A stretch of DNA of 62,400 nt, the filler included, from Hausera hauseri (taxonomy: Eukaryota): the NCBI GenBank assembly GCA_046269625.1. It is 12 parts of 12 records of this genome, joined end to end, with 100 filler letters (N's around TTAATTAATTAA, not from the genome) between each part and the next. Parts side by side here need not be neighbours in the genome. Positions count along the whole stretch, not along the records: positions 44,940 to 49,583 come from JBJURY010491354.1; 11 more parts are not named here. One strand, given 5' to 3'. This document shows, piece after piece, positions 1 to 62,400 of the stretch (position 1 is the stretch's first letter; every line of letters starts with the position of its first letter). A program made the position numbers and the translations under genes. The notes beneath the pieces were generated by a model. The model was not told the origin of the DNA. It ran no database searches and was given only the letters and a program-made list of their open reading frames with translations.

Positions 1-499
1 TATTTTAGTATCGTAGACATTTCTAATGATAGATCGATAAAATTTGAATTTGAATAGATATACATGTCATATAGTTAGCTGTGAACTAAATAAGTTTATT
101 ACTCGATTAAAACGTTCCTGACCGGATTCTTGAATTGGAGACAACTGATAATGACTAATTTTGACTGAGTTTAAATGTTAGATGGAATCGCGTGCGATAT
201 GTACATTTTACCTTCTATTTGTGGAATACACAGTATGGTATAAAATATTTGGAAATAAATTGCATTGCATACCAATTGCATTGCACTCTGGTCACCAGAC
301 AATGCACCGCTATCGCAATAACGCAGTACAATGTGTTATATTCAAAATAGAAATTCAAACAAATAAATTTATGACATTCAATATATCATAAATATCGTTG
401 ACAAATTATTAATAATAATTTTAATTAAAATAAATAATTTATTCTTATGCAAATTTTAAGCTTAACACAATCCTTGCTAATTATTACCCAGTATTGAGC

Positions 500-1964
500 G
501 TGCATTATGTAAATATTCAGCATGCAGAGAAAGGCGTTGTTACTTATTTATCCCCAGAAACAGAACAAATTCATGTAACATATACAAATTGTTCGGTACG
601 TGAAGATTGGAGATGGTGCAGTTTAAATTAATGAATCATTCATTGCCTTTTTGCATGTTGGAGCTAACGATGCAGTCTCTAACAAACATAACACGAGAAT
701 GCTGCTAAAATGGCTGGGAAACATTCTGGAGTTCAGAGACGTACGTAGGAAATAAATCCGAAGGCTATTTTCATTCCGTGCAATTGTCACAGTCTTAATC
801 TAGCTGGAGTCCATGCAGCATGATCTGAAGGGCGAATATTTACCTTCTTCTCTGTATCAACACATCGGTGGAACATTTTAGTAGACTTTGTTCCAGTAAC
901 TGTCAAAAGAGTTGCGGAAACTCGCTGGAGTACAAGACATGATGTTGTGATTGTTATTAAACACCACTATGAACAGATCCTTGATGCTGCCTAAAGATTA
1001 ATGGCAGAACAATGGACTTAGCAATTGAACGACGTAGATAAAGAAAGCAATGAATTCATGATAAAGTGGCCACTGATGTTGGATTCTCATTTTAGGAAGG
1101 AATTAGAAGAGAAATGTTCGAAACACTGGATCGGCAAATAAATGAAATACAACGATGATTTGAACAATAAAAAGTAATGAAGAATCGTTTCGGATTTTTA
1201 CAGCTTCCCCAGTTATTGGATCTCTGCAATGACAGTGAAATTGATGATCAGGTGGGTGAAGTGGCAATTCTGTATAACGAAATTCATGCACAAGATATGA
1301 AACTCGAGATACGACGACTGCGCAGTTTGCTGTGTCCATCAATGTGATACAACAAGAAGCTGGTCCTGGATAGAATTTTCACTATGCTATCATTGCTGGA
1401 AAAATTGTTAATTGGTGATTTGAGGAAATTTTACCAAATTTAGCAGTCATACTTAGAATTTTTATGACTGCTTGTGTCTCAGTTGCGATATGTGAACACA
1501 GCTTTTCAAAGCTGACACTGATCAAAGGCCGCCTACGTTCACAGATGAGCCAATCTCGACTTTTTAGTCTTGCGTTAATTTCAATCGAAAAACTTAACTT
1601 TATTGAAGCTATCAAAGACTTTCCTGTTTTTAAAGCCAGAGAGGAGCACTTGTGAGGTCACTGATGGTTAACTATATTGCTGTACAAAGGTAGTATATTT
1701 TTTGACGAGAAGTCTTATTTGAATTTTTGGTGTTTGCTGCTTGACACTGTTTATTAGCATTTTGAAAATATTCCATAATTTTCATATTTATTGGCCCAAA
1801 ACCATTACATAAGTGTCTTTTTCTGGGTTGAAAATGGATAAGGATGGAAGAACAATGGGAGGGGAAGAATGGGGCGGGTTAGTGTAAGGAAAAGAAGAAT
1901 AGGAATGGAGAGGTCGGCAAAGCCAGATACGCCTCGGGTGGTACTAAGGCTCGCTACGCCACTG
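500..1964 (+). mobile_element. hAT-superfamily (ZMYM1-like) DNA transposon remnant, 3' part with terminal repeat
   Basis: Manual translation gives MAGKHSGVQ..INPKAIFIPCNCHSLNLAGVHAA (from 710), FFSVSTHRW..VKRVAETRWSTRHD, and the hAT dimerisation domain CEHSFSKLTLIKGRLRSQMSQSRLFSLALISIE (ORF 1464-1655). Ends in GCTACGCCACTG (1953-1964), the reverse complement of a typical CAGTGGCGTAGC hAT terminus. Stops and frameshifts throughout; start approximate. Confidence 0.85.
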
Positions 1965-2019
1965 ATGGTCATGGACGAGGATATGAAGCTTATGATGGTC
2001 GATTCAGGATATAGATTAA

Positions 2020-2460
2020 GATTAACCCAATACTAACTATCCATGAAATATCAGAGGTCCTAGGTGTTTCAAGAAGCACGGTATATAATTATTTGATGAA
2101 GTTTTGTTATGTTTTCCACAATGATTTTTGGATGCCTCATAATTTAACTTAAAGAATTCCATAGATCGTTTTCTATGTGATATGCTCTTAAAACGGAATG
2201 AGCAAAACTGTTTTTAAACAATCGGTTTCTGGAGGTGACAAGTGGATAATCTATGGTAATGCCGCCAATAGCTATTCCAAAGACCAACATTTGTCAAAAA
2301 GAATGTCATGATCTGTGTTTGGCAGGATTTCAATGGTGTGATGTTGTACGAACTTTTTCTATAGAATAGTGCGTAAATTCTGATATATACTATTGTCAGC
2401 TTGGCAATTGTGCGAAAAATATCCAAGAAAAACGATCGGAGCTGGCAAATAGACCGCATG
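2020..2460 (+). mobile_element. mariner transposase fragment (decayed)
   Basis: INPILTIHEISEVLGVSRSTVYNYL (HTH), FWMPHNL (WVPHEL motif), GGDKWIIYGN (GDEKW), KNVMICVWQDFNGVMLYELF. Multiple stops and frameshifts. Confidence 0.75.
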
Positions 2461-2513
2461 TTTAATTTAGATGAAAAAAACGTGCATTATGTTTTCAATA
2501 TAAAAATAAACTG

Positions 2514-3806
2514 CACAGTTTGCCCGGAAAGTTTTCGGAATGGTGCATTAGCAAAAGAACTACAGAAGGTACCAACCTTTATATATTTTAATTTTCAAAA
2601 TAGTCACCTCCCCTTTGTATACATATTTCACATCGTTCATAAAGCTTTTGAAACACTGGCGAATTCTTCTTTGCGAACCCTCTTCAGCTGCACTGTCACT
2701 AAGGTTTGGATTTCATTTATAGAGGTAAAACGTTCCTTTCATGGCGAGTTTCAATTTGGGAAGCAACAAATTTGCAGGTGCAAGATCTGGAGAATAGGCA
2801 GGATGAACTATGGTTCGTACTTTGCGTTTGGAGAAAAACTTGTTGACAAGGATAGACGCGTGTGCTCGTGCATTATTATTCAACAAAAGCCAGTCACCTG
2901 AGACATGAAATTCCGGTCGGATACGACTAATCCTCGGTAGTAAACGCTTCACGACGTCTTTGTAGAACGCTGCGTTGACAGTGTGGCCTTCTGGGACAAA
3001 TTCATGGTGAATGATACCAGCTGCATCAAAGAAAACGATGACCATTGTTTTTATCTTGGACTTCACTGATTTCACTTTCTTCGGTTTCAGCATTCCCAGA
3101 CTGATCCTCATACTTGTTTGTCGCTTTGTGGAGAAATCATATTCAAAGCACCAAGATTCATCTCCTGTCACGATGGATTTTAGAAAATTAGGATTGTCAT
3201 TCGCCGTTTGAAAGAAGTCATTGGGCGCATTCACTCGCTGTTCATTCTGCTCAGATGTCAGGAAATGAGGAACGAATTTGGCACATCTTACCTAAAACTT
3301 CTGTTAGGATCTCGTGCACCGTTGTTATCGTCACCTGGAGTTCATCAGCTATAATTGTGCATGTTTGCCGCCGATCTCTTTCAATCACAGTACGAACAGC
3401 CGCAATGTTCTCCTCTGATTTAGAAGTTTTCGAGCGACCACTTCTTTCATAATCTTCTAATGATTCACGACACTCCCGGAAACGTTTGTGCCACTCAAAC
3501 AGTTGTTTTGGACATACATTCATCACCCTAAGCAGTTCTCATCATCTCAAACGTTTCATTTGCACTTTTACTACACTTGAAACAAAATTTAATAGCAGCT
3601 CGCTTTTCCATCATAAAAACAATATCAGTGGTTACGTGTATGCAAAACAAAATCATTAACCATTCATCAGCTGTTAATACTACATAACTAAAAATTTTAT
3701 TGCATGTCAACAACAGTTCATAGTTCATAACAAGTGTATGATTAAATTATCCTATATAAGTATTACTGATACAAAATCATTCTGGGAACTTTCCAGACAA
3801 ACTGTG
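2514..3806 (-). mobile_element. full-length (1.29 kb) mariner element with TIRs
   Basis: Imperfect ~31-bp TIRs: CACAGTTTGCCCGGAAAGTTTTCGGAATGGT at 2514 vs reverse complement CACAGTTTGTCTGGAAAGTTCCCAGAATGAT ending 3806. TA on the right flank, TG (presumably mutated TA) on the left. Canonical mariner length. Confidence 0.92.
2590..3614 (-). pseudogene. mariner (DD34D-type) transposase, frameshifted
   Basis: MEKRAAIKFCFK..FEWHKRFRECRESLEDYERSGR, IVTGDESWCFEYD, LLNNNARAH (HDNA decayed), HPAYSPDLAPAN, split over ORFs 3528-3728, 3251-3526 and 2713-3234. Confidence 0.9.
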
Positions 3807-4038
3807 TAGTTAAAATGACTTACACTCATATATTTGCATTTGGAATTGGATCGAAAAACCATACATGTTCCACATGACAAATATGTGAGTTCCATATATA
3901 TATTTTTGTCGTTTATTCAAAAGGAGCAATAAATCCGATGAGTCAAAAAGTGTATTTCAAGAAATTTCAAAACGTGAATAAAACAATATTTTTACAATAA
4001 AAATACTAAGGCTGATGTGAGCACGTGCACAACATTAA

Positions 4039-4836
4039 CCCCTTAGCAAAGCTAGTGCTGCGTGGAGGTACAAAACGAGAATCATCCGGCTGAGTTGCTG
4101 GATCTGTATCACAACAGTCACGGTGAATTGCATCCAAATCATGAAAAGGAGTTAACTCTTGAGGTACTTGATGTAATGGAAAATTTGAACCTGGATTAGA
4201 AAAAGTAGATATAATAGCATAGTCGTAAAATTGTTGACTGGCATTACTTTGAGGTTGAACTCGTTGAGAATCACCCTGTTTACTTGCTTGATTAATACAA
4301 CCATGAAGTTGTGAATTATCAAATGTTGGATGCTGAAATAATTGGTTTGACTGAAGCCTCGAAAGAAGTCCCCGGTCAAGCATCGGATCTGTGATACGTA
4401 AGAGAAAACTTTGAACCCCAAAGTATGGATAATCCGAATCAAAAATTTCCGAAGTTCCGTTTAGTGTTTTCAGGAATTGGACAGTAAGGTGTGAAAAAAA
4501 CGATAATGTCCTCAACATGGAGCTCGTGCACACGCTGGATGATTATTTAAAATAGATGACGATCCACGTTACTCTGTTGTCGCAATGGTACACACGGCAT
4601 GTATGATTACTGGAGACTTGTGCATTGTTTTCGGATTCTGCTTGTATATTTTCAAAATGACGTGGGTTTCCAAAAACTAGGTTCTTTGGATCCCACTTAT
4701 GACCCCATTTGGTTGGTTTGTTGGGCACGACGATTCTCTTTTGATGAATTGAGAGAATATTTCACAACAAAAATTGTGCGACCTTTCAGGGGTACCAAAG
4801 TCCACCCCGTAGAATAAAGGACCTTAGTATCCCCTT
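4039..4836 (-). mobile_element. piggyBac-like transposon remnant
   Basis: TTAA followed by CCCCTTAG at 4035-4046 (piggyBac TSD plus terminus). Minus-strand fragments LVPLKGR and PNKPTKWGHKW match the piggyBac DE..V.FKGR / PNKP.KWG.K motifs. Confidence 0.55.
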
Positions 4837-4936
4837 NNNNNNNNNNNNNNNNNNNNNNNNNNNNNNNNNNNNNNNNNNNNTTAATTAATTAANNNNNNNN
4901 NNNNNNNNNNNNNNNNNNNNNNNNNNNNNNNNNNNN
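4837..4936. other. artificial contig linker
   Basis: 44 N + TTAATTAATTAA + 44 N (stop codons in all six frames). Confidence 0.98.
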
Positions 4937-5529
4937 CCATTTTATGTGATGATAAACGTTTGACAAAGTCCTCACCATCTCTGAATGCTGACAAATTTAC
5001 AAGTTGCTGGATGCTTTGTTGTTTTACAAATATATGATTTACGTCGCTTTTTTAAAAAGACTGTAAGTGACAAAAATATCTATTATAAGGTTGGATAAAT
5101 TACGTGACCGACTCGATGCACTATTGAGTAAATATGACAGGAGTCATAAAACCAATGTTTTAGTCAAATATAAATTTATGTTACATTATTGAAACGAAGT
5201 TTCAAAAAATCAAAATAAAAACATTTAATTAATAAATTGGTTTTATGAAGCCTGCTCAAGTTACCCATACGTGCAACAAATAAAAGAGACACTGTATACC
5301 AATTTCTGAACTTTGGAATCGACTTATTTTAAACGAATGTTTCGAAAAATATCTTTAACCAATTGACACAAATTTATGACGAAGAAAGCAACCATTACTA
5401 CATATAATTTAATTTTTATGATGGTTTGTTTAAATTTTAATTAAAATTTTATGTTTCTGCAAGTAAATACTTGTTTCTACCCTACAATTAAAATTCCATT
5501 AAAATAATTTATAAATAATTTTTTTTACT

Positions 5530-8500
5530 ATGGAATATGATCCGGAATTTCCTACAGAGTAAAATATTTTCAGACAAAAATAATTTAATTTGAAATTTAG
5601 AGAAGTGGACGAGGATGAGATAATTTGCGAGCATATTGTTGATGTAGCTGAAATACCGTTACCAGGTAAATTAGCGACTGTTCGTTAAAAAATAACCATA
5701 AAATATTTCAGCTTCCAAAAAGAAAAGCAAGAGACATGCAAAATTGAATAAAATTCCTTTGCCCGATTCTAAGCCTCAACCACCTAAAGTCTATGCAAGA
5801 GAGGATTCGCCTCCTCAAGAACCAGACACAAGTTGGTCTCAACCGACAAGCACTCAGGGTCCACTGAAATTTAATATCGTTAATAAAAGCAGTACCATAA
5901 AGTTAGCTGATGATGAGAATAGTGTTTTTGATAATTTGGATACGAAAATCGAATTACAGAAANNNNNNNNNNTTACAGAAACCGAAGATTCTTCCAAAAA
6001 AATCGAAGCTTATAGCTTTACCTACTGGAATTATTATGAAACCTGCTGACTCCGTAATGAATGAAACTAAAAGTAACACTGAACTATTTTTACCTCCAAA
6101 ATTAACTGTCGAAGAATCGAACAATGACATTAGCAATCCGTATTTAATTCCCCAGAAATTACGTTCTGCACAAATGATTTCACAGCCGCTGATTGCAAAT
6201 CCGTCAATCGCATCTCAGAATCAGAAGAAATCTCAAGAAAGTTCTTATAATAAACCAGAAGCTAAACTTGTAAATAGTCCCATTATCAAACATCGTAGTA
6301 GGTCGAAGTCTCAAGATGGCAACGACGAATTAAAAATTCGTGGCGAATCGGCAAAAACCGACATATTTGCTGATTCTACAGACGTTGATAAAACTAGTGA
6401 GTCTACCGTGCAAAATTCAGGTAATCAAACAACTGTTGAGAATACTGTGTCAAAGATAAATAGTGAAGTTCCAGACTCCAAGGAATCTTTACCGGTTGAA
6501 AATAAGGTAACCCGTTCTAGAAAAAGTAGCTTTTCGTCCACAGGAAAGTGGCCTAAATCCATTGATAGCGATGTTAGTACACGATCAAAAAGTCCTGATC
6601 GGTTTAATAAATGGACTGAATCTTCTCGTCGAAATGCTGCAAGTCGAGAAAGGTCTCGAAGTCCGGATAAATCAAAAAATCAGCAGAAAAGTAACAAATC
6701 ACCAAATAGTTATAAAATTAGAAAGCGTTCTTATACACCAGAATACAATCGTGATATCGTGCCGAAACGAAATAGATTTGATAGGCGGAATCGTTCGCCG
6801 TCCGACGATTATGATGGCTATAGATATTCTTTTAAAAGAAATCAATCTCGAGTGGATAAACCAAAACGATCCAGAAGCCGAAATCGTATTACCAACGAAT
6901 CTGACAGATATAAAGGTTCGAGAAAGCGGGGTTCAGCGTCATTCGATAGTTATCGAAAATCAGTAAGCCGAAATTACTCTTCAAACTCCGATAAACGGCG
7001 CGACTCGTTAACGCCGGAAAGATATCGGCTGCCGGATAAAAGAGGTCGATATTCACCAGCTCCCGATAGATATCGTCGTTCACGAACACCGAATAGACGT
7101 CGTGATTCTGGCAGCAGAAATACTCGACCTAGAATGCAAAGTAAATATGAATGGCGCGAACAGTCTGGAAGTCCATATTATCCAACGAATTCGTATCATC
7201 GGCAATTAAATAATGCCAATCGTCATGACAGATATGAGTCAAATAATAGAAATAAACCCGGTGATTCAAAAATGTACAATCAGGATAGAATTCGAAAAAG
7301 ATCCAACAGTCGAGAATACAATAGTCGAAGAGTTGAGAACGATCGAAATGAGAGCAGAGATCAATTAAACAAAAATAACGTTAAAACGGATGTAGAGGCG
7401 TGGGATTTCGAAACCGATACATCATCGGATGGTAAGAAAAAGACCGACAGTGGTTCTGATGTTGATTTGGATAAGGATGATTCGACAGTTGATTCACGAA
7501 AGTTGGCGAAAGTTGTCAAAAAGTCTGATGACCTTAGAAACTCAAATAAACTAGAAGTAGCAACTGTCGATGATCCGGCAACAGTTTCATCTTCAAATTC
7601 TCTGCAGACGAAATCGAAAATGGATAAAGATGATGCAACGGTTTCGTCAACTGTCGATGAAGTTAAAGATACGTTTGCAAAACAAGAAACAAGTAAAGGT
7701 CGAACATCCAATGAGTCTGTCAAAGGTTCGGATAAACAACGTCACTCTGTGGATTATTCGAATATTAATTCGCAATCTAAAAAAGATAAAACACGATACA
7801 AACGAGCTGATTCGTATTCCGATGTCGACTCAAATTCCGAAGACGTTGATTCATGTCGACGTCGTATCAGATCGGGCAGTCCGAAAAAGACATATTTGTC
7901 AAAATACAAAGCAAACGATGATGGTGCAGTGAAACATGCCCGGAAAAACAAACTGTCTCCATCGCCCGTCCGAGAATCGAAGGATAAACATAAGCGAACT
8001 AGATCGTCGTCGGAGAGCTATAAACGAACAGCTAAAGTTAAAACATACCACGACAATCGGCGAGGTGATAAATCATCGTCCAGGGATTACCATGTCTATT
8101 CCAGTCCAAAGATTATGAAATCCAAACGAGATCGAAATTCGAACACGGAAAAAAGGAAATTAAAAGACCATGGCCATCGAGTCAAAAGTAAGAGTCGATC
8201 GCGGTCTGTAGATTCTCGAACAGATTCCCGACCGAAACGGTTTCAAATTGGATCTCGGCGATCGAATTCTGTCAATTCCTGCACCGGTTCCGAGTCACAA
8301 TCCGATACGGAAAGACTGGCTAAAAAGGCTCGGGAAATATCCTTCTCCATGTCCGATGGTGACAAAAAGAAATATCCGAAACAACGGAATAGTTTCCGTT
8401 TTGAAGTGTCCACGTCCGAGTCCAGCAACAAAGGACCGAAGCACAAGAAGAAAACAAAAGTGGAACAAATAACGTACGTTATCAGTTCCGATTCCGATGT

Positions 8501-8735
8501 CAAAAAAGATAAACGACGGGACAAAAAATATTCCGATGACAATCGAAGTATTTCATCATCAGAGGAAGCCAAACGACGCAAAAAGAAATCGAAGAAAAGT
8601 AAGATCAAAAAAGAAATCCGCAAGTCGAAAAGACGAAAACATTTAGATAGTGATTTATCAGATAATAGTATTGAATTGAACAGATTGCCAGTACGGAAAA
8701 AGGGTGCTTCATCGTCTGGACAGTCTACTGATTGA
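5530..8735 (+). CDS. ~1030-aa low-complexity Arg/Ser-rich (SR-related) nuclear protein, 3 exons
   Basis: Exon 1 5530-5558 (MEYDPEFPT), GT-AG intron 5559-5600 (42 nt), exon 2 5601-5665, GT-AG intron 5666-5711 (46 nt). Exon 3 from 5712 splices in frame into ORF 5744 and, across the 10-N gap at 5963-5972, into the 941-aa ORF ending 8735. RS/SP dipeptides and a Lys-rich NLS-like tail. Orthologue not recognised. Confidence 0.8.
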
Positions 8736-8737
8736 AC

Positions 8738-8743
8738 AATAAA
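8738..8743 (+). promoter_or_regulatory. putative polyadenylation signal AATAAA
   Basis: AATAAA 2 nt after the stop of the RS-rich gene, followed by a T/GT-rich tract. Confidence 0.5.
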
Positions 8744-8766
8744 TTTATTTTAAATTTGAAATAAGT

Positions 8767-8812
8767 GATGTGTGTGCGCGCTCGTGTGCGTGTCTGTGTG
8801 TGTGTGTCTGTG
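8767..8812. repeat. imperfect (TG)n microsatellite
   Basis: GATGTGTGTGCGCGCTCGTGTGCGTGTCTGTGTGTGTGTCTGTGT. Confidence 0.8.
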
Positions 8813-9381
8813 TTTAAATATTAGTTCCAATGTTGATTTCATCAAAAATAAATGTTTGAAAATTCCTTTCTCATTCAGAGTGAACATTGCTCTGGACTGA
8901 AAATGAGTGAAATTCAATATTTGATTTGATAGGTATTTCTGTATTGTCAGCTCATTTCTGCAATGGATTTTGATATTACGTCTAATATTATAAAAGAATG
9001 ATTTCGGTTTGTGCGGTTCATTTCGTTTTGTGTCAAGTATATTCGAGAAATTCTGGCAGATTGTATGACGATGGCTCGCAAAAATTTTATTAATTACATG
9101 GTTGAACAGCGTTTGTGTCATAATTTGAACACAGTTCAGTAAGTTCAATTAAAAACATATTAATCAAGAATCTGTCAGATATAAAACTTAAATGAATTGT
9201 AATAATATGGACTAAAAGGCCAGAAAAGTCTACAATTTCCATTATGAAATAAATGTTTCATTTTTCCGGACAGATATTTTTGATTTTCTGAATAATGAAT
9301 GCCTGAAAACCGTTTTGACCTAATACAGACCCTAATTTTAATTTTGTTTTCAATGTTTAATTTGGACTTTTGAAGTATTTT

Positions 9382-9481
9382 NNNNNNNNNNNNNNNNNNN
9401 NNNNNNNNNNNNNNNNNNNNNNNNNTTAATTAATTAANNNNNNNNNNNNNNNNNNNNNNNNNNNNNNNNNNNNNNNNNNNN
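9382..9481. other. artificial contig linker
   Basis: N44-TTAATTAATTAA-N44. Confidence 0.98.
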
Positions 9482-10730
9482 CTAATTTGATAACTGTGTA
9501 CTTTGTCGACTACGGAAATACGTACAGTGTACGATCTATATATACGTATGAACTACCGGAACGGCTGTTGAAGATTTCCCCGTTAGCCGTGAAATTTGCA
9601 CTCAGTGAAATCAAACTAAGCGTTGCATGTCACAACGACAACCCATGGAATAGTAAGGATCGGGATGTGTTTTTGAAATATATAAATGGATACAAATACA
9701 CCACTTGGGTGTAAAGTCTATTTGGTTGTAGATAATGTCGTCCGAGTGAGAGTGCACATGGTCGATCATAACAACCGAATACTCAATGAAGAACTCAATC
9801 ATGGGAATTGCCGAGTATGCTGAAGAAGGTTTGAGCAGTTGACAAGATAATGTGCAGCGGGTCAAGTGTAGCAATAAATGACAAATAGATTCATTTTCCG
9901 GCGAAACAGTAATGTCAAAACCGAGATTCTTAAAAAACCTGGGACTGATCGATAGCGAATCGGACATTGACATTGATGATTTGGACGATGACATTGTCAC
10001 GACAAATGAGTTCAATACACTGATGGAGTCAGTTAAACATAAACGATCTACTGAAACCGTTACGTTGCGCGCACCTCACCATCCATTCTTGATGAAATTC
10101 CACGGTGTAACAGAGTCTAGCAAACGACCCGTTAGCATTGCTCCCAATTTTGTCTGTTCTATTTTGATCGAACCAGAACCACAAATTTACTTGACTCGTT
10201 TGTTAGTAGCCGGTTGTGTCTAGTCATGTACTGCCGGTGAACAGGGTAACGACTTAATATTACGAAACTGTACTCTAATGCCATACATTCCCGGACTTCC
10301 GCTTATCATGGTCCTCATTTTTACACCATCCGCAGAACTTGTCACTGATCATCATCGCACCAGATACACCGGAGCCCGATGTGAACTCGGTGTTGACTCT
10401 GAGGGTCGACCTTTGCATCCGTCCAACGATATGGATATCCGTACTGACGTAAGATTTGACGACAGCGACAACAAAAGCATTAAGGGCATTCGTGATCTAC
10501 TGAACATGACACGCGGCAGCACAATTCATTCTCAAGACGTCATGGAGAATTATCAGTTGGGCATAAAGAAATTCTTAGCCTCTTAGTTCTTGAAGCACAA
10601 TCGAGATCTCGTCAACAATGAAATAGTCCGTGAGTACAGTCAGAGTATGGCGTTCACCGACATGGACCATTGTGCAATTACAAATAAAACGGATTTCAAC
10701 AGAATTTTTATACTGCACATTTCCATTGAT
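9482..10730 (+). pseudogene. TDRD9: TDRD9/spindle-E RNA helicase C-terminal fragment (Tudor plus C-terminal domain), intronless, disrupted
   Basis: Tudor VYFVDYGN..ELPERLLKISPLAVKFALSEIK, then LRAPHHPF..SILIEPEPQ..RLLVAG..LRNCTLMPYIPGLPLIMVLIFTPSAEL..RYTGARCELG..PSNDMDIRTDVRFD. This matches the TDRD9 signature LMPHIPGLPALLSMLFAP..YTGVLCGLG..PEHDMELAFDVQF. Several in-frame stops. Confidence 0.88.
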
Positions 10731-11399
10731 GGTGTCGCCAGGAGTATCCGATGGACTCGTTCGCCGATTTTAGGCGATCCTCGCACAGAGCGAGCAAAAG
10801 CCGACTGGATTCGGCGATTCCAGGAGGCAATGAAGGAAAATTTTAAAGATATGAACGCTCCAACTCTAAGCAGGTTCCACCGAACTATGACTTCTCGAAT
10901 GGCACGACCTGAAGAATTACCAGTCGTTGAAAATGAACAGAAACGAAGAAGGGACAACAAAGCCATTGTGGCTAGCACCATCATAAAAATCCAGGTGAAT
11001 AAAATTAATATTACTGATATTTGTTGCTGATAAAACCGTAATGCATCTGTTTTCTAAAATTGATTATGACCCGTGTGACATTGATTTATAGCATAGTCCG
11101 ACCGTGGTTGTCGGTTTGGATACATTCCACACCAAGACTGGTAAGAGATCGGTTACTCTGCAGTTTGCGACCCGCCGCGGCGAGGCTGAAGCCCCGGCCG
11201 CCCACCCTATGCCATTGGGTCAGACGGCACCCTTCGTTGCCGCCCCACGACACGCTCCCGGATAAACGACCTCTCCTCATTTCCTATTCTTTTTATTAAA
11301 TAACAAAGACATTTGCACAAATGTAGCAACACATTTAAACACGGCGGCAATCTATAACTTCATTTCCACAATTCTTTGCACACCAGACTTTTACCTCAC

Positions 11400-13932
11400 A
11401 CATTACGGCGCCACGGTAACTCTCGTTGGAAATCTGCAAGCCTCTTCCATCTATATTCACCTTTACATTCACTTTCGCATCCGTGGTGGCATGGATTCAC
11501 CACCAACTATTGATACCACGGACAAACCCACCAAACCACCGATCTCTCTCACTTACTTACCCAAACAAAGTACTTCAAACACTTCGACACAGCACACATT
11601 CCTCACTCATTCACCCTGCACAGAATATTTCCTCGATAGACAAAATTCTACCCAAACATGACTAAAACTTCATCTATTCTGGCTCTAATCACAAAACGTC
11701 GTCGACCCTTTTTCCAAAGCCAACAGCCTGTTTTTTCATTTACCTGCTTCTATCAAAACTGAAATTACAAACATCATCGACATCCTTCACTACACCGATC
11801 CATATGCTCAACTTTATAATGCCGTTCTTAAGCTCACTTAGCCGTCAATCGACTCTATCATTCAAAGGTTCTTCAATGTCAACGCCACGGGCCTTCAGAA
11901 GCCTTCTGAATTCTTGCCCACATCCTTGTCTCACCTCAATACCCTTGGCGTAACATCTGAGCATAGTCCAGATCTTCTTCATCGTTACTTCCTAAACGCA
12001 TTGCCCCTTCAAATAAGAGCTTTGCTCACTGTTGTCGAAGACTTCACGGCACTGGAAAAGTTAGCTGAACTGGCGGACAAAGTCTATGAAGTGCTGCACT
12101 CACACACAATACCAACTGTATCTGCGGCATTAACAACAAACCACCAGCAATAAAATGTAATGCTGCAGCAACAAATTGCGCAATTACGCACAGGCAATGA
12201 AATGTTGCAAAAGACAATTAATAACATAAACGAGATATTAAATGATTTAACGCTGCCTCGACGAGGTTTTTCTAGGGCTGCCTCCCCTAATGTATTTCAT
12301 CAACGACAAAGACGGTCGCCTTCGTCCGCGCGGTCGTCTATTTGCTACTGTCACAACAAATTTGGTAACAACGCGCAGAAATGCTGCATTGGTTGTAAAT
12401 TTTACTCCCCCTCTTTTAATACAAGCAACATCGTTTGCATCTATCACTCAAAATTTGGAACAAAAGCACAAAAATGCCTACCTGGCTGTAACTACAACAC
12501 GCTCAATAAAATCAACACCATTAAACCCACAAAAGTCAGTAAGCCAACCTCACCAGCTACAAAAAACTGATTTCGCCGCTAGGACACACGGCAAGGTCTA
12601 GCAAAAAGATAGTCGACACATTTCCTTTGCTGTATTCACGTTGGAAGCAGCAGTTGTCACTCCAACAAAGCAAAACATGAACTTTCTTACAGACACCGGC
12701 GCAGCAATCTTTCTACTACCACCAACACAGCACATCCAAAACAATTTCACTTCAAAAAAGCAACTTTTTGCTGCATCCAGCGAACCTTTACAAACTTTTA
12801 GCGTTACCAAATTAACTTTTACACTTTCAAATTTCCCAAACACATTCACTTGAAAATTTACAGTAGCCAATATACGCACACCTATATTGGGTTCAGACTT
12901 TCTGTCCCACTATAATTTACTTGTAGACTGCAAATGATGTTCCTTAAAGAGCGGAAATAATTTTAATCAAATTAGCAGCATTTCGGTGACCACCTGAGCG
13001 ATCGCTTCCAACAAGTCAATACTAAAAAACGACTTCCGATTTAAATTATTTTTATAATCATTTATTATATAGAAATTTTTATTACGGCAACAAATACGAT
13101 ATTATCAACTGCGTGGCACCTATTACTGATAGTACAGCAGCCAACACCATTTTCAACACAAACATACTGCACCTAAAGCCACCTAGTCACAACACCTTGT
13201 CTACAACTCATACCTTAATTGCATCCATTCACGATGCATTGACACCATCTGAAAACTTCTCATCGTTGACCTCTGACTGACAGCAATATATTTCGTCTTC
13301 CTGCACGTGTCTGTTACAAAGGACAAATCATTAGTACCACATCAATGCACCTTCCATCACATAGTAACATCACATCAAAGACCAATACGTCAAAAGGTCC
13401 GCCCACTATCGCCTCGCCGCAGACAGGCAGTGGAGGCAGAGTTTCTCGAACTGGAATAATCAGGAATAATCAGAAGATCCAAATCCCCGTGGCCTTTATC
13501 ACTGCATGTGGTTCCAAAAAGATGGTACCTTTCGCCCATGCGGTGATTACCTCCAACTCAACATCATAACAACAATGGATGCCTACCCTCTACCATTAAT
13601 CAATGATATCCTTCACAAGCTCCATGGTTCGACCATCTTTGCCTGCATTGATTTACACAAAGCATACCAACAAATTCCGGTGGCCCCAGCAGACATTTCG
13701 AAAACGGCTGTCATTACACCTTTCAGTCTTTTCGAATACCTTTTCATGCCTTCTGGACTCCATAGCGCTTCCCAGACCTTCGAAATGAGTATCGATACAG
13801 TCCTCTCAGATTTAGGCTTTGTAAATCCCTATATCGATGGTATCCTAATTGCATCATCTTTGTCGAAACAGCACTCCGAGCACTTACGTTTAATCATCCA
13901 GCGCTTGCACCAAAACAACTTGCAAATTAATT
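11400..13932 (+). mobile_element. Gypsy/Ty3 LTR retrotransposon (CsRN1/Kabuki-like), gag-PR-RT, decayed, truncated by contig end
   Basis: Gag QKPSEFL..LHRYFLNALPLQIRALL..LAELADKVYE; two C-x-H-x-KFG-x-A-x-KC knuckles; protease FLTDTGAA and PILGSDFLSHYNLLVD; RT KDGTFRPCGDY..DAYPLP..IDLHKAYQQIPV..YIDGILI. 5' boundary approximate. Confidence 0.9.
12561..12602 (+). promoter_or_regulatory. -1 programmed ribosomal frameshift signal (A AAA AAC plus stem/pseudoknot) at gag end
   Basis: Slippery heptamer in the gag frame directly before TGA, 7-nt spacer, then GCCG/CGGC and GCTAG/CTAGC pairings conserved in the second copy at 61148-61189. Confidence 0.7.
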
Positions 13933-14032
13933 NNNNNNNNNNNNNNNNNNNNNNNNNNNNNNNNNNNNNNNNNNNNTTAATTAATTAANNNNNNNNNNNN
14001 NNNNNNNNNNNNNNNNNNNNNNNNNNNNNNNN
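13933..14032. other. artificial contig linker
   Basis: N44-TTAATTAATTAA-N44. Confidence 0.98.
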
Positions 14033-15141
14033 ATAAATTGTAGTAAATACAGTAGCAACATATAGCAATTCTATAATATGCTATATGTTGTTATTTCATT
14101 ATTAATTTCAAATAATAATCATTAATATTGTCAGCTTCCAAAGGTAAAACAACACGTGTAGGGAGCGGTATATTGTCGATTGATATAACAAAAGAATCAT
14201 TTGGAGTGTCAAAGTTGCCCATCAGATGGTATATTCTCAAGGTCCTATTTCATTACCACAATCGTGCTAACATGACATTAACGGATAGTATCAAATAAAC
14301 AACAAAGAAATTGCTTGACGTATGGGAAAGGTCAAGAATTCCAACAAAAACAGTTAATCGCCTGCGTGAACATATAAGACTACAAAAAGAATGGAAGGGG
14401 CCAAGGAAAAACATCAACAGAAAGTCTGAGAGGGATGTTGCAAATCAAGGAGTGTTTAAAACAAGCTTGTATGGCCTTTTTGATGTTGTGCATCAAGATG
14501 CCATGAAGATCATTACGATTGAAGATTGTCACTTTCTTGAATCAGAGAGAAAGGACTCCGGGAAACACAGAAACGTGTGCTGAAGAGAAAAGCTTCTGCT
14601 TCAAAGTATGAAAAACGAATGAAATCACAATGTGCAACAACTGTCAGTTCTTTCATTGAGGAGCTTTAACAGTCTTCCAGTGAACCAAGCGATGAATATA
14701 ATTCTGATTTTGAAATTCCACCTTGTTCCAGGGGTACAGTGCCATCAAATTCCAGCAAGTCCGTATCTGGCAAACTGTCCATGGTTAGTATGCATGTTGC
14801 TGCTGCGTTAGACAGAACGATCACAAGTGATCATAGAACTGTCTACATTCTGACTGAAGTGACTTCTACCAACAATAGTGATGGTGTCGTTGCTAATCTG
14901 GCTAAAGTTACAGTTCTGTGTGTCGAGCAAGTATTAAAAGTCGTCAGTTACTAATCAAAGAGATCTTAGATGCATTTTCTCCAAATGTTCTATTGACATT
15001 ATATTGGTACGGTAAGATCATGGAAGGCATATCTGTGTCATCTTCCTGTAAAAAAGTGGAACGTCTGCCGATACTAGTGTCTCGTCTTGATGTTGTAAAA
15101 TTGCTTGCAGTATGAAAGCTTCCCAATGGAACAGCAGTTTG

Positions 15142-16247
15142 TGTTCGATTGGTAAAATAAATAGTTCGTCACGAAGAAATAAATGAACGAAATAAAATTA
15201 GTTAAGTTTTACCCAAAGAGGAATCTTTTCCTTATAGATTGCTCTGCCGTATCGAACTATTGAAATTGCTAACTTCTGATGAACCTCGGGTAATCTGCTA
15301 ATCGCTTTCTTAAAATCACTATACGAATAGAAATAAAAATATGAAATCTGTTTCTAGGAAGAAGAAGTGTTTTGATTTCAAATATCCTTTTAATTTGTCA
15401 CCAGAAAAATTTGAAATCCAGAATATCAATATTGAAAATCCCGATTCAATATAAAATTTGTATTTCACAAAAAATACGAAGAGGAAACAAAATAAAATGA
15501 GCTAAATAAACAAAGCAAAAATACAATAATAAAATTACTGTATGTCAAAATCATGATTTGATCCTTCAATGAATTCTGATTTCAGATGTCTCAAATAAAA
15601 TCTAAGGTTTACAAACTTTTGGGACTACCAGAAGTTCAGAATGAAATTTAGTTTTCTGTAGTGACCTAACCTCTAAAGAATAATGGTCACATAAGTTGAA
15701 CTTTCATTTTTGACTGACCTTCAAATTGCATAATACTAAGTTTGACGCAGGTTTTTATACCTACCCTAAACATCTGGAGGTATTTTCTGGTTACTTTTTT
15801 GGTAACCAAAGGTTTGTGAGTGTTATTTTACCGGGCCTGACCATAGAAAAAGAATAATTTTCAGGGGGCCTGTTTGATGGCCTGTCAAAAAGTTACTGTT
15901 TTTGGTAACTTCTTGACCAAAACGTTGTTGGTGACTCAAGTACCTTGTCATTTTAAGTACCTTGTTTGGTACTTTTGGTAGCTTTAAATAAGGTTAGGTA
16001 AACTTAATTAGTATTTTTAAAAATCTTTTCTATAAGCAAAATATTAATAAAATCATGAAAAAACAAATTATTTAACTAGTGTACATTTATTAGACCTTTG
16101 GTGGTCTATTGAGATTCTGGCTTTTAGAATGCGTGGCTGAGTTCACGGTTTTTAGATCTGCTTTTCTTAAAAATCAATAATTTGTGTAAAAATGAACTAT
16201 TTGGATAAAATAATTTACAAAGTAAATTTTGATTAACAATCCTAACA
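15142..16247. mobile_element. ~1.1-kb non-coding insertion, possible solo LTR
   Basis: Interrupts the Sola2 reading frame. Ends TGTTCGATTG ... CAATCCTAACA (TG..CA, imperfect inverted ends). No clear TSD. Confidence 0.45.
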
Positions 16248-17289
16248 TCTCAATATATGCAATACTCATCACGGTTGATCACTGGAAAATGCGTGATCGA
16301 ATCAAAGGTCTATGTTTTGACACTACTGTTTCAAACACAGGATCAAAAAGTAGCGCATGCGATTTGCTAGAAGTAGAGTTTGGTCGTTATCTTCACTTGT
16401 CATACCGTCATCACATATCTGAAATTGTTCTGCAACATTTCTTCAGTCTATCTGACATCAGCAAATCTGACAACATCGAATTTTTTGGTCATTTTCGGGT
16501 TTACTGGCCCATTTTTATCAAGGCTAATTTCAGGATTGGTCTGGATAATTTAACCACATCAGATGTTATCTCTCTATGGAGAGACGATGTAATCTAGTTT
16601 GTAGTAAGCCACCTTAAGATACTGCAGCCAAGAGACTACTACTGCGAACTTTTGGAACTGAGAATTATTATTCTTGGTGGAAAAACTCCACGCGGAATTT
16701 GCTTTCGAAAACCTGGAGCCATTCATATGGCACGGTGGATGTCCAGAGCTATCTGCAGTATAAAAATGTGGCTCATTCAAATTCAGTATCCTTCAAAGAA
16801 GTCAGCGTGTAAAACTCAGGGAGTTGCACACCTCCACAATGAAATGTGGGATCAATTAAAGAAAAGTAGTCTATTTGTAACTGTAACTATTAAAATATTT
16901 TCATTAAAAAACAAAAATACATTTATCGTAATACCATTTTTTGTACATCTACAATCAGCTTATAAATCAAATTTTCATTAATTTTAGCTATTAATTTTGA
17001 TTTGTAAAACTTGTTAGGTTTGTTCAATATAAAAAGATTGAATTTAAAAGCATCTTTTTTTAACTTTTGAGTTAAAATAATACTTTGATTTATTAATATT
17101 TTTAATTTAAACTCACAGGATTCATCAGTTTCATTTGATAATTTTTTATAAAGCACTATGTTCGACAATTTTTTTCAATTATTTGTCTGATAAAGACATG
17201 AAAAGAAAATACATTCACTTTAATTTTTACAACAAACATGACCATTAGTTTCGGGGTGTCCCTTCCCGGGAAGCTTCACCCATTTTTAA

Positions 17290-18340
17290 ACATTTGCTTT
17301 AACTTATGCATACCTATTTTTACAAACATACAGTTCTCATCAACAGTCGAAACAACTACAGAACAAAATTGGTAATTAGATGCACTTCGTAAAGTCATAA
17401 TATCAAAAACACAAATCAAATGTACCGTAAATTGTCCCTCTCCGTTTCCTTTCAGTGCGCCGTTCACCGACAATTCCAAAAAGATCTAACATTTTCAACG
17501 TTATCAATTTTGTATCACATAATTCGAAACGTCGTCCCAAGTCATAAACGTTGCGATCAACACAACCAACGCATTCAACCCAATCACGTAAAACTAAATA
17601 TTCCTCATTCCAACAAATGGAAGCATAATTTATCATTTTTATTTGATATAGGTTGTAGGATTTTGACTTTGTCATGTTTGATTCCGTTTTTCAAATACAA
17701 TTAAATTCGATCCATAAAATAATCAAGAATTTCGTCGACAATCAAATTGTTTCTTACAGCTTCACCTAAATTTGGCCTTCCGTACGAACCTTCGCTTAAC
17801 TGAACATCACGTGTAATCATATTTACGTTTAAATGAATAACGGAAATTTTTGTGAAATTTCAGGAATCGAAGAAATATTCGATATCTGCTTTTAGAAATT
17901 CTCGAATGCGTAATAAACCGTTTCGGGGAGCAAATTCATCACAGAAGGAATTTATAATAATATAGGCTATTACAAATGATAATTTACCTTGCTCCTCTTC
18001 CAATAATGAATTAAGTTTAGGAAAGTTTATTTGTGTAGCTTATGGTTGTAAGTAACGTTTCGTTTTACCCATGAGCTTTCAACGTAATATCAAATAACTT
18101 AACATCGGGCAACGGATTGTCATTTGTAGATAATATTTGAAATGTAATCATGTCACCTTCTTTTTTATTATCAGGACAATCATCAGTTATTAATTTCTCC
18201 AGATTCATCTCTACTAAATGATGTACTCGAAAAAGTCCCTGATTTCTGTTTTTAACCACAAATTTGTTGAATCGTTCAACACGATCATATTTCTGGATAA
18301 CTACTTCTGACAATTAAAAATATGTATTTCTGTAAATCAA
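17290..18340 (-). pseudogene. GARS1: glycyl-tRNA synthetase (eukaryotic class IIa) fragment, intronless, disrupted
   Basis: VERFNKFVVK..FRVHHLV, YLQP*ATQ..QGKLSF..NSFCDEFAPRNGLLRIREFLKADIEYF (motif 2), LGEAVRNNLI, WVECVGCVDRNVYDL. Matches GARS YLRPETAQ..SFRNEISPRSGLIRVREF..WIEIVGCADRSCYDL. Confidence 0.9.
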
Positions 18341-19649
18341 TTTCTCAATTTTTATTCTTTTCGGATATCAATGGCAATTAGTAAAACATTTTAAGTGGCA
18401 CTTGTTCATTTTATTTTGCCGTTAGTTTCAACTGTCGATGAGAGCTGTATCATTACATACTTCTTTAATCATACATGATTTCTCCCTTATTTAGTCATAT
18501 ACTTATTTTCACAGTTTCATTTCTTTTGTATACATAATTTCAGTTTTACATTTATTCACTCATACAACAATCCCAACCTCACACAACATAATAAACATTA
18601 AAAACGACAATGTACAATATATATAAATTCAATACGCACACATACATGCTCATCCACAATTTGGTATTTACCGGATTACCCAACTAATCCGTCGGACCTC
18701 AACAGTCTCAACAGTTGTATATGTTAAGTACTGTTTTATTTGTACATCGGCTGCAGTAGCACCAAGAAACGACCTTGAGCTGTTGAAGTCACTGACCAAC
18801 TATCCTGAAAGAGGTGTTGCAAATGCGGCCATTATAGCATTTAAGTGTCATCTGTGATACTGTTCTGAAATACTTCTGGGGTTATCTCTGACGAACAAAT
18901 TTCAGCTGATGAGGTGATGTGGTGATGACTCAGGAACAATCAAGTTTCTCAGAATCCTCAAAAGAATTACACCGGTTAACAATCTGTCATCAAAACGTCT
19001 GCATGACTTTGTTACAATAACTGCCAATTTTCACGATTCTGAACCTGCCCTGCCAATTCATGGATCTTGAATCAGCCAACTGGAGCCACCAGGATGATTA
19101 TCAGCAAAGCGCAGAGATTGTTAATTCGCTGAACGTAGTAAATGATCTAGCCGAACGGGGTGTTAATCCAGAGTTAAATTCGTCGATAACACGCGATGAA
19201 GAACAGAAACAGTTTCTCTTGCAAATGGCCGAACACCACTTGTAGCATTACAACATACCATCAGACTGGAGTTATGGAACACAGTGAAGTAGATTACAAT
19301 GATGCTACAGTGATTCAAGTTACTATAAATCAGACTAACTGCATTAGTGTTGTATTTGATGTATAGAACATTTGAACACTGACATTGTACTGCTCTAATG
19401 TCATATTATCTCATATTAGCTCAATGTAAAACTTTGTCTTGAGCAAATTCTAAATATTGAATAAAAATCTGAAAACAATCCTGTGAATTCTTGTGAAGTG
19501 GTATCATAAAATTTTGGGTTGGAGAAATTAATTTTCACATTCGTTTTTATGAATCACCCTAGTGGTACATACAAATTTGTCATTGAATGTAAGTAGTAGG
19601 ATGTGAGGACATGAGGCCAACTCCAATCAGAGAGCAGAATTCGGTAAAC

Positions 19650-19766
19650 TCCCTCAGGGAAGAAAGGAATTTTTGGCCTCATCGGGGTTTTACTATTCCC
19701 CTCCTCAGAGAACAAGGGACTTTTTGGCCTCATTGGGTTTCATTATTCCAGCCCCCAGAACAAAGA
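19650..19766 (+). repeat. ~50-bp tandem repeat (2+ units)
   Basis: TTTTTGGCCTCATyGGGTTTyAyTATTCC..AGAACAArG repeated at ~19669 and ~19720; the same motif occurs inverted at 20885-21000. Confidence 0.7.
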
Positions 19767-19864
19767 CATCCACGTGGCCCCTTCGGGATAAACTTGGCCC
19801 CCTCGGAATAAAAATGGACTCCTTTAAGGGTACTCTTATGTCCCAATTTCTGCTATAAATACCC

Positions 19865-20128
19865 ATGTTAAAATGTCTTATGAAAAAAATGTCTCAGGCG
19901 ACTGCTTCAGAAAACTTCAAATTGCGTATGCTATTGTATTCTTCTCTGATACATTTGAAACAAGAAATTTATCAAGAATTGAATGAAGTGACCAATTTGT
20001 TTTCAACGACGAATGATATTGCACATGTTGCACCAGAGGTGCTGTTGGAGATTATACGAACTAGACTAATTCAGGTTATTCCGTTGATTGCGCCAGCTAT
20101 GCTTGATACATGTGTCAACTTGTGCTAG
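19865..20128 (+). CDS. hypothetical helical protein (orphan, possibly an element accessory gene; may be a pseudogene)
   Basis: 87-aa ORF with TATAAATA at 19855; the frame stays plausible past the stop to ~20232; no family recognised. Confidence 0.3.
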   Translation: MLKCLMKKMSQATASENFKLRMLLYSSLIHLKQEIYQELNEVTNLFSTTNDIAHVAPEVLLEIIRTRLIQVIPLIAPAMLDTCVNLC

Positions 20129-20784
20129 CAATCCGCCCCTGAAATTTCATCTGAGGATTGTATGGAAATAAGTCATTGAGTTCTCACTTTTGATGATTTC
20201 TTTCTGAGATTTTTCTCTGACAATGACTTTTAACAATAAGAATTTCTAGTTAATTAAAATGTGGTGATAAATAGGAGGCAGTGGGACTTATCACAAAAAC
20301 AAAAATTCATGAATACTCGTTGAACAAAATTAGTCAAGGAGATTGAGTTCTCAAACAAATTCGTATAGTCTGTTATTACATTGCTGTCGACTCGTCTTTT
20401 TAAAAGCCCATGTAATTGATGACTTAAAAGCTTACATTCTCTCTAAGGCTTCCCTCTAACAATGATTTTTTTCATGAATTTTTGCAAAATCATAAAATCT
20501 ATTGTGGTAGAAAGTGGGAGGTGGTGAAACTTAAGTGGTGGGACGGTGATTAGTGGGAATTATCACAAATAATTTAATATTTTAGAAAACTCGTTCAGAA
20601 ATATTTTACGTCATGCAAAGACAAAAAATATATTAAATCACACTAACCAGCTGGAGCTTCTAAAATGTTTCCATACACTTCCAATACTGCAATTACTTCA
20701 CCCCTGTATTGCAAATTGATGTGTTGACTTCGACTGCATTTGAACACTACTTATTGTTCCAAGTGATTGAAATAAGCATAATGT

Positions 20785-20884
20785 NNNNNNNNNNNNNNNN
20801 NNNNNNNNNNNNNNNNNNNNNNNNNNNNTTAATTAATTAANNNNNNNNNNNNNNNNNNNNNNNNNNNNNNNNNNNNNNNNNNNN
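20785..20884. other. artificial contig linker
   Basis: N44-TTAATTAATTAA-N44. Confidence 0.98.
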
Positions 20885-21000
20885 GAAATTCTTTGTTCTA
20901 AGGGTGGGAATAGTGAAACCACAGCATAATGAGGTATAAAATGCTTTGTTCTCAGAGGATGTAATAGTGAAACCATAATTAGATAAGAAAATGTTTTGTT
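20885..21000 (-). repeat. ~50-53-bp tandem repeat, same family as 19650-19766
   Basis: CTTTGTTCT..AATAGTGAAACCA recurring at 20891 and 20944, with a partial unit at 20994. Confidence 0.7.
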
Positions 21001-21709
21001 TACTGACAAAATGTAAACAAGCCAACCAATCACATTACACGAAAATTAAAATATAAAAAAAAGGTTTTGTCGCGAAATTCAAATTTTTACACAAGCTGAA
21101 AACCATGCAAGACGCGTGCCTGTGTGTATCCATTTTGCGACTGTGTTTCCCATCTCCACCATATTAAGCGTGTATGTGTGTATCGTTTTTCCTACCCCAT
21201 GACGTATCCGCGAACCACATCAATTTTCCTCCGCGGAAAGGGGGGAATTTGACCCCTTGTTCTCACTTCTATATACTTTAACCATCATAACATTCAATAC
21301 TTGTATAACAAATTTTCATAAGGGATCCTGATTAACGGTAAAGCCCTTTTCCTTGCCAGTGGTTGAGTAGAAGAGTATCATGTTCCTTAACATTGACATA
21401 CGAATATCAGTAAAATTCCAACTTTGGTAAAATGTGAAAATTTAGACTAATAAAGTAGGTAGAAGTGTCCTCTCTTAACCACTTCCACAAAAGTGCTCAA
21501 ATCGACCTGAAAACCAGTTTCCCCCACCTATTTCACAATTCTGAGCATTTTATGTCCTATGGTCGAAGAGCCCCCCCAGGGACGGAAGAAGGTCGGACAA
21601 TGGACTTTGGACCGAGACCAATTGGTCGAGCCGGACAAGGCGAATGAAAGTCAACAGCGGCGCTAAGCCGGCAAATGTAACCCGGCGGCACAGGAGGAGG
21701 AAGAAGAAA

Positions 21710-21955
21710 AACGGGTAACGTGCAACTGGCAACGCAACACATGTTGATGGTATACCGAAATTTTATACAGAGGTAAAATTGATGTTGGCAAGTCGAATGG
21801 ACATGGTTTCGTCGTTGTCAGACCAAGGGAACATTCAGAAAACTGGTTGGGAAAATTTCCGATGGGTAAATTTCCCCCTGTTCAAGTCTGCCGGTGATGG
21901 AAATAAGTTTCATACATTGCCCATAAGTTTGGGAAAATTTCACATCATAACCGCC
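21710..21955 (-). pseudogene. possible third penton/minor-capsid-like C-terminal remnant
   Basis: Manual translation YDVKFSQTYGQCMKLISITGRLEQGKFTHRKFSQPVF*MFPW..TMSIRLANINFTSV*NFGIPSTCVALPVAR resembles the penton C-terminal pattern (LL..I..F..P.Y..I.I.L....F....L). Confidence 0.4.
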
Positions 21956-22402
21956 TCACTATCAGACCAACGGATGCGGGTGAAAAATGCAACCGAAAAA
22001 CGAAACAAAACGCATTGTTAAAAAGAAGTCAAAATCATCATCGTCATTATCGCTGTAAATGCGTTCGTTTTGTAGAAAAATCGTGAATTTTATTTTGTAC
22101 GACGACTACGACGACAACGCTTAAAACAGAACGGCGGTTTACGATTGCACAAATTACCACGAGCTCATAATTGAGTACTACTACTACTCACAAGGAGAAT
22201 GATTGTGATAAAAAGTAAAATGGTGGTGGTGACACCTGAGACCGTCTGCCTACAAACTAATGAGTACCACCACCAAATGTGTAACATAGATATTGAAATG
22301 ATATAACAACAGCAACAGCAATACAACAAGTTGTATATTTCAAAATCACAAAAACAGACCATCTGTCCATTCAAAAAAATGCGGAATACGTTTAGTCAAT
22401 GT

Positions 22403-22777
22403 TCACAATAATGTTTGTAATGTAAGCCACAATAGGCAGTAATGTCCACACAATACGATAAGTGAATGTTGATAATGAAGTCGATTATATTCAACACGAT
22501 GATATGATTGTCTTACACTTTGAGAAACTAACTATGACGGGTAATAAAACCCGAGCGGATCAAATACCTTGACTACGGTCGGATGTACGTACAGCGCAAT
22601 CCAATGTTCGCTCGGTAACGATGAACTGTGTGTATTTGATGACGAAACCCCAACCAACATTTCGTGGTAAGTCAAGCGGCACACGGTCCAGTGGAAACAC
22701 ACCGCGGAATTTCACACCCAAGAGCAGCTTTCCGTAGTGACTGAGTTGAGTTGAGCTAAACGTAAAACGTGATTCAT
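22403..22777 (-). pseudogene. adenovirus-like (adenain, peptidase C5-type) maturation cysteine protease
   Basis: KFRGVFPLDRVP..GFVI(N)THSSSLPSEHWIALY..VFDPLG..YQH..LCGHYCL. His, Asp, Gln and Cys catalytic positions are all visible; frameshifts and a stop. Confidence 0.9.
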
Positions 22778-22835
22778 AGTAGTAATAATGGTAATAAATT
22801 ACTTCATTGTACAAAGAGGGAGAAGAAGATTTTAT

Positions 22836-24010
22836 TTATACAATGACTGTTCCGTTTTTCGTTATTTCCACCTCGGCATCAAATACACCGTAGATGTACA
22901 TCATGGTAGATTGCTCCAACGCTTTAGCAAAGTGAATCTCCAATCGTAGGTTTCCCTGCTGAGGTAGTTTGGTCTGTTCATCGTCATAGTCCTGAGCCAG
23001 AACAAAGGTAAAGAATGGATGGGTGGACTTGAATAAATCCATCGATATGCCATTGTTAACATTTTTGTTCAGCAAACCCATGTTATGCACGATAGATTGC
23101 ATATATGTGCAAACATAATCGCCGGTCTCGAAATCTTGCTTGTACATCTCAACGAAATCCACATTCTTACCCAAATTGATGTAATTCATATTGTTATGGG
23201 TAAACGTTTTCGAATCGGTGGTATAGCAGCCCGTTTGTTGAGCAGTCGATTAAAATGTAACGAGCACAAATTTCGGCAATCGCATGTCGCCAAACAGTGC
23301 GTCCTTGTAAAACTTTGTCGAACCTTTGGGTATGGTGTAAAAGACGAGTTCTGTGCGTTGTAATGGGTAACAGGCATTTTGTGTTTCCAAGCCCAATCGA
23401 TATCCCATGAGCACAGATGGTTCTACCTTTACACGTCGTACGTACAATTGTGCCTCGGTAATTTTCAGTATGGGTTTGAGACCTGCAACGGCGGTTTTCA
23501 AACAAAAGACATTGTCGCTGCGTTTGAGTCGAATCATGGTTTTAATACCGGGCAGTAGGTATTTCGGCTGATCGAAAAAGTCAAAGTACAGCGGTCCGCA
23601 AATTGTAAGTGCTTTTAATTCTGCCACCCATGCCTGACGGTTTGCGGCTGTGGCATCGTATCCGATGGTTTCGTCAAATTAGTTTTTTTCTTGTCTGCGC
23701 TGTAATTCAGAGCCGTTTCAGTCAGTGCTTTGACACTGTATAGACTGTTGTTGCCTTTGAATTTGACGCTGTTTAGAGTCAGTGAAGCTTCGTGGAACAG
23801 TGTGTAGAAAATGTAATTGGTTGGTGTGACATTGTCTGTTGCAACAAGAATCGCTGACGAATCCTTTTTAACAATGACTTTTGCATAGAGTAGCCCATCG
23901 TTCAAATCCAGGTATTCGTTGTCCGATACCATAATGTTAAATTGAATGTCAATGTTATCGTCCGTTGAAACCAAATCAACAGGGTAGATTTCTTTAAATG
24001 CCGCATTGTC
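22836..24010 (-). pseudogene. double jelly-roll major capsid protein (hexon-like) of Polinton/adintovirus
   Basis: EIYPV..IQFNI..EYLDL..LYAKVIV; GPLYFDFFDQPKYLLPGIKTMIRLKRSDNVFCL..ITEAQLYVRRVK; LPKFVLVTF..NPFHF-like; GNLRLEIHFAKAL..MYIYGVFDAEVEIT. Split over ORFs 23615-23974, 23250-23627 and 22836-23189. Confidence 0.88.
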
Positions 24011-24365
24011 AATAAATTCGTATGACGATGACGTTTGTTTATAGTTGAAAAGCTAGTTGATCTACAATGTTTCCTAAAACCACTACCAGCGAATTGTTCT
24101 TTGACTGATTCAACGACTCCTGGTGCAGCGGCGCTTTTACTTCGGACAAGGAGTGTTCCTTCAGTGATGGTAAAATCTGTCTGTTTTCATTTAGTACGTC
24201 CTGTGCTGCTTTTGCTGCCACGGCTCCAATATGCTTCAACACCGGAAATGCTAAACGCGCCAATGTACGCAACCATCCAGAGCCATACTGTTTACCAATG
24301 ACATACGGCAGTTAACCGCCCTGCTGCGGTTTATTGTAAATGGAAAGGATTTTAGAAACAATCAT
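24010..24365 (-). pseudogene. small basic/amphipathic virion core protein precursor
   Basis: MIVSKILSIYNKPQQGG*LPYVIGKQYGSGWLRTLARLAFPVLKHIGAVAAKAAQDVL.. then, frameshifted, EQFAGSGFRKH..KRHRH. GG/GxG motifs, amphipathic helix and basic tail; ATG overlaps the penton stop. Confidence 0.7.
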
Positions 24366-25440
24366 GTTGTTGTTGTTGGTTTCGATGGAAGTGAAGAATT
24401 AGAGTGGTTGTGGCACCGTACGGAAATTCAATACGAAATCTGGCGTCACATCGGATATTCACTTCAACATTGTTTGTAAATGTAGATGCCACAGGTAGGT
24501 ACATTGGATTATCGAGCTTGACAGTGACATTGTCGCTAAAAGTATACTTGCTGATTTCCGGATAAATTGCACGGAGTAGCGGTACACGTACCCCACCAAC
24601 CAAAATCTGTTAGGTTACTTTCACGTAAATGTACATTTGACTTAGTCTCGTTTTCAGTTTGGGTTTAAGTGTTCCAACATGTGCAGCCACCGCCGTCTTC
24701 GATGCCTGAAACCGCTGTTTTCCAAAACCCAATACCATGGCCAAAGCTTTGTGCAATGAAATGTCGACAATATCCTTAGCCAGTTCAAATTTAATGTACC
24801 CATTTGCATCTGACTCGAAAACTTTAAATATTGCCTTGTACTTTTTATTTGAAAAGTGTTGACAGAAATGTGCTACAGATTCACAATAGACATTGTCGCC
24901 AATCGATAAGTATAACGTTGACACCTTTTCGGTTGTCTAGGTAAACTTTACCGCTGTATGGTAAAATAAGGGACTTAATTTTGGACCAACTACATATTTA
25001 CTTTTAATATGTTTACCTTTGTACTCCGTATTTTTAAATCCAAATTTCTGCGCCATCTCAGAGGACTCAAAGTTAACAGTAAATTCAAAATCTGCCATAA
25101 AATGTAAATTTTGATCTAAAATGAAAACACCGATTTTTTTCTGTGATCCGTAATTTGCTTCGGTCATTCAAATGGCCGATGCGCGAACTGTTATTTTATC
25201 GTTAATAAGTGTCAGAGGACAAGAATGTGTTTTGGTTTCAATAACAGTCTTGTTGTGTATTATTTGCATACTACCTTTCAATGTCACCGGTGCGTAGGGA
25301 AAGTTAAATTCCGTCAGTGCAACTTCCCATTGTCCAGATAAATCCAAAGGATTGTTCCAATCTACAACGTATTCATGGGTTGAATTGTTCGGACGAGTTG
25401 TCGGACAATTGCTTCTCAGCAATACCATGTAAATACTCAT
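24352..25440 (-). pseudogene. minor capsid protein (penton, single jelly-roll with central insertion), ~362 codons with 3 premature stops
   Basis: ORFs 25168-25440, 24937-25167, 24610-24924 and 24352-24603 share one frame. N-terminus YMVLLRSN..PNN..PLDLSGQWEVALTEFNFP; C-terminus MYIY..VGGVRVPLLRAI..NPMYLPV..NVEVNIR..F..TTLILHF. Confidence 0.85.
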
Positions 25441-25482
25441 GATCTCGATGACGATGATGATGGTGATAACGCATTTTGTTTA

Positions 25483-25720
25483 TTATCGACGTCGAAAATG
25501 TAACGTCAAATGTGTCGTTGACCCAAACAGAAATTTAATGGTTTTCCAAAATTCATCAAGCATATACACGGAAATACTGTGCACAATATGGTGAGACAAT
25601 GATAAGAACATGGATCTGAATACGTTAACACGAATAGTTTCATCCGATGTTTTGTACTTGTCAGAATCCAATTCGATAGAAGACAGTAGTTGTTTACGTT
25701 TTCAACTCTGGTGACCACAG
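25483..25720 (-). pseudogene. second penton-like gene, C-terminal remnant
   Basis: ..RSMFLSLSHHIVHSISVYMLDEFWKTIKFLFGSTTHLTLHFRRR parallels the neighbouring penton C-terminus (NVEVNIRCDARFRIEFPYGATTTLILHFHR). Confidence 0.65.
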
Positions 25721-26171
25721 CGGCCAATGCCCTTTGGCCCATTTGGTTGGGCACGGCCGGACTTCCGTTGCCGTAGAGTCGGATCTTTAGTTGGGTCCGA
25801 CTTCCCCGCCTTAAAAATTTAATTCCCTAACAGGTGAGTTCAAACGTTCAGGCAACCACACAAAGTTATCAAATGACAATTGAACCCAATTACGTTTGTG
25901 TATTTCGGTAAAATTCACAAAGCTTGTCAAATATAATTTTGATTTTCCTTTTTTCTCCAACTTCCTTTTAATCGAAAGAATTAATTATGAAATCTACTCT
26001 GAAAGGTACCGGCTTTTGGCTGGTCAGACGAATAAATTCATTTGGCAACTGAATCCAATAAATCTCGTAACGAGAATCAAAAACGAATCAAATATACAGC
26101 CAACAGATAGTCCAGATATTGAAAAAGATGCCACTGATTGCGACATTCATTTTCTATCAAAACTTCATAAA

Positions 26172-26305
26172 TACAACCACTGCAATATTCTGTTTGAGGA
26201 TCTGACAACGTATTGTCTCCACATGGGTTTTCATAATGTTAACAATCCATGGCAATGTAACATGTGCGGTAAAAATTGTATTTTCATTTCTCCAACGGGC
26301 CATGG
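26172..26305 (+). pseudogene. Ikaros/Hunchback/Pegasus-family C-terminal dimerisation zinc-finger pair, decayed
   Basis: YNHCNILFEDLTTYCLHMGFHNVNNPWQCNMCGKNC matches CxHCxIxFxDxxxYxxHMGxH....PxxCNxCG; the first Cys is lost and the second finger is truncated. Confidence 0.75.
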
Positions 26306-26897
26306 CATGAAATTAACAACAGAGTATCTTATTTAATGTCTAATGCTCTAAATCATAATATTGAATCAGCCAATACGGATTTAAGAGATCAAGAAATTAA
26401 AGCAAAAATATCGCAAATTCTCCTTTCATTATTGAAACCAAGTACGGTAGAAAAAACCATATCAAATTCGTCAATATGGTAAACGGATCGCATACTGCCG
26501 ATGATTCAGTGGCTCAATGAAATCGATGTGCCCTCATCATCCATATCCGTGATTATGAACAAAGAAAAGCTAACAAAGGACCTTCTGATTAGAATGACAT
26601 TAGTTTTTCTTCTTCAATGGCTAGTGCATTTATATCATTTGCAGACGTCCTTACTTCCTTAAAATGCTGGATTATGTATCTGTAAAAGGACTTTAGATTT
26701 CTACGAAAATTCCTGTGATCTATTCTAATTAAAGTTATTTGTAAATTTGCAATTTCTGTCTCTATTTTTTTATCTTTCTAGTATAGTGAACTTTATTTCA
26801 CTTTGTTCGTGTATGTGTATGTATTGCTGTTTGTAAACAAGTGCCTAGCGTTTCTTTTAATTTTTTATTGTGATGTATTTTGTGCAACATGTATTAC

Positions 26898-26997
26898 NNN
26901 NNNNNNNNNNNNNNNNNNNNNNNNNNNNNNNNNNNNNNNNNTTAATTAATTAANNNNNNNNNNNNNNNNNNNNNNNNNNNNNNNNNNNNNNNNNNNN
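26898..26997. other. artificial contig linker
   Basis: N44-TTAATTAATTAA-N44. Confidence 0.98.
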
Positions 26998-27644
26998 TAC
27001 AATGGAAAACCTACATTTCAATCTTAAGACCAAAAATTGTAATAGCAGATTTGGTCAATTCCCTATTAATTATGGAAACATAAAACTGAAATATGACCTA
27101 GTTATGTTAGTTATTACACAATGCAGCTCAAATTTGTTTTCTAATTATTTCAGAACACATGACCTAGAAAAATATTATTGCATTTTCAACACCACTTTTC
27201 TAATAAATAAAAGACTGAACATTGTTATGTATATCACAACAAAATATCAGACCGAGCTCAAACAGAAAAAAATAATGCATACCATTTTTATTTCAATAAA
27301 ATTCAGCAAAAAAAAATTGTACAGAATACAAACAAAGCCATCAATTAGTTCAAAGAAAAATCATTATTTTGTAAAGATAGTATTACAACTAGATTACACA
27401 ACATGCCTGCACATTCCTCAATTAATACAGCACATAGACTTGGTTAACAAAACGTGTGCATTTTATTCGGAGACAAGTCAGCAGACCTATTACTCTGTGA
27501 TAATGCACATCATAGCACAACAATAAAGTATGAAAGAATGCATTTTAAACAGAACACAGAAGGAATCGTCAATTACACAATTCAAATAACAAAGATTAGC
27601 AAAAATCAATGTCAGCTGGTTTATGGTAACCTATTTAACTTACT

Positions 27645-30597
27645 ATGGATCTAAATATAAACAATAATTTTATACTAGACAATGATTGCTATGAAACAAC
27701 TGTGATTGACGATTTTTCTTTTAAATTACAGATTAAACAGTACATATGATAAACCGCTTGGCTACCTTAATATAATTCACATGAACGAACATACGTAGTT
27801 TAAGACATAATTTTGATGAATTTCTATACCACATTGGTAATAGTAAAGTAAAATTTCAAATTATAGTTTTAACTGAAAGTTGGATTACGGATGAATCAGA
27901 GTTTAATTTCTCAATAGATGGATACAAGGGTGTAAATAAAAGTAGTAAATACACAAAAAGTGATGGATTATGCATTTTTATACATAACACTGTCGACTTT
28001 GAAATTGTAGAGATCAGCATTGAAAACAGTAATGCCATCTGTATAAACTGTAAATATAGAAACAAAAGCTTTAGAGTAATAGGATTGTATCGGTCACCTT
28101 CCTTAAATATAAATACTTTTATAACAAGTCTAGACTCCATTTTACAAACAATGAAAAACGTACATAACATTATAACTATTGGGGATTTAAATCTATTTAT
28201 AACAGATAATAACAATTTAATCAATGAGTATCTCTGTACAATGCATATAAACGGATTCAAATCATATATAAACAAACCAACAAGGATAAATAATGCAAGT
28301 GCAAGCTGTATAGACCACATATTTTTAAAAAATAAAGATTTTAATAATAGCAATATAATAGGAACAATTATTAAAACAAATATTACAGACCACCATTGTG
28401 TTTCTCTCCAAATAAATATGAACTGTCAAGATTATAAGGAAAATACAATAACCAAAACGCGTAAAAAATTAAATTGGGAAAAACTAAAAGTAAATCTTGG
28501 TAAAGAAACCTGGAGTGACATAGTTTCTGATAATATTGATACTTTTGTAGATAAGTTTGTAAACAAGTTAAATGATTACATAACTAAAGAAACTAGAATT
28601 ATTAATGTACCGCGTAATAAACAACCAATAAAAAAATGGATCACCCCAGGCTTAATAAATTCCATTAGAGTAAGAGACAATATGCATAAGAGAGTTACAC
28701 AAGAGCCATCAAATATTGCCCTAAAAGAAAAATATAAAAAATACAGGAACAAATTAAATCAGTTAATAAAGGCCACAAAAATAAAGTACTACGAGTGCAA
28801 GCTGGATGAATCTAAGGGAAATTCCAAAAAGACATGGGATTGTATAGCGGAAATGTTAGACTCTAAAAAAATAAACAACAGAGCTGATATCGACCCAGGG
28901 ATATTAAACTCATATTTCGTTCAGGTAGGTGAAAACCACGCAAAAAATTAATCAATGATATTAATAAAATCACAATGCCAGAATCACTGCAATCTTCCCC
29001 GTTACAAAGTATTTTTCTAAACCCAACAAACGAAAAAGAAGTAATACAAACAATAAATTCTTTAAAAAATAATATGTCACCAGGCATAGATGATATCAGT
29101 GGGTACTGTGTTAAAGAAATAGGGAATTTTATTGCCAAACCATTAGTAAAAATAATAAATGAATGTTTCAGGAAAGGATACTTCCCACAAAAATTTAAAG
29201 TGGCTAAAATTACAGCAATTCATAAGTCCGGCGATCTAAGTAACCCGGAAAACTACCGTCCCATAAGCCTTCTAAGTAACTTCGCAAAAATAATAGAAAA
29301 AATCATTAAAAAAAGATTGCTAGCTTACCTAAAGCAAATTACTTTTTTTGAAAATAACCAGTATGGTTTTCAAGAAGGTAAATCAACAAGTGATGCTGTA
29401 TTGCGATTGATAGAAATAGTAAATAAAAACTTTAATACAAATCGTAAAACCTTATCAGTATTTCTGGATTTGTCAAAGGCTTTCGACACAATTCCTCATT
29501 CAGTATTGCTTCATAAATTGGAGAGAGCTGGAATAAGAGGTGTGAGCAACCAATTAATTAGGAGTTATCTTGAAGACAGACTTCAAATACTAATAGCAAA
29601 TGGAAAGTCTGATTCAAGAGAGCTATCAGGCTTTGGACTACCCCAAGGTACTGTACTTTCTCCAATACTCTTCCTAATTTATGTTAACGATCTGATGAAA
29701 TTGGATATTCGTAACTGTGAGGTTTTGTCGTTTGCTGATGATACGGCTCTGATATTCACTGACGAGTCTTGGGAAGAAGTGTTTAAATGTGCTAACAGAG
29801 GATTAATAAAGGCCAAGTCATGGTTTGATAAACATATTTTAACTTTGAACTCTAAAAAAACAAAATTTATATGCTTCTCACCAAATGATAAAGGCCAACC
29901 GCCATTAACCTTAAAATTACAGATGCATACCCATAACTATGGAGAAAGAAACAATACTAACTGCAACTGCAGTAATATAGAAAAGGTCAAAGTATTTAAA
30001 TATTTAGGAATACTAGTGGATCATCATATAAAATGGGATATGCATATAAATTACTTATGTTCTAGATTAAAGTACCTTATATATAAATTTTATAAAATAA
30101 ACGAAATAAAACATTTAAATATAATAAGGATAATTTATTTTGCATACGCTCAGTCTCTTTTCCAGTATGGAATTGAGATATGGGGTGGTGCTTTCGACAC
30201 ACATTTTAATAAGTTATTTGTCCTCCAAAAACATTTAATTAGAGCAGCTCTGGGTAGGCCTAGATTATATCCTAGTAGACTACTCTTTCAGGAGCTTAAT
30301 GTACCAACACTACGACAGACTTACTTACAGAAAACTATTTTCCATATAAATAAAAATAATCAAATATTTACAATTCGAAATACACCATACAACACCCGAG
30401 TACATAGCACCAACACATACAATGTAGCCTTTACAAGACTGACTATAAGTAGACGTCAGTTTACTCATTTGAGTGCACTGTTAATTAATAAAATTCCTCT
30501 TTATTTTATAAGCAATAAACTAACAAAAACTCTAAGAAATAATATAAAACAATGGGTTAAAAATGAAATATACTTTAAGATACTTTTTTTAAATTAA
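27645..30597 (+). mobile_element. non-LTR retrotransposon ORF2 (APE endonuclease + RT), CR1/L2-group, nearly intact
   Basis: APE: HMN(I)RSL, VLTESW, GLYRSP, IGDLN, CIDHIF, TDHH. RT: NYRPISLL, NQYGFQ, FLDLSKAFDTI, GLPQGTVLSPILFLIYVNDL, FADDT, KYLGILVD. ORFs 28085-28951 and 28975-30597 are separated by a 1-nt shift in an A run (~28945); a GAAC duplication near 27785 also shifts the frame. Confidence 0.95.
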
Positions 30598-32996
30598 AAT
30601 GGCTTTTTTATTTTGTTGGCTCACTTACAAAAAATAAAAATATTTATACTTCTAAGTATTAAGGGTTTCTGACGGGGACTAATGGAACTATCCTTCCTAG
30701 TTCATGCCCAAAAGATATGGCCTTTCAGGAGCATCTAGAATAACGTCTTGTTAGATCGCATCAGTAATACCTTTTACAATATGGAACATTTAGATTAAAC
30801 GTGTCCATCACATTCAAGACGTCTTCCCCTAAATCCAGACTATAATCTCTCTCAGATATGACTACTCCTACAACCCTCAACATTTCCAATCAAAATAGAA
30901 AGTGCAGATATCTTGTCTGCATTTTGGTATTTTGTGTATAAATACAACCAAACAGTTTGTCTGATTTGCTATGCAACTGTACATAGTATGAAAAACAGCA
31001 AAGCTCTTACCTGCCCAACATTGACTGGCATAGCTTAGTTAATAAAAGTGACTGCAATGCTATTTTTTCAGTTCCTGAAGCAGGGCTGATCAGCTCCCAA
31101 CCATGAGCAGCTTCATATGAATGTTTTAAAACCCCCATTCTTTACATGTAATGCATTATTTAGAGGCTGCTCTAAAGATAAAAGGGAACAAAGATAAAAA
31201 CATTAAAAGACTAAAATCTCCTTCTATTGTTGTTTTTAGTGTTTTTGTAGCTTTTTATGAAGTTGAGATTTTTAATAATGTATTTATAGGTACTTTGAAT
31301 TGTTGGGAGATTTTCCTTTCTGGGTGTATGAGTTAGCTTAAGTTAGTTAGAGATCAATATCGGTGCATGCGAATGTTTCCATAAATGTTCTATTCTTCTC
31401 TCATTAATGGCATTTCAGCTTAGATGCACAAATTCCATATCAGTGGTGAAGACTTGAATTATTGTAGAATTTTGCCAGGGCAGTAGCCATTAAACCTTTT
31501 CTTATTAGTTTCAAACTACCAAAGAATTTTAAACATGTATAATGTAAAATAATGCACAATAATGTACACAGATGTCCAATCTCACTTTACAAAAGGTCAG
31601 GAGAATATTTTTACAAGAGGATATCAAGAGAAAACAATCCCAAATGCCTTCACTAATATTTGAGCCCCAGAACTCTAGCACTTGAGTTAGTGTACTGGTA
31701 TACGTTTTTTATGGGTGATCATCTTTTGGTGACGAGGAATGATTTTTACACATGAATTGCACATAACTGAATGCATATTATCTGGTGTATACTGGGACCA
31801 GTGAAGAATTTTACATTGCTGTCTGTGATTTCTTTACAGTAACTATTTTAGTTCATGACCTGAAAGTTCAGACAAAGTTCACCAGCCTCAGGTGAGCTGT
31901 CTGGCATAAATACACCAAATCACAGGTGATTTAAGGCAGAAATTAATGCAATTCAGTCTATTTCTGCTCACATTGCTAAGGTCACTTTCACCAGAAAATT
32001 TCTGTAAGACAATTGTAGTGTATGAATTACCACAAGTTTGTGCTTTTCCCATGGTTTTTAAATTAGCATCAGAAAATGGCATACTCATTTCCTTATTTCT
32101 GAAGGTTCTCATCTCACCGCTCTAAGAATTCCGCTCCTTACTTTGCTACTTCTATTCTCCTCGTTACTTATTGTCTTCATTGTGTTTGAGTACAAAGCTA
32201 TTGAGATTCAAAAAGCGAGGCCCCCTGTCTGAATATTCTGCATGACATTATGTCTCAGCCAGCCTCCTCCCATTGATGTGTAAATGCTGATGTTTCTGAA
32301 GTACGCCCTAGCTTTAAAAACCGTTTGCTACAAAGATTGAGGTTTTTGAAATATGTTGGCTAATCCTTTTTTTCTCCTACCTCCCATGCAGCACAGTCTT
32401 TATGAGCCGTTGTGTCTTGGGAACAGTGGAACAACATTGATCTCTGTGTTTTAGAGGCTAATCTTGTCATGACTGAGGGTACGCCAGCCAGCAAATCGTA
32501 GCTCTTTTTTATTGTGTGGAACACGTTCAGCCCACTGCACAATGTGTCAGCAGCAGTCTGATTACTTTATCTACTGAGCTGATTCATTTAGGCTGACTAT
32601 TAAGAGACATTTTCCAAATAAAGGAATATGATTGGCTAATATTTATTTTTTTCTGCTTTGTGATTCTGTTAAATTAACCTAACATCAGCAGAAAACTGTA
32701 TGAATGATCTTTGGTGGAAGTCTTGTTCTTTATCTGGCTGAGAAGCTGAATTTACCATAAGTGCTGTAATTTGGTGCACAAATGGTCCATCTCTTACAGC
32801 TCTGAGTGTGGCTCTGTAAAAAAAGAATAGGCTGACAGGAAAATTGAATTTTACGGCCTCCCATCAAAGGGGCTGTGTTCGTTCAGTGCACTGTGTGGCT
32901 GCAGGCATTCCGATTATGATAGAAGGCTCTACTTTGGTCATAGGGCATTGAATCAGCCAATGTGAGCTGAAGAGTGACACATCTGAGCATGTGGGT

Positions 32997-33176
32997 CACA
33001 CAGTTTCCTTTACGTAACCGCCTAAGAAAAAGTCTAATGGAGTGAGATCAGGAGATCTCGGTGGCCAGAACTTTAGAGCCAGGTCATTTTGATCCATGCG
33101 TCCTATCCATCGCTGAGGAAGGTACCTATTCAAAAAGTCTCGGACTTCGAGGTGCCAATGGGACGGAGCTCCATCC
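32997..33176 (-). mobile_element. Tc1/mariner (rosa/Visitor-like) transposase fragment
   Basis: DGAPSHWHLEVRDFLNRYLPQRWIGRMDQNDLALKFWPPRSPDLTPLDFFLGGYVKETV. Confidence 0.85.
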
Positions 33177-33276
33177 NNNNNNNNNNNNNNNNNNNNNNNN
33201 NNNNNNNNNNNNNNNNNNNNTTAATTAATTAANNNNNNNNNNNNNNNNNNNNNNNNNNNNNNNNNNNNNNNNNNNN
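33177..33276. other. artificial contig linker
   Basis: N44-TTAATTAATTAA-N44. Confidence 0.98.
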
Positions 33277-34105
33277 ATCGACCCTCTGATAACAGCTACG
33301 AGGAATCTCAAGGAAATCTTCTTGTTTCGGTTATCACCGACGATTCTTCAACTAGGAAATCAAGGAAAACTCTTAAATATCCTGATTCTTCATAAGCCGG
33401 GTGGCCAGAGTTAAGATATCTCTATTTTCTCCGGTACACCCCTGGATTTGTGTGTAACACCGTTAACACAGTGTACCTCTCGACGGACATGACTATCGCC
33501 ATATGTATTGTCCGTTCGTATGTCAGAAACCAACAGTCAGTTGGAAAAACTTCTCAGTTTTTCTCTGACTCTCAGTTCAGGGAGTTGCTCGTGTCTTGAG
33601 TTCGTATTCACGAGCTGTTTACAGTTTCTCGCTGAACTGTTTTTGAACTGAATGCTCTATGAGCCAAGGGACGTAAACTTTAATTTCCAATGGTCCTTCA
33701 GTTCGCTTCTATTCTTCCATTCTTCCACTCTCTCATCCCTCATACACTCCTTACTATGGATTCTCACCACACCGTATAGGCATCATTTGAAAAGAAATCT
33801 TACTATAGAGAACAAGAAAATACCCAATCATTTTTAGCCTCGGGAAATAAAATACAAGTCGATAGGACAAACTACGCATAGAGAAAATAGCACAGTTAGG
33901 CAAGGTTTACTGTGGAAATGCACTCCCCTCCGGAGTAGAGGAGCTTCGGGAGACCAACATCAACCTGGAGCACGGCTAAAGATTAATACAGATTAATACA
34001 GAAAAACCATCACGGAACAAGAAAATGAGAAATTCATCATACATCATAAACTGAAAGTCATGGTGACGATGATGCTAGGTTCCGTCAGTGGAGTGAACAG
34101 AAATT

Positions 34106-34137
34106 TGTAGTAGTAGTAGTTGTTGTAGTTGTTGTAG
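34106..34137. repeat. (GTA)n/(GTT)n microsatellite
   Basis: TGTAGTAGTAGTAGTTGTTGTAGTTGTTGTAG. Confidence 0.75.
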
Positions 34138-35079
34138 GCAAGTCGATGAGATATCGAATGGTTAAGATCGGTGCACATCCTAGGACTGCAGGTAGGACTG
34201 TTGGTTATTGTAGTGCAAGGTAGTGTATGTTTCTATGTCAATTGAACGTACAAGCAAGTCGATAAATCTAGTCTTCATGTCCAAGTACCCATTTATCAGA
34301 TTTACGCATTACAATTTTTCACGACACGCCACTGCTGCAAACACAAATGGCTCTGTCAAGTAGGTCTTTCTTTCATCGTAATGCCACGTCGCGTTTAAAT
34401 TGAACACAGTATGAACAACTTTCATTTATATCCATACTTTAGAAAAGTACTTCGCACTCATTATGAACCGTGGTTACGGTGATCTTAACAAGTGCAAAAG
34501 ATTCATATTCTAAACTAGTATCTTGTTCAATGTAATGCCGCATTGCATTAAAATTGAAGACGTTAACACAAGATTGAAAATACTCTGCACTCAGTATGAA
34601 CCGCAAATGGAGTACGGTGATCTTAACAAGGGGGTAGTGGAGTCCAGATAAACTCTGTGGACTCCCGAGTAGCCGACGACGCGATTACTATGGCCGATCA
34701 TCACCAGGTGTGGTGACTGCCGAGGCACCATTCTATACACGATGAGCTTAAATGTGGCGGCCTCTCCTACATTACTTTGTCGAAATCCAAGACTACTCTA
34801 GGTGACCCTGTTTCCGCAGAGTTATCCTTGGGGACGACCAAGTATCCAGCGGTATAACTGAAAAAGGGAAGAGGTAGTGCAGAACCTAACCGCTTGTGGT
34901 ACACGCTATTCACCTCATCAATCCCACTGTCAATTCCCCTTGAGTTTCAATATTTATCATCAAATATGTGCCACATTCACTTCTTGCCCGTGGATGCACG
35001 TATACATACGCATGAATGTATGTTTATGAACGTATCAACATACAGTATAACTAAACTATATCGAACAAATTATCCTAAC

Positions 35080-35420
35080 AAGGCTGGTGATTTGAATGGG
35101 ACCCACTTGAGTGAGACCACGAAGACCCTAATGCCACAGGGAGATAGAATGAAGAGCTCTGCCATACATCAAGCTTCATTCTTTTACAAAACTCAGCATC
35201 AACACCAAAATCTGCGTCATAGGGCTCACCTCTTATTACGTCAGCCCGATTTGACAATCTGTTTTGTTGATCGTATGAACTCTTGCTGTATAGAAATACT
35301 TGATGACATTGGGAGTGACCATAAACCTCGCCTAAGCATTCTTTTCTTATATCCAGTAACACATACCTTAAGCCAAAAAACAAGGCGTAAGTTCAACAAA
35401 GTAGACTGAAAGCTGTAAAA
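35080..35420 (+). mobile_element. non-LTR retrotransposon APE endonuclease fragment (I/Ingi/R1-like)
   Basis: AGDLNG..QPDLTI..DDIGSDHKP..RRKFNKVD* (GDFN, PDL, GSDH.P and F.KA.W motifs). Confidence 0.65.
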
Positions 35421-36679
35421 TGAGCCCATACACCTTAGTACTACAAATAGACATTAACAAAATAGACACACATCTCATGCCATTCTCAGTACCGCTGTAA
35501 CAGCTATTCGAAGAGGTTATGCGAAGAAATGTCTCCCCTCCGGAATGGTGAATCAACCTAGTGCACATGTGGACAGTCACCCCAGACTGTGGAACATATC
35601 CTGCACCCTTGTATGCTGCATTGAGGTGCAGTCACTGATCGAGAGAAGCATCATTAGATACAAATTTATATAGCTCTATGATGGAACTCCAGAACACTGT
35701 GCAGTTAGTTCATCAGGAAGATACATCTGTAGACATAGGTCAAGGTGAACGAAAGAAGAAGAGGAAGTTGAATCTTCTTGATCTGATGATTGTTCAAATG
35801 CGGTTCTTGTCTTCCTCCTTTCTGTGACAGCATCCTGGATTTCACCATTCGGGAGGGGAGACATTTCTTCGTATAACCTCTTCGAATATGCAAGAACGGA
35901 ACTGTCATGTTATGGATTCATTCAGAAAGTTACTCAAGACAAATATCTGATGTTGGAGAAAGCAGTGGTTTTTTTTTTTTGTCTATTACAAAAACTGGAC
36001 AAATTTCATCTGAAATACCCTTCTAAAATTATGATGCCCGTGGTCAGATATTACTTCAGCATATTTGATATGCTGGTGTCTCCAGGTCATGAACAAATAA
36101 TTTCTTCAGATTCAGATGGAGAAGCCAGTGTTGACTAGACTTAAAATAAAACTAGACCAAGACGATGTGTGGGCTGATGACTATGGTCCGGATTGTTTGT
36201 TATGTGGCACTACTGTTGGCATTTTCAGACGAATATGGTAATAAACAACTAAGTGAAGAAAACGGGAAAGATTGCTAAAAGGAAAAACCAAAAGTTGACA
36301 GAAAAAATGCAACGAAATCCCAACAAACCAGATCTAACTAATTGTGACATAAACGTTGTTTGACACATTTCGACATTGAAGAAATGTATATTTATTGATA
36401 CTTTGAATAATAATTTTCGTTATTTGCTGTAATATTTTCCTATGGAGTGAATTTATCCAAGAGCGGATTAAAAAAACATTCATGTCATTATCTTGTCCAT
36501 TTTTAATATTAATTTTTTTTTTATTCTTTATGTTAATTTTATCTGACATATTAAACAAAATCGAATCATGTATTTTGTTGTCGATGTCATAGGTCCTCAG
36601 TAAAGTTTAGCTAAAATAGTTTAAAATATAATATACATTTTTGCTTTGCGATCCGACTCTTTCTCTAACTTCACAAATC

Positions 36680-37340
36680 CAGCTTCATTTCCGTATACAA
36701 GATCAGTCCACGCTTCAAGGAACCGTGAAAATGGAATATGGTGTCGTGAGACATTATCCAGATGGAACACTAAACAAACTCTGTGTGCCATGGGCTGAAA
36801 TATGTTGCTATTTTGAAGCAGAAACCAATGACATACAGTCTGCTTGTAACATGCCCACACTGTGTTGGAAATCTATCCTTCGAAAGCACAAAAGACTGTT
36901 ATTTTTACTGACTCAAATTCAGTTTTACAAGCACTGAAAGCAGGATACAACAACCTGAACGTACTCAAATTGCCACGTAAGAAGATCAGTTTATAATTTA
37001 CATTGTCATCAGGCTTGTAAAGCATTGGATCCCAGGACATACAAACATACAAGAAAGAACAGAACAGACATACTAGCAAACAAAGGATGTAGACAAGAGC
37101 AGATACTCATCCACAACTCTGACTACAACCAAAGAAATCATCCAAACAAATATCATTGACAAGTGGCTAAATATATCGGTCATGGTAAAGACGATTCTAA
37201 ATATTTGATAGTTTCTATGCCAACGAACAGCATTAATAAATTAAACAGAAAGGAACAGGCCACCATTTGGTGACTACGAACTCGCCATAATCCGCTGAAT
37301 AATCTATAATCTTATTAACAGAATACAGCCTCAGCTAGAA
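36680..37340 (+). mobile_element. RNase H and C-terminal region of an Ingi/I-group non-LTR retrotransposon, decayed
   Basis: YGVVRHYPDG..CCYFEAE..VIFTDSNSVLQAL, HWIPGHTNI..DILANKG, LNRKEQATIW*LRTRH. Confidence 0.8.
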
Positions 37341-37369
37341 GTTCATAAAGAACTGTATATATGCTTTAA

Positions 37370-38090
37370 AGATTACAGGAAAATATTTGATAGATAAAAC
37401 ACAATGAAATACTTAACATTCTAGAAAGCAAAAACGCAGATCGGAAAGATTTAAGATTAATTAAGAACATACATTTTCAACAAATAGATGAGGTATAGAT
37501 GGAAAATGAGATAGGAAATTACCAGCAACTAAAGAGAGATGCGACAAGGATGTGACACATTTATGTATCTGTTCTTTATGAAGAAGTCATAATTACATCT
37601 ATAGAAGACAAACCAGAAATATTAGTGGGACACAATATAAATAAACTTAGATACGCCTAGACACTTTATAGTTGCTACAAATGAAAATGATCTACAAACA
37701 TTTGTCGACAAAATAGTAGAAGAAAGTGATAACAAGGGCCTCAGTGTTAACACTGGCCATTTCAAAAAATAAACAGCAAATAAAATGCACAGTAAAAATA
37801 GAAGGAACAAAATTTAAGTAATTAAGTAAATTTATATATTTGAGAACAATAATAGCATGGAAGATGCATTACTAAGTGAAAATCAGAATGGCCGAAGCTA
37901 AAGCAACATTTCAGAAAAAGAAAAATATCCTTTGTAATAAGTCTTTGATATTAGAAATAAGTCGCACATAGTTATATAATGCGTTGTTTTATGGAAGTGA
38001 GTTAGCAATACACAAATACAAGAACATCAGGAGGCCGCAGAGATGTGATTCACTAGAAGAATGATAACAATGTTATGGACAGAGAAATGT
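37370..38090 (+). mobile_element. RTE-clade reverse transcriptase fragment, heavily decayed
   Basis: DRKDLRLIKNI, NINKLRYA*, ENDLQTFVDKIVEESDNKGLSVNT, FIYL, IRMAEAKATF, LFYGSE, AAEM*FTRRM. Confidence 0.75.
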
Positions 38091-38544
38091 CAAGTGAATC
38101 TGTTTCGAAAGGAGTTAATAAGTTTCGAGTCTCAAGAAGGATTATCGTCACTGCTCTCCGGGCAGACCCATAAGTGCTCAGATCTCCACCTCAGAATCTC
38201 GAAAATGGAGAAAAACTGCTGTGAGACAATAAACACCAAGAAACACCAAGAAATACAAAGGTAGAGTAGGTAAGTCTCGCATAAGGAGAAATGCAAATAA
38301 ACAAACTTTGCGAATACTAGGTCTTCATCTGGAACAAACAACACAAAACAACAAACAAACAAACGAGATAACGAGAACCAATACTACATAATGAAACAAA
38401 TGAAAAAAAAATGACTAGGAAAATAGAATTTAGCCCTTGATAGCGTCCACGATGAAATGGCACACACATTAGGTCAATGTGTGAAAGGAAGTGATGAGTC
38501 TGCGCGAGCATTGCGTGACTGACCCAACGGGTACGGAGTTACCA

Positions 38545-39320
38545 TTAACAAAACTCAGACCGATAGGTAGGGGGTGTGGGGGTGTTTGCAGTTTGTGCAC
38601 CAACCTCTGCTCTACGGAGTGGCGAGCTTTCTTGTCGGAATATCAGAATCTGAATGCGGTGAGGGGAACATATGGAACAACAGAGTGGCCTGGGCTGTTA
38701 AGTGGTTGCCCACAGGTGTGGATTTTTGTTGTTCGATGTCACGTAGGTGCTCACTTAAAACAGTTGGCTTGCCTCCTACCACTTTAACCGATATATTTTA
38801 TGTCGCACTGCCTACAGATGATGGTGTAGATGATGTTGCGCGATACGCATGTGAAACTATCACTATTGGTACAGGATCCACCGGGGAAGTGCAACGAATC
38901 AGCTAGTGTGACAAATGGGCACGTACGGTAAGGTCTGCCACAAGAAGTACATCTGCTTCAGACATGGGAGGTCTGGAGACGGCTATGGACCAAGAATTTC
39001 TTCAAGTTACGGTCACGTCCATACGCCACTAATGGGCTGTCCGGAAAAACCTCGCGGGTGTGAGGGTCAGAAAGTAAAAAAAAAAAATTAGATGGCGGAA
39101 GAGAACGTGCTTAACCAAGGCACTACGGGGGTGAAAACTGAGAGTTTAACCGTGTCGGATGAATCCGTCTGCCTAGAGGTGAAGTTAGCTTCCTGTGAAA
39201 GGGAGAGGACTCGTGTGAGTCGACGTGAGAAGATGCTCGAGGTACAACCTCCTGCGTAAGAAATCCATCATCTCAAGGGCGAGTGCAGTAAATCTTTTTC
39301 CTCGTCCTTACGTGAGACTT
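38545..39320 (-). mobile_element. Penelope-like element (Neptune-type), RT thumb/linker plus GIY-YIG endonuclease, decayed
   Basis: EVFPDSPLVAYGRDRNLKKFLVHS..CTSCGRPYRTCPF..FTCVSRNIIYTIICRQCDIKYIG*SGR..EHLRDI..PVGNH.NSPGHS. Confidence 0.85.
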
Positions 39321-40129
39321 ACCCTACCCCTACCTTCATATTCTTAAATGCATCCTCAGAATCTCCCTCGGCGTCCATCGACTGATAATTCCAGCTCAGT
39401 GTTGGTTAGCAATGCTTCCGGTATTTTCTGTGTACCCCTCACGCTTTGCGGTTCCAGGTTTGACAAACAGTTCTCTCATCCTTCCCACGGCTGTAATGTC
39501 GCCACTTTCATCAATGTCGGCCCGGCGACCAAACTCCTTGATGGTATTAACAATATCGGCTCGGTCCATTGGAGGACCCTCTATCACAGCTGAAGCTAAT
39601 AAGAAAAGGAGAACAACATCCTTCAATGTGTCCACTTTGTGAATACGCATAACAAACTGTAAACCATCGCTCGTTTGAGTGTCCATTACTTGTCCACTCT
39701 TTCTTTGTCTAAAACCATAGACGCCACAACGAAATAAATGGAAAATATTTGCCAAAGGGCCAAAGCCAACAGACAGCTGAATACATAACAATAACAACGT
39801 GTAGAAAATGAATTAATGATCTAAACTAGTTTCTTTGTGAATGCAATGTCACGCTGCATTGAAACTGAAGATGTTAACACAAGATGAGGTAAATCTTGCT
39901 ACGTTCATTAAAAATAATATGCACGCGGCTAAGTCCTGAAAAGATATTTAATACAGCGGGGTACAGTGACCTTAGCACAACATATCAAAGCGGACGTTAG
40001 TTTAGTATGTAATAAAAGCAATACAAAAGATAAATGAGATGAATCCATTTTTAAAAATGATAAAGAACAAGTCAGCGTGATAGATATATTTTTAATTTAA
40101 GCAGCAGTGAGGGTTATTTCACTTCGGTC

Positions 40130-40229
40130 NNNNNNNNNNNNNNNNNNNNNNNNNNNNNNNNNNNNNNNNNNNNTTAATTAATTAANNNNNNNNNNNNNNN
40201 NNNNNNNNNNNNNNNNNNNNNNNNNNNNN
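40130..40229. other. artificial contig linker
   Basis: N44-TTAATTAATTAA-N44. Confidence 0.98.
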
Positions 40230-41654
40230 GTCTATTGGAATTAGTTACATTGCAATGTTGCTTGAAACCAATCTGATCCGCTAAATTCCTCTTTGGAATG
40301 TTGGAATCACCAATCTGATGATGATGATGATCACAATCTTTGACAAAATCTTCCACAAATAGCATTTGAAGTAGATTGTCATCCACCAGTTTGCGATAGA
40401 TGCGGAAAATCTGGCCAAATATCGTGTCCATGTCACCAACAACCTGCATCGTATGTCGTAGATAAGGTTCTCGTGCCTCCAATTCTCCTCAGCACGCCGG
40501 AGTATCTCTTCGGGCGAACAATATCGTGCGTCATGTAAAGGTCGATCAAAATTGTAAAGGTAACTCCGGAGACCGTCGAACGAGCTATATAAACGAATGA
40601 GTTCTGTTAAATGGAATACGTCGTAATGTTACACCGTAAAAAAGCGCATGTATTTATACTGAAATGTAACAAATAAATTATATTGATTCACGAAAACAAA
40701 CATAGCAAAATAATATATATTTGTGATTAGATACGGTCAATCAACTTTTTCATTACAATACAAAGCGAAGCAGAAAATACAGGTCCAATGAGGAAATTAA
40801 TCCGCTGTCGTTGTCGTTTTCGTCTCATTTCATCCTCGATACGTTTTACGAAGAGCTATCTGACTTGCAATTCAATATACTCTCGCCTGCTCATTATTCT
40901 CGTTTCTGTGAGCTCAAAAACTGTACATCAAACACATATCCAGTCAAAATGTAATCGGTCAATCTTTGAATTTCACTTTCAAAATACTCTTCCATTTGAT
41001 TTAGTGTAGTAATGTTGATAATCGTTTATAGCCGATTTAGGCGACGTCTGAGACTGCAGTAAGGGGAATAAGTTATGGTGTACTGTAGTTAAATTTATTT
41101 ATTTATAATTAATACATTTTTATTTATTTTTAGTTCAATTTGTTTATTATTCAGAAATGTTCGCAATATCCCATGTATTGCGTCTACCGCATACATGAGG
41201 GTGGACAATGCCACAAAGAAATGCCCAAATATTATTCAGTGGCCAAGGACACGTACCTGTGTCCCGTATGTTTTATTTAAAACACATGCCCGTACGCAAA
41301 CTTTTATAAGATGCACAAGCATCATCTCGGTCCATTCACGCGGTGCAAGATGATGGTTGTGCATTGCACCACATACCCACGTTACTGTACCAATACAGTA
41401 CATGACGTTGGTGGTTGCCATAGTGAAATGGGGCAATACTATGACACCACAACGGTGCACAGTAAACGGGCCTATGTATATCCCGGTTGTTCTATAGCAG
41501 ATGATGAAATCAGCTATGACCAATTTTATAATCAGCACCATGACCACTTAAACCAGTTTAAGCGGTCGAAAAAACAAATATTAATGGTGGCAGCAAAAAG
41601 CAGCTGCCCTTAACAAGTAGGAAACATCAGGCATCAACAAACCTTGACGAATAC

Positions 41655-44600
41655 TTGCAAAACAACAGAAATCAAAAACAGAAGGAGCAGCAGCAGCAGG
41701 AACAGGAGCAACAGGGGGAGGAACCACGAATTACTGTCATGTACGATCTGAAAAAATCGTGCGTGGATATAAAAGTGAACATATCAGCGACAATAACAAT
41801 AACAACAACAACGCAATTGAGACTTGTTCCATCTACTGTGCGAAACTGGTTGAAATCTAAAGCGGACAAATTCCAACACCACCGCAACTGCAAAGTGCAG
41901 TATTATGCACTTGCAGAATTCGAAAACGTGCAAGGCAACAGGAAACAATGGTACCTGTCACATCGAGCTGTACCATATATCGAGGATTTTATCGCTGAGA
42001 TTGGCGAAAAATTCGAGGAGAAAATCACCAACTACATGGAAAAAGGTAGTGGATGGCGAATTGTAAAGATTGTCGCTCTCAACTTTATCATTACAAAGTT
42101 GAGTGACATGATTTACTTGTCGGGGAGATCATTCATACCGACACCTGCAGCCTAAAGCACTCTAAAACTGTAGTCAATGTAGAAAATAATAGGGACGAAT
42201 ACTATTTTCTTTACAGTATTTTAACCACATTAAAATATGATGAAGTCCCCAGAAATCGTGCAAATCGTTCAAAACAATATCGTCAGTATTTTTCTGAATT
42301 GGACTTTAATGAAAGCTGGATGCCGATAGAACTAAAAACCGTGCCGGCTTTTGAACGGCGTAATCCGACACTGGCAATCAACGTTTTCCGGTACAACTCA
42401 GCAACAGAGATACCCGCAGATGAGGATATTTACAAAAATCCTTATGGGGATATAATCTAACAAAGTCGGAACCCGAATGGACGTCCAATATACCTGTTGC
42501 TGTTGGATCAGACAGAAAATTTTCATTACGTGGCCGTAACAAATCTGGACAGACTGCTGAACATGGACAATGACCAGTTCATCCAAAAACAAATACGCTG
42601 CAAATGGTGCCCCATATGTTTGCATGGCTAAAATCAGAAGCGACATGGGAAAAACAAGTGGCGCTATGCAGATAAAACGTATCGGGAACAACAATGTACG
42701 CAATGCCCGTCAAAACGGAGCTGAGATTCAGTGACCGTTTAAAAACGGACAGTCCGGCATATATGATCTATGCCGATATTGAAGCAATTCTGTCGAGGCA
42801 CAACGTATACGACCAAAAGCACATTCCAATCGCCGTCGGTTTGTTACTAGTACCAATAAAAGCTATGGGACAACCGCAGTATTACTTTTCCACGGATGGA
42901 ACTGTGTACGTGATTTCCTGCACCAGTTGGAGGCAATAGTGGAAGCGGAAATCTCACCGTAGTACAGCAACAAGAGCACTAAGCCTTTGATCTGGACAGA
43001 CGAAGACGCACACCTTACGTTTGCAGTCACAGATAAATGCTACCTGTGCCACAAAATATTACCATTCCATAAACAGGAACGGCTCGTACCTGATTACGAC
43101 TACTTTACCGGATGATACCTAGGAGCAGCATGCAATTCATGCAATTTAGCATGGCGTGTGCGGTCATTCCTGCCCGTGATATTTCCTAACTTGAGGAATT
43201 ATGATTGTCACCATATTCTGAAATGGGCCATTAATGGATTTCCACACTGGGAACTGTCCATAATCCCAACAACTATGGAGAAATACCTGTCTATATCTGC
43301 ACGCATAAGCCGGTTCCACGTGCAATTCCTTGACTCATTACAGATCCTCAATGAGTTTCTAGCAAAGCTGGTAATTCCCTTGAGGTATGTGCCGTTAACA
43401 TCAACGCAGTTTCCGATGCACATTGCACGTAGCAAAGGAATATTCCACTATGACTTTGCTGCATCATTTGATTACATACTCCAGTATCTGAAAGTGGACG
43501 TGTATTTGCTGACCGACGTGTTTCAGACATTTCGGACTAAGGCGTTGGCGGAAGATAGACTGGAGCCGCTCAACTTTTACTCCATATCGGGAATGAGTTG
43601 GGCGTCGGCATTGATATCACTGGACCGGGACATTGAGCTATTGCAAGACCCGGAAATGTACCGATTGTTTGATGTCGGTATTCGTGGCGGAATGACATTT
43701 GTCAACAAGCACCACGTAACCAATGACGATAACACCACATCACTGCAGTACATTGACATTAATAACCTGTACAGCTGGGCGCTTTCGAAACCCTTGCCGT
43801 ACGGTTCATTTGAATGGTTAACGGACAAGCAAGATCTGGAGGCAATATTGGGAAATTTACCGACAGCAGACACGGCAGAAAACAGCTCATTCGGCTACCT
43901 GATGGAAGTTGATCTCGTGGTACTGGATGAGTTGCATGACGCTTTGGACCAATTGCCTGTCACACCAATCAGCCAATGTCCGCTCGGCGGCTCAAAGGTA
44001 AAGAAACTCCTCATGACGCATGAACCGAAGATGAATTACGTGGTCCATTGGCGTTTGCTACAGTTCTACATGCAGCTCGGTGTACGCGTCACACAGCTGC
44101 ATCGCGCAATCAAATTCAATCAGGCGCCGGTATTCAAGGCATACATTGACGAAAATTCAGAAAAACGAGCCGCAGCTTGTACAAAGTTAGAAAAGGATTA
44201 CAATAAGTTGAAGAATAATTCTCTCTAAGTCAAAACAACAGAGAACCTCAAAAAGCGACTCAATGTGCGCCTATGTAACAACGAAAAGCGGCTGGTTAAG
44301 TACACCAGCAAGGATCAGTTCAGGCGGTCAATGAACATTGCCGATGGATTGATCGCCGTGATGTTAAACAGGGAAGAAGTCGTACTGGACCGGCCAAGCT
44401 ATATAGGACAAGTGGTATGGCACCTGCGCAAGTTACGAATGTACGAGCTCCAGTATCGCGACTTGGCACGTTACCGGCAAATGTTCCACGGCTGTGAGAT
44501 CAGTATTGTTGCCAGCGACACAGGCAGCTTTTTTCTTGAGCTGAAAAACGTCAATCGCGACCAACTGCTCCGGCAAATAATGTCAGATGGACTACTGGAC

Positions 44601-44839
44601 ACGTCCAATTACCCGCAGAATCATAGTAACGCCATCACGAACAAAATCGGCTGCTTCAAGGATGAAAGCGAAGGCCGTGTTCAGTACGATAATAAATATT
44701 CCTGCGCTCAAAGTGCTACAGTCTCCTTACGGTCTGTGGACCGAAAATGCGCGCAAAATGCGTTCAGCTGTCCCAGACGGAAATAAGCCACGGTGATTAT
44801 CGCCGTATCTATGAAGCAGCAGCAGCAGAAGACGGAGGA
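41655..44839 (+). pseudogene. protein-primed family B DNA polymerase of a Polinton/adintovirus, decayed
   Basis: EKGSGW..GRSFIPTP, LAINVF, IYADIEAIL (Exo I), FPNLRNYDCH (Exo II), FLDSLQ, KGIFHYD, YLKVDVYLLTDVFQTFR, GIRGG, YIDINNLYSWALSKPLP (motif A), KLKNNSL* (motif B), SDTGSF (motif C), IGCFKDE. Confidence 0.93.
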
Positions 44840-44939
44840 NNNNNNNNNNNNNNNNNNNNNNNNNNNNNNNNNNNNNNNNNNNNTTAATTAATTAANNNNN
44901 NNNNNNNNNNNNNNNNNNNNNNNNNNNNNNNNNNNNNNN
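44840..44939. other. artificial contig linker
   Basis: N44-TTAATTAATTAA-N44. Confidence 0.98.
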
Positions 44940-45167
44940 TAACATTTCTCTTCCCTGAACGGCATCCTCGGAGGTGCCAATTGCGTCATGAGAGGTGCTG
45001 TCAGTTTTGTGTTGTCTTAATAGGTTTATTCGTCTTCGTAAACTAATATCGGTGGTCGTATTTTTATGGTCGGGTCTGATTTCTATTTCATAACTATGGT
45101 GAGTCTTTATACGGACCACCATTGTGTAACCTCCGTTGGAGAAGTACTTCAAGTTGGCGGCTTCAGC

Positions 45168-45302
45168 TCGACATATTGGACAAGTGGTCTAACCATTTTC
45201 TAGAGTCCACTTCTCTAGACATTCTCGGCAGTATCTGTTTCTGCAGTCTTTGTTGTCCAAGACGACAAATCCTTGTTGGAGGCTAGCCTCGCAGACCGGG
45301 CA
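45168..45302 (-). pseudogene. RING finger domain (not in the ORF track because of an internal stop)
   Basis: CPVCEASLQQGFVVLDNKDCRNRYCRECLEKWTLENG*TTCPICR: seven Cys ligands plus the conserved W and CP.CR; His position is Asn. Confidence 0.85.
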
Positions 45303-46245
45303 CTTGTTTTCTTCTTTTTCCCACTTCGTCATCCAGGTCCACTCTGATCGTAAGTTCAATTTGTTCAAAAATTAATCCTTATTCGTTTTGATATATGTAT
45401 CCATGAATTCGTTTCTGCTTAGGGTCCACAGAACTTGGTCTTGGGTCACTACTTATTCTACCAATGTTTAGACGTCCATCGTCTCATGGTCTAAGTCAGG
45501 AACTCGGTTAGCTGTCCGGTATTTTTGATATTGTTTCTTTAGTAGGAGTTTTAATTGTTCGTCTACTTGCACTGTCAATTTTCCAGTCCTCTTCGATTGA
45601 AAAATCGGTGCAACATATTTTCCTAATTTGGAATTTTCCAATATATAGGTTTTCTCATATACTTCTTTTTGTGGTGACTGTGATGTAAAAGGCTGCTTCC
45701 TTGATTTTCCCATGGCTATAATGTTCGGTTATTACTAGCATTTGGGCAAATCTTCTACAGTGGCAACGTGTTGATTTCCAGGTAGGTCTCTATTCCTAAG
45801 AACATTTATTTCTGTATACCGTTTAGTTCTTCTTGTGTTTCTTTGTTTCTGAACCATGATTTCTTCCGGTCTCTGTTCGATTGGTAGGGGATTTTCGTTC
45901 TTCTGCGTTACTTCGATCGTCGTTTTTGTATTGTCGATTTCACGCGTTCTTTTAAATGTACGGTCATACAATGAAGTCTTTTTTTGGTATTTTGTGGTAA
46001 TATATCGATTTTCGGTTTCTTTTCTGGAACTTGGGAATTTTGAAGACCGATTTGTCATCCTTATTCTCATCTAATAGTGGTATGGAGGCTTCTTGACTTA
46101 TATTGGTTATTTGGCTATCGTCAGTTTTGAACATTTCATTAATTTTATTTGGTTGATATTGTTTCCGTTATCTCACGTAAATTTGATATGGATTTGCATA
46201 ACTGACCAAGTTATACTCAAGTTTTGGAGGAACCCATTCATGTTC

Positions 46246-46779
46246 CTACGATAATCCGGCATAAGTATCTCTTAGGTACTGAGTACGTTGACTCGCGGTC
46301 AACAATTTACTAATTTTAGCTAGACTATTAGTTCTAGCTTCTACCATTATTTTAAAGTAATCATCCATGATCCTTGGCATGGGATAGTCTCTTTCTCGTA
46401 ACAGTTTTTTTGTTCGTTTGGCGATAAGTGGGCGTGTATTAATTTCTCTTACTCCTGCGATTCCTGATTGCGGATTCTCCAATAACAATATTGCTTCTTT
46501 CACACGGTATCCAATAAGGATACATCCATATAGACAATGGGCCAATTCATTCTGTACAACTTTTATGTCTTTTCCTTCCTTCAAGTTTTCCTTACGGATT
46601 CCTGTTTGATCGTAAAAGGTTTCTGTGACCCGTTTTCTTGGACTAATAATCGTATGATACGATTCTATTCGATTTGTCTCCCTGATTGAAACTTCCATCG
46701 GAATTTTGTCTGCCTGGTTACCTTCGCAACAGCTTATGACGTGTGGCACTAATTTGTTGGAATATAAGGAGTTTGCCAT
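46246..46779 (-). pseudogene. REXO4/ISG20-like DEDDh exonuclease domain, catalytic acids substituted
   Basis: CCEG..VSI..YHTIISPRKRVTETFYDQTGIRKENLKEGKDIKVVQNELAHCLYGCILIGY aligns by eye with REXO4 DCEM..VSI..YDKYVKPTEPVTDYRTAVSGIRPENLKQGEELEVVQKEVAEMLKGRILVGH. Confidence 0.8.
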
Positions 46780-47596
46780 CTCCGATTATAACAGTCTATG
46801 CCGAAATTTTAGAGGTGGTAAGGAGGGGTTGTTCCGTTCATCTTTTGTCACTTCAATCATTATTTTAACAGCGAGTGCAGTGACTCGGAATTCTATATCC
46901 TTTTCCTGCAGTGTTTCACTCTGTAATTTGAGGGTACTAAACTTGTATTGTTTCCNNNNNNNNNNTACTCTTGGGCCTCTAATCGGTAGTAGATTTCACC
47001 GTGGGCTAGGTGGCTATATAGGTCCCTGCCAATTTCATTACTCACTAACTGTCTAAGTGAGTAGGCCCTAGCGTCTCTGTTTTCTCTCATAGCATACTTG
47101 TATACAACTCTGGCTTCTTCGGTGGTCCCAATTAAGTTATTCGGTGTAGTGTTGACCTGGTCGTATTTTATGGCGGCCTTTCCGTGTATTTCATTGTATC
47201 TCCCGACAGATAGAATGGGAATTCATAATGAGTATGGTAGCATGAATCTGTAGGAATTCGTCGATACTACATCGACATGTTGAATTGTTTTCTTTCTCTC
47301 GTTCGTCGATTCTACGTCGTCCAGACATCTTGTGGTTCTTGATTCTGAGAAATAAACAATAAGCATTATTCTTAAAATAAAGATCTTTTCTAAAATAAAA
47401 CCAATTCTTTATCCAATGACAGAATAACCTGCTCTGTAATTGTCAGATTATTTTATCATACGGATCAATTTTGTTTCCCAATTCCCTTAGTTCCAACTCT
47501 GTAATTTTAGGACGCTTTTATTAACAATTTTTGGCACATAATCGAAAAATCGCAGTTTTGAGTGGTAGTTTTATCGTCTATATTTTCGTATATATT

Positions 47597-48770
47597 CTAT
47601 TCTGCGTGAACCTTGTCTAGGGTACGCAATGTGATTGTTTTGTTTTGCTTATTCTTCGCATATACTTGTACTATGTAATCAAATAGTGGTTTTAACAAAT
47701 TTTGCTCTGTCTGATAAGTTTTTTTAAATAGTGTCACGATTTGGTTATTATACATGGTTCGGTAGCTTATATAGATATAATAATTTAGCTTCTCCTCCAC
47801 AAAGAACACGATTCTAAATCGATGTATCGAAAACTTGATGGGGATTCTCTCTAATTCGCTTTTATGTGTACTGCTTGATGTAACGGTTCTTGTGAGTCTA
47901 CTAATCCGAGTAGTCGGTCTTTTAGTCGTCATTGTTACTGAAATTTTCCATATTCTATTCTCGGGATAGTAAGTTTGTAACTGTATACTTTCTTTGTTAG
48001 GTCGCACTTCATATAAGTCAAATTTTATTTTAAATTCTCGGTTTACTGGCAATATACAACAAGTGTGTTGCATGCCGGCACGAATGAAATAATATTCTAA
48101 TTTCGGAGTTCATCCGTTTACCGCTTCGAAAACAATACTGATTTCCTTGCTAACGTTTAATCCTGATCGAGAATCTACTTGGATACATTGTTTTTCGATA
48201 TTTATCGAGATTCCCTTTATATTTTCGTCTAAAACCTTATTCCTGTATTAGTGGATTGTAACATTTCTATGGGTTTGCCTGTGAAACGTTCCGACCAAGT
48301 GGTAATAACCAACTGGTGTTGTGGGTTTACTTCGATATAGACCTCTGCTGAGTCGGGTAAGTATAATTGATAGGTAAGAATGTAAACATGTTCAAATTCT
48401 ACATCGCAACACTGAGTATAATCACCGTTTCAAAATCTCAATCCTTCATTATTCTTGTCACTACATCGTATAGGACAATTTGAAATCTTCCAAAGTCGTG
48501 GTGTGGTCTCCAAGTTTTAAATCGAACACACGTGGAGTCCGGCGAAAAGTAGTTAACCGTCATCGATTGTAATAATCTAGTGTCTTCTTGTTTCTGTATT
48601 TCTTCGGCTGTCGGTTTCTTTTCCGCTATAGTAATTTTTACCTTTAATCCGCTTTTCCGTATTCCGTATACGTTCTCTAACGTAGATTCATCGTCCCACC
48701 ATTGGGTTTGTATTCTCGGAATATAAGAAGCAATTATCGATAATGCTAAAATTATCTGAACGTATGATAT
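47597..48770 (-). pseudogene. signal/TM segment plus three beta-rich, fibronectin-III-like modules with an S/T-rich linker
   Basis: ISYVQIILALSIIASYIP; two modules with C..CC spacing (CVRFK..CCDVEF and CIQVD..CCILPV); TMTTKRPTT..TVTSSST; LKPLFDYIVQVYAKN (FN3 L.P..Y.V.V.A.N motif). Confidence 0.5.
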
Positions 48771-48849
48771 CGGTCTATTAATTATTGATGAAGTTTTTAT
48801 CTCACGTTGGCGTAAATTATAACGTTTGTAGGGTCGTATTTCCGTCTTA

Positions 48850-49583
48850 ACGACTCTTTGTACAGAGACGACTTCTGTCCTGTTTTTGTTAATATACACT
48901 GTAGTTGGTGTAATTCTAGTAATTTCGTACGGTCCTCTGCCTGTACGAGTTAGTTTTAATGATGTGCCTTTCTTGGTTACCGGATAATGTACATAAACCC
49001 AATTTCCACGTTCTAAATCATGTGGTTTTGCTCTCTTATCATATTGCATTTTAAATTGTTCTTGATACTCCCGGGACAATTCCTTGGCGACTTCCCAACA
49101 TTTATGTAGCCATGTCTGTAATACGTCTGCAAAATTTCCTCTAAATCTTCGGGGCAGACTCTGTACGGTGTCATTCCTAAATTTGTGTGTAACACAGCTT
49201 CTCATCCATACATCATGAAAAATGGTGTAAATGCTGTTGCTGGATGTGGTGTGGTATTAAATCTTTTTGGGCCTTAGCCACTACAGTTGATAGTATGTGT
49301 ATGACAGTTGCATTTATTCATTTAACCATTCCATTGCACTGAGGATGGTACGCAATAGTGGTCGACCGTTCGATTTCAAATATTTTGCTGATCTTCTCAA
49401 AAAGTTCACTTGTAAAATTTCCTCCTCTATCTGTTAGTATCTGGTCTGGCGGTCCATACCGGCAGATTATTCTTACTACGGCGTCGGCCAATGTTTCTGC
49501 CTTCTGGTCAATTAACGCTATCAATTCGACAAAATGAGTTAGTCTGTCAATACAAGTTAAGATATATTTATTATTCCGGTATG
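48850..49583 (-). pseudogene. retroviral-type (rve) integrase with GPY/F C-terminal module
   Basis: NKYILTCIDRLTHFVE..RYGPPDQILTDRGGNFTSELF..AYHPQCNGMVK*IN..FTPFFMMYG..MQYDKRAK..GNWVYV..KLTRTGRGPYEI. Confidence 0.93.
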
Positions 49584-49683
49584 NNNNNNNNNNNNNNNNN
49601 NNNNNNNNNNNNNNNNNNNNNNNNNNNTTAATTAATTAANNNNNNNNNNNNNNNNNNNNNNNNNNNNNNNNNNNNNNNNNNNN
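49584..49683. other. artificial contig linker
   Basis: N44-TTAATTAATTAA-N44. Confidence 0.98.
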
Positions 49684-51089
49684 ATGTACGAAAACCCATT
49701 AGGCGGTTGTCAGATAAGGGTTTTAATTTCCGGACTCATGTGGAAACCCTAACGTCAATTTAGTTATCGCTCCAGATCTGATTAACAATAATGGTCGTCC
49801 AAACTACTATATAAACTGCGTCCAAATGATCACAACACTATTTTTTTGCGACACAATTTTCTACGACGAGCATTCGATTTTGCGAGGAACGCGAATTTTT
49901 CGACGACGTATAGAAAACGTTTCTACCAAATTCTCAATTTGCCACCGTCTTTTGGAGTTTTAACGTTTAACTCTGGAAGCCTTTCAGCATTGACGAGGGA
50001 AGTCTTGATTTATTATAAGGTAAGTTTTATTTACTTAAAACTTTTAATATAGTTTTGACTTAAGCCATTCTATTGCATCCGAAGATAACTCAAGAACCGA
50101 TCTCTTTACGGTAGACCAAAATATTGATAGACGAAACCATGAGCCAAGGTAATGGAAATTTCCAGGAGGAACAAAATACGGAAGAAACGATTGGTAAGAG
50201 ATTGAAGTTTCTTAATAATTAGTAAATTATGTTAAGCCACTTTATTGTTGTGCATATTTGTTTTATTAATAAATGTTTTACCCAAGAATTAATAACTTTT
50301 GTTTAATTGTGTTGATAGTGAATGGGTTTGGGTCCTTTTCATGCTAGTAGAAGGGTTCTCTTAAAAGAAATTTTGACAGTGATTGCAGTGGCGTTTTTTC
50401 GCTTGTGTGAAAGTTACTCTTTACTATGAATTTTAGAATAAAGGTTGATGAACCATTCCAACATTAATTATAAATTAATAGAAAACATTGTTTTGTTTTA
50501 ATGTCATTAAAATTATTTCGGTACGCGTTGTTAACACTACACATTAGTTTAATAATAAATGTCAAACTAATGAAGTAATCGATTAAGTACATAACGTAAC
50601 CAGTCAGGTGACACACGTGACGCATGCACGTAATCCGTGATGCGTGAGGAGGAGGCTCTGTGCTAGAAATCCTAAATCATTTCGCCTACTTTTCCTCCTC
50701 CTACTCCTCCTCTTTGACCGACGGCTTTCCCACTTTTCCAAAACACGCGAACCCCATGTTCCCCATATCATTCGAACTCCCGTACGCTACTCTACACTTT
50801 CACTTATTCATTACTGCTTAAATTTTCCTTCTGGAAAAGTTCGTATTTTTCTTTTGCATTTCCCGGCTTTGTCTTTTGCAAGACCGAAAAACCGACCGCG
50901 CCATTCAACTCGCCGTTGTCGAATTGACCAATCAGCATACAAGACTTACGTGATTGGTCAATTGTTGCGTGGGTGGACCCCCTGTTTCAGACTCATCTTT
51001 TTTCCCCTACTATGCATGATTACTTGTTACTCTTCTCAGATATATTTTATATTAAAAACTTTATGCACCAATTCTGGAACGTTTATATG

Positions 51090-52160
51090 ATTCAAAGCTG
51101 CCATTAATTGATGGTGTTCTCATGGATATGTGAACATGCTGAAGTTATGCAAAAACAGGCTGGAGGCAGCGGTTTCGGTCATTTAATGACCGAAGAAGTT
51201 GAACTATTTTGAGATAAAGCCAGATTACCCATGAGTCGCTGCGATCATGCAGTTGACCAGTAGAAAGACTTAGTTCACAAATGGGAAGGTCATAAGAAGA
51301 ACAGGGCCAGAAGAACAGAAACTCAGATAGCCAATACGGATGATGTTCACCATGATGCGCTACATACGATAAAAATTGATGAAGACAAGAAGTTCTTGTT
51401 GAGCCGACGGAGAAAGAACAACGAGGAGTTGTGACGTGAGTTGATATACCACTAACAATAAAGGGAAGAAGGAAGGGAAGTGAAAAAAAATGTCAGCTGC
51501 AGATGAAGAAGAAATATCAACTTGAAATAACAACTCTTTATCGGAGTATGTCACTCGATATTTCTGATTCTTCTTCTGGAAGTGATGAAGCTGTTTATTC
51601 TGACAACAAATTTGAAAACATCACTGGTGAAGAGACCACGCAGCCACGCACACAAAAACGGAAAAGTAGAGTAACCAACATATTAATTCCTGCAGTCCTT
51701 TCGTCACTGGACAGGACAAAGACAAGTGACAGGCAAGCATTACAGATCATTGGTCCTATTATTCAAGCAACAAGTCGCAACATTGAAGAATTCGGCATCA
51801 ACCGATCATCCATTCAGCGATAGCGTCACACATATCGAACTCTATTTTCATCACAGGTGAAATCAGAGTTCAACTCCAGAAAGCCGTTTGTTCCCCGCTG
51901 GGACGGCCAGCTTATGCAAGACCTCACAGGAGATTATAAAGTCGACCGCCTGCCAATCATTGTCTCTGAATCTGGAACAGAATAACATTTCTTCATTCCA
52001 AAGTTGTGTTCAGGAACTCGTAAGGCCATGGCAGACTCATTGATGGAGATCATATGTGACTAGGGTATTGCTGACAGCATCGTGGCTTTTATCTTTGATA
52101 CAACATCAAGTAACACCGGCAGGGTTAACGGAGCTTGCATCTTGCTTAGACAGTTGGGTG
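51090..52160 (+). mobile_element. Sola2-like transposase remnant (5' half), same family type as 14130-19559
   Basis: DKARLPM, LSSLDRTKTSDRQA, INRSSIQR, RWDGQLM..VDRLPIIVS, IFDTTSSNTGRVNGACILL. Confidence 0.8.
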
Positions 52161-52419
52161 AGTTTAATGCATGCAAAATTTCTCTGACTGATCTCAGACA
52201 TCTGTATATTTATGACCCATATGAAAACTAACTTTAATATGATAAAAGTATATTTATGAATGTTATTGTACTCTAGCAATCTTCACATGAATATTGTTGT
52301 ATATACTCTAATTTAGGATAAATGTATTACGAATTATTTATCACTTAACAAACACAGTACCAAACAATCACACAATCAAACATGCTACAATTGTTAAAGA
52401 AAGTTGGCTTTTGTCGTGG

Positions 52420-54022
52420 ATGTAGGCATTTTGCTTTAGATTTCTTGGTATGAATTATTAAACCAGGTCGAGAACTGTGTCCGAAAACTCTTGCAGAAGT
52501 AGCAGTTACGTCCTTGACAATTCATTCAACGTCGACTGAATGACACAGATAATTTGGCAGAAGAATTTGCTGAAAACTTGCTAAGCAATCATCGCTGATG
52601 TCATTAAGCAGTGGTGGCGGATGAATAGTTGTCATAGCCCAGTCAATCATAACTATGTAGGAGGCAGCGTTTAAATTGACTTTTATCTGCATTGTATCGA
52701 AGGAGCGTTCTTACTGTCCACTTGCATCCTTCTTTCGTGCTTTAATAATTGGCTAACGTGAAAATATTCTTATGCCGTCTTGCACATCTGCAACACCAAC
52801 TAATAGAAGGTTTTCGTGATGAGAGAAATAGCATTTACGTACCAGGACCTATACAATGACACTCTGGTCATCAGAATCAAGTATCTGGCACAAAGACAAC
52901 ATTAAAAAGAAATTCTTTTCACCATCTTGGCATAAAGGATGAGTTCTGATATAGAACCATGCTGGTGCATAGAAGGTTAGAACAAATCGTACCAAACGCT
53001 TGAGTTCCAATGGTGGACTTTCTTCTGAAATATACAAGCGAAGTAGTCTGTTTGCTTTTGTGAGCCATCTACCATGTTTCAATGCGCCTGGTTGAGCACT
53101 CTGCAAAAAAATTATATACTGTTCTTCGGCATGTACTCCTCGCTGGATCAGCAAACATATCCTAAGCAAGTAAAATTGATCAGAACTTAGATCACTCTCA
53201 AGTGTTTCAGTTTCAGCATTAATGCAACCCGAAATTGGTTCAAATTCAATAATAGGCTTAGTTTGAAGATCAAATGTTAACATAATCCATCGCTTGATTT
53301 AGGACCTATTGTTCTTCCATCAACAACCTGGACCAACTTTCTGAGAGGCAATTCCTTTGAATACAGTATGCAAATAAGCCACTGAGGTGGTCTCTGAAGA
53401 TGTAACGCAAGCCGTCTTATTCTGTTTTCATTGAACATATTAACTGCAGTTCCGTCACAAATCATGGCTCTCAAGGTTGCAATAGACTTTGTACTTTGCA
53501 TCACGGGCAAAATTGCTTTGCATACATCGTCAGATTTTCCGGATTCAGGAGATATGATCAATGTATCTGGAAAAAACAGCAGTATATAGTGTTATTTAAT
53601 TTTTCTCTTCACTTTACCTGCTGCTACAAGAGTTTCATCAACCTTTCCGCTAAAACCAAGGCTAACTATGCCTGTGTTTCATGTAGGTTTCCTTCTACCA
53701 ATTTTTTTCCTGTGCTTTCCCTGGCGTTGTAATTTACTTGGATAAACAATGTTACTAGAATCTAGAAGGCCAAGGACTTTGAGGGCTGAATTAACTATGA
53801 AACATGAATCGCTGCATTATTGATATTTTTCGCCACTGCCTTGGCTAGATCATTATTACTGGCACCTTCTTTGGTAAGCTGATGATGACAGTAAGTTCTG
53901 AAAACATCATCGGCTAATGGAATAATATTTTCAGGCAGCTGCTTTGGATCACCAAAAACTGAGTGTCTACATACTAACTTCTTGTTGCCACAGACTTCAT
54001 CATAGCAATAATGAAATATCGT
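52420..54022 (-). mobile_element. second Sola2-like transposase subfamily remnant
   Basis: ICDGTAVN..RPPQWLICIL..ELPLRKL..DGRTIGPK, LSSDQFYL, PGALKHGRWLTKANRLLRLYIS, FYAPAWFYIR, HHENLLL, LCHSVDVE. Confidence 0.75.
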
Positions 54023-54122
54023 NNNNNNNNNNNNNNNNNNNNNNNNNNNNNNNNNNNNNNNNNNNNTTAATTAATTAANNNNNNNNNNNNNNNNNNNNNN
54101 NNNNNNNNNNNNNNNNNNNNNN
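54023..54122. other. artificial contig linker
   Basis: N44-TTAATTAATTAA-N44. Confidence 0.98.
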
Positions 54123-55464
54123 GGAGCACATTGAAATCGATTAATCTACATAGATAATAAATCATATATGGGATATCTGAATCCGATGTCCGATATTCGA
54201 AAACAAGTCGACATTATCGATTTCGATATTCGAACTCAAAAACTCGGTCAAGTGTGCATTATTCAAAGAATCTGATTGCTTTAATCGATTCATCATATAC
54301 AGAAACCCATACAACGATCAATATTGGCGCGGTTCAGTGAACCGCGCTTCATAAAAACAATGTTTCATTACAAGTAAAAAGTACATAATGAATACTATGT
54401 AATTCAATGGTGCTTGTTTTAATTAATTGAGTAATATTAAAAGGTGAAATTAAAGGTGAAGCACACTGAAATGGATACATCTTTAAGCGCACACAGATTG
54501 GAAACCATATATGAAGAATCTCAGTATGGCGTCAGGTGTTCGAATATCGGTTTACGAGTCAAATAATTATTGAATCGAACTCGAAAAATCAGTTAAGTAT
54601 GAATTAATCAAATCATTTAATGGCCTCAATCGATTCCCCATATAGAAAAACCATACGGAGGGCAAAAACGTGCGCAGCAATGTACACAGCAAGTTGCACA
54701 TTAAATCAACATAATATAAGTCAAAGACTTGTTTGTGTTGTTTCACTGTGAATTGCAAGGTGATCAAAGTAAAAATGGATAAATCTTAAGAGGGGACAAA
54801 TAGGAAATCATGTATGGGGAATCCGAATGTGACGCCAGATGTTCGAAAAAATGTGCACAAGTCGAGTATTTAAAGACTGAAATATTCGATAATTGATAAA
54901 ATCACGGTTTTATGTATGTAAACAAGATTTTACCTTGAGTTTGTTAATCATTTTAATCACATGTTTCAAATTTTTCGGGGTAAAAACAAATTATTCAATT
55001 GATGCATTAAAATGAATGCACAAAATGCAACACGTTGACAATAAAATGCAACACGTTGGCAAGTTGCAAGGATTTAATATTGGAATTGTGGCGGCGCGAT
55101 AACTTGTCTTCTAAATTAACTTTCAAATTTTGCGGGTAAAAGAACATTATGCAAATGATACATTTGAACAAAATGTAATCAAATTAGGCAATATATGCAT
55201 TTAAACAAAATACATTGCCGAATTTACCCTACCATTAAAATGTTTATTTTACTTACATGTGTTTTGTTTTACTGCATCAATTATCAAATTAAACCTAGAA
55301 AATATATAACCGAGTCTTAAAATAGTATAAACAAAAAGTGAAATACATAATATTGACTTTAATCGAAAATCATTATTTCAGAAAACCATTTAGCAAATGG
55401 TAAGTTTTGTTAATTCTGCTCTCATGAAAATTAACTATCTATTTAGAATTGCGAATATGAACTT

Positions 55465-58249
55465 ATGAGAGGAAGCTCCTATATAAAGCTTTCTGAATGG
55501 ATTGAGCATACAGCAGCATACATCAATGTGAAAAATAAAGACAGCATGTGCTTCAAGTACGCGATTCTCTCAAAATATATAAAGGATCAAAAACAAGCTT
55601 CTCGAGTTTTAGTATATCAGAACATGAAGCATAATTACAATTTCGGTTGTATTAAATTCCCACCAGAAATAGATGACATCAAAAGATTTGAACGAGTTGA
55701 TCGGATGTCCATCAATATCTTCGGTGTGGATGAAACAGATAAATTCTATCCTTACATGTATGCAAAGAGGAATTGGAGGACCATAAGGATCGGCTGATGT
55801 TAGATGATTGTGAAAAGAGGCATTTCATCTGGATCAAGAACTTTATTAGTCTCATCAGATCCAAAGTAACAAAAAGGGATATAGAATTGTAATTTGTAAA
55901 AGATGTTTGTCACATTTCGGTGGTGAATCTGCTGTGGAGAAGTTAAAGGAGCATAAACTTTATTCTAACAGCAATTATTGTATAAGAACTGAATTTCCTA
56001 AGGAGAACTAAATAGAATTCACAGAGGTTGAAAAACAGCAGAAAGTGCCCATTGTTGTATATTGCGACTTTGAGGCTATTCTTAGGCCAGTACAGAGCTG
56101 CAATCCGAATTTACAACAAAGTAACACGACAGCATACCAAAATCATGAACTGTCATCATATTGCACGTATGCAAAACGAATGGACAAGGAGCCATATTTA
56201 TATAGGGTCCAGATGCAGCAGAATATTTCATGAAAAGATTGAAAGACATAGCCCACAAGGTTGAAGTAATGCTTCAGCAGCATAAAGATGGTATGCTTAT
56301 ATCACAGGAAGAAGAATGTGAATGGAGAAAGGCAACAATCTGCTACTTGTGTGAAAATCATTCACAAAGGGCAATTACAAGGTACATGATCACTACCATT
56401 TTACCGGCAAATATCGAGGCACGGTATGCAACAATTGCAAACTGCGTTGCAAAAGGATGACATGTACACATAATATTCCATAATTTCAGTGGGTACAACA
56501 GCTACTTCATAGTGAGAGAGCTTGGGAACATTGATGACAATATTGAAATGATCCCTAATAGTGAGGAAAAATAAATCACTTTTACAAAGCACGTGGGTAA
56601 AATCAGTCTCCGATTCGTAGATAGTTTGCGGTTCATGAATTTGTCTCTTGACTGCCTCGTCAAGAACCTTCCGGCAGACAAACTAAATGAAACTAAGAAA
56701 CACTTTCTAAACATATTTGAACTAGTCAACAGAAAAGGTGTGTTTCCCTATGACTATATAAATTCATGGGAAACACTGGGTGAGACCTTATTACTGGACA
56801 AAGAAGGCAACCATATCAACGATAAGGACTACCAGCATGCCCGGAATGACTGGCATATATTCCAATGCAGGACAATTGAGGAATACATCGATATGTACCT
56901 CAAGGCAGGCGTGCTGCTGCTGACGGATGCCTTTGAGAGCTTCAGGTAAGTTACGATGAAGATCCACGCATTGGATCCGACTCATTTCTTTACAGATCCA
57001 GGGATGAGTTGGGTAGAAATGCTGAGATATATCGGAATTAGGCTGCTCGTACATCACCTACTTGTATGAAAACAACTTGTATGGATGGGCAATAAGCACT
57101 TCATTGTCACATGATGACTTCAAATAGATTGAGCACCCCAAAGGCATCCCTATACTAGACCTAGATTCCAGTGGGGACACAGTCTACATACTGGAGGTGG
57201 ATGTTGAATATCCACATACCATCCACACAAGTCATCAGCAGCTGTCTTTCCTTCCAGAAAGCAAAAGGCCACCGAAATTGGGAATTCAAAAAGTTACTAT
57301 GCCATCTTGAAAATCGGTAAAAATATGTAGTCCATTACATAAATATAAAACAGGATATCGGAAATGAACTCCACATCACGAACATCCATCGGGCTTTGCA
57401 GTTCAGCCAGTCCATGTGGTTGCAGCCATACATCGACTTTAAAACAAAGTTGAGGGCCGAGGCTGAAAACGACTTTGAAAAGGACCAGTTCAAGCTGTAC
57501 AACAACAGAGTTTTGGCAAGACCATGGGGAATATCCGCAACACGATTAACATCGAGTTGGTGTCTGAGTGGAAGCGAGCAAAGAAGTTCATTGCCAAGAC
57601 CAACTTCCATAGCAGCACCATATATGCAAAGAACTTGGTCGCCATCCATATACTGAAAACATCCTTGATATTAAGTAAGCCCATATATGTGAGTATGTCC
57701 ATTTTGGACTTATCAAAGACCTTGATGTACAAATACCACTATGACACCATGGTCTCCAAGTTCAAGGTTCTGCAGCTAATGTACATGGATACTGATAGTT
57801 TCATCTATCAGATCCATGAGGAGGACATTTGTGAAGACTTTGCTCAATTAGCTCAGCGCATGGATACGTCTGACTATCCAAAAGAGCATTACAAATATTA
57901 AATCAACAGCAAGAAAGTCCTTGGGAAATTCAAATACGAGGTGATTGGGGCAGTCATCTCGCGATTTATGGCTCTTAGGTCCAAAATGTATGCCCTTGAT
58001 GCATGTAAAGGAGGGGGTTAAAGGGGCTTAAAGGGTTACCTTGGCCAAGAATATCAGCTTCGATGCCATGTGAGAGTTCTGCAGGAGCAGACTCATATCA
58101 TATCAGAGATGCGAAGGATCCAGTCTACGGCTCTTGAGATACAAACAGTAACGTTGCAGAAGAAGAGCCTAGATTGGTCGAATGACAAGAGACAGATCAT
58201 AGAAGATGGAATCCGCACACTGCCTCATGGACATGTTGCATTATTGTAA
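55465..58249 (+). pseudogene. second protein-primed family B DNA polymerase of a Polinton/adintovirus, decayed
   Basis: RGSSYIKL..INVKNKDSMCFKYAIL, SINIFG, VYCDFEAIL, FHNFSGYNS, RFVDSLRFM, RKGVFPYDY, NNLYGWA, FEKDQFKLYNN, KPIYVSMSILDLSK, YMDTDSFIY, LGKFKYE, LRSKMY, DKRQIIEDGIRTLPHGH*. Confidence 0.93.
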
Positions 58250-58267
58250 ATATTGTAAATGTTGCTG

Positions 58268-58367
58268 NNNNNNNNNNNNNNNNNNNNNNNNNNNNNNNNN
58301 NNNNNNNNNNNTTAATTAATTAANNNNNNNNNNNNNNNNNNNNNNNNNNNNNNNNNNNNNNNNNNNN
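58268..58367. other. artificial contig linker
   Basis: N44-TTAATTAATTAA-N44. Confidence 0.98.
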
Positions 58368-59740
58368 TAAAATTTGCATAGGGGAACCAACAAATGGTAC
58401 GATCTTTAACTGAAGAAATTGGACGACCTAGAGAACGACTGTTGGCAGAAGTAATTGGTTATTCGAATATTGAACTCACTGCAACAACGACAGGATTTAG
58501 CGTTAAATTGATTTTGTTTCAACATGGTGATATGTATGGAAAACCATAATTCCGATGAATTGATTCGTTTGTTGCGATATCTGAAAAAGGGTTATCAATT
58601 TCGTATTGCGAAAATTCATATGGACAGTATTCACAATTCACAGAAGAATATTTTGAAGAATTATGACCCGAAGAACCACAAATTTAAACTAGGAATTCCA
58701 GAGTTTAAGAAGGTGAATGTTACAGTGCGGATATTACGAGTCCGGGTGCTACTGTAGCACTCGGAATGATATTTATGGTTTCGAATAACGAAGCAATAAC
58801 CAGTGAATTAAAGTGTCCAAATACGTTTTATCTTCTGGAAAATATCCGTCCTCCAGTTTTGTTTTTCCGTCAAATAGCCTATGGTAAGATTATGTGGAAC
58901 AGTACTCGACCGACGCAACAATGGATAGATAGTATCATTTAGCACTATTTCCATTAAGGCTTTGCAGTCCCAACCGAGGAATATTGTTGAAAAGTATATC
59001 CTCACGTCCAATGAGAGTTATCTTCAGTTGGTCGTGGGGTCATGTTTTGTAATGGCCATGCGATATGCTGGTACGGATAATCAGGATGGTCTTGATATTA
59101 TTCTTTCGCACATTAAGAAATTATTATCCATCAAAAACAATTGTAAGTTATTGGAGAACATTGGCCAGTACTTTTATGATTGGGCTTTACCCTATGTTTA
59201 TCGGCGTGCATGATTGCATCCGGCACTAGTAATTTAAAGCTGTTGCGTATGTCTCGAAGCTTTCGATCAATAAATCGAGCTAAAGATACGCTTAATTACG
59301 ATGTCTATATGACGTATTCTATGTTCATTGGCTTTTATTCATGGGTGGCGGCAAATTAGTTTTAGGAAATTCTCCAAAATCCTCTGCACTTATTCTTATA
59401 GCTTCTTTTCCAAAATTCCCTCCAACCTATTCTGGAATCAAGTACTATTTGAGGACATTGAGGCACCTATATATTATTGCAACACGACCATGAATATTAG
59501 GTGCTGTTGATATTGACAATCAGAATGCTGCTCCCGTCAGTTCCAGAATAACGTTTAAACACGGTATTAAAGAGTCTCATGAGTGTGTCGTATTTCCTCG
59601 TGAACATCCGTCATTAATTGATGAGATTAAAGTATTTAATTTCAAAGGTGAATATTTTCCACCGATCTACAAAACAGGTACGGAATCCTGGAATGTATTA
59701 CGCGAGTCACTGTACAGTCATGGATACCTCTGTAAAAAAT
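58368..59740 (+). pseudogene. ANAPC1: anaphase-promoting complex subunit 1 (PC-repeat region) fragment, intronless, disrupted
   Basis: EEIGRP, DITSPGATVALGMIF..NN, LLENIRP, IMWNSTRPTQQWI, GSCFVMAMRYAGT, ASGTSNLKLLR, FMGGG, LRTLRHLYIIA. Matches APC1 VTCPGATLALAMIY..RFAGS..GSGNL..LGGG..QALRHLYVLA. Confidence 0.9.
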
Positions 59741-59779
59741 AAATAGACTTATGCCATTAAAAGACACATTGTTATCACT

Positions 59780-62400
59780 TACTAAGAATCCACCCGATAA
59801 AATTTATGGAGATATCACGCTACCCATCTTGTCGTTTATTACCGTTACTTTCCATCCACCATTTTGTAAATAATAAATTAATACATACCGCACATAACAA
59901 TGAATCGACACCATACAATTATATGGCCTCATTCATAAATCTACATCCTTCAATGACTTCTATTTGACTCACAATTGATTCATTTTAACTGACCTCCCAC
60001 ACACCTTGTCCTCACAATACTACCTCTGTATTCACATCTACCCTAGAATCCGCGGCGATGTGATTTCGTCACCAACCAGTGACATCACAGAAAAGGTGAC
60101 CACACAACCTAAATCCATTGTCTACTGTCAAAAATCATACCATCTAACTCCTTCAACCGATACTAGCTTTTCTCACAAAACCCCTAAAATTACACTTTCA
60201 CATTGCTCTAAATACTTTACAGACAATGAAAACTCTAGTAAGACTTGGCTCCACTTCCATCAACATTGGCTACAATCCAACGGCATTACTGACTCGTTAA
60301 CCAGAACCAATAATCTACTCTACCTTCTACCAAATTCCATAAAGACATCAGTCAATAACTTACTGGACATTTTCAACATTCTGACCCTTATATGCAATTG
60401 TTCAATTCTGTATTAAAGCTAACAGAACCACCAATTGACTCGATAATACAACGATTCTTTAATGAAAACGCAATGAGGACACAAAAACCTAGTGATTTCT
60501 TACGCACTTCATTGGTCCACTTTCGTACCCTGGGTGTTACCAAGGAACACAATCCGGATCTACTCCGCCGATATTTTCTTAATGCATTAGCTATTCAAAT
60601 TAGGGATTTACTTACTGTTGTTTAGAATTCTACAGCTTTAGATAAACTAGCTGAATTGGCCGATAAAGTACACGAAGTTGAACAAATACAGTCACAACCC
60701 ATCATATCAGCCGCAATAACGACCTATGACAGTCGGCGACATACATCTATTGAACACCAATTGAACCAATTACGCGCCGAAAATGCGGCACTACAATACA
60801 CAATCAACAACTTCAATGATAAACTGAATGACTTTCCTCACATCGACGAAATGCTTGCTCCCCTCATCAAACGCGTTCTGTCTCAAGAAATCAAACACCC
60901 TCACCAAAGCGTTCATTTATATTTTATTATCATAACAAATTTAATAACAAAGCAAATAAATGCTGTTTAGGCTGTAGATATTATTCTTCGCATCTACACT
61001 CAGATAACATAATTTGCATCTATCATGCAAAATTTGGATCTAATGCTCGGAATTGTATTTCAGGCTGTAACTATAAAAATAACCATAACTACACCACTGA
61101 TAGACGTTCCAGTTTCTTTAGCATTAACCGTCCCAATTCACCAATCTAAAAAAATGATTTAGCCGCCAGTATTCACGGCAGAATCTGGCAAAGGCAACTT
61201 ACCTACTTCTTCTTGACGACACACTTATTTTACAGTCTTTACACTAAAAGCTGCTATCTCCACTGCTAACATTTAATCCATAGACTTTCTCATCGATATC
61301 GGTGCAGCGATCTCATTACTACCACTTTCTTTTCCGGTTCAGCATTCTTCACTTAAAACAAAACCGTTACACACCGCCTCCAGTCAACCCCTTCATATTG
61401 CCGGAACTTGCAAACTATCTTTCACTCTCCCAAAATTTTCCTCACCATTTCATTGGACGTTTACAGTCGCTAACGTCCAGACGGCAATACTTGGCTCCGA
61501 TTTCCTGTCACATTATAACTTGCTAGTCGATTGTAACCAACGATGCCTGAAATCAAATACACCTGAAGACTGTAGTACATAAATAGGCAGCACTCCGAAG
61601 ACAGCACAACCAACGATAAGTATGCAAGCAATCTTAAAATAGTCAACACAACATCCTAATTCTCTTAACTATCACATTTTATCTCGTAATCTGTCAAAGG
61701 ACAATGTCGATAGTCAATCACAGCTCAATGTCGACAATCACGATCTTGTATCTTCAGTAAAATCATTGAACATCAACACTTACTCAAATAAGACATCAGA
61801 CACGACCATCTTACATCAAATTCCACTCGATTCCTCACCAACAATCAACCAACATTCACCAAGTACTGCTAGCAACCTTGGTTCATCGTCACTGCCAATA
61901 TTCCAGCAACTACCCGTAAGCTTACAATTCATCAGTCTTCTTGTCCTCGTATATTTCAGAAAGATCGGAATTTCACCTTTGTAAACGACATTTACCACCA
62001 TATAATTACACGACACCAAAGACCAATTCGACAAAAGGTTTGCCCATTGCTACCGCGTCGCAGGCAGGCAGTAGAGGCGGAATTTTTTGAACTCGAACAA
62101 TCAGGTATTATCCGTAGATCTAAATCCCCTTGATCTTCGCCTCTCCACGTTGTCCAAAAAAAGATGGATCCTTCCGACCATGCGGCGATTATTGCCAGCT
62201 TAATACTTTAACCATAATGGATGCATATCCACTACCATTAATCAAAAACATATTACATCGGCTTAATACTACTACAGTCTATTCAACAATTGATTTAGCC
62301 AAAGCTTACCACAAAATACCTGTCGCACCTGAAGACATCGAGAAAACTGCAGTTACCACACGCCTTAGTCTTTATGAGTATTTGTATATGCCTTTCGGTC
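59780..62400 (+). mobile_element. Gypsy/Ty3 LTR retrotransposon (CsRN1/Kabuki-like), second copy of the 11400-13932 family, decayed
   Basis: VLKLTEPPIDSIIQRFFN..QKPSDFL..LLRRYFLNAL..LADKVHE; double knuckle; FLIDIGAAISLLP; ILGSDFLSHYNLLVD; KDGSFRPCGDY..DAYPLP..IDLAKAYHKIPV. 5' boundary approximate. Confidence 0.9.

Follow-up and report, generated by a model that had tools for sequence, protein, structure and literature searches.

In animal LTR retrotransposons, accessory genes encode env fusogens for the most part, and counter-silencing by these elements is largely an open question. The closest described systems each share some features with the locus reported here. The bdelloid elements Juno and Vesta are Gypsy-type LTR elements with an exonuclease-fold gene after pol, namely ORF3, which is RNase D-like (DEDDy) with its catalytic DEED intact; that paper makes no mention of a RING (PMC5408684). 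The giant planarian Gypsy elements Burro/GYPSM1 combine captured RING/ubiquitin-related cargo with an in-frame env and, as far as the available text describes them, place this cargo upstream of pol in a single ORF of ~4,900 amino acids (AIR1, MATH, BIR, BCL2 and F-type env) in which no DEDD domain is named (PMC6431247). In errantiviruses with F-type or gB-type env, the integrase is followed by an additional region that opens with a signal (PMC13524379), and the terms 'RING', 'exonuclease' and 'fibronectin' are absent from the main text of that study. Ginger1 transposons are similar in their integrase, which is Gypsy-like and has GPY, in their C-terminal cargo and in their introns, and differ in having TIRs, OTU, Ulp1 and PHD cargo and no polypurine tract; the GPY/F motif is a hallmark of Gypsy and Ginger1 integrases alike (PMC2836005, in the part available).

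A RING and a DEDDh fold also meet within one parasite in arenaviruses, but there in two proteins, of which NP is active with five catalytic residues (PMC7412275). In PML-I, a RING (within an RBCC unit) and a pseudo-exonuclease, PXL, which is a dead DEDDh fold, share one RNA-binding, proteasome-linked chain (PMC13659232; PMC10123124). PML-I is a vertebrate host restriction factor, TREX1-like and with the RING first, and sides with the host in the conflict; PML was not among 40 PDB matches to the DEDDh-like domain described below, and the likeness is one of functional analogy. No description of a DEDDh and RING pairing in a retroelement was found in titles and abstract openings, in a literature search outside Repbase, subscription journals and supplements.

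Contig JBJURY010491354.1 (4.6 kb, flanked by assembly linkers) occupies positions 44940-49583 of the window, the whole 62,400-nt stretch that we analysed, and forms a single decayed tract of coding sequence, read from the minus strand. In the sense direction it runs from an integrase, a GPY module and a hydrophobic segment through ~440 codons without a known fold to a T-rich acceptor-like site, and then through a gene of ~800 codons (N-terminal domain, pseudo-DEDDh domain, linker, domain without a known family and RING) to a purine tract and TGTTA (Table 1). The contig is likely to represent the 3' half of an element of the LTR retrotransposon type, of which RT, gag and a full LTR would lie beyond the contig. 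On balance, its sequence suggests a decayed, multi-copy Gypsy-type element whose last gene is a spliced pseudo-DEDDh and RING accessory, encoding an RNA-binding ubiquitin ligase directed against host defences. Compared with Juno and Vesta, the contig gene is DEDDh-like, catalytically stripped and fused to a RING, and it follows a second cargo region; compared with errantiviruses, the contig has no F or gB match and no C-terminal anchor.

Table 1. Features of contig JBJURY010491354.1, in window positions.
Feature	Position	Strand	Basis or remark
Gypsy-type integrase catalytic core, truncated by contig start	49252-49581	-	Pfam rve E 2.6e-13; alignment to retroviral integrases
Integrase helical region and GPY module (GPY at 48927-48935), over two frames	48822-49267	-	ORF reading
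Hydrophobic segment in same frame as GPY; may be a signal anchor or an internal signal peptide	48711-48788	-	Kyte-Doolittle 19-mer maximum 1.63
Decayed coding region without known fold, env position	47393-48710	-	beta-rich blocks, Cys pairs, Thr/Ser-rich stretch; stop depletion 0/200 shuffles
Very high-depth bin	47420-47574	.	summed contig depth 11361 versus 446 and 659 in adjoining bins
T-rich tract ending in acceptor-like site, followed by in-frame ATG at 47328	47345-47407	-	highest-scoring of 142 YAG sites; 60-mer with the highest T content (52%)
N-terminal domain of second gene, no known family (P0010 58-225)	46777-47265	-	conserved across 10-N gap in P0010
DEDDh/DnaQ-like (REXO4/ISG20-type) domain without catalytic residues	46234-46740	-	profile and shuffle evidence
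Charged, poorly conserved linker	45745-46105	-	no tile collinear with P0010
Conserved ~140-aa domain without a known family before RING (P0010 604-742), over several frames	45325-45744	-	34-56% identity by tile
RING finger, C3HC4	45171-45302	-	64% identity to P0010; zf-RING_2 E 7.5e-7
12-nt purine tract directly followed by TGTTA; possible polypurine tract and beginning of 3' LTR	44940-44956	-	overlaps last codons of gene

All seven regions tested had fewer stops and frameshifts than 200 dinucleotide shuffles, with matching counts in 0/200 shuffles for five regions (two of them overlapping), 1/200 for another and 7/200 for the linker, which bears out the preliminary description of coding-like sequence continuing beyond the integrase on the same strand. 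The single frame that it had traced from ~46000 through the RING to the contig end does not hold, as homology to the relative P0010 (see below) switches frame near 45680, 45457 and 45320. The sense strand is A-rich throughout (35-43%), and decay is similar all along the contig. In one sequencing run, probably of the source sample, from which all copy and depth counts derive, 4,291 contigs aligned over 30 of 30 bins of the contig, and 3,856 of these were <95% identical; 4,344 pieces stood outside the listing. This coverage and the collinear P0010 support the proposal of a large, multi-copy Gypsy-type element carrying real cargo, and the sequence very probably represents one such element with conserved cargo. 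Neither a second copy within the window nor a TIR or long repeat pair within the contig was found, and Rfam gave no match at E ≤ 0.1. Relative to other copies the contig has 884 differences; the 40 listed fall on all codon positions and 7 of 44 scored rows are synonymous, a pattern that, with at least two rows scored in the wrong frame, weakly suggests neutral decay of the contig copy.

The assignment to a Gypsy-type integrase was confirmed by profile search (Table 1). The DDE integrase and the GPY module are both present and degenerate in this copy: the third catalytic position of the core is non-acidic and is closely followed by a stop, and the downstream frame changes, while the helical and GPY region had no Pfam match. 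The GPY module and the hydrophobic segment share an ORF, as had been proposed, and two divergent copies (records 7 and 8) also connect this segment to GPY and to the following module; the signal or transmembrane role given to it stands in part, its hydropathy peak being marginal for a membrane anchor.

The region in env position is possibly a surface or secreted protein. It had no Pfam, PDB or PHROG family match, at the reduced sensitivity of a decayed single sequence, and no match to an F-type or gB-type fusogen; no second hydrophobic segment, and hence no C-terminal transmembrane anchor, was found in it. A motif near 47650-47700 resembles FN3 by eye, and the region had been described as an FN3-like ectodomain with attachment modules. 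This was not upheld: fn3 gave no Pfam match at E ≤ 1 for the region or E ≤ 10 per module and none among PDB sequences, the region has no internal repeat, and its single-sequence AlphaFold model was unusable (pLDDT 29.5), as was the other such model (pLDDT 30.9). The three beta-rich modules were also compared as mutual repeats, which was ruled out (best E 0.2). Divergent copies overlap the region at 47582-48049 and 48304-48802.

For the second gene, only two relatives (P0010 and P0011, 53% identical to each other) were found among 1.84 billion representative proteins; both are known as proteins only, with starts set by a gene caller. P0011 is encoded on a contig of 12.4 kb. P0010 (870 amino acids, stop-free, on a 16.2-kb contig) is ~35% identical to the contig gene and collinear from 47265 to the last codon of the contig. 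Conservation follows the domains: identity between contig and P0010 is 64% over the RING and reaches 55% within the DEDDh core, and the linker shows none. Both relatives cross the 10-N gap at 46956-46965 collinearly, with seven P0010 residues against 17 nt in the contig, and so the gap is sound, a mis-join is ruled out, and the combination of DEDDh and RING is a real conserved gene. The first conserved motif lies 57 (P0010) and 68 (P0011) residues after the ORF start, and the contig's best acceptor lies ~26 codons before it. Because both relatives begin near this acceptor (47345), the DEDDh-RING gene is likely to be separate from the integrase, and the single fusion from integrase to RING that had been put forward is not sustained; an intronless reading is doubtful at 47345-47407, the tract that ends in the best acceptor-like site of the contig.

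Other searches for relatives were negative within their scope. A word-index protein search with P0010 40-470 returned only itself, and searches with the DEDDh and the GPY/hydrophobic pieces returned no relatives; these are weak negatives, the latter covering longer proteins only. None of 10 window ORFs was present in the protein collection, and no relative was found in viral contigs, in metagenome contigs by alignment or in prokaryote genomes. The RING motif occurred at five loci in metagenome contigs, none of which proved related (RINGs with 23-38% identity to the queries); a piece of 26 residues was 58% identical, and the other domains had no match there.

Individually weak but concordant matches point to fold-level DEDDh homology and agree with the exonuclease-like (ISG20/REXO4) fold first proposed: Pfam RNase_T at E 0.0089, short of the curated cut-off; DnaQ (8h18) at E 1.2e-4, using a profile of three family sequences; and a score of 34.4 bits versus a maximum of 5.5 among 300 shuffles. 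Atlas placed arenavirus NP at rank 4 (0.86), which serves as a lead only. The activity implied by the comparison with ISG20 and arenaviruses was not supported. Stop-free P0010 keeps none of the catalytic D/E (ExoI), D (ExoII) or H and D (ExoIII); ExoI is also non-acidic in P0011, the sequence of which ends before the other two motifs, with a register that is ambiguous by one residue and an acidic residue one position off in both relatives. The nuclease domain is in all likelihood inactive, and since the intact relative also lacks the catalytic residues, it is unlikely to degrade RNA in the manner of arenaviruses.

What had been described as a charged linker is one in its poorly conserved part, and the remainder is the conserved ~140-aa domain, for which Atlas gave no usable match. 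Both this domain and the N-terminal domain were tried as a second degenerate DEDDh and rejected (scores within shuffles, hhalign probability ≤0.2). The RING finger, as previously noted, is present: P0010 scores above the cut-off (E 2.6e-7) and has all eight zinc ligands in C3HC4 spacing, and the contig copy is damaged, lacking the His ligand and containing a stop. The RING is probably active as an E3 ligase. Another candidate, the hydrophobic start of P0004 as a transmembrane anchor, was ruled out because its frame is non-homologous.

In the mechanism that we propose, genomic RNA would be translated into a Pol that continues, in env position, into a secreted or surface protein led by a signal, and the accessory protein would come from a spliced subgenomic RNA and be cytosolic. 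The dead nuclease fold of this accessory protein would hold on to RNA or to the RNP of the element, and the RING would recruit an E2 and ubiquitinate a host restriction or silencing factor arriving at the RNP. The precedent is PML-I, in which RING and pseudo-exonuclease bind RNA and drive proteasomal degradation (PMC13659232; PMC10123124, in the parts available). Counter-defence may be the purpose of the accessory gene, at a little under an even chance. That the contig represents an undescribed lineage of large animal Gypsy elements, in which a surface protein that is no fusogen, fused to Pol, took the place of the env fusogen and a spliced accessory gene was gained for an RNA-binding E3 ubiquitin ligase derived from a dead DEDDh nuclease and aimed at host silencing, is put forward tentatively and is rather doubtful. 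If true, this ligase would be to retrotransposons what degrader proteins are to viruses, and would mirror PML of the host. A conserved pseudo-nuclease and RING gene, unbroken at ~35% identity, makes a tangible candidate for an E3 ligase encoded by a retroelement, directly assayable through P0010, and it also contains two conserved domains without a known family.

The same gene might instead serve the element's own cycle, the dead nuclease chaperoning or packaging RNA and the RING acting in assembly, budding or protein turnover, which we consider unlikely. Most Gypsy elements lack a gene of this kind and replicate nonetheless, and fast divergence outside the domain cores is typical of host conflict, though not specific to it. 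Nevertheless, the sequence evidence is equally compatible with such a role, arenavirus Z uses its RING in assembly and budding (PMC7412275), and auxiliary replication roles have been proposed for the rotifer DEDDy ORFs (PMC5408684). Still less probable is one polyprotein, continuous or with a short intron, running from integrase through surface module and DEDDh to RING, with a nuclease that degrades RNA as arenavirus NP does. Coding-like sequence does reach the T-rich tract, a weak donor-like site at 47428 would give an 84-nt in-frame intron to 47345, the Atlas lead points to NP, and Burro elements place RING and env domains in a single ORF (PMC6431247). Yet both relatives start in the 47345 region and not upstream, and P0010 lacks the catalytic residues, all five of which arenavirus NP needs; moreover, the homologous frame from surface module to RING is free of hydrophobic segments, and therefore the RING of a polyprotein would be lumenal.

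The junction between the env-like region and the second gene rests on one assembled copy, across the very high-depth block. A chimera, in which nesting, recombination or mis-assembly brought the integrase and surface part together, near the 47420-47488 high-depth block, with a DEDDh-RING gene or element of other origin, is improbable. It would fit the lack, among the contigs listed, of an identical contig bridging 47420-47488 or a divergent one bridging 47345-47490, and the fact that P0010 is known as a protein only; summed depth is also far lower over DEDDh-RING (6-388, excepting the high-depth last bin) than at the integrase end (6,856-12,570), but this is expected too if copies fall below the 80% placing threshold. 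Strand, composition and decay are the same on both sides, no TSD- or TIR-like boundary is present, the N-gap is collinear, and an integrase at one end with a polypurine tract and TG at the other makes a coherent element. A Ginger1-type DNA transposon with unusual C-terminal cargo and an intron, an alternative left open in the preliminary description, is very improbable, although GPY/F, additional C-terminal domains and GT-AG introns are all features of Ginger1 (PMC2836005) and the contig contains no RT. The OTU, Ulp1 and PHD cargo described for Ginger1 in the available part of that paper was not found in the contig by profile search; the right end of a Ginger element should lie beyond the ORF as an inverted repeat (Ginger1 TIRs are 40-270 bp with TGTNR ends), whereas TGTTA, the 5 nt of putative 3' LTR present in the contig, is in LTR orientation. 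No long inverted repeat lies within the contig itself. An LTR retrotransposon is strongly favoured because the purine tract and TGTTA stand at the contig end and P0010 has the same last codons. Only one of ten purine runs of at least 10 nt in the contig is followed by TG, and 10 of 13 residues in the last codons are identical to P0010, versus 3 of 32 just before.

The minus strand of the focal contig, one of the short contigs separated by N-TTAATTAATTAA-N linkers and present in the window whole (44940–49583), directly establishes the order of the element's parts. It begins within an integrase core (Pfam rve, E 2.6e-13) and passes through several frame changes to a GPY motif, with a modest hydrophobic segment (KD19 1.63) in the same ORF. 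All seven regions tested were more open than shuffles (depletion of stops and frameshifts), and the A content of the sense strand is 35–43% along the entire contig. On the 3' side of the hydrophobic segment lies ~1.3 kb of coding-like, surface-like sequence with strongly depleted stops (0/200 shuffles); beyond it are a DEDDh-like domain and, last, a RING. The FN3 identity given to this region in the preliminary description was a motif seen by eye, and there was no family match in Pfam, PDB or PHROG; an internal repeat was also looked for and none was found. Because neither a fusogen match nor a C-terminal anchor was found, a role in attachment or secretion is our guess.

The focal element belongs to a multi-copy family. 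When contigs of one sequencing run, probably that of the source sample, were matched to it at 80% likeness over 30 bins, 4,291 records at ≥80% likeness covered 30/30 bins (69 at ≥99% identity, 366 at 95–99%, 1,500 at 90–95% and 2,356 at <90%). As to whether other copies lack the cargo, two divergent records (7 and 8; ~83–85% identical) between them run from GPY through the hydrophobic segment into the first module, which places this part of the cargo in other copies too. Among the matches listed, no divergent contig bridges 47345–47490. Summed depth over the DEDDh-RING part is far below that at the integrase end, which could reflect divergence past the 80% threshold or loss in many copies. Separately, summed depth reaches 11,361 at 47420–47574, with one site present in 80 contigs and both flanks far lower; a conserved cis element that non-autonomous derivatives also carry may lie here, directly upstream of the acceptor-like tract. 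Many divergent contigs skip 70–530 nt within 48200–49530, which suggests internally deleted or variable copies.

Sequence comparison establishes a conserved gene that joins a DEDDh-like domain and a RING. A phmmer search of 1.84 billion representative proteins returned three: P0010, a stop-free relative (870 aa, E 4e-42), P0011 (333 aa, E 1e-14) and P0012, an ordinary REXO4-like repeat protein. P0010 and P0011 are known as protein sequences and were compared as such, apart from surrounding DNA or any integrase link. P0010 is collinear with the window from 47265 through the final codon, including the N-gap at 46956–46965, where 17 nt stand opposite 7 residues; the gap is therefore slightly undersized and not the mis-join previously considered. 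Overall identity is ~35%; it reaches 64% at the RING, and none is detectable in the linker, the pattern that long purifying selection on the domains would leave. Along the homology-guided path the window copy is interrupted by 7 stops and, not counting the N-gap, by about six frame changes, and tiling against P0010 replaces the single frame earlier read through the RING with several frame changes between 45750 and the RING. The tiling also revealed a conserved ~140-aa domain preceding the RING, with no match in Atlas.

The DEDDh-like domain in the window is a weak Pfam match alone (E 0.009), and its homology is upheld by agreement among DnaQ (E 1.2e-4), a PHROG exonuclease family (E 1.1e-4), Atlas leads (0.86–0.88) and a profile test (34.4 bits versus 5.5 for shuffles, the profile deriving from P0012, itself a match). 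Catalytic positions of ISG20 (PMC9157404) were transferred to P0010 via ISG20L2 and P0012, and by this alignment the catalytic residues appear lost: P0010 retains none, with ExoI reading N-T-G (N-L-A in P0011), Met at the ExoII position and ExoIII without His and without Asp. The domain is likely to be catalytically dead, and we stop short of certainty because an acidic residue lies one position off in ExoI. P0012 itself (804 aa; singleton cluster) is a tandem array of REXO4/ISG20-like DEDDh domains, four in number, and at least three of them lack the ExoI acids. The RING finger stands as first described (Pfam E 7.5e-7 in the window), with 8/8 C3HC4 ligands present in P0010.

We favour a DEDDh-RING gene that would be separate from the integrase ORF over the integrase-to-RING fusion initially proposed. 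The first shared motif lies 57 residues after the P0010 start and 68 after that of P0011, both leading peptides are Phe-rich, as might be expected of a translated pyrimidine tract, and the most T-rich 60-mer of the contig (52% T) falls where these starts map. The starts also coincide with an acceptor-like YAG site at 47345, ranked top among 142, and an in-frame ATG lies at 47328. No membrane segment occurs in the homologous frame from the surface-like region as far as the RING, and a fused RING would therefore be lumenal. A spliced fusion of the surface-like region to DEDDh-RING is possible, given a weak donor-like site at 47428. We further infer from sequence features that the element is of the LTR type, with RT and full LTR outside the contig, which ends in a 12-nt purine run and then TGTTA; of the ten long purine runs in the contig, no other is followed by TG. 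In Gypsy elements the final codons may overlap the PPT and LTR start. Conservation of the last 13 residues (10/13 shared between P0010 and the window, against 3/32 just before) is what such an overlap would lead one to expect. A Ginger1-type DNA transposon, by contrast, would require TIRs, and the cargo described for Ginger1 in PMC2836005 is OTU/Ulp1/PHD.

The second gene would be expressed from a spliced subgenomic RNA, its dead nuclease domain binding RNA and its RING working as an E3, perhaps against a host defence factor. The analogy with arenaviruses drawn earlier fails as a mechanism, because arenavirus NP requires its catalytic residues (PMC7412275) and these appear to be missing in P0010. 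By analogy only, the protein may resemble PML-I, a RING plus pseudo-exonuclease protein able to bind RNA and to drive proteasomal degradation (PMC13659232, PMC10123124). The observation of an element with cargo is real, and its components are already known singly in LTR elements: exonuclease ORFs in rotifer Juno/Vesta (PMC5408684), RING cargo in Burro (PMC6431247) and a captured host domain in CopiaMBD (PMC6673714). Literature searches turned up no union of a pseudo-DEDDh with a RING downstream of a non-fusogen surface region; Repbase and the PMC13524379 supplements, outside our scope, could hold one.

Mariner-like, LINE-like and PolB2 repeats occur on neighbouring contigs and point to an invertebrate animal as the likely host.

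Features on other contigs of the window
Feature	Coordinates	Strand	Evidence and remarks
Mariner-like transposase piece	2713-3291	-	Pfam search; contig separate from element
LTR-type RT piece	13470-13931	+	Pfam search; other contig, tie to element not seen
Possible capsid-type gene with frameshifts, as in large DNA elements	22836-24052	-	Resemblance by eye; three overlapping ORF pieces; no Pfam match at E<=0.001
LINE-like ORF2, long, nearly intact, one break	27785-30597	+	RVT_1 E 8.9e-39
Protein-primed type B DNA polymerase remnant, Polinton-like	41562-44786	+	DNA_pol_B_2 E 1.3e-16; separate contig, unlinked to element
Resembles the polymerase remnant at 41562-44786	57479-57901		By eye; no Pfam match

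An open frame of 942 codons at 5907–8735 (plus strand), rich in Arg, Ser, Lys and Asp and with no match in Pfam, is likely to be a large host exon.

What the first reader, a model, noticed from the sequence alone, without database searches (positions are those of the whole stretch)
46246..46779. Captured REXO4/ISG20-like domain appears to be a pseudo-nuclease
TGIRKENLKEGKDIKVVQNELAHCLYGCILIGY is strikingly close to REXO4 SGIRPENLKQGEELEVVQKEVAEMLKGRILVGH. However, Exo I D-x-E reads C-C-E (TGT, two changes from an Asp codon), the Exo II Asp reads Ala, and no Exo III H-x4-D is visible. Scaffold retained but all metal ligands except one lost suggests inactivation predating decay, e.g. an RNA-binding decoy (inference).
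Basis: partly seen in the sequence, partly recalled or inferred. Interest (0 to 1): 0.72.

Follow-up and report, generated by a model that had tools for sequence, protein, structure and literature searches.

The report
Retrotransposon dead exonuclease fused to RING
A decayed jumping gene carries an extra gene whose RNA-trimming-enzyme-like domain lacks its cutting residues in every relative found and is fused to a RING finger, so the protein likely binds rather than cuts and would tag host proteins with ubiquitin.

Summary
46246-46785 (minus strand) is the middle of a broken ~2.5-kb extra ORF of a Ty3/Gypsy-type LTR retrotransposon, between integrase and a polypurine tract/3' LTR start. Its boundaries are decay stops. 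The domain is DEDDh-derived (family profile versus PDB: four best hits all DEDDh, best E 1e-6; below Pfam's cut-off; no usable model). Catalytic loss is not this copy's decay. An intact 870-aa homolog of the whole ORF (P0006, about 36% identical in the domain) lacks the Exo I and Exo II Asp and the Exo III His/Asp. A second homolog (P0007, ends before Exo II) lacks the Exo I Asp. Diverged copies in the same sequencing run agree, and 25 of their 40 best-supported differences are synonymous (pN/pS about 0.17). New: the pseudo-nuclease is fused to an unknown N-terminal domain and a C3HC4 RING finger. Corrections: the Exo I Asp most likely maps to Ser18, not Cys19, so perhaps all five ligands are gone; REXO4 versus DnaQ ancestry is unresolved; RNA binding is untested. 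Precedent: intact DEDDy ORF3s of rotifer elements. New variant; interest 0.55.

The parts
48800..49583 (-). 3' part of an LTR-retroelement integrase: core, then GPY/F-type motif at 48935; broken by stops and frameshifts; cut by the contig end; the 48800 limit is approximate
   Evidence: Pfam rve E 1.6e-13, retroviral/Ty3 integrases in PDB, motif position; GPY/F as a Ty3/Gypsy mark is recalled
47510..48790 (-). Broken coding stretch of unknown kind between integrase and ORF3; starts with a hydrophobic stretch at about 48764; limits approximate
   Evidence: Translations; no Pfam hit at E<0.01 in this stretch; no NCBIfam hit for its 3' part
44940..47420 (-). Extra ORF (ORF3), broken by at least 10 in-frame stops in the matched frames and by frameshifts; homolog of the intact 870-aa P0006; hydrophobic N-terminal stretch at about 47399
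   Evidence: tblastn of P0006 covers 47195-46971, 46953-46105 and 45863-44940; stops counted
46795..47195 (-). Unknown N-terminal domain of ORF3, shared with P0006 and P0007 (36-38% identity); spans the assembly gap
   Evidence: no Pfam, PDB or Atlas match
46956..46965 (.). 10-N scaffold gap; the join is supported because P0006 and P0007 match collinearly on both sides
46240..46750 (-). DEDDh-derived pseudo-exonuclease domain (the finding)
   Evidence: 37% identity to P0006 over 167 aa
46723..46734 (-). Exo I site: Ser-Cys-Cys-Glu; the Asp position is most likely Ser18; Glu21 is invariant in the three family proteins
46492..46494 (-). Exo II Asp position: Ala (Met in P0006)
   Evidence: only a synonymous difference is listed at this codon among other copies
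46285..46302 (-). Exo III His/Asp positions, approximate: Leu162 and Arg167 (Leu and Cys in P0006)
   Evidence: alignments; the register here is less certain
45171..45302 (-). C3HC4-type RING finger; 7 of 8 ligands left in this copy and one in-frame stop; 8 of 8 in P0006; 65% identical to P0006
   Evidence: Pfam zf-RING_2 E 3.5e-7, P0006 zf-C3HC4 E 2.6e-7
44945..44956 (-). Polypurine tract (12 nt), overlapped by the last codons of ORF3
   Evidence: 1 of 10 purine runs of 10 nt or more on this strand is followed by TG, and it lies at the contig end
44940..44944 (-). First five bases (TG...) of the likely 3' LTR; the contig ends here
   Evidence: inferred from the PPT-TG junction

Best explanation
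This is a decayed copy of a Ty3/Gypsy-type LTR retrotransposon whose extra 3' ORF joins an unknown domain, a DEDDh-derived domain lacking its catalytic residues in every relative found, and a RING finger, and the intact protein likely works as an element-encoded ubiquitin-ligase adaptor rather than as a nuclease. Shown: position inside the element; homology to DEDDh exonucleases by sequence profile; absence of the Exo I Asp in 3 of 3 family proteins, of the Exo II Asp in 2 of 2 that reach it and of the Exo III His/Asp in 2 of 2 (approximate register); purifying selection among copies; single-ORF fusion to a complete C3HC4 RING in P0006. Inferred: the domain was captured from a cellular gene and lost catalysis on the stem of this family. 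Predicted, untested: the dead domain binds a nucleic-acid end (most simply the element's own RNA) or a former protein partner, and the RING recruits a host E2 to ubiquitinate host RNA-decay or silencing factors that gather there, helping the element's RNA survive. My odds: family-wide pseudo-nuclease fused to RING in an LTR element 0.85; E3-adaptor mechanism given that, about 0.5-0.6.
For: Element context: integrase and PPT-TG junction at the contig end; 4291 of 15,501,002 contigs of run X1 lie on the 4.6-kb contig at 80% likeness or more. DEDDh homology: the family-only profile's four best of 6 PDB hits are DnaQ 1.2e-6, PolC exonuclease 5e-5, SDN1 0.012, ISG20L2 0.049; profile-profile against REXO4-like rows 97% probability. 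Family-wide loss: P0006 is open over 870 aa yet reads Asn/Gly/Met/Leu/Cys at the five aligned sites; P0007 reads Asn/Ala at Exo I. In run X1 one far-diverged contig has Asn-Cys-Gly-Glu at Exo I and another has Val at Exo II (single-contig loose ends, read by eye). The Exo II Ala codon shows only a synonymous difference, in 2 of 3 other contigs by my reading of the depths. Selection: 26 of 40 listed differences at third positions, 25 of 40 synonymous against 10.7 expected (0 of 20000 randomisations reach it), pN/pS about 0.17. The RING is the best-conserved part (65% versus 29-38% elsewhere) and has 8 of 8 ligands in P0006. Dead DEDD folds can bind RNA: Bombyx Maelstrom (PMC4408791, abstract).
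Against: No function was measured. Both AlphaFold models failed (pLDDT 35 and 38), so fold and active-site geometry rest on sequence alone. Pfam's cut-off is not reached. The P0006 domain has net charge 0, no sign of a basic RNA-binding surface. The family is only three proteins (2 of 6858 candidates). The DNA around P0006 and P0007 was not seen; that they lie in LTR elements is inferred from P0006 ending like the PPT-encoded end of this ORF. Exo I and Exo III registers depend on the alignment (versus 76, 78, 80). Several invariant acidic residues and a His could form another site. The hydrophobic N-terminal stretch of P0006 is unexplained and is weaker in P0007. The 40 differences are the best-supported of 100 and may share descent. 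Exo III lay outside the stretch laid.
Confidence: 0.5

Rival explanations
1. The dead domain is a passive RNA-end cap or RNP chaperone that shields or escorts the element's genomic RNA. The RING acts separately or only as a zinc-binding interaction module.
For: Same family-wide loss and selection. Metazoan Maelstrom lacks DEDD and binds single-stranded RNA (PMC4408791 abstract). An LTR-element accessory protein that acts on its own genomic RNA exists: Cer1 CERV (PMC10309623 passages). About 330 residues of poorly conserved linker separate the two domains in P0006.
Against: It does not explain why the RING is the best-conserved part and in the same ORF. The neutral charge of the P0006 domain weighs on this reading too.
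Confidence: 0.27
2. The domain is still a nuclease, with a rebuilt, non-canonical active site made from the family's invariant acidic and His residues.
For: Invariant Glu (Exo I +3) and other invariant Asp/Glu/His in the three proteins. An active-site switch has been proposed for the Maelstrom DnaQ-H domain (PMC2628886, search listing only).
Against: The canonical positions vary freely between members (Ser/Asn; Ala/Met/Val; Arg/Cys). Several invariants match structural motifs shared with DnaQ and REXO4. Three sequences give many invariants by kinship alone.
Confidence: 0.1
3. ORF3 is a membrane-anchored protein (env-like position, hydrophobic N-terminus) whose cytoplasmic RING down-regulates surface or membrane proteins; the exonuclease fold is only a structural spacer.
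For: Hydrophobic stretch at the start of P0006 and at 47399 and 48764 in the window.
Against: P0007 has no window above 1.6 hydropathy. No env or fusion-protein match. Purifying selection on the fold argues for more than a spacer.
Confidence: 0.09
4. The element encodes an active DEDDh exonuclease and this copy merely decayed.
For: This copy is heavily broken (at least 10 stops) and sits on a long end branch.
Against: The intact P0006 and P0007 lack the same residues. Diverged copies in run X1 lack Asp at Exo I and Exo II, and the Exo II Ala codon differs only synonymously.
Confidence: 0.04

Closest known systems
DEDDy ORF3 of Juno and Vesta LTR retrotransposons of bdelloid rotifers (Rodriguez, Kenefick, Arkhipova 2017, PMC5408684; passages read)
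   Same: A DnaQ-superfamily exonuclease domain as extra ORF behind pol in an LTR retrotransposon.
   Different: Those are RNase D-like DEDDy domains with invariant residues reported intact (DEED). Here the domain is DEDDh-type, has lost the residues, and is fused to an unknown domain and a RING.
REXO4 / ISG20 / ISG20L2 / SDN1 and DnaQ / PolC DEDDh exonucleases (Pfam RNase_T PF00929)
   Same: Core strands and helices from after Exo I to Exo II align well; the C-terminal helix aligns more loosely.
   Different: Catalytic D-E-D-H-D absent; shorter first hairpin; an insert of about 25 residues before Exo III; below the Pfam cut-off; subfamily unresolved.
Metazoan Maelstrom (PMC4408791, abstract) and EXD1 (named as an inactive DEDD derivative in PMC5408684, passage)
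   Same: DEDD fold kept without catalytic residues, in the transposon-versus-host setting.
   Different: Host piRNA factors, not element cargo; no sequence match to them appeared in any search; no ECHC zinc motif was looked for beyond the alignments, which show none.
Burro/GYPSM1 giant Gypsy elements of planarians (PMC6431247, section 7 read)
   Same: Gypsy elements carrying ubiquitination-related domains (RING-type AIR1, MATH/TRAF, BIR).
   Different: Those lie in a huge gag-side polyprotein and include no exonuclease domain in the section read.
CERV of C. elegans Cer1 (PMC10309623; listing and passages)
   Same: Accessory protein of a Gypsy-type element acting on element RNA; a functional analogy only.
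   Different: No RING domain or exonuclease is named in the passages found; no sequence relationship was seen.

Membership tests
DEDDh exonuclease (Pfam RNase_T), as active enzyme | Profile score above the gathering cut-off (24 bits) | tested here: not met
   18.3 bits (window); 16.6 bits (P0006 domain)
DEDDh exonuclease (Pfam RNase_T), as active enzyme | Detectable homology to DEDDh domains | tested here: met
DEDDh exonuclease (Pfam RNase_T), as active enzyme | Exo I Asp | tested here: not met
   Ser in the window, Asn in P0006 and P0007; no D-x-E in the region under any of three registers
DEDDh exonuclease (Pfam RNase_T), as active enzyme | Exo I Glu | tested here: inconclusive
   Cys/Gly/Ala at +2, but an invariant Glu at +3 could be the ligand shifted by one
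DEDDh exonuclease (Pfam RNase_T), as active enzyme | Exo II Asp | tested here: not met
   Ala (window), Met (P0006); P0007 ends before it; other copies
DEDDh exonuclease (Pfam RNase_T), as active enzyme | Exo III His-x4-Asp | tested here: not met
   none in the window ORF; the one H-x4-D in P0006 is elsewhere and not shared
DEDDh exonuclease (Pfam RNase_T), as active enzyme | DnaQ-like fold | tested here: inconclusive
   models at pLDDT 35 and 38; no Foldseek match at E<=0.001
DEDDh exonuclease (Pfam RNase_T), as active enzyme | 3'-5' exonuclease activity | not testable with these tools
   needs an assay
REXO4/ISG20 subfamily | Closer to REXO4/ISG20 than to DnaQ/PolC | tested here: inconclusive
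   REXO4-like on top; DnaQ/PolC on top; no tree with both groups was built
Ty3/Gypsy LTR retrotransposon | Retroviral-type integrase with GPY/F module at the end of pol | tested here: met
   (motif meaning recalled)
Ty3/Gypsy LTR retrotransposon | Polypurine tract abutting a TG-starting 3' LTR | tested here: met
Ty3/Gypsy LTR retrotransposon | Paired LTRs, target-site duplication, RT-RNase H upstream of integrase | not testable with these tools
   the contig (44940-49583) ends inside integrase and 5 nt into the LTR; no genome is held
Ty3/Gypsy LTR retrotransposon | Multiple diverged copies in the host | tested here: met
   (one run only)
Juno/Vesta-type DEDDy ORF3 | DEDDy (RNase D-like) type with intact catalytic residues | tested here: not met
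   hits are DEDDh; residues lost
C3HC4 RING finger | Eight zinc ligands in C3HC4 spacing and Pfam score above cut-off | tested here: met
   P0006: 8 of 8, 30.8 bits versus cut-off 21; window copy 7 of 8 with a stop, zf-RING_2 30.8 versus 27.3
C3HC4 RING finger | E3 ligase activity | not testable with these tools
   needs an assay

The most novel reading that the evidence does not exclude
An animal-type LTR retrotransposon lineage has built its own counter-defence enzyme: a stolen, disarmed exonuclease that recognises RNA ends or the host's small-RNA and decay machinery, wired to a RING E3 ligase that sends those host factors for destruction.
Probability: 0.25. Interest if true: 0.82.

Novelty: new variant of a known kind. 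Interest (0 to 1): 0.55.

Why it matters
Exonuclease cargo in LTR retrotransposons has been described as intact DEDDy enzymes of unknown role. Here a DEDDh-type cargo has been kept under purifying selection after losing catalysis, which says the fold is wanted for binding, not cutting, and it is fused to a ubiquitin-ligase-type RING. That mirrors the host side of the conflict, where dead DEDD proteins (Maelstrom, EXD1) serve piRNA silencing. An intact natural version (P0006) exists, so the question of whether such elements encode active suppressors of host RNA defence can be tested directly. The family is rare in current databases (three proteins), which limits its general weight for now.

Tried and rejected
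No whole genome is held. Word-based homolog searches with the window protein: 0 of 20 and 0 of 686 candidates; with the family alignment only P0006 and P0007, 2 of 6858. DNA context of relatives: JGI metagenomes 0 of 310 and 0 of 191, IMG/VR 0 of 26 and 0 of 27 pattern matches confirmed. No second copy in the window. Sequencing runs: one holder, possibly the source; no RNA holder listed, which says nothing on expression. AlphaFold: single sequence pLDDT 35, five-row alignment pLDDT 38. Foldseek on the latter put ISG20 first but at E 0.94, TM 0.17; not counted as evidence. The PDB search with alignment A5 contained REXO4 rows and is circular for ancestry; not counted. A second DEDD-like domain upstream, suspected by eye, was rejected (it is the separate N-terminal domain). 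My first placement of Exo III at residues 152/157 was wrong, so one search did not cover Exo III. P0008 (four degenerate REXO4-like domains) as donor: not supported; 3 of 3 family proteins score higher against intact REXO4, and the tree leaves it open. Atlas on the N-terminal domain: no usable hit. Laid depth is far lower over ORF3 (6-390 in most bins) than over integrase (thousands), but the tool says depth is no copy number; not used. A bacterial promoter scan was irrelevant here. Literature: nine full-text searches of PMC-CC and bioRxiv listed no paper on a dead DEDDh or DEDDh-RING ORF in an LTR element. I judged from listings and the five papers opened (part 1 of 4 of PMC6338049; the others as cited). 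Repbase/Dfam, subscription papers and supplements were not seen and could hold this family.

Full report
Setting. The window is a string of 12 small contigs joined by an artificial spacer. The finding lies on contig 44940-49583, on the minus strand. No whole genome is held. The other contigs carry LINE, mariner and Polinton-like remains, so the host is a repeat-rich eukaryote, probably an invertebrate (inference).

The observation. Frame 46785-46246 holds the quoted peptide, the C-C-E triplet, Ala at the Exo II position, and no D-x-E or H-x4-D. Homology to DEDDh exonucleases is weak in each single test but consistent: Pfam RNase_T E 0.0037, under the cut-off; PDB DnaQ and PolC exonuclease E 0.0035 and 0.012; NCBIfam PolC/DnaQ models E 4e-4 and weaker; Atlas RNase_T and REXO4-like clusters at 0.92 and 0.91, with 10 of the ten best named hits in one clan, which the tool says a third of shuffled proteins also reach; score 115 against a database REXO4 versus at most 58 in 1000 shuffles. 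A profile of the three family proteins alone ranks four DEDDh structures first among its 6 hits (best E 1.2e-6). The subfamily is unresolved: the structure and NCBIfam searches favour DnaQ/PolC, the large sequence searches favour REXO4-like proteins. Two structure predictions failed, so the fold is not shown.

What it belongs to. Upstream lies an integrase core with a GPY/F-type motif. The contig ends in a 12-nt polypurine tract followed by TG, the only such junction among 10 purine runs. The domain therefore sits between pol and the 3' LTR of a Ty3/Gypsy-type element. Paired LTRs and RT could not be checked. One sequencing run holds the stretch, and 4291 of its 15.5 million contigs lie on the contig at 80% likeness or more. 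Reading through stops with X showed a RING finger about 1 kb downstream (E 3.5e-7).

The intact relative. phmmer over 1.84 billion representatives gave 4 hits at E<=0.001: P0006 (870 aa, E 1.9e-27), P0007 (333 aa), P0008 and a REXO4 fragment. The upstream stop is also not read in any of 3 contigs laid over it. So the 'ORF' is a decay fragment of one long ORF3: hydrophobic start, unknown domain, DEDDh-like domain, variable linker, C3HC4 RING (8 of 8 ligands in P0006). Identity to P0006 is 36-38% in the first two domains, 29% in the matched linker and 65% in the RING. A further search with the family alignment found only these two proteins (2 of 6858 candidates). Their DNA context was not seen.

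Is the loss older than the decay? Aligned to REXO4 (three MAFFT modes; for the C-terminal helix), P0006 has Asn, Gly, Met, Leu and Cys where the enzyme has Asp, Glu, Asp, His and Asp. P0007 has Asn and Ala at Exo I and ends before Exo II. The window has Ser, Cys, Ala, Leu and Arg. Other alignment runs shifted the first strand further, also without an acidic pair. Within run X1, 46 contigs lay on 46305-46745, 31 of them under 90% alike. Of the 40 best-supported of 100 differences, 26 are at third positions and 25 are synonymous, against 10.7 expected from the same changes placed at random (0 of 20000 trials; pN/pS about 0.17). One is a synonymous difference in the Exo II Ala codon. From the depths, 2 of the 3 other contigs there carry it and at most one could hold Asp (inference, assuming rows are ranked by share). 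Two far-diverged single contigs, read by eye from the loose-end table, show Asn-Cys-Gly-Glu at Exo I and Val at Exo II. Exo III lay outside the laid stretch and rests on P0006 alone. The three proteins form one clade on a long stem (100/100, 8 rows, no outgroup). Together: the domain was under purifying selection while already lacking the canonical ligands.

How it most likely works. Shown: a selected pseudo-nuclease fused to a complete RING in an LTR element's extra ORF. Inferred from general knowledge of RING proteins: an E3 ligase whose other domains choose the substrate. I commit to an adaptor model: the dead domain binds an RNA end or a former partner, and the RING ubiquitinates host decay or silencing factors that come near the element's RNA (0.5). 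Rivals: passive RNA cap or chaperone (0.27), rebuilt active site (0.1), membrane-anchored RING with a spacer fold (0.09), simple decay (0.04). Against RNA binding, the P0006 domain is neutral in net charge. Nothing was assayed.

Comparison with what is known. Rotifer Juno and Vesta elements carry DEDDy ORF3s with residues reported intact (PMC5408684, passages). Planarian Burro elements carry ubiquitination-related domains (PMC6431247, section 7). Metazoan Maelstrom is a dead DEDD fold that binds RNA (PMC4408791, abstract). Cer1 CERV is an accessory protein needed for genomic RNA export (PMC10309623, listing and passages). Nine literature searches listed nothing on a dead DEDDh or DEDDh-RING ORF in an LTR element; repeat databases, subscription papers and supplements were not seen. 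Earlier notes of this scan (unchecked) mention other nuclease or RING cargo in Gypsy elements and other dead REXO4-type genes, none with this combination; sequence look-ups found no look-alike. It works like an accessory-ORF protein of a Gypsy element built on a pseudo-nuclease; it is not a member of the active DEDDh enzymes or of the Juno/Vesta DEDDy group.

Verdict. Observation confirmed with a register correction; interpretation supported in its core; new variant of a known kind; interest 0.55. Most novel reading: an element-encoded anti-silencing E3 ligase (probability 0.25, interest 0.82).

Noticed in passing
protein P0008 (Logan record, 804 aa): Four tandem REXO4-like domains in one ORF, each missing most catalytic residues (only domain 2 keeps the Exo I D-x-E): a separate multi-domain pseudo-nuclease of unknown context.
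   Followed up: partly
window 47510-48790 (-): Broken coding stretch between integrase and ORF3 with a hydrophobic start and no significant family hit; 47420-47574 has the highest laid depth of the 3' half.
   Followed up: partly
window 43116-44786 (+): Broken DNA_pol_B_2 polymerase (E 1.3e-16), likely a Polinton/Maverick remnant, on the neighbouring contig.
   Followed up: no
window 27785-30597 (+): LINE-type endonuclease plus reverse transcriptase in two overlapping frames.
   Followed up: no
window 13470-13988 (+): Reverse transcriptase fragment at a contig end (RVT_1 E 3.4e-17).
   Followed up: no
window 2713-3291 (-): Mariner/Tc1-type transposase fragment.
   Followed up: no
window 5907-8735 (+): 942-codon open frame with no Pfam hit at E<=1.
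   Followed up: no
window 35505-35888: 48-nt inverted repeat, 96% complementary, 288 nt apart, MITE-like.
   Followed up: no
window 4837-58367: The window is 12 small contigs joined by an artificial N44-TTAATTAATTAA-N44 spacer, so neighbours across spacers are not genomic neighbours.
   Followed up: yes
window 44940-44960 (-): ORF3 runs through the polypurine tract into the LTR, and P0006 ends with nearly the same residues, so the overlap appears conserved.
   Followed up: partly
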